Below, piece by piece: positions 1 to 64,000 of a stretch of DNA of 64,000 bases. The notes under the pieces were generated by a model. That model saw nothing but the letters and a program-made list of their open reading frames with translations. It was not told the origin of the DNA and searched no databases. The stretch is from Hemiscyllium ocellatum (Eukaryota), in assembly GCF_020745735.1 (NCBI RefSeq), contig NC_083409.1, positions 18,744,341 to 18,808,340 on the forward strand, read 5' to 3'. Each line of letters opens with the position of its first letter. Positions within the stretch are counted from its first letter, which is position 1. Made by a program: the position numbers and the translations under genes.

Positions 1-1555
1 GAATGGGGAGAAGGCAGGAATATGGCTTTGAGAGAGAGGATCATCCATAGATCATAGAATGCCTACAGTGTGGAAACAGGCCATTTGGCCCGACAAGCCC
101 ACACTGACCCTCGAAGAAATGATGACATTCAAAATTGATACAGCCATGATCATACTGAATGACAGAGCAGACTCAAAGGGCCGAATGGCCTACTGCTGCT
201 CCAAGTTTCTACGTGTCCATGTCTGTGTTACCTTCAATCTCTGTAACAGGTTTTTAAGTCTTTTACTCATGTAAAAAGTGCCATCCTACCTACCCTGTCA
301 CTGTTTCTGAATAATCTTATCCCTCTCTATCAGGTCCCTGTTAAGCCTTCACTGCTCAAAGCTCACATTCAGGCAGCATCCTGGGAAATCTCCCTGTACC
401 CTCTCAGGTACAATCACATTCTTCCAGAGTGTGGTGACCAGGACCTGTCCCTCTCTCTCTCTGACTCACATCTGCCATTTCTTTCTCTCTACCTCTACCT
501 CTCTCTCCACTGTTAATCTCTTTCATGTTCTCTCTCTCTCTCTCTCCCTCTCTCTCACACACACACACACACACTCTGTCTCATAGCCACTCTCTCCAAC
601 TCACTGATGCTTTCTCACTCCATCTTATCATCTGTTTCTCCATCTCTCACTGTCTCTGTTACTCGCTCCTCTCTCACTTCAATTAAAAGCCTCCAATTGT
701 TATCTGTCACTCTCTATTCCTCCTCTTTCTCTCTCCTTCCCTCTCGACCTCCCAATTTACAGTCTCTCTCCCTCTCTCTCTCTGTCATTATAAATCTACC
801 CATACTCATCTCTCTCTCACACTCAACCCTACCCTCCCTCTCAACTCTCTTCATGCTTAGTCTCACACCCATCCTGTCTCTCACTCTCTCTCTCTCTCTC
901 TCCTTGTCTCTTTCTCTCTCTCCATCCCTCTCAGTCACACTGTCTCACATCTTGTTTCACTCTCTATCCCTCAGCCTCACCATTTCTACCTCCCTCTAAC
1001 TCTCTCGGTCCCCTCACATATCTTACACCGTATCAGATGCTCGTCCCTCTATCTCTCTCTCTCACTTTCTTCCTTTCTTTCTCTCTCTCTCACTCACACA
1101 CACACACACACAGCACGCCCACACTCACTATTTTTCCCTCCATCTCTCTCTCTGCCTCACTGCTCTCTCTTTCTGACAGTGTCCTGGGTGGTGACAGTTG
1201 AATGCAGGATAAATCTCCCTCTGCTCTGCTCCACTAATGGATGTTAACCCTTGACCCCTGTCTTCTTCTGGAGTAAGGCCCCATTTCCACGTTGACCAGG
1301 GTTTGGCCTCTCTCAGGAAGATGGACAGATTCTGGTCAAATGAAGTGCAGTTCTGTGCTGTTCTGTGCTGTTGGCCTATTCTCACTGGGGACTGGTTTGG
1401 ACACAAACTCATTCCATGAAGGCCCAGCAGAGAGAGGAGATCCTCAGATCATCAGTGTGAGTTGGAGGCACAGGACAAGCTCTGACCCACTGACCCATCC
1501 TGTCCATTCACAACATGTTCCAATCCCTTCCCCTCTCCTTCCCCTTCCATGGTCA
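1..1555 (-). repeat. Inverted paralog of the V 5' flank (matches 25285-26383)
   Basis: Colinear reverse-complement similarity of roughly 80-85%, including unique sequence such as TTCCATGAAGGCCCAGCAGAGAGAGGAGATCCTCAG. Confidence 0.9.
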
Positions 1556-2089
1556 GTCTTTTCTGAATGGAGTGGTCCCTTCCCTGTCTCACACCAAGGA
1601 GGAGATGGACAGATATTTAATGGGTAATGGGTTAAAGGATGATGGAGAGTGAGCAGGAAAGTGGAGTTGAGTCTGAGATGGGATCAGCCATGATTGTATT
1701 AAATGGTGGAGTGGGCTCGAGGGGCTGAATTGCCTGCTCCTGCTCCTAGTTCTTATGTTCCTCCACCCTCTCCCCCATCCCTCTTACTGCAACTTTGTGA
1801 ACATTCGTGGAATGTTTGGACATTGAACGAGTTATGTGAATTCAAGATTTGTGTGGATTTAATGTGGGGACAGAATTGCACACGGCTGTGATAGCTCCTG
1901 CGGTTGAATATCCTGCTGGCAGGCTTCCGCCTTCCATATACAGAATGGGAAGTGGGGGAGGTGGGAATGTACTGCTGGGGTACACGGCACTGTCCTCTAG
2001 CAATGTGGTTGACTCTCTAGTGCCCTCTGAAATGGCCGCGCAAGGCTCTCAGTTGTATCAATTGTGACAATGTTTCAACAAAGAAATGA

Positions 2090-4120
2090 GACGGACGGAC
2101 CACAGGCATCGATCTAGACACCGAAAAGACAATGACAGAAACAGTCCTGTCTACCCTGCTCCATCCTCCTTACTGACATCTGGGAGTTAGTGCCAAATTC
2201 AGCAAAGCTGTCTCACAGACTAGTCAAGCAACAGCCTGACACTGTCATACTCACAGAACCATACAGACAATGTCCCAGACACCACCATCACTGTCCCTGC
2301 ATGTGTCCTGTCCCACCAGAAAGGCAGACCCAGCAGAGCTGATGACACAGTGGTCTACAGCCAGAAGGGAGTTACCCTGGGAAATCTCAAAGCTGGCTCT
2401 GGACCTCATGACACCAGGTTAAACATGGGCGAGGAAACCTCCTGGTGATTACAAGATATCTTGCTCCCTCGGCTGATGAATCAGTCTCTCCTAGATGTTG
2501 AACAACATTTGGAGGAAGCACTGAGGGTGATGACAGCAGAGAGTGTACTCTGGGTGGGGGTTTCAATGTCCACCACTGAGAGTGGCTCGGCAGCAGCATT
2601 ACTGATCGAGCTGGTTGGTTCCTCATGGATGTAGCTGAGGGACTGGCTCTGCAGCTGGAACCAAAATGATGGAAAAAGATGCTTGACCCCATCCTCACCA
2701 ATCTTGTGGCTGTAGATGCATCTGTCCTTGACAGTGTTGGTAAGAGTGACCATCACACAGTCCTTGTGGAAACAAAGTCTGACCTTCACATTGAGAATCC
2801 CCTCCATTGTGTTGTGTGGTACTATCACCGTACTAAATAGGACAGACTCCAAACAGATATTGCAACTCAAGGCAAACTCGTAAATGGGGATGATTGCCAA
2901 AGATTGCATAATGCTCAGCACTCTTCTCAACTCCTCAGATACTGAAGCAGTCCACGTGCAAATGCAACAATATCTGGACAATATCCAGGTTTTGTCTGAG
3001 AAGTGACATTTCCCATTGGTGCCATGCAAATGCCAGCCAATCACCATCACCAATAAGAGACAAACTTAACATCGCCCCTTGACAATCAATGCTATTACCA
3101 TCACTGAATCCCTACGATCAACATTCTTGAGGTGCCATTGACCAGAAACACAACTGGATTCACCAAAGAAACACAGTGGTTACAAGAGCAAGTTAGAGGC
3201 TAGGAATACTGCATCCAGTAATTCAACTCCTGATCCCCCAAAGCCTGTCAACCAAGTCAGGAGTGTGAGCAAATACTCCCCACTTGCCTGGACAGGTGCA
3301 GCTCCAACAACATTCACAGAGTCATACAGCACAGGAACAAACCCTTAAGCCAAACTTCTACGTGCTGACCAGGTTTTCTGAAGTGAACTCATCTTATTTG
3401 CCTGCATTTCACACATATCCCTTGAAACCTTTCCTATCTATGTCTATTGTATCCTATGTCTTTCTTATCCACTCAAAAAGCTTGATACTATCCAGAGCAA
3501 AGCAAACTCCTTGATTGGCATCGCATTCTCAAAGCATCCAAACTCACCGTCACTGACACTCCATAGCTGCAGTGTGTATTATCGAAAAGATGTACTGCAG
3601 AAATTCATCACCGATCTTCAGATAGCACCTTCCAAACCCATGGACAAAAATAGAAATTGCAGGAAAAGCTTAGCAGGTCTGGCAGCATCTTGGAGAGAAA
3701 TCAGAATTAACATTTCGGGTTGAGCATGAAATATTAACTCTGATTTCTCTTCACAGATGCTGCCAGACCTGCTGAGCTTTTCCAGCACTTTCTATTTTTG
3801 TCTCAGATTTACAGCATCTGCAGTTCTTTTGGTTTCCCTCCAAACCCACGTTCACTTCCATTTAGAACAAGAGCAGCAGATACATGGGAACACTGTGAGC
3901 TGCAAGTTCCCCTCAAAAAAGCTTAGCATCCGGACTTGGAAATATGTCGCTGATCCCTCAGCCTTGCTGGGTTAAAATGCTGGCATTCTCTCCCCAACAG
4001 CATTGTGGGTCAACTTACGTCTTGTGGACTATAGTCAAAAAGTCAGGTTCCCACCGCCTTCTCCAGGGCAACTAGGGACAGGGTAAAAAATGTTGGCCCA
4101 GCCGGTGAAGCCCACTTCCC
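2090..4120 (+). mobile_element. Degenerate non-LTR retrotransposon (CR1/L2-group) with APE endonuclease and 3' pieces
   Basis: Frameshifted QVKHGRGNLLVIT..LEEALRV..VLWVG(D)FNVHH endonuclease motif at 2415-2580. A related + strand copy lies at 22250-22690. Confidence 0.65.
3644..3801. repeat. 158-bp imperfect palindrome (PLE-derived short element)
   Basis: Arms of about 74 bp at about 90% complementarity around an 11-nt centre. Confidence 0.85.
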
Positions 4121-4404
4121 ACAAGTGAATATGCAAAACCAAATGAAGTGTCCCTCAGGAGGGGAGAGGGAATGTTCAGGATCCTGAACTCCATTTCCCA
4201 GCCCAGGCAGTTTGTCTCCCAATGAATGAATGAGATGCCAATTTGAAGCCCAGGTTCAGGGCAGTCTCACTCTGTGGACATGAGGTCTATAAGAGAGAAT
4301 TGGAGATTGAGCTGTAAAGGAAAGATTTGCTGGGTTATGGGGAGAGAGAGGGGAGCAGTGGGATTCACTGGGTCATTCAAAGGCATGATGGGCTGAATGG
4401 CCTC

Positions 4405-5305
4405 CTCCTGTGCTGTCAGATTCCAGGGAGTGCAGACAGTTTACAGTTTTCTCCCGTCTCAGTATCAAACACCCAGCTGCTCCGAGCTCCTTCTTTCACT
4501 TCCTCTCTTGGTGAAGTTTCAACCTTGCGATCTGACAGTCTTTGCAGTTATTTTTTACACTGGGGCTTTCTGCTGTGGTCAGAATCTCTAATAATAAGTG
4601 TCCAATCAGTGACAATTACAGCAGCTAAGACCAGTCAGGACTGAGGAGCCAGGCTCACTGTGAAACACATTGGGAAGATCAAAGCCATCCTCTTCAGCTC
4701 CCGGTACCAACTCCATCCCTCTCCCTGAGCACTGTCTGCTGCTCAACCAGACTCTTTACAACTCTGGCCTCATCTTTGGGGCTGTTTTGGGGCCCAAATC
4801 CTCCACATCACAATTATCAGCCACTGAAAATCTCAACCATGTTTTTGAGACCATTCCAATGTTATCCAGGCCCACATCACAGCCACTGACTTCCGTAAAC
4901 ATCAGCTCATTCCAAACTCTGCTGTCTGTGTTCAAACTCACACCAAGTCCACCCCATACCCTGTCCATGCCTCCCCACCCCACCATAACCGACACAATCC
5001 TCACTGACTGACATAAGCTCCTGGTCAAATTCTCATCCCTGTTCTCAATCTGCTCCCTGTTCTTCCACCCTCCCTATCACTGTGACCTCCTCCAAGCTGC
5101 CTCACTCAGTCTGATCAATAATCTTGGATATATGGCTCTCTGTTTCTTCATCCAAGTCATTGAGAAATATCATGAAAAGCTGAGGTCCCAGCACAGATCC
5201 CTGGGAATACCACTACTCACATCTGGCTCATTGGAACACACGCACATTATCCTCCTCTCTGTCTCCAAGACAGACCCATTCCTGACCCAAGGTAAATGCA
5301 TTTCT
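4405..5305 (-). repeat. Inverted paralog of the distal V 5' flank (matches 21100-22005)
   Basis: Shares an L2 fragment plus the unique flanks on both sides of it, in reverse complement. Confidence 0.88.
4670..5060 (+). mobile_element. L2-clade LINE RT fragment (paralog at 21350-21745 on -)
   Basis: Degenerate match, from recall, to the L2 ORF2 region LNQTVRNLGVIFDP. Confidence 0.55.
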
Positions 5306-5799
5306 CAAATTCCATCCAATTCCATGATTAGGAGATGCCGGTGTTGGACTGTCGTGTAAATGTTAAAAATCACAGAACACCAGCTTCTAATGCAACAGGT
5401 TTGTTTGGAAGCATCAGCGTTTGGAGCGCTGCTCCTTCATCAGATGGTTGTGGAGTGTAAGATCTGAATCAATGTTTCTTTTGTGGAACATTCTTAAATG
5501 TCTTTTGGAATTCCCTATAGATAATAGCCATCGACATTCCCTTATATCCCACACCAGTGAGCTCCTAACAAAGTGTAACCCGGTTAGTTAAAGATGTCTG
5601 AACCTTTGTCAATCCAGGCTGACTCTCTCGGACCAGTTCATATTTGTCCGTTATTCTGTCTCTAAAAACAGACTCAATCACTTCCTGACAACAGACATTC
5701 AATGGAGATGTTCATTGTGATTGAGGCTCGTAAACAGCTAGCACTGACACGAGGGGCTGAACAGCCTCCTCCTGTGCTGGCACATTCTCTGTCTCCTGG

Positions 5800-8700
5800 A
5801 CTGAAATTTTTACAGATTAAAAACTGAAGACCAGCAGCAAATTTTAAAATATAAATTAAAAACTCCTCAAATAATTTCCACATACAGGGCCGGGCGATGT
5901 GTAGTAATTGTACATGGGGAAGGTGGTGGAGCCCATTGTAGCTCAGAGTGACCACATCTACAGCAAGTGTTGGTTGCTCAAGGCACTCCAGCTCAGAGTT
6001 GATGAGCTGGAATCTGAGCTTCAAACACTGCGACACATCGGGGAGGGGGAGAGTTACCTGGACACTGTGTTTGGGGAGACAGTCACACCTTGTAGGTTAA
6101 ATACTTCAAATTATGGCCAGTGGTCAGGGTCAGGAGGGTGGGAGGGACAGAAGTGGACAGGACGATGCAGCCTGGATTTAGCCTTACAGGTGCCTCAGCT
6201 CCTTGTCCAACAGGAATGAGGTACATGCTCCCTGTGTCAATGAGGAAAAAGATTGTCGGGAGAATGGGCAAATGTAGTTTGAGGATTTTGGTGATAGTGA
6301 CCATAACTCTGTAAGTTTCAAAGTCATTATATAAAAAGATAAAGACAGAGCAGAAATTATAATGTCTAAACTGGGAAAATGTCGGGATGTGTCGGTTAGG
6401 TGCATTAGCCATGGGAGATGCAGATTTACAGGGATAAGGTAGGGAGACAAGTCTGGGTGGGATGCTGTTCAGAATGTTGGTGTGGACTCATTGGTCTGAA
6501 TGGCCTGTTTCACACGGTATGGATTCTATAATTCAAAGACTCCCGAGAGCAGTCATTGCTGACTTGGCCAGAGATGTCCATTTCCTATGAATGAATGAAG
6601 GAAACCACTGCACCATGGTCCAGGAGACCACTCAGACTTGGGGAGCACAAAGAAAAGAGAGGTCTTGATAATGAGGGGAACTGATAGCATCCTTTGTGAG
6701 CAGGATTGAGAGCCCCACATGGTGTGTTTCCTGCCTGGTTTCAAGGTAAGGGCATCTCGAGCCGGCTTTTAAGTATAACAGACTTGGGGGGGGGGGGGGT
6801 GGGGGGTGGCGGAGGTTGGGGGGGATGAGGATCCAGTTGTTTTTGTTGTGTTGGGACCAACAACATCAACAAAAATCGGCAAAAGGTCCTATTTGGACAA
6901 TATCAGGAAAGCTATCAGAAGGATATTGATTAGACAGATGGAGAGAAATAAGAAAGAGGTGAATACAGCATCAGTGCTGAGGAACAGATTCCAGTGAATG
7001 GACCAAATAAGAGTCCTACATACGAATGCACGGAGCGTAAGGAATAAATACAATAATCTGCAGGCACAAATTCAAATTTAAGATTGTGGTATCGGATCAA
7101 TTACTGAGACATAGTTGCAGAATCATTCAGATTGGGAACGATATCTATCGGGTTAGAAGGTTCACAGGATGGATATAGGGAAATGGCAGAAGAGGTGGAG
7201 CAGCTTTATTGATGAGGAAAAAAATGGCTTCAATGGTGAGGGAGGTCATAATGAGGAGAAAACATTCAGTGGGACTGAGGAGCAGGAAAGGATCTAAAAC
7301 TGTGGTAGATGTTGGATACTGACCTCCCTGACAGCAGCTCTGAGGTGCTGGATGATATAAATGGAGGAATTAGACAAGTGTGTAGCAAAGCCAGTGTATT
7401 ATTAATGGGGAAGTTTAACTTGAACTTAGATTGGGAGACAGACAAGCCCTCTGTCAGAAAGGTAGTGAATTGCTGCTGTGTGTCCAGAATAGTTTCCAAC
7501 AGCAATAGGTCCTGGATACAACAAGGGGACAAGCAATATTGGAATTAGTAATGAATAATGAGCCAGATTTAGTTCATAACTATTTGTGCATGAATATTTA
7601 TCAAATAGTGATCATAACATGATCTAGTTCAGTGTCGCATTTGAAAGTAAAAAGCATGAATCAGCTGCTAGAATTTGAGATTAAGGTAAGGGCCGACTTT
7701 AACGAGATGAGACAGAGACTGTCCACAGTAAACTGGGAAACTCTGCTCATGGGTAAAACAACTGAAGAACAGTGGGGAATGTGTAAAGGAACATTCAACA
7801 CAAAACAAAGCCAATTTATACCTGAGAGGGAAAAGCGAACAAACAACAATGGTCAATTAAAGAGATAAGGGAAAGAATAAAATGTTAAAAAAAGGCTTAC
7901 AGAAAAGCAAAAAATAAGGACAGATTCCGCTGAATGGGAAGGATCAGGATACAAAAGGGCCACATATCAGCTTCTAAGAGCTACCAAAAGGGATTCTGAA
8001 AGGAAACATGTAAGGGATAACAAAATCACTCAGGAGAAATGTTACAGTTCCATAAAAGGGAAGCTGGGAGTTCAGGAGCAATGTTGGCCATTAAAGACTG
8101 AAAGTGAGGGATACTGTCAGTGACAATGGGGAAATGACAGCCATGTTAAATAAATACTTTACCTCAAGATTTGCAGTAGAAAAGGAAGAGGACTTGCCTG
8201 AAATCCCAAAGGAATTAACAGAGGATCTGTGTCAGGGACTGATTAGATTCCCTGCAGTGTGCAAACATACCTTTTGGCCCAACCAGTCCACACCGACCCT
8301 CCGAAGTGTAACCCACCCAGACCCATTTTCCCTCTGACTAATGCAATTAACACTATGGGCAATTTAGTATGGCCAATTCACCTGACCTGCACATCTTTGG
8401 ATAGTAGGAGGAAACCCATGCAGACAATGTGCAAACGCCACACAGGTAATTGCCCAAGGCTGGAATTGAACCTGGGACTCTGGTGCTGTGAGGCAGCAGT
8501 GCTAACCACTGTGTCACCTCAATAAAGTTAATGTCAATATAACATGTGTAATAAGGAAAATAATGGAACTAAAGAGTGACAAATCCTCAGGACCTGAGGG
8601 TGATAAAGTAGTAATAGACCACATTGCAGACACCCTGACTATAATCTTTCAGAGTTACCTGGAATCAGGAGTCGTACCTCTGAATTGGAAAATTGCAAAT

Positions 8701-9240
8701 TTCATTTCACATTTAACAAGGATGTTAGAGAAAAGCCAGGGAATTACAGGTCACTAAGCCAACGTTTGTGGTGTGGAAATTGTTGTAGTTTATAATCAAG
8801 GATGGGGGTAACTGAAGACCTTGAAAATGGTCAGTTAATCAGGGAGAATCAGCATGGATTCATGACAAGTTGGTCATGGTGAAAAACCTCATTGAACATT
8901 TTTGAAGAGGAAACAAAATTACTGGACACAGTAATGTCAATGGATGTTGTTTATAGGGACTTCCAGAAGGCATTTGATAAAATCCCATGTAAGAAACTGT
9001 CAACTCAGTTAGAAATCCACAAAACTGAGGCTAAAATACTGCCATACCGAAATTGGTTGAGTGACAGGTGACAGAAAATAGGGATCATGGATAAGTGCTG
9101 AAATTGGCAGGATGTGACCAGTGGTGTCCAATAGGAATGTGTGTGCACACCTCAATTATTTACATTATTTATTAATGCATTGGATAATGGCTTAGAAAGT
9201 CAGATACTCTAGTTTGCTAATGACACAAAGTTAGGCAGCT
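5800..9240 (+). mobile_element. Degenerate CR1 LINE (ORF1 and ORF2 remnants), split by SINEs
   Basis: ORF1-like SKCWLLKALQLRVDELESELQTLRH, endonuclease region LLMGKFNL, and RT region with DFQKAFDK at about 8957-8980. Many stops. Confidence 0.8.
8241..8518 (-). mobile_element. HE1-like tRNA-derived SINE
   Basis: Same body as 44722-45031, with A/B boxes on the minus strand and an (AATCT)-type tail. Confidence 0.85.
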
Positions 9241-9448
9241 TTGTAGGTAGTGTTTGTAGAGTCAGAGAGTTAGCATTCATCCAATGCAATCTTTAATAGA
9301 GTATAATTTATGTTTGATATCAAATTCCTTGACTCCATCTATCTCTCTCACTCTCTCTCCCCACCCCTCTCTAACTCAGCTGCATCGATCTCACTCTGAG
9401 TTCCATCCCTCTTTCTCTGTCCAAGCTCTGTCCCCCTCTCTTTTAGTG

Positions 9449-9486
<38 letters not shown>

Positions 9487-10349
9487 GTCTCTCTCCCTGT
9501 GCTCCATCTCTTGCTCTCTAAGCCGTATCGCTCCCTCCATTGCAGCTGCTGGGAGTTCGATCTAAGCCAATTCCAGTGAATCCCATGGAGAATAATGACG
9601 GGATATTTGGAGTGTGAGTTTGATGATGTAAATGTGAACCATTGCAGCAAAGACATTACAGATGGTTTGTACAGACAGCAAAGCCCAAACCAGAGCATTG
9701 TGTTAATCAACACAGAACTAATCAAAGCTTCAATAAAAATAATTGTTAATGTGATTCTCAGAGATATAATTATTCTAGTTACAAATGGTTATTTCTCAGT
9801 GAAGATCCATCCTGCTGAATATTAGATAGAGCTGGGCTTTGAAGAAATATTGGGCAGATGGAGTGTAATGTGGGGGAGTGTGACCTTGTTCACTTTCACA
9901 ATAATCATTCAAATGTGACTGGAGAGTTGTTAAGTCCACAGAGCAAAACTTGCCATTGGGTATAATCCATTAGGTGTGATAAATACAGAAACTCACTTAG
10001 TTCTAGTTATCAGTGAGTTCTTGTTAACAACCTTTTAACAAATCAATTTTATACAAGAATGATATACTACAAATCCTCTCTATGCAACCTTCTCAGCTGG
10101 AAATAGGGAATGAATCTGGTTTTGTGACGAGACTCACATTCTTCGAGTCTACACAGAATTAAATGGAACAGTTTGGTTCAGGAGCCAATACTACAGGAGA
10201 ACTCCAATTACTCTGATATGGTTCAATCAGCTGATTCTCCAACATGGAAGCCCTCTGTTCCATTGCCGGTTTCGGTTGGTTTTTGTATTATTTTGTCTGA
10301 ATTACCAAATTCATGTTATATTTGATTCATGTGGTAGATCTAAGTTTAT

Positions 10350-10800
10350 CAATACAAGTCCACAAGATAAAGGAGCAGAATTGGGCCATTTGGCCCATCA
10401 TGTCTGGTCATTTACAGTTGATAATGTTTCTCAGCCCCAATCTCTTCCCTTTTCCCTGTAAATCTTGATCCCTTGACCAATCAAGAGCCAATCTATTTAT
10501 TTCTTAAATACACTCAATGCATTGGCCTCCAAGGCCCTCTGTAGTTCCACAGATTAATGACACTCTGGCTGAAGAAATTCCTTCTCAACTCAGTTCGAAA
10601 GATCGTCTCTTCACTCTGAGACTGTGCCCTCGGGTCTCCAACTCTCCTATGATTAGAAACATCTCCTCCATGTCCACTCTATCCAGGCCATCCTGTATTC
10701 TGTATGTTTCAATGACATTCCCTCTCATCTTTCTAAACTCCATCAAGTACAGAACCAAAGTCCTCAACGACTCCTCATTTAAGCATCTTTGTATTGTCTG
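10350..10800 (-). mobile_element. CR1 3' fragment
   Basis: Minus-strand MRGNVIETYRIQDGLDRVD..TRGHSLRVK, the CR1 ORF2 C-terminus. Confidence 0.8.
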
Positions 10801-11289
10801 AGCAGCCTTACTGAATCTACCTGTTGATCTTCCTCCAGATACAAAAATGCAGTGTCTGAAGTCTCAAATATCTCTGAATTTGTTCATCTAATAACAGGAA
10901 GTTTACTTTGGGAAGTGCCCAGGTCTGATTTGATCTCAAGCTTTTTCTGATCCCCTTCCCTATTATACTCACTACTTGACAAACCTGTACATGATGGGAT
11001 GGTTTCTCAAAAACTGGGAGAGGAATTAAGGATGCTGGTTTTGTGTTGAGGTTTACCTATAACTTGACAAGTAAGACACGTTTTATAAAACTGCACCACA
11101 TCTTTATTCAATTGTGGCTCAGTAAAATAACTGTTTCTGGAAGCCTGTGTTTTCCAAATCCCCATGTGACCTGCCATGGGAGTCTCATGTGCCTCTTGTA
11201 CTATTCCCCCTATGATAGCTGGGTGGGACCACTAGCCAATGTCTAACTGACCATTCTTCATCTGGGGTCGATGGGGAGGGGGGCATCTC

Positions 11290-12790
11290 CACGTCCTCAT
11301 CAGCGCTCCATCCTGAACACAATAACAATCTGAAACTCCTTCAGCCTCGACCTCAGTATGAACTGACAGTGCTCATTTATTTCAGTCAGGATCTGCTTTT
11401 TGGATCTGCTGTAATTAGTGACATCATACCAACCACTCCACCTGGATTATCTTCACCCTTTCGGAAAGTTTCATCGATCCTTTCGCTTGCTGTGGTGTCA
11501 CATCAACCCTTATTGATGGATTTTGTTTAACCATTGCCCTGGTTACCTCACACGAAGGAGAGACCAGGAACCTGTTCCTGTCATTGTTCTGTTTCTTGGC
11601 CCTCCTTTGGACATTCTGTAATTATCGGGGAAGCTACAGTCTTTAGTCCTGACAAAACATTCCCCAGAAGGAAATCGACTCCTTCAACATGGAATGTTTT
11701 CCCATTCCGACAATTATTTCTCCTGACAACAAATCACATTCCAATTGTACTGTATACAATGGAAGTGGAATATATTCTCCACCAATTCCAGTGATTAATA
11801 CCTTAGCTCCCATCGAGCTCTCTGGAGGGAAAATCAATTCTTTCTCCAGTAAAAGTGATTGTGTTGCTCCTGTATCTCTCAGTTTGGTTCTGGGTTTAGC
11901 TGAAGAAAAAGGAGTCACCATTCCTTTTGATAAAATCCTATCCACCTCTCATCTACCTGACAACCTTCTTTACTAATGACAGAATTGACCTCCAGCATTT
12001 TTGTTACAGCTACAACCTGCTCCGTGGGATTATCTGTCTGTGTTCCCTTCTCTGACTCATTTTACTAACACCGATAAATCCCATGGATTTACCTCAACTT
12101 CCAACACTCCAAACATACATGGCCCACCTTATTCCAAGAGAAACATTTCAGCTTCTGATCATCACTTCCACCCTCAGCAATTTCCTTCTTAATCTGAGGA
12201 GGAGTTCTCGGGCTGTTCCCTACTGTCCACTCTCTCCCCTGGCTACCTGCCTTCCTCACACTCTCCCAATTTTTATTTTTCTCCCATTTCTGGGCCTGAT
12301 GGGAATAAGGTTTCTGGATCGGTCTCCCATCAGGTGACTTCTCCACCTCCTGATGCTGCTTGGCTTGTTGTGCTCTTCCAGCCTCCTGTTTGTCTACTTT
12401 GGATTCCAGCATCTGCAGGGTTTTGGCTTTAACAAAGTCTACCATCATTAGCCATTATAGCTGCTTGTCTTACTGTCGTTCCCGTTTGGTCTTCTACATG
12501 AATTCTGATTCTGGAAGGGAAGGAAGTTTTAAATTCTTCTCAAAGGATAACTTCTTTGAGAGCATTGTAAGTATTCTCAGCTGTTAATGCTCTTATCCAC
12601 CTGTCAACATTATTTTGTTGAACTCTCTTAAACTCAGTAGAGGTTTGTCCAGGCTGTTTGTGTAAGTTCTGAAACATCTGTCTGTATGTTTCTGGGGCCA
12701 ACTCATATGTGCTTAGAATAGCCGTTTTCACCTCCTCTGACAGGGATGTAGAAACCTCTTGTGCTTCCCAAGTTCATTTTTGCATGGGCA
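11290..12790 (-). mobile_element. Gmr1-like Gypsy LTR retrotransposon fragment (SCAN-like gag, zinc knuckle, protease)
   Basis: KTAILSTYELAPETYRQMFQNL (12540-12731), a degenerate CCHC knuckle KCFSWNKVGHVCLEC, and aspartyl protease RDTGATQSLL at about 11850-11880. Confidence 0.8.
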
Positions 12791-12879
12791 AGGTCCAACC
12801 TGTTTTTCCCATCTCGCTTGTGTTGCTATCTTCACTAACAACATGAAAAATGCTTCCACATCCTTCTCTTCATTGTCAT

Positions 12880-15350
12880 AGAGTCATACAACAAATAAAT
12901 AGGCCCTTCTGTTTGTCGACATGTCGATGCCAATCAGTAATCACCAAACTCCATTTACCTGCACTTGGTCCATAGCCTTCCATGCCCTGGCATTTTATGT
13001 GCTCATCGGGATGTTTCTTAAATGTTGTGAGAAGACCTGCCTTCACCACCTTCTCAAACAGCACATTCCATATTTCTACCACCCTCTGGGGAAAAAACTC
13101 CTCAAAACCCCTCTAAACCATTTTTTCACACGGTAAGCTTATTCCTTCTGGTTATAGACATGTCTGACATGGGGAAAAGATTCTCACAATTGGCTTTGTC
13201 TATGCCTTTCATATTTGTGTATACCTCAATCAGATTCCCCCCAGAGAAAACATATACAGTCTATCCAGTCTCTCCTCATAACGAATACTTTCCATCCCAT
13301 GGAACATTCTGGTTAATCTCCTCTGCATCCTCTCTAGTTCAATTATGTTCTTCCAACAGTGTCATGACCAGAAATGTGCACAATATTCCAGACATGACCT
13401 AACCAATGTTCTGTCAGGTAACAACAAGAATTTCTACTTCCTGTATTCTACACCCTATCTAATAATGGCAAGCGTCCCATATGCCTTCTTCACCACCCTG
13501 TCTAGCTGTGCTGATACCTTCTGGGATTGATGGACTTGTACACCAAGGTCCCTTTGTTCCTCAGTACTCCCAAGGAACATAAGAACATAAGAACTAGGAG
13601 CAGGAGTAGGCCAAGTGTCCCTTCAACCCTGCTCTGCCATTCAATAAGATCATGACTGATCTTTTCAGCTCCCACATAAGACCATAAGACAAAGGAGTGA
13701 AAGTAAGGCCATTTGGTCCATCGAGTCGACTCTGCCATTCAATCATGGGTGATGGGCATTTAACGGCAGTTACCCACACTCTCCCTGTAGCCCTGTATTC
13801 ATTGCAAGATTAAGAATTTATCAATCTCTGCCTTGAAGACATTTAATATTTCAGCCGCCACTGTGCTCTGTGGCAATCAATTCCAAAGGCCAATGAATTC
13901 TAGCTGAAGAAATGTCTCCTCAGTTCTGTTTTAAACTGACCCACTCTAACTCTAAGGCTGTGCCCACGGGTCCTAGTACCCCCACCAAATGGAAACAATT
14001 TCCCAGCATCCAACATTTCAAAGCCATGCATTATCCTGTAATGTTTTATTAAATCTCCCCTTCGAAAGTCGAATGAATACAATCCCAGGATCCTCAGCCG
14101 TTCATCATATATTAGGCTTACCATTCCAAGGATCATCCATGTGAATCTCCACTGGACACGATCCAGTGTCAATATGTCCTTCCTGAGGTGTGGGGCCCAA
14201 AATTGGACTGAATGGGGCCTAACCAGAGCTTTATAAAGTCTCAGTAGCACATCTCATTTTACATTACAACCCTCTTGAGATAAATTAGGAAAAGTGAGGA
14301 CTGCAGATGCTGGAGATCAGAGCTGAAAAATGTGTTGCTGGAAAAGTGCAGCAGGTCAGGCATCATCCAAGGAGCAGGAGAATTGACGTTTCGGGCATAA
14401 GCCCTTCTTCATTCCTGCTGCGCTTTTCCAGCAGCATTTTTCAGCTCTTGAGATAAATGACAACATTACATTTGCTTTCTTTACCACAGATTCAACCTGC
14501 AAGTTAACCTTTAGAGAATCCGGGACTGGCATTCCCAGATCCCTTTGTACTTTGGCTTTATGAATTTTCTCACCGTTTAGAAAATTGTCCATGCCTGTAA
14601 TCTTTTTTCTAATGTGCAAGACCTGGCATTTGCTCTCACTGTATCTCTTAATTCCTTTAGTGTTCAAAAAAAATCTGTCTTAGCTTTAAAACATTTACTG
14701 AAGTAGCATCAATTTCTTCATTGAGCAAGGAATTTCAGAGATTTATGACCCTCTGGGTGAAGAGGTTCCTTCTCAATTCAGTCCTAAATCTGCTCCCCCT
14801 AATTTTGAGGTTAAACCCTCTTGTTTTAGTTTCATCTGCCAGTGAGAACATCCTCTCTACTTCTGTCTTATCTTTTCTCTTTATAATTTTATTTATTTCT
14901 ACAAGGTTCCCCTCATTCTTCTCAGTTCCAATGAATATATCCCAGTCTACGCAGTCTCCCTTCATAAGCCAACCCCCTCCACCCCAGAATCAGCCTGGTG
15001 AACTTTCTCTGCACCCCTCCAGTGCCAGTATTGCCTTTTGCAAGTAAGGAGACCATTACTGCACGCAGCACTCCAGGTGTGGCCTCACCAGCACCCTGTA
15101 CAGCTGCAACATAACCTTCCTGCTTTTTAAACTCAATCCCTTTAGCAATGAAAGACAAAATTCCATTTGCCTTCCTAATTGCTTGTTGTACCAGTAGATC
15201 AACCCTCTGTGATTCATGCATAAGGACACTCAAGGCACATGCCTTTCATTGTGTATAACCTTCCCTTATTAGATCTCCCAAGTTGGATCACCTCAGAGGT
15301 ATCAGGATTAAATTACATCTGCCATTGCTCTGCCCAATTTACCAGCTGAC
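12880..15350 (-). mobile_element. Stacked CR1 3' fragments
   Basis: Repeated minus-strand LYKALVRPH..VQFWAP, LRGDL and RGH motifs, each piece ending in a CR1-type 3' tail. Confidence 0.8.
14286..14444 (-). mobile_element. PLE-derived short insertion with 14-bp TSD and a truncated hammerhead motif
   Basis: Flanked by CTCTTGAGATAAAT at 14272-85 and 14445-58, inside a CR1. Confidence 0.8.
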
Positions 15351-15374
15351 CAATATCAGACTGTAGCCTGAGAC

Positions 15375-16140
15375 CCAGTAATCCAAGATGGCATCAGAGT
15401 AGGATGCTTCAGACCGAGTTCATCTGCTCTGTCTGTTTCTTTTTCTTCTTTCTATTCCACTTATCTTTTCCTTTTCTTTTGTGTTTTTCTTTTGTCCTTC
15501 TCCCTTATTTCTTCTCTCGGGCTCGGACTCCCAGCCTCAGTCGCCAGGCCTCTGACCCAGTGCAGAGCTAATAATGTGGCCTCTTGGCTTGGTGTGGCAG
15601 TGTCCTGGCCTGGCAGGGAGACCTTCCAGCCCGACGAGGCAGACTCTTGGTCCAACATGATGGCCTCTCAGTTTGATGAGGTGGCCTTTCAGCCCAGCAT
15701 GCTGGACTGTCAGCCCAGGCGTGATGGTCACTCGGCCGAGTGTAGTGATCTCTGAGTGGCCCAGAGTGGTTGTCTCTCAGCCCACATAGTGGTCCTTTCT
15801 GTATATGGTGGTCTCTCCACCCGGGAAGGCCTCAGTGCGGACTTCTGGTCTCGAGATGATGACTTAAAGTATTATCCCATGGTAGCTAAGTTCTTACGAA
15901 AGGCTCTAATACTTGAACTTTCAGCTTTATTTCTTCATTTTCTACTTAAAACTAAAAAGATCTGTAACGTGTAACTTTGAACTTTATCCTTTCTTTCTAC
16001 CTTGTTCTTAACGATTCTGTACTGAGGTCCTTGTACCTAAGATGGCGCCTTGTGAGGTGACGTTACATACTTTTCACTGTACTCCAATACTTTTGTACTC
16101 GAGTACACGTGACAATAAACTAAAATCAAATCAAATCAAT
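15375..16140 (+). mobile_element. Unclassified non-coding retroposon inserted in a CR1
   Basis: Starts near CAAGATGGC (15384) and ends in AATAAA (16114) plus (AAATC)3. CR1 RT sequence resumes on both sides. Confidence 0.5.
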
Positions 16141-16699
16141 ATCAATAACACCACCAATTTATGTGGCCTCTGAAAACTTTCTATTTATACAATCACAGTC
16201 AATTTGTTAATGTACATTACAAACAGCAAGGGTCCCAGCCCCAGGCCCTGTCTTACATCACTGGTCACAGGCTTCCAATCACAAAGACAACCCTCCACCA
16301 TCACTCTTTGCCTCATATTTGGATCCAATTTGCCAAAATGCCTTGGATCCCATGGGCTCTTAACATAACTCCAGGAAAGGCAACAGAGGTAGGCAAATAG
16401 TGCAGGAGTCTTCTGTGGCTATTCCCATTTCAAACAAGTATGCTGTTTTGGAAAATGCAGGGGGTGATGGAAACTCAGGGTACTTAGCATGAGCAGCCAA
16501 GTTTCTGGTATTGACACTGGCTCTAATGTAATAAGAGGGAGGTTGGGTTCCAAACAATCGACTGTGTTAGGGGACTCCCTAGCGTCCCGGCCTCCACTGC
16601 ACTCTGCGGCAATGAATTCCATTGGCCCACCGCTCTCTGGCTGAAGAAATGTCTCTGCATTTCTGTTCTGAAATTTGATATGTGGGAGGCTTTTAAAGA

Positions 16700-18760
16700 G
16701 AGGTTGACTAGAGTCAGGACAGACATGTCCAGCTGAAAATAAGGGATTGAATTGGCAGGATTAGGAAACGGTGGATGACAGATGAAATTGTGAGACTAGC
16801 TAAGAGGAAAAAGGATGCATACAGAAGGTCTAATTAGCTGAAAACAGACAAAGCTTTGGAAGAATATCGTGAAAGTAGGACCAATCTGAAGTGAGGAACT
16901 AAAAGGTCTAAAATGGGTCACAAAACATCATTCACAAACAGGATTAAGGAAAATCCCAAATCCTTTTATTCATATATAAGGAGCAAGAGGTGACTAGAGA
17001 AAGGGTTGGCCCACTCAAGGACAAAGGAGGAAGGTTATGTGTGGAGTCAGAGAAAATGGATGTGATTCTTAATGAGTGCTTTACGTCGGCATTCACCAAG
17101 GAGAGGGAAATGACAGATGTTGAAGTTGGGGATAGATGTTTGATTACTCAGGGTCAAGTCGGTTTAAGGAGGGAGGAAGTGTTGGGTATTTTAAAAGGCA
17201 TCAAGGTGGACAAGTCCCCAGGTCGGGACGGGATCGATCCCAGCTGACTGAGGGAAGCAAGAGAGGAAATAGCTTGGGGCCTTAATCGATATCTTTGTAG
17301 CAAGTTTGAACATGGATGAGGTCCCAGAGGACTGGAGAATTGCTCATGTTTAAGAAGGGTAGCCAGGATAATCCAGGTAACTATCAACCAGTGAGCCTGA
17401 TGTAGTGGTAGGGAAGCTGCTGGAGAAGATACTGAGGGATAAGATCTATTTACATTTGGACGAAAATTGACTTATCAGTTATAGGGAGCATGAAGCTGTG
17501 CAGGGAATGTCATGTCTTACCAACTTTATAGAATCTTTTGAAAAAGTGATGAAGTTGATTGATGAGGGAAGGGCTATGGATGTCATACACATGGATTTCA
17601 GGAATGCGTTTGATAAAGTTCCCCATGGCAGCCTGATGAAGCAATTTCAGTCGCATGGGGTCCAGAGTGTACTCACTAGATGGATAGAGAACAGGCTGGG
17701 CACCAGGAGACAGACAGTAGTAGTGGAAGGAGTTTCTCAAAATGGAGAACAGGAATCCATGCTGGTACCGCTCTTGTTTTGGAAAGACATAAATGATCTG
17801 GAGGAAGGTATAGGTGGTCTGATTAGCAAGTTTGCAGATGACACTGAGATTGGTGGAGTAGCAGATAGTGAAAGGGACTGTCAGAGAATGTAGCAGAATA
17901 TGGATAGATTGGAGAGTTGGGCAGAGAAATGGACAGATGGAGTTCAAACCAGGCAAATGCAATCTGATGAATTTTGGAAGATCCAAATCTGGAGTAAACT
18001 GTACGGTGAATGTAACACCCTGGGAAAATTGATGCCCAGAGAGACCTGGGTGTTCAGGTCCATTGTACCCTGGAGGTGACAACACAGATCGACAGAGTAT
18101 TCAAGAAGGCATATGGCATACCTTCCTTCACCAGACGTGGTATTCAGTACAAGAGTTGGAAGGTCATATTAGAATTATATCAGACTTTGGCTTGGCCACA
18201 TTTGGAATACTGTGTACAGTTCTGGTTGCCCCATTACCAGAAAGATGTGGATGCTTTGGAGAGGGTGCAGAGGAGGTTCACCAGGATTGCCTGGTATGGA
18301 GGGCACTAGCTATGAAGAGATGCTTAGTAGATTAGGATTATTTTCATTAGAAAGTTGAACGTTGAGGGGGGACCTGATTGGGGTCTACAAAATCATGAGA
18401 GATATAGACAGGGTGGATAGCAAGAAGCTTTTACCCAGAGTGGGGGACTCAATTGCTCTGGGTCATGAGTTCAAAGTGAGAGTGGAAACATTTCAGGGAG
18501 ATATGTATGGAAAGTTCTTCACACAGAAAGTGATTGATCCTGGAGCATGTTGCCAGTGGAGGTGGTAGAGGCAGGCACAATAGCATCATTTAAGATATAT
18601 CTAGATAGATACATGGATGGGCAGGGAGCAAAGGGAGACAGACCATTGGAAAATTGATGACAGGTTTAGATGGAGGATATGGACCAGTGCAGGCTAGTAG
18701 GGCCGAAGGGCCAGTTCTTGTGCTGTAATTTTCATTGCTCTTTGTTCTTTGAACTGAGGA
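16700..18760 (+). mobile_element. Degenerate CR1 ORF2 (RT) with 3' UTR
   Basis: KVDKSPGRDGI, DFRNAFDKVPH, SKFADDT and LEYCVQFW motifs with stops and frameshifts. Confidence 0.88.
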
Positions 18761-18769
18761 AGCACAAAG

Positions 18770-21090
18770 GAACAGAGTGATCTTGGGTGCTTCTCCACTG
18801 ATCCCTGAATATGGCAAGACAGGTTAACAGAGCAGTTATGAAGGCATAGGGGACACTTGCCTTTGTCATGTCAGGTATCGGTTATAAAAGCAGGAGGAGA
18901 TGTGGCAGTTAAGCAGAACATTGGTGAGGCCACAGCTGGAGTACTGTGTGCAGTTCAGGTCACCACACTGTTGGAAGGATGTGATTGCACTGGATGGGGT
19001 GCAGAGGGGAATCACCAGGATGTTGTGTGGGATGGAACCTCTCAGTGATGAAGAGAAATTGGATCATCTCGGGTTGTTTTCTTCAGAGCAGAGAAGGTGG
19101 AGGGGGGACCTGATAGAGGTGTATAAGGTTATGAGGGGAATGGACAGGGATGAGAGAAAGCAGCTGTTCTCCTTCTTGGGAGGGTCAATAACAAGTTGGC
19201 TCACATTCAATGTCAAAGATAGGAGATTTCAAGATGTTTTGAGGAAAGTGTTTTTTACCCAGAGGGTGGTGGGGGTTTGAAATGTACAGCCTGGGAAAGT
19301 AGTTGAGGTGGAAAACCTCACAAACTTTAAAAAGTTTGGGTGACCAGTTGAAATATCATAACATTCAAGCTATGGGCCTCCTGTTGGAAAGTGGGACTGG
19401 TACACGTTTAGTGCAGTTTGGCTGGTACACAGTTAATGGGCTGAAGGACCTCTTCTACACTGTGTGATTTTATGATTCTGTTGTGTGCAGTTTGGGTTTC
19501 CTTATCTGAGGAAGGATGTTCTGGCTGTGGAGAGAGGGCAGCGAAGGTTTACCAGACTGATTACTGGGAGGACAGCACTTAGATCTGATGAGAAACTGGA
19601 TCAGTTAGGACTATATTCACTGGGGGTTAGAAGATTGAGAGGAATCACATTGAAACCTGTAAAATCCTAAAAGGACAAGACCGGAAAACACAGGAATTAT
19701 GTTCCTGATGACTGGAGAGTCCAGAACCAGGAATTACAGTTTAAAGAATAGTGAAAGGCCATTTCGGACTGAGATGAGGAGACATTTCTTTAGCCAGAGA
19801 GTGGGAAGCTAGTGGAATATTCTGTCACAGAAAGCAGTTGAGCCCAAAACATTAAAAGTTTTCAAGAAGGCGACAGGTGTAGATCTTAGGACGAAAAGGA
19901 TTAAAAAGTGGGAACAGGGGACTAAATTGGATGATCAGCCATGGTCATATTGACTGGCAGAGCTGACTCGAAGGGCTGAATGGCCTCCTCTTGCTCCCAG
20001 TTCCTCTGTTTCTATGTTTGAGAGACTGTTCATAAACATGGAAACATATGGAATTATAGAGTCATAGAGTCATCGAGTCCTACAGCACAGAGACAGGCCC
20101 TTTGGTCCAAACAGGACCGTGCTGACCAAAATATCCATCCACACTAACCCCATTTCCCTGCATTTTGCTCATATCCTTCAAATTGCATACTGTCGATGTA
20201 TTTGTCCAAATGCCTTTTAAATGTTGTTAATGTACCCGCCTCAATCACTTTAGCTGGCAGCTCATTCCATACGACTACCACCCTCTGTGTAAAAATGTTG
20301 CCCCTCAGGTTCTCGTTTATTCTAACCTTCAACTGATGCCCTCTAGTCCTTGATTCCCCAACCCTGGGACAAAGACTGAGTGCATTGACCCTATCCATGT
20401 CTCTCAAGATCTTATACACTTCTAAAAGATTCCCCTTTCGTCTCCGACACTCTTAAGAATAATGTCCTAGCTTGCCTAAACTCTCCCAAAAACTCAGATG
20501 TTGAAACTTGGCAATATCCTTGTAAATTTATTCTGCACTCTTTCCAGTTTAATAATATCCTTCATATAACAAGGTGACCAAAACTGAGCACAATACTCCA
20601 AGTGCAGCCTCACCAACGTCATGTACAATTGAAACATAACTTCCCAACTTCTACACCCAGTGCCCTGACTGATGACGGCCAGTGTGCCAAAAGCCTTCTT
20701 CACTGCCCTGTCTAACTGTGACTCAACTTTCAGAGAACTGTGCACCTGAACTCCGAGATCCCACTGTTCCACTCCAGTCCTTAAGGCCTTACCATTCACC
20801 ATGAAACTCCTACCTTGATTTAACTTTCCAAAATGCAAGAACTCATACTTATCTACATTAACCTCAATTTATCATTTCTTTTCCCACTTCCACAGCTGAT
20901 CAAGGTCCTGCTACAATATCTGATAACCTTCTTCATTGTCCACAATACCAGCTATTGTAATGTTTTCTAAATCATTGATATTGATAACAAACAGTAATGG
21001 GCCCAGCATCAATCCTGAGGAACTCCACTAGACACAGGCCTCCAGTCTGACAAGTATCCTTCCACTAAGTCCGTCTGCTTTCTCCCATTC
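18770..21090. mobile_element. Cluster of CR1 3' fragments (18770-20040 on +, 20050-21090 on -)
   Basis: LEYCVQF and RGDL motifs with CR1 3' tails, in both orientations. Confidence 0.8.
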
Positions 21091-23660
21091 TCGTCAGTTA
21101 GAGAAAAGTATTTATCTTTGGTCAGAAATTAGTTTGGAGGTAGGAGACAGAGAGGAGGGATAATGTGTGTGCTCTCCAATGAGCAAAATGTGGATAGTGG
21201 TATCCCCAGGGAATTGGGCTGGAACCTTAGCATTTCACGATATTTCTAAATGACTTGGATGAAGGAATAGACAGCCATATATCCAAGATTGTTGATCACA
21301 CTGAGTGAGGCAGTTTGGAGGAGGTTACAGAGATAGGGAGAGTGAAGGACAGGGAGGGACTTGAGAACAAGGATGAGAATTTAAAAATCGAGATGTTGCT
21401 GGACCAGGAGCCAATGTAGGTACAGGGTGCAGGGGGTTGGAGGAATGGGATTTGGTGCGAGTTTGGATATGGGCAGTAGAATTTGGGATGAGCTGAAGGT
21501 CATGGAGGGCAGTGGCGGTGATGTGTGCAAGCACAACATTGGCATGGTCATGCTTGGAGTCCCATGGATATGACAGAGATTTTCAGTGGCTGATCTTTGT
21601 GCGATGGAGGATATGGGGCTCAGATCAGCCCCAAAGATGAGACCAAGTTTGTAAAGAGTCTGGTTGAGCAGCAGATAGTGCTCAGAGAGAGGGATGGAGT
21701 TGATAACAGGATCTGAAGGGGATGGCTTTGATCTTCCCAATGTGTTTCCTAGTGAGCCTGGCTCCTCAGTCCTGACTGCTCTTAGCTGCTGTGATTGTCA
21801 CTGATTGGACACTTATTATTAGAGATTCTGACCACAGCAGAAAGTCCCAGTGTAAAAAATAACTGCAAAGACTGTCAGAGCACAAGGTTGAAACTTCACC
21901 AAAAGAGGAAGTGAAAGAAGGAGCTCAGAGCAGCTGGACGTTTGTTACTGAGACGGGAGAAAACTGTGAACTGTCTGCGTTGCCTGGAATCTGACAGCAC
22001 AGGAGGCTGGTTCTGGGATTTATCTTTTCAGAAACAGCACAGTGATGGAAAAAAGGACAGTCACTCTCTCACAAACACATACGCCTGCACTCGGAGATCA
22101 GAAACAGAATCCAGCAGCAGCTCTGTCTCCAAGCTGTGAAACCTGCACAGAATTGTTCCCTCATTCAGTTTCTAACTGGCAGGATAGACCAAGCAGGGGA
22201 GGCAACACAGTGGTGTGTATAGTCGGAAGGGAGTTGCCCTGAGAGTCCTCACCATTAACTATGGAATCCATGAAGCCTCATGACAGCAGGTCAAACATGG
22301 GGAAGGAAACCTCCTGCTGATTACCACATAGCACCGCCCTCCGCTCCAAACTCAACTGAGCAGTCAGTCCTCCTCCATGTTGAACAACACTTGGAGGGAG
22401 CACCGAGGGTGGGAAGGATGCAGGATATACTCTGAGTAAGGGACTTCAAGGTCCACCATCAAGAGCTGCTCAGAAGCATCACTACTGAGCAAACTGGTCA
22501 AGTTCCACCTGATTCAGCTGCTAGACTGGACCTGGGGCAGGTGGTGAAGGGAACCAACAAGAGGGAAAAACATACTCACTATCACCCTCACCAACCTGCC
22601 TGCTGCTGGTGTATCTGTCCATGACAGTATCAGTAAGGGTGACCACCGCACAGTCTGTGTGGAGACAAAATCCCATCTTCACATTGAGATTACCTTACAT
22701 TTTGTTGGGCAAGAGATATGGGATGTCAGGAAGAACCTTTTTTTAGCAGCAATTGGTAATGACTTGGAAATTAGTGCCCATTCAGGTGAGGCAGGTGAAG
22801 ACACTCAGTGATTGCAATGGCAGATTGGATGGGCTCTTGATGGAAATAAACCTGCAAGGCCCTGGGGGTCGAGTAGGGGAGGGGGTGGGACTGACTGGAT
22901 TGTTCCATGAAATGACAGCATTTACACACTTAGTCTCACCTTTACACAATGACTGGGAGAAACAGACAAACCAGTTCACAGAAGTGTTTTCTCAAGCAAA
23001 ACACTCTTGAACCAACTCAGAGAACACACCAGTCTAGATTTACTAGAATAAATCAGCAAATCAATGGCAAGGGAACAGCGAACCAAAAGTGATGGAACTG
23101 AACAGTATATTCAATATCACAAACAACGAGAGAGGGAGGGATGAAGGGCAGGAAGGCAGAGAGTATACTCTCGGGGTCTGAAGGCTCTGCTGTCAGTGGT
23201 GGGATGGAGGAAGCAGCAATGGGTAGGAGACCAGAGACAGAAGGTGGAAGGGGGAGGGAGGGAATGTGAGTCTACAGCAGGACACAGAGTGAGGGAGGAG
23301 GGAGGCCATGGAGGCAATTGGCTGGCAGTGAGTTCGGGGTCATTCTTGAATGACGTCAGATGTCAGACAAGGAAGGCATCCTCCATATCAGACAAGTTGG
23401 GGTTTATGGAATGTGGCTTCAGGAAGCTGGGAGAGGACATTGGAATCATAGAGTCAGGAGGTGGGATGAGCAGGAATTGGGGTTTCTGTGGTCAAGAGGC
23501 TGAGGTAGTGCAGAGACAAACAATGTTGTGCAAATTGAAATCAAAGACCTACATAATGGAGAGGATGTGGGATTACAGCTCAGGTACTGGACAGTGCGGT
23601 AGGAAGGAGGCCCATGTTTACTGTTTATTGGTCCTATGGGAAGGTGCCCCATGTTTACAT

Positions 23661-24890
23661 CATCATAGAGTCATAGAGGTTTACAGCGTGGCAACAGGCC
23701 CTTCAGCTCTACTCATCCATGCCGACCAAGTTTCCAAAACTGAACTAGTCCCATCCGCATGCATTTGGCCCAATCCCCTCTAAATCCTTCCTATCCATGT
23801 TCCTGTAAAAATGTCCTTGAAATCTAGTAATTGTACTCGCCTCGACCACTTCCTCTGGCAGCTTATTACACATACACACTAACCTCTGTGTGAAAAGGTT
23901 GTCTCTCAGGCCCCTTCTAATTCTTTCCCCTCTCAACTTAAACTTATTCCTTCTCGTACTGGACTCTCCTACCCTGGGGGAAAAAAAACTTTGGCTCTTC
24001 ACCTTATTTATGGCCCTAATGATTCTATAAACCTGTCTAAGGTCAGCCCTCAATCTCCTGCATTCACTGTAAAAATCTCTCGGCCTATCCATCCTCGCCT
24101 TATAATTCAAACTCACCAACCTTGGTAACATCCCTGTTAATCTTTCTTTTATCCAAACCAGTGTAATAACTTCCTTCCTATAGCAGGGTGAGCAGGATTG
24201 TGCACAGTGTCCAAATGTGGCCTTCCCAATGCCTTGTACAGCTGTAACATGATGTCCCAGCTCCCGTACTCCCTGCTTTGATCAGTGAAGGTGAGCGTGC
24301 CAAATACCTTGTTCACCATCCTGTCTACCTGTGACACCACTTCCAAGGAAGTATGCACCTGTACCCCTCAGTCTCTCTGTTCAACAACACTCCCCATGGC
24401 TCTACCATTAATTGTGTAATTCCTGCCCTGGTTGGTCTTACTAAAATGCAACTCCTTGCATTTATCGAAATTAAGCTCCATCTGGATTTGTTGACCCACT
24501 GGCCCAGTTGATGAAGATGACATTGCATTCTTAGATAACCTTCTTCCCTGTCCATGATGCCAACAATTTTAATGTCAGCCACAAACTTACTGACCATTCC
24601 TGCTATTTTCTCATCCAAATTGTTCATATAAAATGATGAACAACAGTGGATCAAGGATCGATTCTTGTGGCAGACGGCTGGTCACTGGTCTCCAGTCTGA
24701 AGAACAACCCTCTCTCACCAGCCTCTGCCTCCTTCCATCAGGCCCATTTTATATCCAATTGGTTAGCTCTACCTGGATCCTCTGTGACTAAGCAGTCTAC
24801 AATGGGGAACCTTGTCTAAGGCCTTGCTAAAGTCCATGTCGACGATATGTACTGATCTATCTTAAGCTATCTATTTCTTCAAAATCTCAA
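23661..24890 (-). mobile_element. CR1 RT/3' fragment inserted into a minisatellite
   Basis: Minus-strand SKFVADIK and LYKALGRPH motifs, with the tail at about 23661-23680. Confidence 0.82.
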
Positions 24891-24899
24891 CTATCCACT

Positions 24900-25170
24900 T
24901 GTCTCCATTAGAAGGACAAGTGAATAGGAGGCCCACATTTACTGGTCTTCTTGGAGTATCCAGTCAGAAGGAGGTCCATGTTTACTGGTCTCCTTTGGAG
25001 AGTCCATTAGGAAGGAGGCCAACATTTATTGGTCTTTATTGGAGGCTCAAGCAGGAACAATGCCCATGTTTACTGGTCTCTATTGGGAGCTTCAGTGGGA
25101 AGGAGGCCCATGTCTCTCCATGGGGCACTCTCGTGAACTGACGTCCATGTTTACTGGACTCTGTTGGAGA
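24900..25170. repeat. Degenerate 43-44 bp minisatellite (core GGAGGCCCATGTTTACTGGTCTC)
   Basis: Units start at 24927, 24970, 25014, 25058 and 25102. Orphan units lie at about 23605-23660. Confidence 0.8.
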
Positions 25171-25994
25171 GTCCAGTGCATCGTGGACATCATGGTGGGT
25201 GTGGGGTTCAGTTCCTTTCTGTTGTAAATGTGTGATGGTCCAAGCGTCATCCCATTAAAACACCCTGACTCAGAGACTGATCGCGGAAGGGGAAGGAGAG
25301 GGGAAAGGATTGGAACATGTTGTGAATGGACAGGATGGGTCAGTGGGTCAGAGTCTCTCCTGTCCCTCCAGCTCACACTGATGGCCTGAGGATCTCCTCT
25401 CTCTGCTGGGCCTTCATGGAATGAGGTTTGTGTCCAAACCAGTCCCCAGTGAGAATAGGCCAACAGCACAGAACTGCCCTTCATTTAACAAGAATCTGTC
25501 CATCTTCCTGAGAGATACCAAAACCTGGTCAATGTGGAAATGGACCTTTACTCCAGGAGAAGACATGTTTCTTGGGTAAAGGGTTAACATTCATTTGTGG
25601 GGCGGAGCAGAGAGAGATTTATCCTGAATTCAACTGTCACCACCTGGGACACTGTGAGAAAGAGAGAGAAGCGACACAGAGAGAGAGAAATAGAGGTCAA
25701 GTGGGCTGCGGAGAAGGAGGGAGAGACAGAGGGAGAAATAGAGAGGGGTAGATAACATTTGGAGGCTTTCAATTGAAGTGAGAGATGGAGCGAGTGACAG
25801 AGACAGTGAGAGATGGAGAAAGATTATGAGACGGAGTGAGGAAGCGTGAGTGAGTTGGAGAGAGTGGCTATGAGACAGAGTGAGAGAGAGAGAATATGAG
25901 AGAGATTAACAGTGGGAGAGAGAGATAGATGTAGAGAGATCAAAGTAGCAGATGTGAGACAGAAAGGGGAAAAGAGAGAGAGAGAGAGAGAGAA

Positions 25995-26930
25995 AGGTCC
26001 TGGTCATCACATTCTGGGAAGGATGTGATTGTACTTGAGAGGGGGCAGAGGAGATTTCCCAGGATGCTGTCTGGGATGGAGGGTCAGCTATGAGGAAAGA
26101 TTGGAAAGGTTGGGGCTGTTTTCCTTGGAGCATTGAAAGTTGAGAGGGACCTGATAGAGAGGTATAAGATAATTGTTGGCAGTGATATGTTGCATAGGAA
26201 GGCACTTTATACAAGAGTAAAGGACTCAATAACCAGGGACAGAGATTGAAGGTAGCACAGACATGGACACATTGAAATTTGGAACAGGAGCAGGCTATTC
26301 GGCCCTTTGAGTCTTGTGTGTCATTCAGTATGATCATGGCTGATCCTCTCTCTCAATGCTGTGTTGCTGCTTTCCCCCCCATTTCTTTCATGCTGTTAAA
26401 ACACAAAACAACTCTTTTTTTTTCTTGAATATATTCAGTTCCTTGTCCTCCACAGCCGTTTGTGGTAGAGAATTCATCAGGTTGACCATCCTCTGAGTGA
26501 AGAAATGTTTCCTCATCTTAGTCCTAAATGGTCTACCCCGTATCTCCCTGAGCCTGTGTCCCCTGGTTCCAGACTCCCCAACCAGGGGAACCCTCCTCCC
26601 TGCCCAGCCCTGTTGCAATTTTATACGTTTCAATCAGATCCCGTCTCATCCTTCTAAACTCGAGTGAATCCAGGCCCAGTTGAGTTGCAGAGTGAGAGGA
26701 GAATTGAGGAGAAATGTTTTCACCCAGAGGGAGGTGGGAGTCTGGAACTCACTGCCTGAAAGGCTGGTTGAGTCACAAACTCTCATGACATTGGAGCAGT
26801 GTTTAGATATTCCCTTGTGTTGCTGTAGCCTCCAGGGTAATGGACCAAGAGCTGGAGGATGGGATTAGTGACATCAGATCTTTGTTTATCAGTACAGATA
26901 CAATGGGCCAAATGGCCTCATTCAGTGTTG
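25995..26930. mobile_element. Short CR1 3' fragments immediately upstream of the V promoter
   Basis: CR1 C-terminal and 3' UTR motifs in both orientations. Confidence 0.7.
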
Positions 26931-26970
26931 TTCACATCAATCACTCTCTGAGACAAAGAGAGAGTGAGAA

Positions 26971-27066
26971 GAGGAAGTGTGAGGGGCTGACGTGGCTCTC
27001 TCTGCCTGATCCATTTACACACTGAGGAACACCCAGTCAGACTCTCACAGGCTGCAGCTTTATAAA
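26971..27066 (+). promoter_or_regulatory. V promoter: Ets/PU box, CRE-like element and TATA box
   Basis: GAGGAAGT 26971-78, TGACGTGG 26988-95 and TATAAA 27061-66 upstream of the leader ATG. Function is inferred. Confidence 0.65.
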
Positions 27067-27126
27067 GCAGAGCCCAGTGAAGGGAGAGTTTATCAGGAAC
27101 CAGGCACAGGGACAGGAGCACACACC

Positions 27127-27175
27127 ATGATTTCACACATCCAGCTGATCTGGCCCCTGGCATTCTGTGTCGCAG
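27127..27175 (+). CDS. IGKV: Ig kappa-type light chain leader exon (MISHIQLIWPLAFCVA + G, phase 1)
   Basis: ATG in CACACCATGA about 60 bp downstream of a TATA box. Hydrophobic signal peptide, GT donor at 27176, and phase compatible with the V exon. Confidence 0.9.
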
Positions 27176-27361
27176 GTACAAATCTCTCTCCTTCCACCTT
27201 GAATCTTTAGCTGCTCTCCATTTCACTCCAATTCCACTGACTTGTGATTGAAGGGAAAATGCTGAAACCAGAGGAATGCTCAGTGTCTCCAACAATCTCT
27301 CATTTGACCGACTCTTTCTGTGACAGTTCTGACTTCACTGTGTTTCTCTCTGACCCCTCAG

Positions 27362-27660
27362 GTATCAGTGGGGACATCATCATGACTCAGTCTCCCCCGG
27401 TGCTGTCAGTGGGACGGGGCCAGACCGCAACCATCACCTGTATAGCCAGTCAATATGTTAGCAATGAGCTTTCCTGGTACCAGCAGCGAGAAGGTCAGAA
27501 ACCCTCTCTCCTGATCTATGATGCAACAACTCGATTCACAGGAGTCTCCGATCGATTCACCGGCAGTGGATCAGGGACCAGTTTCACCCTGACAATCAGC
27601 AACGTTCAGAATGAGGATGTCGCTGACTATTACTGTATGCAGGATTACAGCTCCCCTCGA
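27362..27660 (+). CDS. IGKV: Ig kappa-type V exon (..[53 protein letters not shown])
   Basis: AG acceptor at 27360-61 after a pyrimidine tract. Open frame with both V-domain cysteines, WYQQ, GSGSGT and DYYC, and an 11-residue kappa-length CDR1. Abuts a 12-RSS. Confidence 0.96.
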
Positions 27661-27688
27661 CACAGTGACACAGAGCCATACAAAAACC
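27661..27688 (+). other. V recombination signal sequence, 12-bp spacer
   Basis: CACAGTG + ACACAGAGCCAT (12 bp) + ACAAAAACC, all consensus. Confidence 0.98.
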
Positions 27689-28097
27689 TCAAAGCACACA
27701 GAATCACCTCCTGTACTGACACATCCACGGTTATATAAAATGCAAAATAATGGACACACAGTCCCACCGCCTGAACTGCCATATCCCACAGTTAGATCTA
27801 AATGAAACTGAACAAATTACCCCATGCTGGGATTGTCACTGTCCATGACACACTCCAGTCCCTGTGGTGTCTCAACGCTCACTGAAGGCCTCAGGTTTCC
27901 CTCTTCCACTCCATGGCCACATGTGACGAGCAGCTGCAAGATTTAACAACAAAAAATAAAGTTCACAACCCAGAGGCAGAGACAGAAAGACACATGAATG
28001 AGGGAGAGACTGATAGGGGCAAAAAGAGGGTGAGAGTGATCAACAGACTGGGAAATAGGGAGAGGGTGAGAGTGATAAGAGGGATACAGAGAGCTGA

Positions 28098-28136
28098 GGT
28101 TTTTGTACAGCCTCTGCACTGGGAGCTCTCACTGTG
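28098..28136 (-). other. J recombination signal sequence, 23-bp spacer
   Basis: On +: GGTTTTTGT (28098-106), 23 bp spacer, CACTGTG (28130-36). It faces the V RSS, so joining would delete the 476 bp between V and J. V-12/J-23 is the kappa configuration. Confidence 0.98.
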
Positions 28137-28171
28137 GTACACGTTCGGTAAAGGAACCAAGCTCAGACTGA
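28137..28171 (+). CDS. IGKJ: Ig kappa-type J segment (YTFGKGTKLRL)
   Basis: FGxG motif, with a consensus GTAAGT donor at 28172-77 in phase 1. Confidence 0.96.
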
Positions 28172-28540
28172 GTAAGTAAACCTCAATCCTCTGTTATTAA
28201 CCCTGTCAATACTGAAACTTTGTAAATCACAAATGCTGAATTGCTGCAGGTGTTAGTGGGGAGCTGCAGTGAATGAAATGGTTGATTGAGGAGCACTGTG
28301 TCTAACAGGGTGTCCAGCTGTATTTCTGTCGTCCTATTGCCCCCTTTAAGCAGCAAGATATAAGTCAGTCAGTTTTACTCACCGTGTGGAGGAGCTCTGT
28401 CCATTTGCAGCCTGTGGTCCCATTCCTGCAGCATGGAGTGAAATCAGTGAGTAGCCTCCTGCCAGTCTCAGTGTGATGGACTCTGGCAGAGTTTGATGTG
28501 AGCTCTGGCTCCCTGTCCCAGTCTCTGATCTCACTGACCT

Positions 28541-28591
<51 letters not shown>
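28541..28591. repeat. (CAG)17 microsatellite in the J-C intron
   Basis: Perfect 51-bp tract read directly from the sequence. Confidence 0.97.
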
Positions 28592-28593
<2 letters not shown>

Positions 28594-29379
28594 CAGTGAG
28601 ACACCGAGCTCCCATGTCCCCCAGCTTTAACTCTGCTCAATCACACAATCACAGAATTGTTACAGTGCACACGGAGGCCGTTCCGCCCATCCTGTCTGCA
28701 CCGGCTCTCTGAATGAGCAATTCACTGAGTGTCATTCTCCTGCTTTTTCCCTGTCACCCTGCACATTGTTCCTTTTCAAATAACATTCTCATTCCCTTCG
28801 GAATGTTTCAATTGAAGCTGCCTCCACCACACTCTCAGGCAGTGCATTCCACACCTTAACCACCCACTGGCTGAAAATGTTGTTCACTCATCTCACTTTT
28901 GCTTCTTTTACTAATTATTTTCAATCCATGGCCTCTCCCTCTCAATTCTTTCTCAGGTGGGAACATTTTCTCCTAGTTTACTCTGTTCAGACCCCTCCTG
29001 ATTTTGAATTTCTCGTTCAAATCTCCTCTCTGCCTTCTTTTCTCTGAGGAAAACAGTCCCAACTTCTTCAGTCTATCTTCATAACTAATGTCCCTCATCC
29101 TCGATGGTCAGATAGCCCACTCCTGCTCCTATTTCTAATGTTCTTATTATCTTATGTTCCTATGCGAGAGACACACATCAGATTTCCACTTTACAATCTG
29201 TGGCTGTACCTTCCCAGTCTTATTCCCAAAACTCTGTGCAGTCCCATCCTTACACAGTGACCCTGATTTAGAATTTATTACTCTCTCTCCCTCCCTCTGA
29301 AACTGGGGAAGAAGTTCTATTCCTTATTCTGGTGCTATCTATCTCTCCCAGGATTCTGTGCACCTCTGTGTTCCTCTCT

Positions 29380-30350
29380 GGTATTAGCTCCTGGATCCCA
29401 TAGGCCAAGTTAGTTTAAACCCTCTCCAACAGCACGAGTAAATCACCCCAAAGGAACTCAGTCCCAGGTCTGTTCAGGAGCAACCCGTCTGGTCTGTACA
29501 TGTCCATCTCCCCCCAAAGCCAGTCCCAATGTTAAAATAATTGAAAGACCTTCCTCCTGGACTGTCTTTTCAGTTCCACCGTCACCTGTGCTATCCTCCT
29601 CTTTCTATTCTCAGTTGTGTGTGGCACTAGGGATATTCCTATTTTTGAGCTCCTGCTGCGAATTCCCTCTGGAACTCCCTAAATTCTGAATGCAGGACTA
29701 CATCCCTTTTCTCCCTCTGTCACTGGGACCGATGTGGACCACAACTGCTGCCTGTTCCCCCTCTCCCCTCAGGGTGCTCTGCAGCAGCTCAGTGACATCC
29801 TTCACCCTGGCATCAGGGAGATAACACACCATCCTGGATTCCCATCTGCAGCTGCAAAAACACCTATCGATGCCCTCACTCTCGAATCTCCTCTCACTAT
29901 CGCTCTTCCAGTCTTCCTTGTGCCCCCCCTGGACAGCTGAGCCCCCCGTGGTGCCAGGGACTTGGCTCTGGCTGCACTCCCCAGATGAACCATCATTCTC
30001 ATCAGGATTCCAAACTGAATCCTGGTTGGAGAGTGGGATGCACTCAGGGGACTTTGGGACTGTCTGCTGCTCCCCCATTCCCTCTCTCCCTGCATACTCT
30101 GAAGCTGCAGAGTGAGCACATTTAGAAACGTGCTCTCCACAGAGCTCTCAGAGTCACGGACGCTCCGCACTGATACCAGCTGCTGCTCAAGCTCCGAAAC
30201 CCGGAGTTCCAACTACTGTCACTGACCACACTTCCTGTACTCATGGTATTCCAGGAAGCAGGACAAGCAGTTCCCTCATGCAACCTGATGCTCACTCTCA
30301 CCACTCCCTGATTATCTTTTGTCAAAGTACTTTTGAGAAACAGCAACAGC
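29380..30350 (-). mobile_element. CR1 ORF1 remnant (coiled-coil and SGNH esterase-like region)
   Basis: ELRVSELEQQL, GDSRVR and RMVCYLPDARVKDV..VVVHIG on the minus strand, frameshifted. Confidence 0.78.
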
Positions 30351-30380
30351 AGGGCTCACAATCCAGTACTTTCAATGTCC

Positions 30381-30719
30381 ATAGAATCACATAATTCCTA
30401 CAGTATGGAAACAGGCCATTTGGACCAACAAGTCCACACTGACCCCTCGAACAGTAACCTACCCAGACCCATTCCCCTACCTTTTTAACCTACATTTACT
30501 CCTGACTTAAGTACCTAACCTATACTATGGGCAATTTAGCATGGCCAATTCACCGAACCTGCACAGCTTTGGACTGTGGGAGGAAACCAGAGCACCCGGA
30601 GGAAACCCACGCAGGCACAGGGAGAACATGCAAACTCCACACAGACAGACGCCCGAGGCTAGAATCAAACCTGGGACCATAGCGCTGTGAGGCAGCAGGG
30701 CTAACCACTAAGTGACCGT
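30381..30719 (-). mobile_element. HE1-like SINE
   Basis: Same body as 44722-45031. Confidence 0.85.
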
Positions 30720-31289
30720 ACTTCCAGTTTTCCAGGGTTTCAAGGAACCTCTACATAAACCCAAAATACTTAAGATATAGGAGCAGAATTGGGCCAGTCA
30801 GAAGAGAGTCTGCTCTGCCATTTGATCTTGTGTGATGTGTTTCTCAACCCCATTATCCCTTTAACTTTTGATCTCCTTACTGATCAAGAACCTATCTGTC
30901 TCTGTTTTAAATGCTTTCAACGTCTTGGCATCCATAGACCTCTGTGACAATGAATTCCGCAGATTCACCACCCGATGGCTGAAGAAATGCCTCCTTATCT
31001 CAGTTCTGACGGATCACTCTGAGGCTTTGCCTTCGGGCCGGAGTTTCTTCTATTCGTGGAAACACCTTCTCCATGTTCTCCAGGCCTCTCAATATTCTGT
31101 AGTTTCAATAAGATTCCCCCATCATCTTTCTAAACACAATTGCATACAGATCCAGAATCCTCGGGTAGTCCATCGGGTCTGAATGATTTATCCACCTTCA
31201 GACCTTTCAGCTGCCTCAACCCCTCCACCTTAGTGATGCCCTCTCCACTCACTTCTGCTCCCAACTCTCTTGAAGGTCAGGTGTACTGG

Positions 31290-32730
31290 CTGATATTTAA
31301 GCATCATGGTTAGCCACAGGTGAGGTGCCAGAACACTGGAGGATAGTGAAGACTATGCCATTATTCAAAAAGGGCTGAAAAACAAAAGCCTGCGAATTAT
31401 AAGCTTAACATTTATGGTGGGTAAGTTGTTTGATAAGATAAGATACACATGCATTTGGAAAGAGTGGATTTGATTAGGAGTTGTCAGCATGACTTTGTGA
31501 GTGGGAGAATATGCCTCACAAATTTGTTAAGGTACTTTGATGAATTTACCAGGAAGGTTGATGAGGGCAGGATGGTAGACGTGGTCTATATGGATTTCAG
31601 TGAGGCCTTTGATAAGGTTCCACATGGTAGGCTGTTATGGAAGGTTAGATTGCATGGAATCCAAGGTGACCTGGCAAATTGAATACACGATTGGCTTGAT
31701 GGTAGAAAGCACAGGGTAATAGGGGAAGAATCCTTATTGTACTGGAGGCCTGTGACTAGTGGAGTGCCTCAGTGGTCAGTGCTGAGCCCATTGCTGTTTG
31801 TTATCTATAACAATGTTTTGGATGAGAATGTACAAGGCATGGTTAGTGAGTTTGCTGATGGCACTCAAATAAGCAGCATCGTGGACAGTGCGGACAGTTA
31901 TCAGAAATTGCAGCAGGACCTTGCTCAGCTGGGGAAGTGGGCCGAGAAATGACAAATAGAGTTTAATACAGACAAATGTGAGGTCTTGTATTTTGGAAAT
32001 TTAAAGCAAGGTAGGAGTTTCATGGTGAATGATAGGACCTTAAGGAATATAGTGGAACAGAGGGTCCTTAGAATTCAGATAAGCAGTTCTCTGAAAATGG
32101 AGTCACAGTAAATAGAGCAGAGAAGAGAGCTTTTTCTGCAGTGCCCTTCATCAGTCAGAGTATTGACTACAGATGTTGGGAAGTTATGTTGCAGTTATGC
32201 AGGACACTGGTGAAGCCACACTTGGAATATTGTGTTCAGTTTTGGTCACCTTGTTCCAGGAAGGATGTTATTAAACTGGAAAGAGTGCAGAAGAAATTTG
32301 CAAGGATGTTGCCAGGATTCAATCGTTTGGGTTAAAGGGAGAGTACTTTTTTCTTTAGAGTGTAGGAGACTGAGGGAGGACCTCATAAGATCATGAGAGG
32401 CATGGATAGGGTGAATTCACTTGGTCCTTTCCCCAAGGTTTGCGAATATGAGCTAGAGCGCATCAGTTTAAGGTTAGAGGGGAAAGAATAAAAGGGAACC
32501 TGAGGGGCAACCTTTTTACACATAGGATTGTTCGCATATGGAATGAGCTGCCAGTGGAAGTGGTTGAGGTGGGTACATTAATAACATTTAAAAGGCGTTT
32601 GGACAAATACAGCAAAGGAAAGGATTCAGAAGGATATGGGCCAAGTGCAGGATTAGCGTAAATGGACATTTTGGTTGGCATGGACCAGTTTGGTCCAAAT
32701 GGCCTGTCTCCATGCTGTAGGACTCTGTGA
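31290..32730 (+). mobile_element. CR1 RT and 3' end, degenerate
   Basis: DFSEAFDKVPHG, GVPQWSVLSP, EFADGT and LEYCVQFWSP motifs. Confidence 0.88.
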
Positions 32731-32733
32731 CAT

Positions 32734-33333
32734 TGTTATGGACCAGGCCAGACCCTTTGAAACATTTTAAGAATGCAGCCCAGACCTTACCTTTTCGAAT
32801 TGTGATAAGCAAATGTAACCTGGATATTCCAGGAATGATACAACTGGCCAAACCACTCAGCTTGAAGGAAAAGAGAATTTATTTACAATCAAAAGAAAAC
32901 AGAATTTAGAATAACTTAACTATTTGAAAATCCAACTGACAAAAAAAATGTAACTTGACAAAGAGTTGTTCCAATTTGCTGTAATAGCCTTGGCAAAAAG
33001 GTAAATATAAACACAGGGGTTCTTACAGGGGAGGAATTTCAGACAGTTGAGTCCACTGGAAAATGTTGAATTGGGGAACCTTTCTCACCAGCAGCTTTCT
33101 TTATCCAGGAGCTTCCAACCGACTGTTTGTCAAAAACAGCAAACTGGAAGAACTGGCCATTCTCCTTTTATTGGACAAGTGTTTAATATAAAACCTAAAA
33201 GCCTTTTCCCTGACTGTTGCCTTAGGCAGTATCTGTTAGCCATGAGCAAAGTCCCTAACCCAGACAAATTGGAACCTCTGCCTTTACAACCCCTCTTGAA
33301 AAAAAAATCCAAGGACAACTCAAACTTGTGAAA
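32734..33333. mobile_element. Possible solo LTR
   Basis: A 600-bp non-coding block starting TGTTATGG and ending TTGTGAAA (a degenerate TG..CA) between CR1 pieces. No clear TSD. Confidence 0.3.
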
Positions 33334-33339
33334 TGAGCA

Positions 33340-34700
33340 GCATTGCCACACTACTGTGAAAGCTGATTTAAGGCACCGATGCAGTTTTTCCACCATTTCT
33401 TTGTTCCCCATTACTACTTCTGCCTTTTCCAGTGGTACAATTTCTATTATTGACTCCCTCTTGCCTTTCATATATCTAAAGAAAACCTCTTGCAATATTC
33501 TTTTATGTTACTAACTCGCTGACCCTTGTATTTTATTTACACACCCACCCTTACTTTTTTTAGTTACTCTCTGCTGTTTTGTAAAGGCTTCCCAATCCTC
33601 CGGCTTCCCAATAATCTTCACCACATTGCATGTTTTTTCTTTTGCTTTTATGCTGACCCTGACTTCCCTCATCAGCCATGGTTGCCTTGGCCTCCACTCA
33701 GTACCTGTCTTCTTCCTTGGGTTGAATTCCTGCTCTGCCTCCCAAATTACCCCCAGAAACTCCTGCCATTGCTGCTCCATTCTCTCTTATGCTCAGCTTC
33801 CTTTCTTACCAACTCTGGCCAGCTCCTCCCTCATGTCTTTGTAGTTACCTTAAGTTAATTGCATTACCGGTACAACTGACTCCAGATTCCCTGTCACAAA
33901 CTGCAGGGTGAATTCTGTCATATTACGGTCAATGCCCCCAAGGGATTCCTTCACCCTAAGTTCCCTAATCAGGTCTGCTTCAATACACATCACCCAATCC
34001 AGAATTGCCTGTTCCATAGTGATCTCTACCACAAGCTGCTCTAAAAACCATGTCGTAAACATTCCATTAATTCCTACCCTTGAGATCCCCAAACAACTTA
34101 ATTTTCTAGTCTCCCTGCATATTGAAGTCCCTCATGACTATTATAGCAGGGCCTTCTCTATCACCTGATTTATTTTCTTCCTCATATCCTGACTGCTGCT
34201 GGGGGGTCCTGTGCTAAGTTCTCATCATGCTCTTTCTCCCTTGCAACTCCTCACCTCTACCCACACAGATTGAATGCATTCCAACTCTAAATCCCTTCTT
34301 GTGATTGATCTCATTTCATTTCTTACCAAGACGGTAACCCCATCCCATCTGCCCATCAGCATGTCCTGTCAATCGGATGTGCATCCTTGAGTATTTCATT
34401 CCCAGTCCTCAACCCCTTACAGCCAGGTCTCTGTGATACTCAAAACATCAAACCGTGCCAATTCCAATCTGTGTTACAAGCTCATTTACCTCATTTCGGA
34501 TACTCCCTGCATTCAGGTACAACACCCTCAGTCCTGCATTGACTACCCTCCTTTTCATAGTTGTCCCCTTATGCACTGTGCCTAAAATTAATTTTCGGAC
34601 CCTTTCCATAATCTATGTCCTATTAATTATTCTGGAAACTTTACTAACCTCTCCTGAGCCCTGCGTCACTTTAATGATTTTAAAGTCCTTGGGAACCTCA
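33340..34700 (-). mobile_element. CR1 endonuclease-region fragment (paralog at 56630-57080)
   Basis: Minus-strand TMEQAILDWVMC..LGGIDRNMTEF, typical of the CR1 APE C-terminal region. Confidence 0.75.
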
Positions 34701-35139
34701 ATTTGTGGCATCACTCTGTCTACCTTATTCCGAATGCGTTATCATACAAAGACTTTAGGTTATTTCTACAGTCTGTATTGCCTTGTTACAATATGACATT
34801 CACAAATTCTGATCCTTCCTTTTATTTTCTGGTAACAATCAAACTCATCACTAACCACGACTCCCACCTTCGCCTGTGCCTTTCATTTTCTCACGTTTTG
34901 TGCAACTGAACCCATTTGCTTTCTCTTTGGGTTGACGTCAGGTCAATATTTATCCCTGAAATATCACTGAACATGCTTCATAATCTCATTTATGTTTGTG
35001 CGATATTGCTGTGTACGAATTGTGTTTTCTGCATTACAACAGTGATCAGTGTCCAGACAAGTCCCTCACTCTCCGTAAATGCTTTGGGAGAGCCTGACAT
35101 ACAAGTCTCTCTTTTGATGCACTCGGAGCCTTTCAGATA

Positions 35140-35300
35140 TCAGAGATGCCATTCCGTGGCTCTATTAGACAGACAGCAGGACGGTGTCTCCTGGTGTCCT
35201 GGTCAATATTGATTCCCTAATGAGCATCACTGAAAATCTGATCCTCGCCTCATTGTCACCCAGCTCTCTGGGATCTTGCTGAGCACAGTCTGATGGAAAG
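35140..35300 (+). mobile_element. Old SINE fragment resembling the Deu domain (paralog at 58265-58420; other copies at 44100-44410 on - and 57340-57470)
   Basis: Resembles, from recall, the DeuSINE/SacSINE1 core (..CTCCTGGTGTCCTGGTCAATATT..GGGATCTTGCTG..). Needs a Repbase or SINEBase check. Confidence 0.45.
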
Positions 35301-36148
35301 AGCCACTGCAACATCCTTAGGTGGAGGCAGGTGCAACATAAATGCAAGTCTTTCTTTGAGGTTGGAGTCTCCTGAACATGACCCTTGCCCGTTGGATGCA
35401 CGCTTCCATCTTCCAGGGAACATGGGATCATTAAGAGCAGTGTCACTGTCTGATCCCAGGACACTGAGACTCTTTGCACCCTCACATTTGACCTTACCCC
35501 AGTGCTGAGCTGGAAGATTTGAAACAAAATCTGGAACCTTCTACATGGACACCCAACGTGACTCCTTCCTGAAGTGTGCTGATCCAACTCTGCTCCAATG
35601 TTGTTGGATAAAGTTCTCCCGAGCTGTGAGTGATCGGAGGTTTGTTAAAGAGGTGTCGAACTCCACCCCACATACCAGCTCTTGCTCCATAGCTCTGGAG
35701 GCTTTGGTGTTTCAAGTGAATATCCAGGTGTTTTTTTCAATGTGATGAGGGTTTCTGCCGCTCTCACCCTTTCAGACAGTGAGGTCCTGATCCCACCAGC
35801 CACTGGGTGAAACAATTACTCCTCAACTCCCCTCAAACCCTGCCCCCAATTCATTTCCATCTCTCCCCATGGTTATTGCCCTCTGTGCTGATGGAAATCA
35901 GTCCTTCCTACCCACTCTATCCAGACCCCTCATCATTTTACACACCATCGATCAAATCTCCCCTCAGCCTCCTGTGTTCCAAAGAAACCAGTCCCAGCCA
36001 ATCCAATCATTCCTCAAAGCTAATACTCCTCATTCCTGACAAAACCCTCCACTGTCCCCATCTCTAGGGGAATCACATCCTTCCTGCAATGTGGTGACCA
36101 GAACTGCACACAGTTCTCTCACTGTGCTCTAACGGGGCTTCATTTGAG

Positions 36149-36328
36149 GTCAGAAGTCACACGACACCAGGTTATAGTCCAACAGGCTTATTTCAAATCA
36201 CAAGCTTTCAGAGCTCTGTTCCTTCAGCACTGAAGTCGCTTCACCTGAAGATGGAGCAGCGTTTCACAAGCTCGTGATTTTAAATAAACCTGTTGGACTG
36301 TAACCTGGTGTCATGTGACTCCTGAACA
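36149..36328. repeat. 180-bp palindromic PLE-derived element in the J-C intron
   Basis: Arms TCACACGACACCAGGTTATAGTCCAACAGG / CCTGTTGGACTGTAACCTGGTGTCATGTGA. Related copies at 5330-5460, 46880-47000, 61365-61840 and 62062-62150. Confidence 0.85.
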
Positions 36329-36948
36329 TGTCCACTCCAGTCGGACACCAGAGCCTCCACATCATATCGATAGTTTCACATCTTTGCTGAGACTCTCTCT
36401 TTGGGAGTGTCACTCTTACTCTTTTGGGAAAAGATTCTGAATGATCTCTGTGCCTGTCTCATCCTTGGAGACCTCCCACTGCCCTGTCACTGATCTCCCA
36501 TCAAGGCGATGGTTCCAGTACTCTTTTATCAAATTACCACACAGTTTGGTAAAATGGATTGTTCCAAAATCAAAACTTTTACACTTGCTCCACGGTTCTC
36601 CATTTCCATCCCTATTCTCAATCTCACTGAGTTCCGATCACTGTCACTAAAATGCTCCCACATTGATAGCCCTTCCAGCTGCCCACATTCATTCCTCAAA
36701 TGGTGGTCCAGGACTGTCCCTTATCATTCTGCTGCGTCACCATCACCTTCTCAGAGACAGTTAGGGATGGGCAGCGACTGGCTCTGCCAGTGCCGTACAC
36801 GTCCCAAAAAGCAATTTTTAAAATGCCAGTGCTTTGTCAGGTCTGCTAGGTACTGGGTACAAATGTTCAAATGTTTTACCAGTTACTGTTCAGAGAGTTT
36901 ATGTACCTTCAAAAGGCAGGGATTAAAATTGTTTCTCTTGTCTTTCAG

Positions 36949-37277
36949 TCCGTGACAACTCTCAGCCCAAGCTGACCCTGCTGCCCCCCTCCCCGGAGCA
37001 GATCAATGCCAAGGGCACTGCCATCCTGGTGTGCCTTGCCAATCACTTCTATCCCGATGAGCTGGAGGTGCAGTGGAAGAAGGACGGTGCAGTCATTTCG
37101 GACGGGGTTCAGACCAGCAACTACCTGCGAGCTTCGGACAGCACCTACAGTGTCAGCAGCCTGCTGACCCTCTCTAGGTCTGACTGGGAGTCCAACGCTC
37201 GCTTCTCCTGTGCCCTCACCCACGTGACCCTCCCCTCTCCCCTCAGCAAGGGCATCAGGAGATCAGAATGTGTGTAG
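36949..37277 (+). CDS. IGKC: Ig kappa-type C exon (RDNSQPKLTLLPPSPEQ..LVCLANHFYP..WKKDG..FSCALTH..SECV*)
   Basis: Acceptor TCTTTCAG at 36941-48, phase-matched to J. Open frame with both C1-set cysteines, the Trp, FYP and a penultimate interchain Cys, ending in TAG. Confidence 0.96.
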
Positions 37278-37805
37278 AGTGTTTGAGACAGTCCACAGAG
37301 GAGACACAACTTCAAATAGAACAGGGCTGAGCTGATAGGTCAAAGGTCATTGTCAGCACTGAATTTCAACTCTCTTCCTTCTCAGGACTGGCTTGGAGAT
37401 ACTTCTGAGCTTCAGGGGTTAAGGCTGGTCGTTGGGATAGTGTAGAGAAAACTTTACTCTTTATCTAGTCCCATGCTTTCCCTGACCTGGATGTGTTTGA
37501 TGGGGACAGTGTTAACTTGCGATGTGAAGTAAAACCTCTCCGAAGATGCTAAAGACTGTCAGCTGTGCAAAAACAATGTGAACCTCAAAAGTCTCTGTTT
37601 CAGTAAAACAGACCTCCTTTCTGCTCAGCCGCCAGTTCCAATTTAAGGTTTTGTCACTGTTTAAAGGGACAGGATTCTCATGTTATTGAGAAAATCTCCA
37701 CAAGTGTTTTCCTCAAGCTCCATTGTGGCTGTGAATTTGTGCAGCTTCCTCTGTCTGGGCTGTTAATTGCAGTCTGTTTTCTGTCAATGTCAATCTGGAA
37801 AAGGG

Positions 37806-37850
37806 AATAAAGATGAAGAAGATTCAGTCTCTGTCTCGTGTGTGCTTTGG
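37806..37850 (+). terminator. Polyadenylation signal of the C exon with GU-rich downstream element
   Basis: AATAAA 37806-11 followed by GTCTCTGTCTCGTGTGTGCTTT. Conserved in the pseudo-C copy (AATAAA 60866-71). Confidence 0.75.
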
Positions 37851-40800
37851 GAATGGCCAGAGCTGAGTCCTCAGGGATAGGTGTACGAAGTGAAAAGCTC
37901 CACCCCACCCCCAGGTATGGAGCAGGAAGGTGAGAATAGAGGGGTAATGGGGAACACAATAATCTGATGGGAATTCCCCTGAACACCAACACATCCTTTC
38001 AGCACAGCAAGATCCCGAGCCAAGCAGTTCAGTTCGCATTTTATTGATCAATTTGACCAGCAGGATCTTACTACCCAGAATAACAATACCACAGGGTTTG
38101 CAAAGTAAATATTCCATACAGCATTTGATTTGTATTTGGAGAGAATGTGCAAAATCCACATAGATATTCTCCTGAGGCAGGGATCGAACGCAGATCCCTG
38201 GCACTATGAAGCCGCAGTGCTAACCACTGAGCCACCTTGTCACCCACTATACTAACTTGATCCATCCCTGGAACAAAATATTCTGATGGCAATTCCCCCT
38301 CCACACCAACCCATCCATCAGGGACAGCAAGATCCTGAGCCAAGCAATTCAGATCAGGGTCACTGGGGACACTCTATTGATCAATATGATCAGCAGAATC
38401 TTGGAACTCAAAATAACAATTCCACAGGGTTTGGGTAATAAATATTCCATAAATTAGACCTGGGTTTTCTTTACTCTTCAAATGAGATGGAATTGCCCCG
38501 TGTGTCCCTGGAGTCAGATTGAGAATGTTCAGTCTGGGAGTCATGGCTGGGCGGGGTACAGTCAATGATAAACTGGTTCCACTTTCTGCTGTCATATTCT
38601 GTAGCCCCTGGACCATCTCAGTGACAACCATCCAGGGCTCAGGGTGGATTCCAGAGCAGCTCATTGTCCTGACTGTTGTGTTCCTCAGTCCACACGTGGC
38701 TCCAGCAATCTCACTCCATGGTTCTCGTATCAGTGGGAACCATGGGGCTGAAATCTTATCCAAACAGAATCTCACACAGCAAGGAGGCTGCTGTAGGATC
38801 AGAAACCCCTTGGATTCAGTCCCAGATTCCACTGTGGCTCTTTCATCAAACACAGCATTAGCACACTGACACCACATTCAGAGGGCAATCCTGAGATGGG
38901 GCAAGTTTGGTTCTTGATTCCAATGTGAGGAAATGGGGGCTGGGTGTGAAATGTCTAGTCTGAAACTGGTGGGGGTACTTTATAATGAAGAATAGAAACT
39001 GATTTCAGGATAAAGTCAGGTGTTGATGGGAGTGAGGAATATCTCAGTGATCTGTCTCCAGAATCCACAGCCTACACACATCCTTCTGTCAGACCCTGAA
39101 GTCTGAGAAAGCAGCTCATCGACATCCAATATTTCTCCAACCTTCCCAGAAAAGGTGAAATATTCTCTGTCTGAGTGATTCCCTGGGCAGGGCATTTTAA
39201 AAAGGGCTGTGGGAAAGGAACCATTGGCTCTCAATGACAAAGCCAATGGAAGGATGTGGAGCTGACACTGTGAAACGTAAGGGCGCAGAGGATGACACAA
39301 GAAGCAATTCAATGTTGTCACTCTCTCCTTTGGTAATAATTGGTTTTCCCTCATAATGTGCTCTCTTGTATTTGATCCACCTGTCTTTCTTGCTTTGCTT
39401 CTTTTGACTTGAGTCTGTGGATAGTTCCATCAAAACCCAATCTCCTCACACTCATCCTGGCCCCTGAAGAGATTGGTTAGAGAAGACTGAATTACAGCAA
39501 GTGACACAGATATTTCTTATCTTACCACATTGAATCAAACCATTGAGCCCATTAATCTTCAAAACAGATTCCAGCATTAAAGTCACATTTGTTGGTTATA
39601 AAAGTAACGTATTTCTCAGGCTGAAAGAAGGAAGCTTCAGACTGAGAAATGATCTAACTTAACCCTGATCCTGAGCATTGGCAAGTAGAACTAGATTGCG
39701 TTGGGATATCTGGTCAGCGTGGACAAGTTGAACCGAAGGTTCTGTCTCTGTGCTGTCTCTATGACTCTAATAGCACGACAGAACAAAGTGATATCAATTA
39801 GCACCAGAATAAATACAGGGCAGCCTATATCCTGCAGTTGGCACTCAGTGCAGCTGGCACAGAGGGGGATGCTGGGAAGTTTGGTCAATGTGGGAGTTCA
39901 GTGAACTGACTGTCACTTCAGCTGATGGGAGCCTGCACATGCACTTGGTTTGAAAATAGCAAAATAATAAACAAGGGGATAGGAGTCTGTTGACCAGATC
40001 AGCTGGGAAGAGCTTTGTGTAAGGAACCATATAAATAGTATGCTTAGGAAACCTCAAATAGGGAAATCCTAGAAATGAAAAGTAGTGAAACATTGATCCA
40101 GAGACTGAGGACAATTACTAGTTTCATGAAAGAATTGATTTCTTTCATTTGTAAGTGGGATCAGCATTTGTTCATTAAACTGAAATGATTCAGGGTAAAT
40201 ACATCTGTAGTGACTGTATAAATCTACAGCAACTCCCACTCAGGGGGTTTGGATTGGAAGCTGAGTTGTAAGAATCCTGATACATCAGGGAGGGTCAGAG
40301 CTACCTGGAGACTTTGTTCCAGATGGAAGGTGTAAGCCTCAGGACTGGGCAGTCCGATTCCATGTTAGTAAGGGGCAGGAGGGTATGACCCAAGAGGGGG
40401 TCAGATAAGGGTTTGGAGAATACAGTGGGACAGGAAAACCCCCCACTCTTTGAAACTCCAGTGAGATCAAGGCCAGCCTTTCCGATCCTTCCTCACCACA
40501 CAGCCCCCTCATACTCAGTCAGATAAAACTCCTCTGAAACACTTCCAATGGATTTATATTCTTTCTGCAATTAGGAGACCAAAAGTTCATACAAACCTTG
40601 AGATGTCCAGGAGGAACTGAACCATCACACTCTCACTTTCAGATCCCTAATCACACCTGCTCTTACTTTGCACCAGCCTTGTTACTGTCCATCTCTCATT
40701 GTCATGTACACAGTGGCGCTGAGCTGCTTTCTCGAACTGTTACAGTCTGTGTGCTGTAGGTAGACCCACAATGTGCGGAGGAAGGGAATTCCATGAGCCT

Positions 40801-42359
40801 GACCCAATAACAATGTAGGAACAGCGATATATTTCAATGAGGGGAACTTGCAAAGAGTGGTGTTCCTGTGTATCTGCTACCATGTCCTTCTTGATGGACG
40901 TGGTCATGGGTTTGGAAGGTGCTCTCTCAGGATCTTTGCTGAACCTCTGCAATGTATCTTGTAGATAGTGCTCACAGCTGTTACTGAGGGTCAGTGTGGA
41001 GGCAATGTCGATGTGGTGCCAATCAAGCGGGCTGAAATTTGATAAACAAGATTTAAATAAAATAAAATAACATAAAACAGGTTAAAATGAAATAAAATCA
41101 TCAAAAACTGTGGCTTCTTTTTGATAAAACATCACTGAATCCAAAACATTATTACCTCCTCTCTCTAATGTGGCTGCACCTGTTCCCTTTCTCCAGCATC
41201 TTGTTTTATTTGAGATTTGCTGTATTTTACTCTTGTATCTGTTTTAATACCATTGGTTATAAGAGAAGCATTGGTCAGCACAGTGGGGAGAGTTTCCGTG
41301 AGATGGTCACAAAGCCCTTATATTCACGTCGACCTGAGAGGGCAGTGGTTTAACCGATCATCCAGCAGATGGCATCTTTACCTTTGCCAGCCTCAGGATA
41401 GTTCTCCAGTGTCTGGAGTGGGGCTTGAAACCTGCAGGTTCAGGTGACGGTGTTACCACTGAGGCCGTCTATTCTTTCCTGGGATGTGGGAGTCACTGAC
41501 AAGACCAGCATTTGTTCCCCATCCCTAACTGCCCTGAAACTGAGTGGCTTGCTCGGCCTTTCAAATGGCAGGTAAGGGTCAGCCACATTGCTGGAGTCCT
41601 GGCAGAGTCAGACATCTACAACAGGTCTACAAGAACAAGGCCCTTCGGCCCAATGAGCCAAAGCCAGTCAAAACAACCATCTCACTATTCTAATTCCATG
41701 TTCCAGCAGTTGGCCCGCAGCCCTGTAAACCTTGGCATCACAGCTGCACATCAAAGTACATCAATGTTATGGGAGAGCTTCTGCCTCAACTACCCTTACA
41801 GAAAGCAAGTTACAAATTACCACCACCTTCTGCATGAAAGCGTGTTTCCTCACATTCCCTCTTAATCTTCTGCCATTTCCATTAAATCTATGCCCGCGGT
41901 CATTGATCATGAAATAACTCCACATCATCAAGTCACCCTTTATTTACACATCAACCATCCTCGACTGTAATGTCTCATATAGAGTTAGGCACCAGAGGCA
42001 CAGGGTCCCTAACACCCAACCTGTTTGATGTCAGTAAGTCATCTCCCTGTTATATCCTTGTAAAGATTCGAGCTTTTCTTGTGAAACTCCTTTGGGATTT
42101 TTTCATGGCACAGAGTCTTCCACACACTCCCATCTCTCTTGATGCTCACCCTTGTCTGGTTAATTCTTCCCATTTCCTTCTCTTCTTTCAGTTCATTCCA
42201 TTTCAGAAAGTCTGTGATATTTCCACGGATGATGTGTACTTGAAACCGCCATAGAGAAGCTCCTGTGAAGAAGCACTTCAATAGAAGGAAGGCTGATATT
42301 TGCAGGAAGCCTGGACTGTGTCCTTGTGAACCTTTTCCAAACATTTCCATGTGATCTGT

Positions 42360-43880
42360 CAGCTTCCTTCAACTCTTCCCATTTCCTCCAAATCCAGTGG
42401 GTGGCCATGGGTCCCAGCTATGTCTGCTTGTTGTCGGCTACAACAAACAACACCTCACCAGTACATGCACAGGCACCGTTCCCCAAATCTTCCGCCATTA
42501 CATCAGTGACTGCATCAGTGCTGCATCCTGCAGCCAGGCTGAACTGGAGCTGTTCATCAACTTTGCTAAGAACTTCCAACCTGCCCTTAAATTCACGTAG
42601 TCTATCTTGGACAAATCCCTCTCCTTTCTTGACCGCCCCATTTCCATCTCCGGTGACAGTCTAGGAACAGACATTTACTGTAAATCCACAGACTCACACA
42701 ACTACCTGGTCAACACCTCCTCCCAACCAGTATCCTGCAAGAACACCACCCCGTTTTCCCAATTCTTCCATCTCCGTAATATCTGCTCGAACGAGGAGAT
42801 GCTCCCCTCCCAAGTGTCCCAGATGTCCACTTATTTTGAACAATGTACTTTTCCCACCTCTGCCATCCAGAAAGCCCTCCACCACACCTCCTCCATTCTC
42901 TGCTCCCCAAATCTAAACACTCCCCTCCAAAATGCAATAGAGACAGGGTCCCCCTTGTCTTCACCTTACGTCCAATCAATCTCCGCATCCAACGTATCAT
43001 CCTCAAACAATTCTGACAACTCCAGCTCGACCCCACTATCAAGAACATCTTCCCTTCCCCACCCCTCTCTGCCTTCCACAAGGACTGTTCCCTTTGCCAA
43101 TCCTTGGTTTTCACCACACTTCACACCTACCCTCTCCTCCCCCAACAAAACCCTGGTACCTTCCCCTGCAACTGTAAAAGATGCAAAACCTGCCCACACA
43201 CCAAACCCTGTCATTTCCATCCAGGGCCCCAGTCCTTCCAGGTCAGACAGAGGTTCACCTGCCTCTCCTCCAACCTAGTTTATTGTATCCGGTGCACCCG
43301 TTGTGGTCTTCTCTGCATCGGTGAGACCAAACGTAAACTAAGGACATGTTTTGATGAGCATCTCAGCCAGGCTCACAAAGGCTGACCTGGCCTCCCAGTC
43401 ACTGCCTATTTCAATTCCCCTTCCTATTCCCTCTCTGACATGACTATCCTCTGCCTCCTCCATTACCATAAGCAATCAGACTGCAAATTGGAGGAACAAA
43501 TAATTATCTTTTGCCCGGGGTTGCTTACAACCCAGAGGAATCAACATTGAGTTCTCCAGTTTCAAAAAGCCTGCCTTTCCCAACTTTCGACTCCCTTTCC
43601 AGTCCCCCTCCTCCATTCTATTCCACTTACGGACCCTCCCTTCCAGCCACCAAATGGATTCATTCCTCCCATCGACTAAGCACTTCCAACCCTCTACCTG
43701 TGTTCATCCATCAATACCTTCCACTCCACCATTCCCCTCCACCCACGCAAACAACCGATCCCACCTTGATTTGCAGCTCCCCTTACCCCCACCTGCAGTT
43801 CTGAAGAAGGGTTATACCCGAAATGTTGACTGCTCCACCTCCAGATTCTGCCTGACTTGCTGTGTTCTTCCAGCCTCCTG
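42360..43880 (+). mobile_element. Penelope-like element (PLE) 3' part: RT C-terminus, GIY-YIG endonuclease and 3' repeat
   Basis: RT-like IFRHYISDCI..ELELFINF, and GIY-YIG region TFPCNCKRCKTC..NLVYCIRCTRCGLLCIGETKR. Frameshifted. Other 3' ends lie at 49280-49570 (-) and 53500-53740 (+). Confidence 0.88.
43795..43833 (+). ncRNA. Minimal type-I hammerhead ribozyme motif, near-intact
   Basis: GCAGTT-CTGAAGA-A-GGGT(TAT)ACCC-GAAA-TGTT-GACTGC. It has a 6-bp helix I, and the helix III CpG has decayed. Confidence 0.7.
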
Positions 43881-44721
43881 TAAGCCTCCATCCCAGCCTG
43901 GTAACGATCTCGGACACTGGAAGGAAATGCCCAGGGCGCAGGTTAACGTGGTGCAAAAAGCCTTTCAGCTGAAGCTTCAGTGTTTGCCTTCAGTGTGGAT
44001 TTTCAGTTACTGATTTACTCCCCTGTTATGTGACAGGAAGAGAGAACACTTGTTGGTGCAGTGTTTATTTTTAATCATCCCAGGATATTTAAAGCTGCCT
44101 GCACAGTGCAATCACCTTCACAAGACAAAATGCTGAGGTCCCAAAATCAGCAAACGAATGATGAGACAAATCCTTTTGGTGGCATTAGTTGAATATTGAG
44201 CAGGATACCTGAGGGAATCTCTTCAGAATGGGATCTTGTTGAGCCCCCTGAGGTGGAGGGATTGGGGTCTGGATGGTGCTGGTGGGGCTTTAAATGAACA
44301 TCCCATACATAACATTGTGTCAGAGTTCACTGCAGTCTCAGCCTGGATTCTGTGCTCTCATTTCTGAGGTGGCTTTCAATGCAATGACCATTTGACTCTG
44401 AAGCAGGAGCATTGCCCATGGAGTCACCGTCAGTAACAATGTAAACTGTGTAGCTCTGAAAGGATATCATCTCATTCATCAAATCTGTTTCTGCCCCTCT
44501 GCAGGCTGACCAGGCTGCCAGTGCCTTTCCAATACTCCCAGGTTTTCCCATGTGCCACAGCTCATTCTCCTGAAGGATAGTTTACTCAGAGTCAAAAAGT
44601 GTGGTGCTGGAAAAGCACAGCAGGTCAGGCAGTCGTGCTCAGGCCGAGGACATGACCTTGTCCCTCTGTCAGATTCTCTTCAAGAAACTCATGGCAGTTA
44701 GGGAAGGGCAACAGCAAGGAG

Positions 44722-45031
44722 AGAGATTAGATTAGATTACTTACAGTGTGGAAACAGGCCCTTCGGCCCAACAAGTCCACACCGACCCGCCGAAGCGCAA
44801 CCCACCCATACCCCTACATTTACCCCTTACCTAACACTACGGGCAATTTAGCACTGCCAATTCACCTGACCCGCACAGCTTTGGACTGTGGGAGGAAACC
44901 GGAGCACCCGGAGGAAACCCACGCAGACACGGGGAGAACGTGCAAACTCCACACAGTCAGTCGCCTGAGGTGGGAATTGAACCCGGGTCTCAGGCGCTGT
45001 GAGACAGCAGTGCTAACCACTGTGCCACCGT
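44722..45031 (-). mobile_element. Full-length HE1-like tRNA-derived SINE
   Basis: Minus strand: A box TGGCACAGTGGTT, B box GGTTCAATTCC, and a CR1-like 3' tail ending in AATCT-type repeats. Partial copies at 49-115, 6375-6530, 38130-38236 and 61535-61805. Confidence 0.9.
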
Positions 45032-47067
45032 GGTGGGGACGCATCGCTGCAAGTGCTGTACTCTGCAGTTTGGTGACCCACTTTGATAGCTGTTTGTTCA
45101 ATCTTTGAGTGCAATTCATTTTTTTGCTGATCCCAGCGTCAATCCAAAGGACTCTCCACCTTTCAGTCTGACAAACCAGGTTCACCCATGTCATGGCTCT
45201 GTTTCTGACCGAGAGTCCAGTCTTTCAAAGAGATGAATTCAAGCCTCACCAGTTTGATCATTTTAATTTTACATCATTTCTCCTGATTTCTCCCGGGATG
45301 GGGCGGGCGTTGACGTGTTGGTTATTGGTTGCCTTCCCCTAATTGTCCTGGAGAGGGCGGTGGTGAGCCATGTAATATCTGGAAAGGAAGGCGCTGGAAT
45401 TTGTACAAAAAAAGACATGAAATTCAATGTGATGTTCACAAATGTTCTTTTGGCGAGGGTGCCTGGTCTGTGACTCCTGCCCCACTGTGACATGATCCAT
45501 TTTTAATGACCCCATGATCTGGCTCAGCAAAGAACTTCGTCCAAGCAACTGGGGGTGGGCAATATTTATGAAGCTTGCCAATGATGAAGCAGAAATAATA
45601 ATGAGAAGGAATAATGCAGCTCCTTGCTCTCTGCCTTTTAGCCTCTGAGCCAGCACACTCTCACCGTTCTGGGTTTCTAATCCTCTAACATTAATTCATT
45701 AAAGTGTGGGAATATAGGAAGAGGTTTTATTTTGAACTATAAGGTCTCTTTTCTCCGTGACTCTCTCCTTTTCAACCCCCTACAATCCTGTCACCAGATG
45801 CTTGTGCTGACAGCCTTGTTGTGCAGAGTGAAAGCTCTCGGTGTTCTCTGAGGCCTCACTGCCTTGTGTCTGTCTCCACTGCAACATAAGGCAAATGACG
45901 TGTTTCTGAAACCCTGTTGAAATTAAAAGCCAGCAAAGAAAATGACTGCAACTAGAATTGAGTTGGTCTTGTTCAAAAAAATAATTTTCATTTTAAAATT
46001 ACATTTTTGTCAGTGAGTGACAAAGGAAAGATGGGGGTCCAGGATTGCTGCAGCCTCTGTCAGAACATAGGGCCCAGGAGCAGGAGCAGGCCTTTTGGGA
46101 GCTGCTGTGCCAATGAAGAAGATCACTACTCATCTGGTTATGGTCTCGCCCGTACTTTCTGCTTCCCCACCCCCTCCCATTATCCTTAATTGCCTTGTTC
46201 ATCAAAAAGTCTGTCGACTGTAACCTTGTGCCAACTCCATGAGTGAACCTCCATCCCCATGTAGAGAAGAGAATTCCACAGACTATCAATCCTCAGCAAG
46301 AAAACCCCTCCTTCCCTTTAAACTGGAGACTGGTTTGTGTTAAACCGGCCCTCCAGTCCTCGTCTGCCCGATAACAGGATCCACCCTCTCAGTATCCAGC
46401 CTGTGATATCACCTTCAGATCAGAAACTGGTAATGAGAAAGAACAGGTTACATCAGTGAGACTTTTCCCCAGAGGTGATGAACAGTGTTGATGTAAATTG
46501 TTTTTTCCAGTCCCAGAGTCCAGAACAAGAGGGTTGTTAAAATTGTAATTCAGACGATTTCAGGAAAATTTCTTTCTGACAGAGTGATGGAAATCTGGAA
46601 CCCTCAATCCAAAATAAAAAGCTGTTGAGGTTGGGTTTCAATATCCATTTACTCAGGGCAGTACGGTTTACAGGACAAAGGGAGAATGTATTCCAGGTCA
46701 GCCATGGCCTGATTAACTGGGGAACTAGGTCAAAGCAACTGATTGGTCATTCCCACTGGAATCCACTGGAATGACTACTGGTGTGTTTGCAGCTAATGGA
46801 AGGAGTCATTACCCATAGTCTTCAGCAGCTGTGCAAGTCCTCCATAGTAACTAGAAAGCAGCTGTTTCACTGTGCCTGAACAATACAAAGTCAGAGGACA
46901 CACTACACCAGGTTCTAGCCCAACTGATTCATTTGAAATCACAAGCTTCTGAAGCGCTGCTCCTTTATCAGGTGTACCCCAGTCCACCATCGACATTTCC
47001 ACATTACTGAACAGTCCAAATAAACTGGGGCTCTGTGAGGATCGAACCAGCTGGATCTGTACAAACG

Positions 47068-47101
47068 AGGAGAGAGAGAGAGAGAGAGAGAGGGAGAGAC
47101 A

Positions 47102-47150
<49 letters not shown>
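47068..47150. repeat. (GA)n microsatellite
   Basis: Read directly. Further CT/CA tracts at about 520-575, 1080-1110 and 9455-9483. Confidence 0.95.
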
Positions 47151-47153
<3 letters not shown>

Positions 47154-47559
47154 ATCTTTTGAACCAGGATACCTAATTGCACCACAATAAAAATGCTCTG
47201 CATGCTGTGATATATCAAAAATAAGCACTTTGGTGTAACTTTTGATTGTCCTCACAGTGTGCTATTTTATTCATGATGTGATACACGGAGACTATGTCAA
47301 CGTTGGGTGGCAAAAAGTATATTTTCTCCACTAATCCCTTTCCAAAAAGCGCTCTCCATCTTGCTTTAATCCTTATTGACTCTTCTACAATTGCCTCTAT
47401 TTCCTCACTCCTTTCCGGTCCCAAAGGAACATATGGACAGACGTCATGACCCCACTCTGTCTTAAATTTCATGTGTAGTGTATTGGAGCTTGGGCCCCTC
47501 CCTCAGGCCCAGGTGTAGGGGCCTGTTCAACAATCTGCACATTGTCCTATGTCTCTTTC

Positions 47560-48600
47560 TGAATGAACTGGATCAAGTTGCAGTAACGATCTGGCAACAA
47601 GGTGTCTTGTCTAAAATGTTCCCAGCATTGGATACAGAACTGGCTGTGTCAGAGGAGACAGAGGGTAGTGATGGAAGGATGGATTTCAGAATGGAGGGCT
47701 GTGTCTTGTGGGGTTTCACAGGGATCAATGATGGTACCTTTGCTGTCCATGGTCTCCATAAGTGATTTGGACGAAAACATGGCTAGTCTAATTCATGAGT
47801 TTGTGGATGCCACAAAGATTGCTGGAGTTGCAGTTAATGATCAGATTATCAGAGGATACAGCAGGACATAGATCAATTGGACGCATGGATAGAAAATGGC
47901 AGATGAAGTTTAATCCAAATAAATGTGAAATGATGCATTTTGAAAGATGAAGCACGTGGCAGAATACCTGCACAGTGAATGGCAGAATCCATTGGAGTAT
48001 TGAAATGCAGAGGGATCTGGGTGTACATGTTCACAGATCACTGATGGTGGCAGCACCTAAGGTAGTAAAAAAGGCAATGGCAGGCTTGGCTACATTGGGA
48101 GGAGCACTGAGTATTAGGATAGACAAGTTATACTGCAACTTTACTGAACTTTAGTTTGGCCATACTTGGAATATTGCATATGGTTCTGGTCACCATGACC
48201 AGAAGGATGTGGATGCTTTGGAGAGGGTACTGAAAAAATGTACCAAGAATGCTGTCTGATATGAGGGATTTTCCCAGGGTAGAGGGGTCAGTTACTAGGG
48301 GACACAGGTACAAGGTGTGGGAGGGGGTGGGTGGGTGCAGTGGGGAATTAAAACAGATGTGTGAGGTAAGTATTTCACACAAACGGTGGTGAGGGCTGGA
48401 ACACGCTGCCAGTGGAAGTGGTGGAAGCAGACACAATAGCAGCATTCAAGAAATACCTGGATGAATACACGGAAAAGAAGGGAATAGAGGGATATGAATC
48501 CTGTAGGTGAATACAGTTTCGGTGAGGAAGGGCAAAATGTGTCAACACAGGCTGGGAGGGCCGAAGGGCCTGTTCCTGTGCTGTATAGTTCCTTGTTCTT
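47560..48600 (+). mobile_element. CR1 RT/3' fragment shared with the inverted arm (50780-51880 on -)
   Basis: Both copies share the flanks beyond each end of the element, so this is one ancestral insertion that was duplicated. Confidence 0.8.
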
Positions 48601-49569
48601 TGGTCCCTGCTGTTGAATTGGATTCAAACCAACAATGCAGGAAGACACATGATGAAGTGGGTGTTTGTTTGATTTCTCACTTGTGTTAATACAGTTTTAA
48701 ATGTGTCTGCGTACTTTCCCCTCTCTCTCTGTGGAGGGTGTCACTGTCATTGTCTCCATCCGACCTTTCCACTCTCATAGTGATAGCATTTTTTGCATTC
48801 CTTCTGTTCGGGGGAGCTGTCATTCCCCCGCCCATATTACAACAATGACTAGACTTTGGAATTTCTCCATTAGCTGTAAAACATCTTTGAACATCCTGAG
48901 CTCATGAACAGTGTAACAGAAGGGCAATTCTCTCTCCTTTTTGTTTCCTCTCCATGCCTTCCCATCTGTCTCCCCACAACATCCCTCCCTTGTTTAAAAT
49001 CTGGAATGAATTATGAATCTCTGGGAGAATTTAATCTGTGGCAACATTGAAACTAACAATAACCACCTCCTTGGTGGGCTTTGAGTGTGAAGGTCAATAA
49101 CACTCTCACTGGGACTTGATCTGGGTTGTCTCCAGTCAGTCAGTGTTATTGTTTTGGGGCCAGACATTACTGACCCACCTTAGACCCTGTGCTCCGATTG
49201 AGATGACGGATGACCTGCACTGGGCTTTAACACACTGTTACCACAGCACAGAATGAAATCATGTAGCGCTGGTTAGGCAGAATCCCTGGAGCAGGAGAGT
49301 CGACATTTTGAGCATAAGCTCTTCATCAGGAATGGAGAGGAGGGAGTGAGGAGTCGGAGAGATAAATGGGAGGGAATTGGGGCTGGCGAAAATGTAATGA
49401 AGATTGCAATAGGTACGTGGAGGTGGGGGGGTGACAGTGATAGGTCAGAGTGAAGGATGGAGTGGATAGGTGGGAAGGAAGATGGACAGGTAGGACAGTT
49501 CAAAAGGGTGGTGCCGAGTTGGAGGGTTGGACCTGGGATAAGCTGGGGGAGTGGAGATGAGGAAACAAG

Positions 49570-50205
49570 TAACATCAACATTCAGAGTATTGAGTACAGG
49601 AGTTGGGAGGTCATGTTGCGGCTGTACAGGACATTGGTTAGGCTACTGCTGGAATATTGCATCCAATTCTGGTCTCCTTCCTATTGGAAAGATGTTGTGA
49701 AACTTGAAAGGGTTCAGAAAAGATTTACAAGGACGTTGCCAGGGTTGGAAGATCGGAGCTACAGGGAGAGGCTGAACAGGCTGGTGCTGTTTCCCTGGAG
49801 CATCAGAGGCAGAGTGATAACCTGATAGAGTTTTACAAAATTACGAAGGGCATGATTAGGATAAATAGACAACATCTTTTCCCAGTGGTTGGGGAGTCCA
49901 GAACTAGAGGGCATAGGTTTAGGGTGAGAGGAGAAAGATACAAAAGAGACCTAAGGGGCAACCTTTTCATGCAGAGGGTGGTATGTGTATGGAATGAGCT
50001 GCCAGAAGATGTGGTGGAGGCTGGTGCAATTGCAACATTTAAGAGGCATTTGAATGGGTATATGAATAGGAAGGGTTTGGAGGGAGATGGGCCGGGTGCT
50101 GGCAGGTGGGACTAGATTGGATTGGGATATCTGGTCGGCATGGATGGGTTGGACTGAGGGTCTATTTCCATGCTGTACATCTCTATGACTCTATGACTCT
50201 ATAAC
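49570..50205 (+). mobile_element. CR1 3' fragment with (CTATGACT)n tail
   Basis: LYRTLVRLLLEYCIQFWSP..RGH motifs. Confidence 0.85.
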
Positions 50206-50754
50206 ATTCATTCCTTGTCATTGGAGGGTCTCAAGGTGGAAGATGTGGTGTTCTTCCTCCAGTTGTTAGATGGCTTCAATTTGGCGGTGGAGTAGGCCTA
50301 GGGACTTGCATATCCTTAGCAGGTGGATGGGGAGTTGAAATGGTCGGCCACAGGATGGTGGGGTTGTTTAGTGTGTGTGTCCTGAAGATATCATCTTCCA
50401 ATCCTCCAATGAAGATGCACTGTCCTCACCAAAACATGTTGGCAAATCTCTTCGTAACACATAAAGGGAGAGAAACATTGAAAACTGTATTATCATGAGT
50501 GAGAGTCCACTTGAAACAAGGACTATGATGTTAAATGCTCCCAGCCGTAAAGAACACTGATGTATTGATGTCATTATCTTATTAAACAATATTAAAACCT
50601 CAGCCAAACATTTTCCTGCAGACAGTGTATTTAAAATATCAAGAGGCTTTCCCCATTGTTGGTTTGATCAGTGACGTAACAAGGAAGCAGCAGCTGCCCC
50701 ATGAACTCCAACAAAAGAATGAGAACAGGCTCTTCATATGGAGCTGGCTCCCGA

Positions 50755-53700
50755 GAATCCAATTCAACAGCAGGGATCAAAGAACAAGGGACAATACAGC
50801 ACAGGAACAGGCCCTTCGGCCCTCCAAGCCTGTGCTGATACATTTTGCCCTTCTATACTGAAACTATCTTCATCGACAGGATTCATATCCCTCTATTCCC
50901 TTCCTATTCATGCATTAGTGCAGGAATTTCTTGAATACTTCTATTGTGTCTGCTTTCACCCCCTCCTCTGGCTGTGTGTTCCAGGTAGTCAACTTCCTCT
51001 GTGTGAAATACTTGGTTTGTACACCTCTTTACAATGAATTCCCCCAAACCCCTGCACCTTGAACATGCGTCCCCTAGTATTTGACCCCCTCCACCCTGGG
51101 AAAAAGTCTCATTATTTCCACTCTGCCTATCCCATTCACAACTCTGTAAACTTCTATAAGGACGCACCTCATTTTCCTGCATTTCAGTGAAAACAAACTC
51201 AGTCTCTCCAACCTTTCTTCAGATCTACAATCCCCCCATACCAGACAATATCCTGGTAAACATTTTCTGCACCGTCTTCAAAACATCCACATCCTTCTTT
51301 TTGGACTGTGTGCAGTTCGATGCGACCAGAACTGTGTGCACTATTCCAAGTGTGGCCGAACTAAAGTTCTATAAAGCTGCAGCATAACTTGTCTATCCTT
51401 ACACTCAATGCCCCTTCCAATGAAGGCAACCAGGCCATCAGCCTTTTTTACTGCCTTACCTCCCTGTGCTGGCACCTTCAGTGATCTGTGGACATACACA
51501 CCCAGATCCCTCTGCATATCAATACTCCAAAGGATTCTGTCATTCACTGTATAATTCCCACCTGTACATCACCTTCCAAAATGCATCACCTCACATTTGT
51601 CTGGATTAAACTACACCTGCCATTTTTCTGTCCAAGCATCTCTATCCTGCCATATCCTAGATAATCCTTCTCATTCTCTGCACTTCTACCAATCTTTGTA
51701 TCAATTGTAAACTTACTAATTAGACCAGCTACGCTTTCCTCCAAATCATTTATGTAGACCATATACAGCAGAGTTCCCTGTGGAACACCACGAGTCACAG
51801 CCCTCCATTCTGAAAACCATCCCCCCATCACTGCCCTCTGTCTCCTCCTACTCAGCCAGTTCTGTGCCCAATGCTGGAAACATTTTAGACAAGACACCTT
51901 GTCGCCAGCTCATTGCTGCAACTTGATCCAGTTCATTCAGAAAGAGGAAAAGGACAATGTGCAGATTGTTGAACAGGCCCCAACACCTGGTCCTGAGGCA
52001 GGAGCCCAATCTCCAACACACTGGCCTCACTTCACACCAACCTTCACACAGTGCGGGGTCATGAACTCCGGCCATCAATCCCTCTGAGACCGGGATGGAG
52101 TAGGGGAACAGGGACAATTGTAGAAGAGTCAATAAGGAGTAAAGAAAGATGGAGAGAGTGTGTTGGAAAGTGTTCAATGGAGGGAACATACCTTGCGATA
52201 CCCAATACTGACAGAGTCTCCATGTATCACAGAATGTACAAAACAGCACTCCAGTAATGTGGCTGACCCTTACCTGCCATTTAAAAGGCTAAAGAAGCCA
52301 CTCAGTTTCAGGACAGGTAGGGATGGGGAACAAATGCTGGTCTTGCCAGTGACTCCCACATCCCAGAAAAGAATAGATGGGTTCAGTGATAACACCGTCA
52401 CCTGAACCTGCAGGTTTCAAGCCCCACTCCAGACACTGGAGCACTGTCCTGAGGCTGGCAAAGGCAAAGATGCCATCTGCTGGATGATCGGTTAAACCAC
52501 TGCCCTCTCTGGTCGATGTGAATATAAGGGCTTTGTGACCATCTCAGGGAAAATCTCCCCAGTGTGCTGACCAATGCTTCTCTTATAACCAATGGCATTA
52601 AAACAGATACATAAACAAAATACTGCAAATCTCAAATAGAAGCACGATGCTGGAGAAAGGGAACAGGTGCAGCCTCTGTGGGAGAGGAGGTTTAACTTTT
52701 TGGGTTCAGTGATGTTTTATCAAAAAGGCAGCAAAATTATATTTTATTTAATTTTATGCTGTTTTATATTATTTTATTTAAATTTTGTTGAAAACAAGTT
52801 TACCCACTTGATTGGAACCACATTCACACACATGCATTCCCCCCACACTGACGCTCAGTAACAGCTCTGTGTACTATTTACAAGATGCACTGCAGAGATT
52901 CACCAAAGATCCTGAGACAACAGCTTCCAAACCCATGACCACTTATATTTGGACAAGGACAGCAGGTACACGGGACCATCACCCCAGCAAGTTCCTCTCC
53001 AAGTCATTCACCAGTTTGACTTGGAAATATGAAGCAGTTCCTACATCATCACTGGGTCACAATCCTGGAATTCCCCTCCTATGACATTGTGGGTCTACCA
53101 ACAGCAGACTGACTGCAGGGGTTCAAGATGGGAGCTAATCACCACCAGGTCCAGGGCAATTAGAGATGGACAGTAAAAAGCCTGGTACAAGAGAGTGTAA
53201 ACGTGCTTAAGGACCAGAAAGTGAGACTGCGATGTTTCAGTTATTCCTGGACATTAGTGTGACCACATCTCAAATACTGAGGGTAGTTTTGGTCTCCTTA
53301 TTGAAGGAAGAATATAAATGCATCGGAGGTGGTTCGCAGGAATTTTACCCGATTGATCCCTGGAATGAGTGGGCTGTGATGAGGAAAGATTGGAAAAGGA
53401 GATAAAGGGAATGGGGCGGAGCAGGGTGTTGAGGTAGGGATAGGTTGAGAATGGTAGAGAATATGACCTGATTAGTCGATGGGAGAGTAATTTGTATTCA
53501 TCCCTCCCATCAACCAATCCTCTACCTACCTTCACCTATCCCCATCTCACCACCCTGCCCCCCACTACTCCCTTTATCTGCAGCTCCCCCATCATTCCCC
53601 CACCTCCCAACCCACCCCCATTCCTGAAGAAGGATTACAGCCAAAACATTGATTTCTCCACCTCCTGATGCTGCCTGGCTTGCTGTGTTCTCCCAGCCTC

Positions 53701-56622
53701 CTGCTTGTCAACCTTGGATTCCAGCATTTGCACTTTCTTTTGTCTCTAATCTCTTCAGGGGCCTGGATGAGAGTGAGGGAATTGGGTTTTGATGGAGCTA
53801 CCCACAGACTCAAGTCAAAAGAAGCAAAGCAAGAAAGGCAAGTGGATCGAATACAAGAGACCAAATTGTGAGCAAAAACCAATTATTACCAGTTTAGCAA
53901 TTGCAAAGCAGAGAGTGACAACATTGAATTGCTTCTGGTGTCATCCTCTGTGCACTAACATTTCACATTGCCAGCTCCACATCCTTCCATTGGCTTTGTC
54001 ATTGAGAGGCAACAGTTCCCTTCCCACAGCATAGAACATAGAACATAGAAAAATACAGCGCAGTACAGGCCCTTCGGCCCTCAATGTTGCGCCGACCGAA
54101 TCCTACCTAACCTACACTAGCCCAATAACTTCCAAATGCCTATCCAATGCCCGCTTAAATGACCATAAAGAGGGAGAGTTCACCACTGCTACTGGCAGGG
54201 CATTCCATGAACTCACAACCCGCTGTGTAAAGAATCTACCCCTAACATCTGTCCTATACCTTCCACCCCTTAATTTAAAGCTGTGTCCCCTTGTAACAGC
54301 TGACTCCATTAGCGGTAAAAGGTTTTCAGTGTCTACCCTATCTAAACCCCTAATCATCTTGTACACCTCTATCAAATCTCCCCTAAACCTTCTTTTCTCC
54401 AATGAGAACAGCCCCAAGTGCCTCAGTCTTTCCTCATACGATTTTCCTACCATACCAGGCAACATCCTGGTAAACCTCCTCTGCACTCGTTCCAATGCCT
54501 CCACATCCTTCCTATAGTATGGCGACCAAAACTGCACACAATACTCCAGATGCGGCCGCACCAGAGTCTTATACAACTGCAACATGACCTCAGGACTCCG
54601 GAACTCAATTCCTCTGCCAATAAAGCCCAGTACACCATATGCCTTCCTCACAGCACTATTTACCTGGGTGGCAACTTTCAGAGATCTGTGTACATGGACA
54701 CCAAGATCCCTCTGCTCATCCACACTACCAAGTAGCCTACCATTAGCCCAGTAATCCATCTTCTTGTTACTCCTACCAAAGTGAATGACTTCACACTTAG
54801 CTACATTGAATTCCATTTGCCACATTTCTGCCCAGCTTTGCAACTTGTCTATATCCCGCTGTAACCTGCCACATCCTTCCTCACTATCCACAACTCCACC
54901 GACTTTTGTGTCATCCGCAAACTTACTCACCCAGCTTTCAAGCCCCTCCTCTAGATCATTTATAAAGATAACAAAAAGCAATGGTCCCAAAACAGATCCT
55001 TGAGGTACACCGCTAGTAACTGCACTCCAAGATGAACATATACCATCAACTACTACCCTCTGTCTCCTTCCAGCCAGCCAATTTCTAATCCAAACCTCTA
55101 ATGCACCCTCAATGCCATACCTCCGTAGTTTTTGCATTAGCCTACCATGGGGTACCTTATCGAACGCCTTACTAAAATCCACATACACAACATCTACTGC
55201 TTTACCCTCGTCCACCTCCTTAGTCACCTTCTCAAAGAACTCAATAAGGTTTGTGAGGCACGACCTGCCCTTCACAAAACCATGCTGACTATCCTTGATC
55301 ACGTTATTCCTATCCAGATGTTCATAAATCTTATCCCTTATAATTCTCTCTAAGACTTTGCCCACCACAGAAGTCAGACTCACTGGCCTATAGTTACTCG
55401 GGCTATCCCTACTCCCCTTCTTGAACAAGGGGACCACATTCGCCATCCTCCAGTCTTCTGGTACTATTCCCGTTGACAATGACAACATAAAAATCCAGGC
55501 CAATGGCTCTGCTATCTCCTCCCTAGCTTCCCAGAGGATCCTAGGATAAATGCCATCAGGCCCAGGAGACTTATCTATTTTCATCCTTTCCAGTATTCCC
55601 AAAACCTCTTCCCTACATACTTCAATGCCATCCATTCTAAAATGCACTTTTTAATATGTCCTGTCCCAGGGAATCACTGACAAAGAAAATATTTCACCAT
55701 TTCTGGGAAAGTTGGAGAAATGTTAGATGTCAAGGAGCTGTTTCTCAGCCTTCAGGGTCTGACAGAAGGATGTGTGTAGGCTGTGGATTCTGGAGACAGA
55801 TCACTGAGATATTCCTCACTCCCATCAACACCTGACTTTATCCTGAAATCAGTTTCTATCCTTCATTATAAAGTACCCCCACCAGTTTCAGACTAGACAT
55901 TTCACACCCAGCCCCCATTTCCTCACATTGGAATCAAGAACCAAACTTGCCCCATCTCAGGATTGCCCTCTGAATGTGGTGTCAGTGTGCTAATGCTGTG
56001 TTTGATGAAAGAGCCACAGTGGAATCTGGGACTGAATCCAAGGGGTTTCTGATCCACCAGCAGCCTCCCTGCTGTGTGAGATTCTGTTTGGATAAGATTT
56101 CAGCCCCATGGTTCCCACTGATACGAGAACCATGGAGTGAGATTGCTGGAGCCACATCTGGACTGAGGAACACAACAGTCAGGACAATGAGATGCTCTGG
56201 AATCCATCCTGAGCCCTGGATGGTTGTCACTGAGATGGCCCAGGGGCTACAGAATATGACAGCAGAAAGTGGAACCAGTTTATCATTGACTGTACTCCCC
56301 AGCCATGACTCCCAGACTCCCCCAGACTGAACATTCTCAATCTGACCCCAGGGACACACGGGACAATTCCACCTCATTTGAAGAGTAAAGAAAACCCAAG
56401 TCTAATTTATGGAATATTTATTTCCCAAATTGTTCTTATGCAATTGTTATTCTGAGTAACAAGGTCCTGCTGGTCATATTCATCAATACAGGGTTCCCAG
56501 TGGCTCTGGCTCCCAAACAGTTGATTTGAATTTCTTGGCTTTTGATCTTGCTGTGCCTAAGGGATGGGTGAGCGTTGATGGGGAATTTGCATCAGATTAT
56601 TGTGTTCCCCATTGTCCCCTCC
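50755..56622 (-). repeat. Inverted paralog of the C 3' flank (matches 37938-39475, 40680-41597 and 47261-48626)
   Basis: Colinear reverse-complement blocks. Interrupted by a CR1 insertion at 54030-55640 and a non-homologous patch at about 53180-53748. Confidence 0.9.
54030..55640 (-). mobile_element. Young 5'-truncated HER1/CR1 LINE with an uninterrupted RT frame
   Basis: ORF 54112-55647 (511 aa) has DFSKAFDKVPH, GVPQGSVLGP and KFADDTK with no stops. (CATAGAA)3 tail at 54030-54050. Absent from the paralogous arm near 39200. Confidence 0.95.
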
Positions 56623-57544
56623 TGATCATGATCCTGATTACAGCCTGGAGACCTGGACATAACTTTCATCAGATTCTTTATTTCTTGCAGTTCCTCAACT
56701 CTACCCACCCAGATTCTACTTCTGACTCTATATCACTTCTTGCTATTGATTTAATTTCATTTCTTACTAACAAGGCAACTCTTGCCCCTCTGCCCATCTG
56801 CCTGTCCTTTTGATAGGACATATGTCCTTGGATATTTAGTTCCCAGCCCAGATCCCCTTACAGCCATATCTCTGTGATACCCACAACATCATACCTGCCA
56901 GATTCAATCTGCACTACAAGTTCATTCCTTCATTGACTGCACTCCTTCCCAACATTGTCCTCTTATCTCTTGTGTTTGATGTTCAACTCTTGATCCTTTC
57001 CGTACTCTCTGTCCTATTATATCTTCCAGAAACCTGAATAACTTCTCCTGAGCCCTCCTCCACTTTAACTAGTTTAAATCCCTTGGAAACTCAATTTACC
57101 TCAATTTGTGGCATCACTTTGTCTCCCGTACTCGGAATGGTTCATGCATTTAGATAAAACCTCTTTAAGTTTGTTCTATTATTGATTTTCCCTGCACATG
57201 GTTCCTTTGATATTCAAAAATTCTGCCCCTTCCTTTTATTTTCTGGTAACAATCAATCCCATCACTATTCACCAACCTACCTGCTCCTTTCCACTCTATT
57301 TCCTCATTTTCCATCCAACTCAACCGAATTATTGGGTCTTTGAGTTGAGTTCAGGACAATATTTATCTTTGAACCAGCATCATTAACAGTGGTCTTTGAT
57401 CTCATTGCTTTTCATGGGATCTTGCTGAGTAGAAACTGGCTGCCACTTTCCCGACATTGTAACAGTGACTGGTTTTCAAACAAAACTGTCTATAAATGTC
57501 TTTGGGAGAGTCTGAGGTGTTAAGGGTTCAAGTGAACTTCAGTT

Positions 57545-58220
57545 AGAGTCAGAGATTTGTACAGCACGGAAACCAACCCTTCAATCCAACTCATCAATGC
57601 TGACCAGATATCTTAAATTAATCTAGTCCCCTTTGCCAGCATTTAGCCCGTATCCCTCTGAACTCTTCCTATTCATATACCCATCCAGATGCCTTTTTAA
57701 TGCTGTAATTCTACCAGCCTCCACCACTTCTTCTGGCAGCTTATTTCATACATGTACCACCCTCCACATGAAAAGGTTGGCCCTTAGGTCCCTTTTAAAT
57801 CTTTCCACTGTCACCTTCAACCTATGCCTTCTAGTTTTCAACAGCCCCACTCTGGAGAAAAGATCTTCTCTATTCACCCTATCTATGCCCCTCATGATTT
57901 TATGAACCATTATATTGTCACCCCTCAGCCTCCAAAGTTGCAGGGACAATAGCCTCAGCCTATTCAGCCTCTCCAGATAGCTCAAACCCTCCGACCCTGG
58001 CAACATCTTTGTAAATCTTTTCTGAAGCATTTTAAGATTCACAACATTATTCCTGTAGCAGGGAGACCAGAATTGCACACAGTATTCCAAAAGTGCCCTA
58101 ACCAATGTCCTGTACAGCCGCAACAGCTCCCAACTCCAATACTCAATGCACTGCCCAATAAAGGAAAGCATACCGAACAACATCTTCACCACACTATCGA
58201 CCTGCAACTCCACTTTGAAG
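57545..58220 (-). mobile_element. CR1 3' fragment absent from the paralogous intron
   Basis: LLEYCVQFWSP..LRGD motifs on the minus strand. Confidence 0.82.
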
Positions 58221-59866
58221 GAACTATACTTTTTTTTGGATGAACTGGGAATCCTTCAGTTGTGAAAGATGCCATTCCATGACACCATTGGAGGAAGAGC
58301 AGGCAGTTCCCCCAGTGCCCTGGTCAATACTTATACCCCAATCAAAATCAATAAAAATCTATTTCCCTGCTAATTATCATAATGTGTTTGGGATCTTACT
58401 GTGCACAGTCTGCTGGAAAGAGCCATTGGGGCATCCTGAGTTGGGGACAGGTGCCACACAAATTCAAGTCTTTCTTTAAAGTTGGAGCTTCCTGATCCTG
58501 ACCCTCACCCATTGCCCGTGCACTCTCACCTTCCAGGGGTCATTGAGTCATTAGGAGAAGTGACCTTGGCTGACCCTGGGGCAGTGAGACTCTTTGTAGC
58601 CTCACCCTTGACCTCAGCCCATTGGTGTGCAGCAAGGTTTGAAATGTAATCTGGAATCTTCCACATGGACACCCAATGAAGTATGTGGATCCAAGTCTGC
58701 TCCAATGTTCTCGGATAAAGTTCTCCTGATCTGTGGGTGATAGCAGGTTTGTTAAAGATGTATCGAGCTCCATCCCACTTTCCAGCTTTTGCTCCGTAGC
58801 TCTGGAGGCTTCGCTGTTTCAAGTGAATATCCGAGTGTTTTTTCAATGTGATGATGGTTTTGGCCTCTCCCACCCTTTCAGTCAGTGAGTCCCAGATCTC
58901 ACCAGCCTCTGGGTGAAAATAGTAACTCCTCAACTCCCCTCAAACCCTGCCCCAATTAATTTCAATCTCTCCCCATGGCTATTGCTTCTCTGCTGATGGA
59001 AACCAGTCCTTCCTACCCACTCTGTCCAGGGCCCTCATCATTTTACATGCCTCGAATGCTCCACCATTCAATATGATCATGGCTGATCATCCAACACAAT
59101 CCCCTGTTCCTGCTTTCTCCCCACATTCTTTAATCCCTTTAATCCTAAGAACAATATCTAATTACTTCTTGACACCTACTACATCTAATTCCCTCATGCT
59201 GGAAGAATGGATGAGAATTATATGGGTTGTTATTTTTTGACCAGTTTGGACGCAATGTGCTGATGGGCCTTTTGGGTCTCTATGATTCTATGATTGTATA
59301 TTATGAATAACTGGGTACCAAGGACTGACCCCTGTAGTATGACAATTGGTAACTACCTGCCTTTCAGGAAAAGACTTGTTGTTTCTGTCCTGTCTGCCAA
59401 CCAGTTCCCAATCCATGTCAGTACATGACCCCCAATCCTCTTGTTCGTTGGGATTTCCCTGATTCAGTTGGACATATTTCATCCCAAATGAAACTTTTAC
59501 ACTTGCTACATTGTTCTCCCTTTCCATCCCTACTCTCAATCTCACTGAGTTCTGATCACTGTCACTGAAATGCTCCCCCATTGATAGTCCTTCCAGCTGC
59601 CCATATTCATTCCCTAAACGATGGTCTAAAACTGTCCCTTCTCTTTCACCATCACCTTCTCAGGGGCTATTAGGGATGGGCAATAAATGCTGGAGCTGGC
59701 AGTGACTCTCATATCCCAAGAAGTAATTTAAACAATACCTGTTCTTTTATCAGGTTTATTGTGTATTGACCAAAAATGTTCAATAAGATTGTATTGCCAG
59801 TGAATATAGTGAGAGTCAAAATCCATTTGTTTGGCAGGGATTAAAATTGTTTCTTTTGACTTTCAA

Positions 59867-60194
59867 CCCGTGAGAACTCTCAGTCCAAGCTGACCCTGCT
59901 GCCACCCTCCCCGGAGCAGGTCAATGCCAAGGGCACTGCCACCCTGGTGTGCCTTGCCAATCACTTCTATCCCGATGAGCTGGAGGTGCAGTGAAAGAAG
60001 GACAGTGTAGTCATTTCGGACGGGGTTCAGACCAGCAACTACCTGCGAGCTTCGGACAGCACCTACAGTGTCAGCAGCCTGCTGACCCTCTCTGGGTCTG
60101 ACTGGGAGTCCAACGCTCGCTTTTCCTGTTCCCTCACCCATGTGACCCTCCCATCTCCCTCTGAAAGAGCATCAGGAGATCAGAATGTGTGTAG
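59867..60194 (+). pseudogene. IGKC: Ig kappa-type C pseudogene
   Basis: About 94.5% identical to 36949-37277 (17 substitutions and a 1-bp deletion). Acceptor AG>AA at 59865-66, TGG>TGA at 59992-94, and a frameshift near the 3' end. No V or J is linked to it in the window. Confidence 0.95.
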
Positions 60195-60534
60195 AGTGTT
60201 GGAGACAGTCCACAGAGGAGACACAACTTTAAATAGAACAGGGCTGAGCTGGCAGGACAAAGGTTATTGTCAGCACTGAGTTTCAACTCTCTTCCTTCTC
60301 AGGACTGCTCAGGGAACCTTCTGAGGTTTGGATGTTAAAGCAGGTCATTGCGACAGTGTCGACGGAGCTTTACGCTATGTCAAAGCTCATACTGTCCTTG
60401 TCCGGGGAGTGTTTGATGGGGAAGTGTTGACTGTATGCCATGTAAAATCTCTTGAAGTTGCTGAAGACTGTCAGCTGTCCAAAACAATGTGAACCTCAGA
60501 ATTCTCTGCTTCAGTAACCCAGATCTCCTTCCTG

Positions 60535-60665
60535 TAAAAAATGAGGTCTGCAGATGCTGGAGATCACAGCCGAAAATGTGTTGCTGGTTAAAGCACAGCA
60601 GGTCAGGCAGCATCCAAGAAATAGGAAATTCGACGTTTCGGGCATAAGCCCTTCATCAGGAATGG
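60535..60665 (-). mobile_element. PLE-derived short insertion with 17-bp TSD in the pseudo-C 3' UTR
   Basis: CCCAGATCTC(C/T)TTCCTG at 60518-34 and 60666-82. The paralogous site near 37605-37625 is empty. Confidence 0.85.
60628..60663 (-). ncRNA. Minimal type-I hammerhead ribozyme motif, intact core
   Basis: Minus strand: ATTC-CTGATGA-A-GGGC(TTAT)GCCC-GAAA-CGTC-GAAT. Confidence 0.8.
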
Positions 60666-61222
60666 CCCAGATCTCTTTCCTGCTTAGCTGTCAGTTCCAA
60701 TTTAAGTTTTTGTCACTGTTTAAAGGGACAGAATTCTCATGTTATTGAGCAAATCTCCACAACTGTTTTCCTTAATCTCCATTGTGGCTGTGAATTTGAG
60801 CAGCTTCCTCTGTCTGGGCTGTTAATTGCAGTTTTTTTTTCTGTCAATGTGAATGTGGAAAAGGGAATAAAGATAAAGATTCAGTCTCTGTGTCTGTGTG
60901 CTTTGGAAATAGATGACCCCCCACCCCAGTTGATTGGCTGCATTTCAGCTTGTCATTGTCACAATTGGTTTCTTGGCTTGTCAATTAATTACAATCATCA
61001 TTCATTTATCATTTTCAATTATCCCTTTGGTCAGGAATTTATGCAGGTTACAAGATTCCAAAAAGAACAGAAACTGAAAGCTGTTAGGACTCAATAAGTA
61101 CAATCTGACGCATTCCCTCCAGGCCCAGCTGATGGGATTGCACTGTGCAATCTCTGCTGCATGTTGGGTAGCCTCTGAAACAATCTTTAACCATTCACAG
61201 GCATTGTCAGCTGTGTCTCTCA

Positions 61223-61926
61223 CAGTGTGAGTGTTTTACTTTATGCTGCCTGTAGGTGTCTCTCTCAGTGTGGGTGTGTTACTTAGTGCAACCAGTAGGT
61301 GTCTCTCTCAGAGCACATGTGTTACTCTGTGCTGCCTATAGGTGTCTGTCTCAGTGTGAGTGATGATTTGGAGATGCCGGTGTTGGACTGGGGTGTACAA
61401 AGTTAAAAATCACACAACACCAAGTTATAGTCCAACAGGTTTAACTGGAAGCACACATGTTTTCAGAGCAAACGCTCACAATCACCTGTTGAAGGATTGC
61501 TGCTCCGAAAGCTAGTGTGCTTCCAACTAAACCTTTAGATTAGATTACTTTCAGTGTGGAAACAGACCCTTCAAGTCCACACCGACCCGCCGAAGCACAA
61601 CCCACCCATACCCCTACATTTACCTCACACTACGGGCAATTTAGCATGGCCAATTCACCTGACCTGCGCATCTTTGTGACTGTGGGAGGAAACCGGAGTA
61701 CCCGGATGAAACCCACATAGACAGGGGGAGAACGTGCAAACTCCACACAGTCAGTCGCCTGAGTCAGGAATTGAACCCGGGTCTCAGACGCTGTGAGACA
61801 GCAGTGTTGGACTATACCTGCTGTTGTGTGATTTTTAACTCAGTGCGAGTGTGTTACTCTGTGCTGCCTGTAGGTGTCTCTCTCAGTGTGAGTGTGTTAC
61901 TCTGTGTTGCCTGTAGGTGTCTCTCT
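61223..61926. repeat. 43-bp minisatellite interrupted by a nested palindromic element and SINE
   Basis: Unit CAGTGTGAGTGTGTTACTCTGTGCTGCCTGTAGGTGTCTCTCT at 61223, 61266, 61309, 61352 (partial), 61841 and 61884. Confidence 0.9.
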
Positions 61927-62859
61927 GAGGTCTGTGTCTCCGAGCGATGGATTGAGAATGGGCTTTGTGCTGGAGATTGAAGATGAGGCTTTAATCTTCT
62001 CAAATCATGAATGAAAAACAGTTCAGCTGATTCAGTCTGAGAGGCAGTTCATTCAGATGGCCAAAGTTAAAAAGCACACAATACCAGGTTTGAGTCAAAC
62101 AGGTTTATTTGGAAGTAGAAGTACTTGGTGCGCTGTTCCTTCATCAGGTAGCTGGAGGGGCAGGATCACAGGACACAGAGTTTATAGTGTTTCATATGGC
62201 AGCTGAGAGTGTATTCTCGGTAAAGGAGGGGTTTCAGAGGCAGTGGGCACTGTGCTCCCTAATGTGTTGCCCAATTACAAGGGGATTTTCTGGATACAGG
62301 TTCAGAGCAAGAGTGGCTGCCTGCCCAGCCAATGCTGGCTCACCGTAGTTGTATTTCAGTTGTCAATTAGCCCGAAATTAGGAGCAGCAATATTACCTTC
62401 CAGGGAGGGGAGCTGTCTGAGGGAGGGAGGTTGAATTCTTGCAGCCCAAGAGAGGTTGCCGTGGATTAATGACAGGTATGACCACCATGAAGGTGCCAAG
62501 TTCTCTCCTCCTGTCCCAGCTGTGATGCTCCTCAGGTTAAAAACGTGACTGCACTCCTTTAGGATGCTGACCATGTTCCTGGGTGAGGTAGGGAGGGAAG
62601 GTCAGCCTCCCCCAAAGGCAGCACAAGCTGGATCGAAGGGGCATCAAGAGTAAGTATGGGGAGATTGAGGGTGACAGAAGGAGGGGGTTGGTTCGCAGGT
62701 TGTTATTCAGAATCAGGTCCCAGAGTCCTGCTCCTTGGATGCTGCCTGACCTGCTGCGCTTTTCCAGCAACACATTTACAGCTCTGATCTCCAGCATCTG
62801 CAGTCCTCACTTTCTCCTATCAGTCCTTCTGACAGTCCCTTTTTTTCAGAACCTCTGAC

Positions 62860-64000
62860 ACTCCTGTTTTTTTTTTCTATTACCCCCACACTACTGCCTA
62901 ACTGCGGTAGTGCTTATTTTTTCTCCAGCACCCATGTTGTGTGTGTGCAGGTGTGAGACACAGTGAGAGACACAAGGCGTACAAATCTTTATTCAGTTTC
63001 CACCACCAGGAAGAAAGGAAACACCCGAGTGGCCTGTGACAAGCAGTGCCCTTCACATCAAAGGGCAATGCTGTGTGATCAAACAGTGCAGGGGAGGGCC
63101 GGGATTAAATCAAAATAGAGTTGGAGGGGAGATAATGCACTCCACTCCCTGTGGCGCCCCCCTCTCCCTGAACACCTCCAGGGTGTTGGTGGAGACTGTG
63201 TGCTCCTTCTCCAAGGACACCCGGGCTCTAACGTAACCGCGGAAGAGGGGCAGGCAGTCGGCCCTAACGACCCCCTCCACGGCCCACTGCCTGGAACTGT
63301 TTATGGCCAGTTTGTCCAGGCCCAGGAGCAGACCCACAAGGAGGTCTTCAGACCTGCCCTCCCTCCTCCGTACCGGGTGCCCGAAGATTACGTTCGTGGG
63401 ACTAAAGTGCAACCAAAAGCAGAGGATGAGGTTTTTAAGAAAATCAAAAAGGGAGTGCAAACAGCCACATCCAATGTACACGTGGTCCACCGACTCCACA
63501 GTGCCACAGAACAAGCAGTTGTTCTGGGAGTCCGTGAACCACCCCAATCTGCGGTTGCAGGGGACCGCTGCATGCAGCACTCTCCACCCCAGATCCCCGA
63601 GCGAAATGGGAAGGACTCTCATGTGGAAAGCCCTCCACTGGGCATCCCCACCGCCCGGTGGCAAATGGGCACGCCAAGGCGTGTCCGGATGGTGGATAAG
63701 GGAGAAGAGGTGGACGGTGTGCAGCAGCAGTCGATACAGGGTCTGCCTTTTTACATCCTTAAAAGGGACTAAATTTAAATTCCAGAGGTGGCTCAGGCTG
63801 TGGGACACAGGCTCCCGTGGGAAGTATGGGACCTTGGGGCCAATGTGAAATTCCGTCCGGTATGGGGTGAGCGCGGACGGGATCCTGCTGCACATCTGAG
63901 CATCCTCCAACTGGTGCACTACGTCGGGTCCGAGCACCGCTGTTTGACAGTCCCCTTTTCATCTGTCAGCCAGGACCCCCTTGATTGGACAAGGTTAACT
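62860..64000 (-). mobile_element. L1-Tx1 clade LINE, ORF2 C-terminus and 3' UTR
   Basis: ORF 63110-63937: DLGWRVLHAAVPCN..CLFCGTVESVDHVYIGC (zf-RVT/CCHC). A-rich tail at about 62867-62876 on the minus strand. Confidence 0.88.

What the first reader, a model, noticed from the sequence alone, without database searches (positions are those of the whole stretch)
37938..56622. Tail-to-tail 3' arms form a decayed ~19-kb palindrome centred near 49.7 kb
Seen: 50755-56622 matches, in reverse, 48626-47261, then 41597-40680, then 39475-37938, around a spacer of only 2.1 kb (48627-50754). With the head-to-head arms upstream, this gives alternating orientation (<- -> <-). Inference: the cluster array grew by inverted (fold-back) duplication rather than tandem unequal crossover. 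This geometry permits arm-to-arm gene conversion and would make any rearrangement between clusters inversional.
Basis: partly seen in the sequence, partly recalled or inferred. Interest (0 to 1): 0.7.

Follow-up and report, generated by a model that had tools for sequence, protein, structure and literature searches.

The report
Old inverted duplication behind shark kappa gene
The DNA behind a shark antibody light-chain (kappa) gene is followed by an old, decayed mirror-image copy of itself. The copy carries only a dead, turned-round constant exon, so this is ordinary wear in a very large gene family, not a second working gene facing the first.

Summary
37,939-48,625 and 56,621-50,755 match in reverse order and orientation in five colinear blocks (86% identity over about 3.9 kb, BLAST E = 0), around a 2.1-kb spacer.

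The arms are not dispersed repeats. About half of each ancestral arm is low-copy in public reads; the rest is old LINE DNA that both arms share. Private transposon insertions account for the unequal arm lengths.

The reading is only partly right. The window has one V, one J and two C exons, and both C exons are on the + strand. The right arm is followed by a 4.3-kb block that is a direct repeat of the C1 block. This block holds a C pseudogene with a lost splice acceptor, a stop codon and a frameshift.

The layout is A> B> spacer <B' A>. Both edges of the break map to within about 20-85 bp of one point in the intact cluster. This fits an old inverted duplication of the 3' half of a cluster, with the C block flipped back.

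The arms predate the split from two related species. One junction is confirmed in an independent study.

Notes from this scan, not checked here, report the same layout at three other sites in the array. It may therefore be an inherited composite unit. Local fold-back growth and arm-to-arm gene conversion are not shown.

The parts
27128..28174 (+). V-J part of the intact kappa cluster: leader 27128-27176, V exon 27362-27660, RSS12 27661-27688, RSS23 28098-28136, J 28137-28174.
   Evidence: This is the only V, J and RSS pair in the window.
34182..37854 (+). Block A1: the distal J-C intron, the intact C exon (36960-37274) and its 3' end. It is the parent-type copy of block A2.
   Evidence: Pfam C1-set domain, E = 8e-23. 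Direct match to 56626-60910 in four blocks, 74-92% identity.
37939..48625 (+). Left arm B: the 3' flank of C1. It includes a 330-bp local tandem duplication (37951-38451), conserved islands at 38541-39090 and 41160-41600, and a shared old CR1-like LINE at 47259 to about 48600.
41602..47258 (.). 5.66-kb transposon mosaic, private to the left arm. It starts with the 3' end of a minus-strand LINE and holds a SINE at 44727-45012.
   Evidence: The flanks are contiguous in the right arm at 52244-52249.
48626..50754 (.). Spacer of the palindrome. It contains a later LINE 3' fragment at 49583-50193 (+).
   Evidence: No inverted self-similarity was found. The LINE fragment matches six or more other copies in the window.
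50755..56621 (-). Right arm B': an inverted copy of the 3' flank. It includes the shared LINE (50755-52249) and the counterparts of both conserved islands (55760-56310 and 52244-52690).
   Evidence: Contigs of two related species are 96-97% like this arm where the left arm is only 70-86% like it (records 24 and 32).
54031..55643 (-). Young 5'-truncated CR1-like LINE, private to the right arm, with an open 512-aa reverse-transcriptase frame (54115-55650).
   Evidence: Pfam RVT_1, E = 1.5e-36. Clean insertion site. Read depth about 1000 times that of the arm core.
56626..60925 (+). Block A2: a copy of A1 in direct orientation, that is, turned round relative to B'. It holds the C pseudogene at 59878-60191, a private LINE fragment at 57516-58234 and a 131-bp insertion at 60535-60667.
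   Evidence: The junction with B' is confirmed by an independent contig and by read words.
59864..60191 (+). C pseudogene with three lesions: splice acceptor AG changed to AA, TGG changed to TGA, and a 1-bp deletion near the 3' end.

Best explanation
This is a relic of an ancient inverted segmental duplication of the 3' half of a kappa minilocus.

What was copied: about 8 kb of ancestral sequence. It ran from the middle of the J-C intron (34182), through the C exon and about 4.5 kb of 3' flank, to some 20 bp past an old CR1-like LINE (48625).

Where it went: the copy lies in reverse orientation, 2.1 kb beyond the original. About 1.5 kb of that gap remains once the later LINE fragment is subtracted. 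This is the arrangement left by a fold-back or template-switch repair of a break or collapsed fork, with the spacer as the loop (inferred).

The flip: the 4.3-kb C-bearing part of the copy was then turned round, either in the same event or in a later two-break inversion. This gives A> B> spacer <B' A>.

Consequences: the copy has no V or J in the window. Its C exon is cut off from any V-J partner on its own strand and has decayed. Transposons then inflated both arms independently. Only a few islands stay alike: the C exon, its 3' end, 38541-39090, and 41160-41600 with a CTCF-like motif. These are conserved or homogenised modules of kappa cluster tails.

The structure does nothing as a palindrome. 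It is a fossil of how this gene array was reshuffled.
For: Shown:
- The inverted match is colinear through unique DNA, through a shared LINE with the same 5' boundary in both arms, and through conserved islands.
- Homology ends at the same point on both arms, next to a short spacer.
- Divergence in the unconstrained parts is similar in the B and A blocks (K2P about 0.2-0.3), so they have one age.
- The outer end of A2 maps to 37854-37917 in the intact cluster, and the end of B' maps to 37938. The two edges therefore meet within about 20-85 bp of one point, as an inversion of a contiguous copy predicts.
- The A2 left end (equivalent to 34182) is joined to the B' end at 56608-56626. This join is bridged by an exact contig from an independent study, and its words occur in two studies.
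- The C pseudogene carries three disabling lesions.
- Private, clean transposon insertions lie in each arm.
- The arms are older than the split from the related species. The species differ by about 3%, from word shares of 0.25 against 0.65 and from 5-8 differences per 140-230 bp contig. The arms differ by about 20%.

From the literature: in human inverted duplications formed by fold-back, spacers are 766 bp to 70 kb long, with a median of 3.4 kb (PMC3907307).
Against: - Nothing to the right of A2 (60926-64000) matches, in reverse, the intron to the left of 34182. A simple later inversion inside a complete minus-strand cluster is therefore not confirmed. That stretch is mostly transposons and only 3 kb of it is visible.
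- No microhomology is recognisable at the spacer edges, though after about 20% divergence none is expected.
- The two C exons differ by only 5%, with about four synonymous changes, while their flanks differ by 20-30%. Later homogenisation must be assumed.
- If the scan's unverified notes are right that the same layout recurs elsewhere, the event did not happen at this site but in an ancestral unit.
Confidence: 0.62

Rival explanations
1. Inherited composite unit. The palindrome and the flipped C block arose once, long ago, in an ancestral cluster pair. This locus received them ready-made when a larger unit was duplicated: a head-to-head pair plus the tail-to-tail relic. The array would then have grown mainly by copying large units, and this site says nothing about repeated fold-back events. 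This differs from the best explanation only in where and when the event happened.
For: - Scan notes report a 'relic of a tail-to-tail sister kappa cluster whose C block appears flipped' 283 kb upstream.
- A further note reports a J-C intron copy joined to an inverted C 3' flank 4.7 Mb upstream.
- A third reports an 18-kb decayed palindrome behind C-kappa 1.66 Mb downstream.
- The same two-step rearrangement is unlikely to recur independently.
- The arms are old, with K2P about 0.2, roughly six times the divergence between the species sampled.
Against: - The notes are unchecked AI readings, and I could not fetch those loci or compare their breakpoints.
- In reads, the unique arm parts and the junction bin show only about one to four copies at 90% identity or more. 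Any sister units must therefore be more than 10% diverged.
Confidence: 0.3
2. One complex replicative event instead of two steps. Serial template switches (MMBIR/FoSTeS, as in DUP-TRP/INV-DUP) would copy B backwards, then jump to 34182 and copy A forwards.
For: - The flipped block ends where the duplicated segment ends.
- No inverted intron sequence is seen beyond A2. A single event with three junctions explains this without a second inversion.
Against: - DUP-TRP/INV-DUP predicts that A2 runs on into a third, direct copy of B. Instead, A2 stops at the point where B' stops.
- The only B-like piece to the right (61535-61806, 88% like 44727-45012) belongs to a SINE family with four copies in the window.
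Confidence: 0.15
3. Retro-duplication by the LINE. A read-through transcript running from the J-C intron to the LINE 3' end was reverse-transcribed at a nearby nick. Twin priming then inverted its 5' part.
For: - Read on the minus strand, the copy is rc[34182..~37900] followed by [37938..LINE 3' end]. This is the architecture of a 5'-inverted LINE insertion, with a small loss at the inversion point.
- The copy is 5'-truncated and lacks V and J.
Against: - Arm homology continues about 16-25 bp past the LINE's (TTCTTTG)n tail.
- No target-site duplication is seen between 50735-50754 and 60926-60945.
- The RNA would have to be about 8 kb or longer and unspliced.
- A retrocopy landing 2 kb from its source would be a very large coincidence.
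- Transposon ends are so dense here that a breakpoint within 25 bp of one is not remarkable.
Confidence: 0.04
4. Chance neighbours or an artefact. Either the two arms are tails of unrelated clusters brought together by other rearrangements, or the inverted arrangement is an assembly error.
For: - Kappa tails are a multi-copy family, so any two neighbouring tails will match.
- The spacer junctions were not confirmed by reads.
Against: - Homology runs through unconstrained DNA and ends at the same point on both arms, 2.1 kb apart.
- Arms that are 77-93% alike cannot be collapsed or mis-joined by a long-read assembler.
- One junction is confirmed independently.
Confidence: 0.06

Closest known systems
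Fold-back inverted duplications with a single-copy spacer (human constitutional rearrangements; Hermetz et al. 2014, PMC3907307)
   Same: Two inverted copies sit around a short unduplicated spacer. The spacer here is 2.1 kb, and the human range is 0.77-70 kb with a median of 3.4 kb. Repeats lie near the junction.
   Different: - Here the copy is short (about 8 kb) and interstitial, not a chromosome-end event with a terminal deletion.
- It is tens of millions of years old, so microhomology cannot be read.
- Part of the copy is turned back.
Oppositely oriented IgL clusters of teleosts, with inversional V-J joining between clusters (Zimmerman et al. 2008, PMC3014032)
   Same: Light-chain miniloci are arranged as multiple clusters, with neighbours in opposite polarity.
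   Different: - In zebrafish the oppositely oriented parts are usable V, J and C segments, and inter-cluster inversional joins were found in cDNA.
- Here the inverted partner has no V, J or RSS in view, and its C exon is dead.
- That paper records the older view that shark IgL segments all share one polarity within a cluster. This still holds here for the intact cluster.
Inverted proximal and distal copies of the human IGK locus (own knowledge, not checked here)
   Same: A kappa locus was enlarged by a large inverted duplication.
   Different: The human duplication copies hundreds of kb of V genes that stay functional. This one copies the C end of a single minilocus and left a pseudogene.
L1 insertions with 5' inversion by twin priming (own knowledge; papers listed were not read)
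   Same: The order and orientation of the two parts of the copy are the same, with a small loss at the inversion point and the 3' end near a LINE tail.
   Different: There is no target-site duplication, homology runs past the LINE tail, and the position beside the source is implausible.

Membership tests
Shark kappa V-J-C minilocus (cluster), claimed for a third, minus-strand cluster | V exon with RSS12 and J with RSS23 on the same strand as C | tested here: not met
   Only one V, one J and one RSS pair were found, all on the + strand at 27.1-28.2 kb. None lies in 48.6-64 kb. Sequence beyond 64 kb was not visible.
Shark kappa V-J-C minilocus (cluster), claimed for a third, minus-strand cluster | Intact C1-set constant exon with a splice acceptor, in the orientation of its 3' flank | tested here: not met
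   The second C exon (59878-60191) is on the + strand, opposite to its former flank B'. Its acceptor is AG changed to AA, and it has a TGA stop and a 1-bp deletion.
Inverted segmental duplication (palindrome with spacer) | Colinear reverse-complement homology through unique as well as repeated DNA | tested here: met
   Five colinear blocks, 82-93% identity, E = 0. The unique parts are low-copy in reads.
Inverted segmental duplication (palindrome with spacer) | Both arms end at the same homologous point next to a short spacer | tested here: met
   The arms end at 48625 and 50755, both about 20 bp past the tail of the shared LINE.
Fold-back mechanism specifically | Inverted microhomology between the distal spacer end and the end of the duplicated segment | tested here: inconclusive
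   None was recognisable, but about 20% divergence would have erased 2-8 bp.
In-place inversion of the C block within a contiguous minus-strand copy | The two edges of the break map to one point of the uninverted copy | tested here: met
   The outer end of A2 maps to 37854-37917 and the end of B' maps to 37938.
In-place inversion of the C block within a contiguous minus-strand copy | Sequence beyond the flipped block continues the intron in reverse orientation | tested here: not met
   60926-64000 has no inverted match to 28.2-34.2 kb. Only 3 kb is visible, and it is mostly transposons, so this is weak evidence.
LINE retrocopy with twin priming | Target-site duplication, and a copy that ends at the LINE tail | tested here: not met
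   No TSD was found. Homology runs 16-25 bp past the tail.
   This is true only for the LINE and SINE parts. Bins 52100-52699, 53100-53499 and 55700-56699 are about as deep as one or two copies.

The most novel reading that the evidence does not exclude
The relic may be kept as a unit, not merely tolerated. In this reading, each working kappa cluster of this sub-array is followed by a mirror-image copy of its own tail, and the two conserved 3' modules face each other. These modules are the 550-bp island and the island with a CTCF-like motif, which is on the + strand at 41362 and on the - strand at 52470. The pair could act as a boundary or loop anchor that isolates the cluster. The recurrence of the same layout at other sites would then reflect selection as well as descent.
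Probability: 0.1. Interest if true: 0.6.

Novelty: new member of a known kind. Interest (0 to 1): 0.3.

Why it matters
How the hundreds of shark antibody miniloci are laid out relative to one another was long unknown. It bears on whether clusters can recombine with each other.

This site shows that inverted duplication and inversion have reshaped the kappa array. It also shows that a mirror-image flank does not prove a working, oppositely oriented neighbour: here it marks a truncated, dead copy.

The practical value is for annotation, since an orphan C exon should not be counted as a gene. It also helps in choosing conserved 3' modules for enhancer or insulator tests. It does not open a new mechanism.

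Tried and rejected
- Rfam (gathering threshold) and tRNA scans of the whole window found nothing. They therefore give no support for the hammerhead-bearing element noted nearby, and no tRNA-SINE call.
- Pfam found no domain in the open frames of the 98% island (38486-38866 +, 38377-38877 -), nor in the frames of the 5.66-kb insertion.
- Lookups of earlier findings by sequence and by relatives were blank.
- Read laying returned only 120-230 bp contigs. It could not span the spacer junctions or show whether the relatives share the B'/A2 junction. The 76-bp junction query found only organism A, which is uninformative for relatives at about 3% divergence and five sampled words.
- A search for inverted intron sequence to the right of A2 found nothing.
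- A RAG-mediated origin of the flip was rejected, because no heptamer lies at 34182 or at 37855-37938.
- A fold-back primed by inverted LINE copies (a hybrid repeat at the junction) was rejected, because arm homology covers the whole LINE and runs past it.
Full report
**What is in the window.** It holds one complete kappa-type light-chain minilocus on the + strand:
- leader 27128-27176;
- V exon 27362-27660, followed by a perfect RSS12;
- a perfect RSS23 and J at 28098-28174;
- a C exon at 36960-37274, 8.8 kb further on, with a Pfam C1-set domain at E = 8e-23.

The long J-C intron is mostly LINE and SINE copies. A second C exon lies at 59878-60191, also on the + strand. It has lost its splice acceptor (AG to AA), carries TGG to TGA, and has a 1-bp deletion. 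No other V, J or RSS pair exists in the window on either strand.

**The observation.** The five colinear blocks, their coordinates and their identities are listed under the observation check. Together they give 86% identity over about 3.9 kb of aligned columns.

The spacer is 48626-50754. The unequal arm lengths come from clean private insertions:
- Left arm: a 5.66-kb transposon mosaic at 41602-47258, which begins with the 3' end of a minus-strand LINE.
- Right arm: a young CR1-like LINE at 54031-55643 with an open 512-aa reverse-transcriptase frame.

Without these insertions each arm was about 4.3-5 kb.

**Are the arms just repeats?** Only in part. The inner 1.4 kb of each arm is an old CR1-like LINE. 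The two copies are 77-82% alike, while other copies in the window are 59-65% alike. They also share the same 5' boundary next to the neighbouring block, so the LINE was present before the duplication.

In contigs of four public runs, the LINE and SINE parts are 100 to 10,000 times deeper than bins 52100-52699, 53100-53499 and 55700-56699. Those bins are about as deep as one or two copies of an exactly matching contig.

The 4.3 kb to the right of the right arm (56626-60925) is a direct repeat of 34182-37854, the block that holds C1. The layout is therefore A> B> spacer <B' A>, not a plain tail-to-tail pair of clusters.

The end of B' corresponds to position 37938 of the intact cluster. The outer end of A2 corresponds to 37854-37917. 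Both edges thus fall within about 20-85 bp of one point. The left end of A2 (equivalent to 34182) is joined to the end of B'. This is what results if a contiguous minus-strand copy of [34182..48625] had its C-bearing part turned round. The same reader noted this separately (s1-233896), and my alignments agree.

The join at 56608-56626 is real. An exact 153-bp contig from a second study bridges it (record 16), and all five sampled words across it are held by runs of two studies.

**Age.** Unconstrained parts of both the A and the B blocks differ by K2P about 0.2-0.3. Two related species hold 24-25% of the sampled words, against 65% for the source species. Their contigs differ from the right arm by 3-3.6%, in places where the left arm differs from it by 14-30%. 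The two arms were therefore already separate sequences long before these species split.

**Islands of identity.** Identity rises to 95-99% in the C exon and to 92% just 3' of it. It reaches 97-100% in 38541-39090 and 91-95% in 41160-41600.

The C exons differ by only 5%, with about four synonymous changes. Purifying selection alone does not explain this, so some homogenisation must have occurred.

For the 550-bp island, contigs from all three species show further paralogues that differ from both arms at six positions. The island is thus a conserved module of a small family of cluster tails. Arm-to-arm conversion is possible but not demonstrated.

The second island carries a CTCF-like motif at 41362-41375 (+) and 52470-52483 (-). 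The motif count in the window is no more than chance. Its position does match a conserved element described by an earlier follow-up in this scan (s1-191592).

**Mechanism.** I considered four routes.
- **Fold-back or template-switch inverted duplication.** A 1.5-2.1 kb loop fits the geometry. It matches the spacer sizes measured in human cases: median 3.4 kb, range 0.77-70 kb (PMC3907307).
- **The flip of the C block.** It may be a later two-break inversion or part of the same complex event. The 3 kb visible to the right of A2 shows no inverted intron sequence. This mildly favours a truncated copy made in one event, but the stretch is mostly transposons.
- **A DUP-TRP/INV-DUP structure.** This is unlikely, because A2 stops where B' stops instead of running into a third copy of B.
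- **A LINE-mediated retrocopy with twin priming.** It reproduces the order and orientation of the parts exactly. It fails on three counts: there is no target-site duplication, homology runs 16-25 bp past the LINE tail, and the copy sits 2 kb from its source.

I found no cryptic RSS at the breakpoints, so a RAG-made inversion is not supported.

**Context.** Papers held here state that shark Ig genes are miniclusters whose number and distribution vary by species (PMC12227049). An older paper states that segments within a shark cluster share one polarity and that rearrangement stays within clusters (PMC3014032). I found no paper describing how neighbouring kappa clusters are oriented relative to one another.

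Within this scan, follow-ups call head-to-head pairs routine in an array of roughly 200 copies (s1-228448). First-reader notes report the same relic with a flipped C block 283 kb and 4.7 Mb upstream, and another decayed palindrome behind C-kappa 1.66 Mb downstream. The scan has therefore found this kind of structure before, on other DNA of this genome.

I could not test those notes. If they hold, the structure here is probably an inherited composite unit. The inference that the array grew by repeated fold-back would then be wrong in its generality.

**Verdict.** The palindrome is real, old, and an ordinary product of rearrangement in a large gene family. The 'third cluster' is a truncated, dead copy with its C block turned round. 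Fold-back origin is the best reading of the geometry. It rests on shape, not on junction sequence.

Noticed in passing
window 41279-41317 (+); counterpart about 52566-52528 (-): An RSS23-like motif, CACAGTG-23 bp-ACAAAGCCC, sits inside the 91-95% conserved island 4 kb behind the intact C exon and about 45 bp before the CTCF-like motif. In the relic arm the heptamer reads CACACTG. About 0.1 such relaxed hits are expected by chance in the window.
   Followed up: partly
window 41362-41375 (+) and 52470-52483 (-): Identical CTCF-like cores (CCAGCAGATGGCAT) face each other across the palindrome. The count in the window is not above chance (2 found, 1.2 expected), but both lie in the conserved island.
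   Followed up: partly
window 36960-37274 vs 59878-60191: The C exons differ by 5%, with only about four synonymous changes, while the flanking intron differs by 20-35%. The exon seems to have been homogenised after the duplication and before the pseudogene decayed.
   Followed up: partly
window 60535-60667: A 131-bp insertion private to block A2, flanked by a 17-bp target-site duplication (CCCAGATCTCYTTCCTG). Related pieces lie at 49268-49335, 14351-14411 and 62726-62819. The Rfam gathering scan gave no hammerhead hit anywhere in the window.
   Followed up: partly
window 54115-55650 (-): An open 512-aa reverse-transcriptase frame in a 5'-truncated CR1-like LINE with a (TTCTATG)3 tail. Read depth is very high at 99% identity or more, so the family looks recently active.
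   Followed up: partly
window 141-5309 vs 26342-21098: Head-to-head inverted arms upstream of the V gene (K2P 0.10-0.18), around a transposon-rich spacer of about 16 kb. A scan note places an inverted cluster just left of the window.
   Followed up: partly
window 8241-8518, 30399-30709, 44727-45012, 61535-61806: Four + strand copies of a SINE-like repeat of about 280 bp, 68-88% alike. ARAGORN finds no tRNA-like head.
   Followed up: no
window 28175-36959: The J-C intron of the intact cluster is 8.8 kb, far longer than the classic few-kb shark cluster. At least four LINE fragments and a SINE fill it.
   Followed up: no
window 37951-38118 vs 38270-38451: A local tandem duplication of about 330 bp (76% alike) at the start of the left arm, with a SINE fragment between the copies. 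The right arm has a single copy.
   Followed up: no
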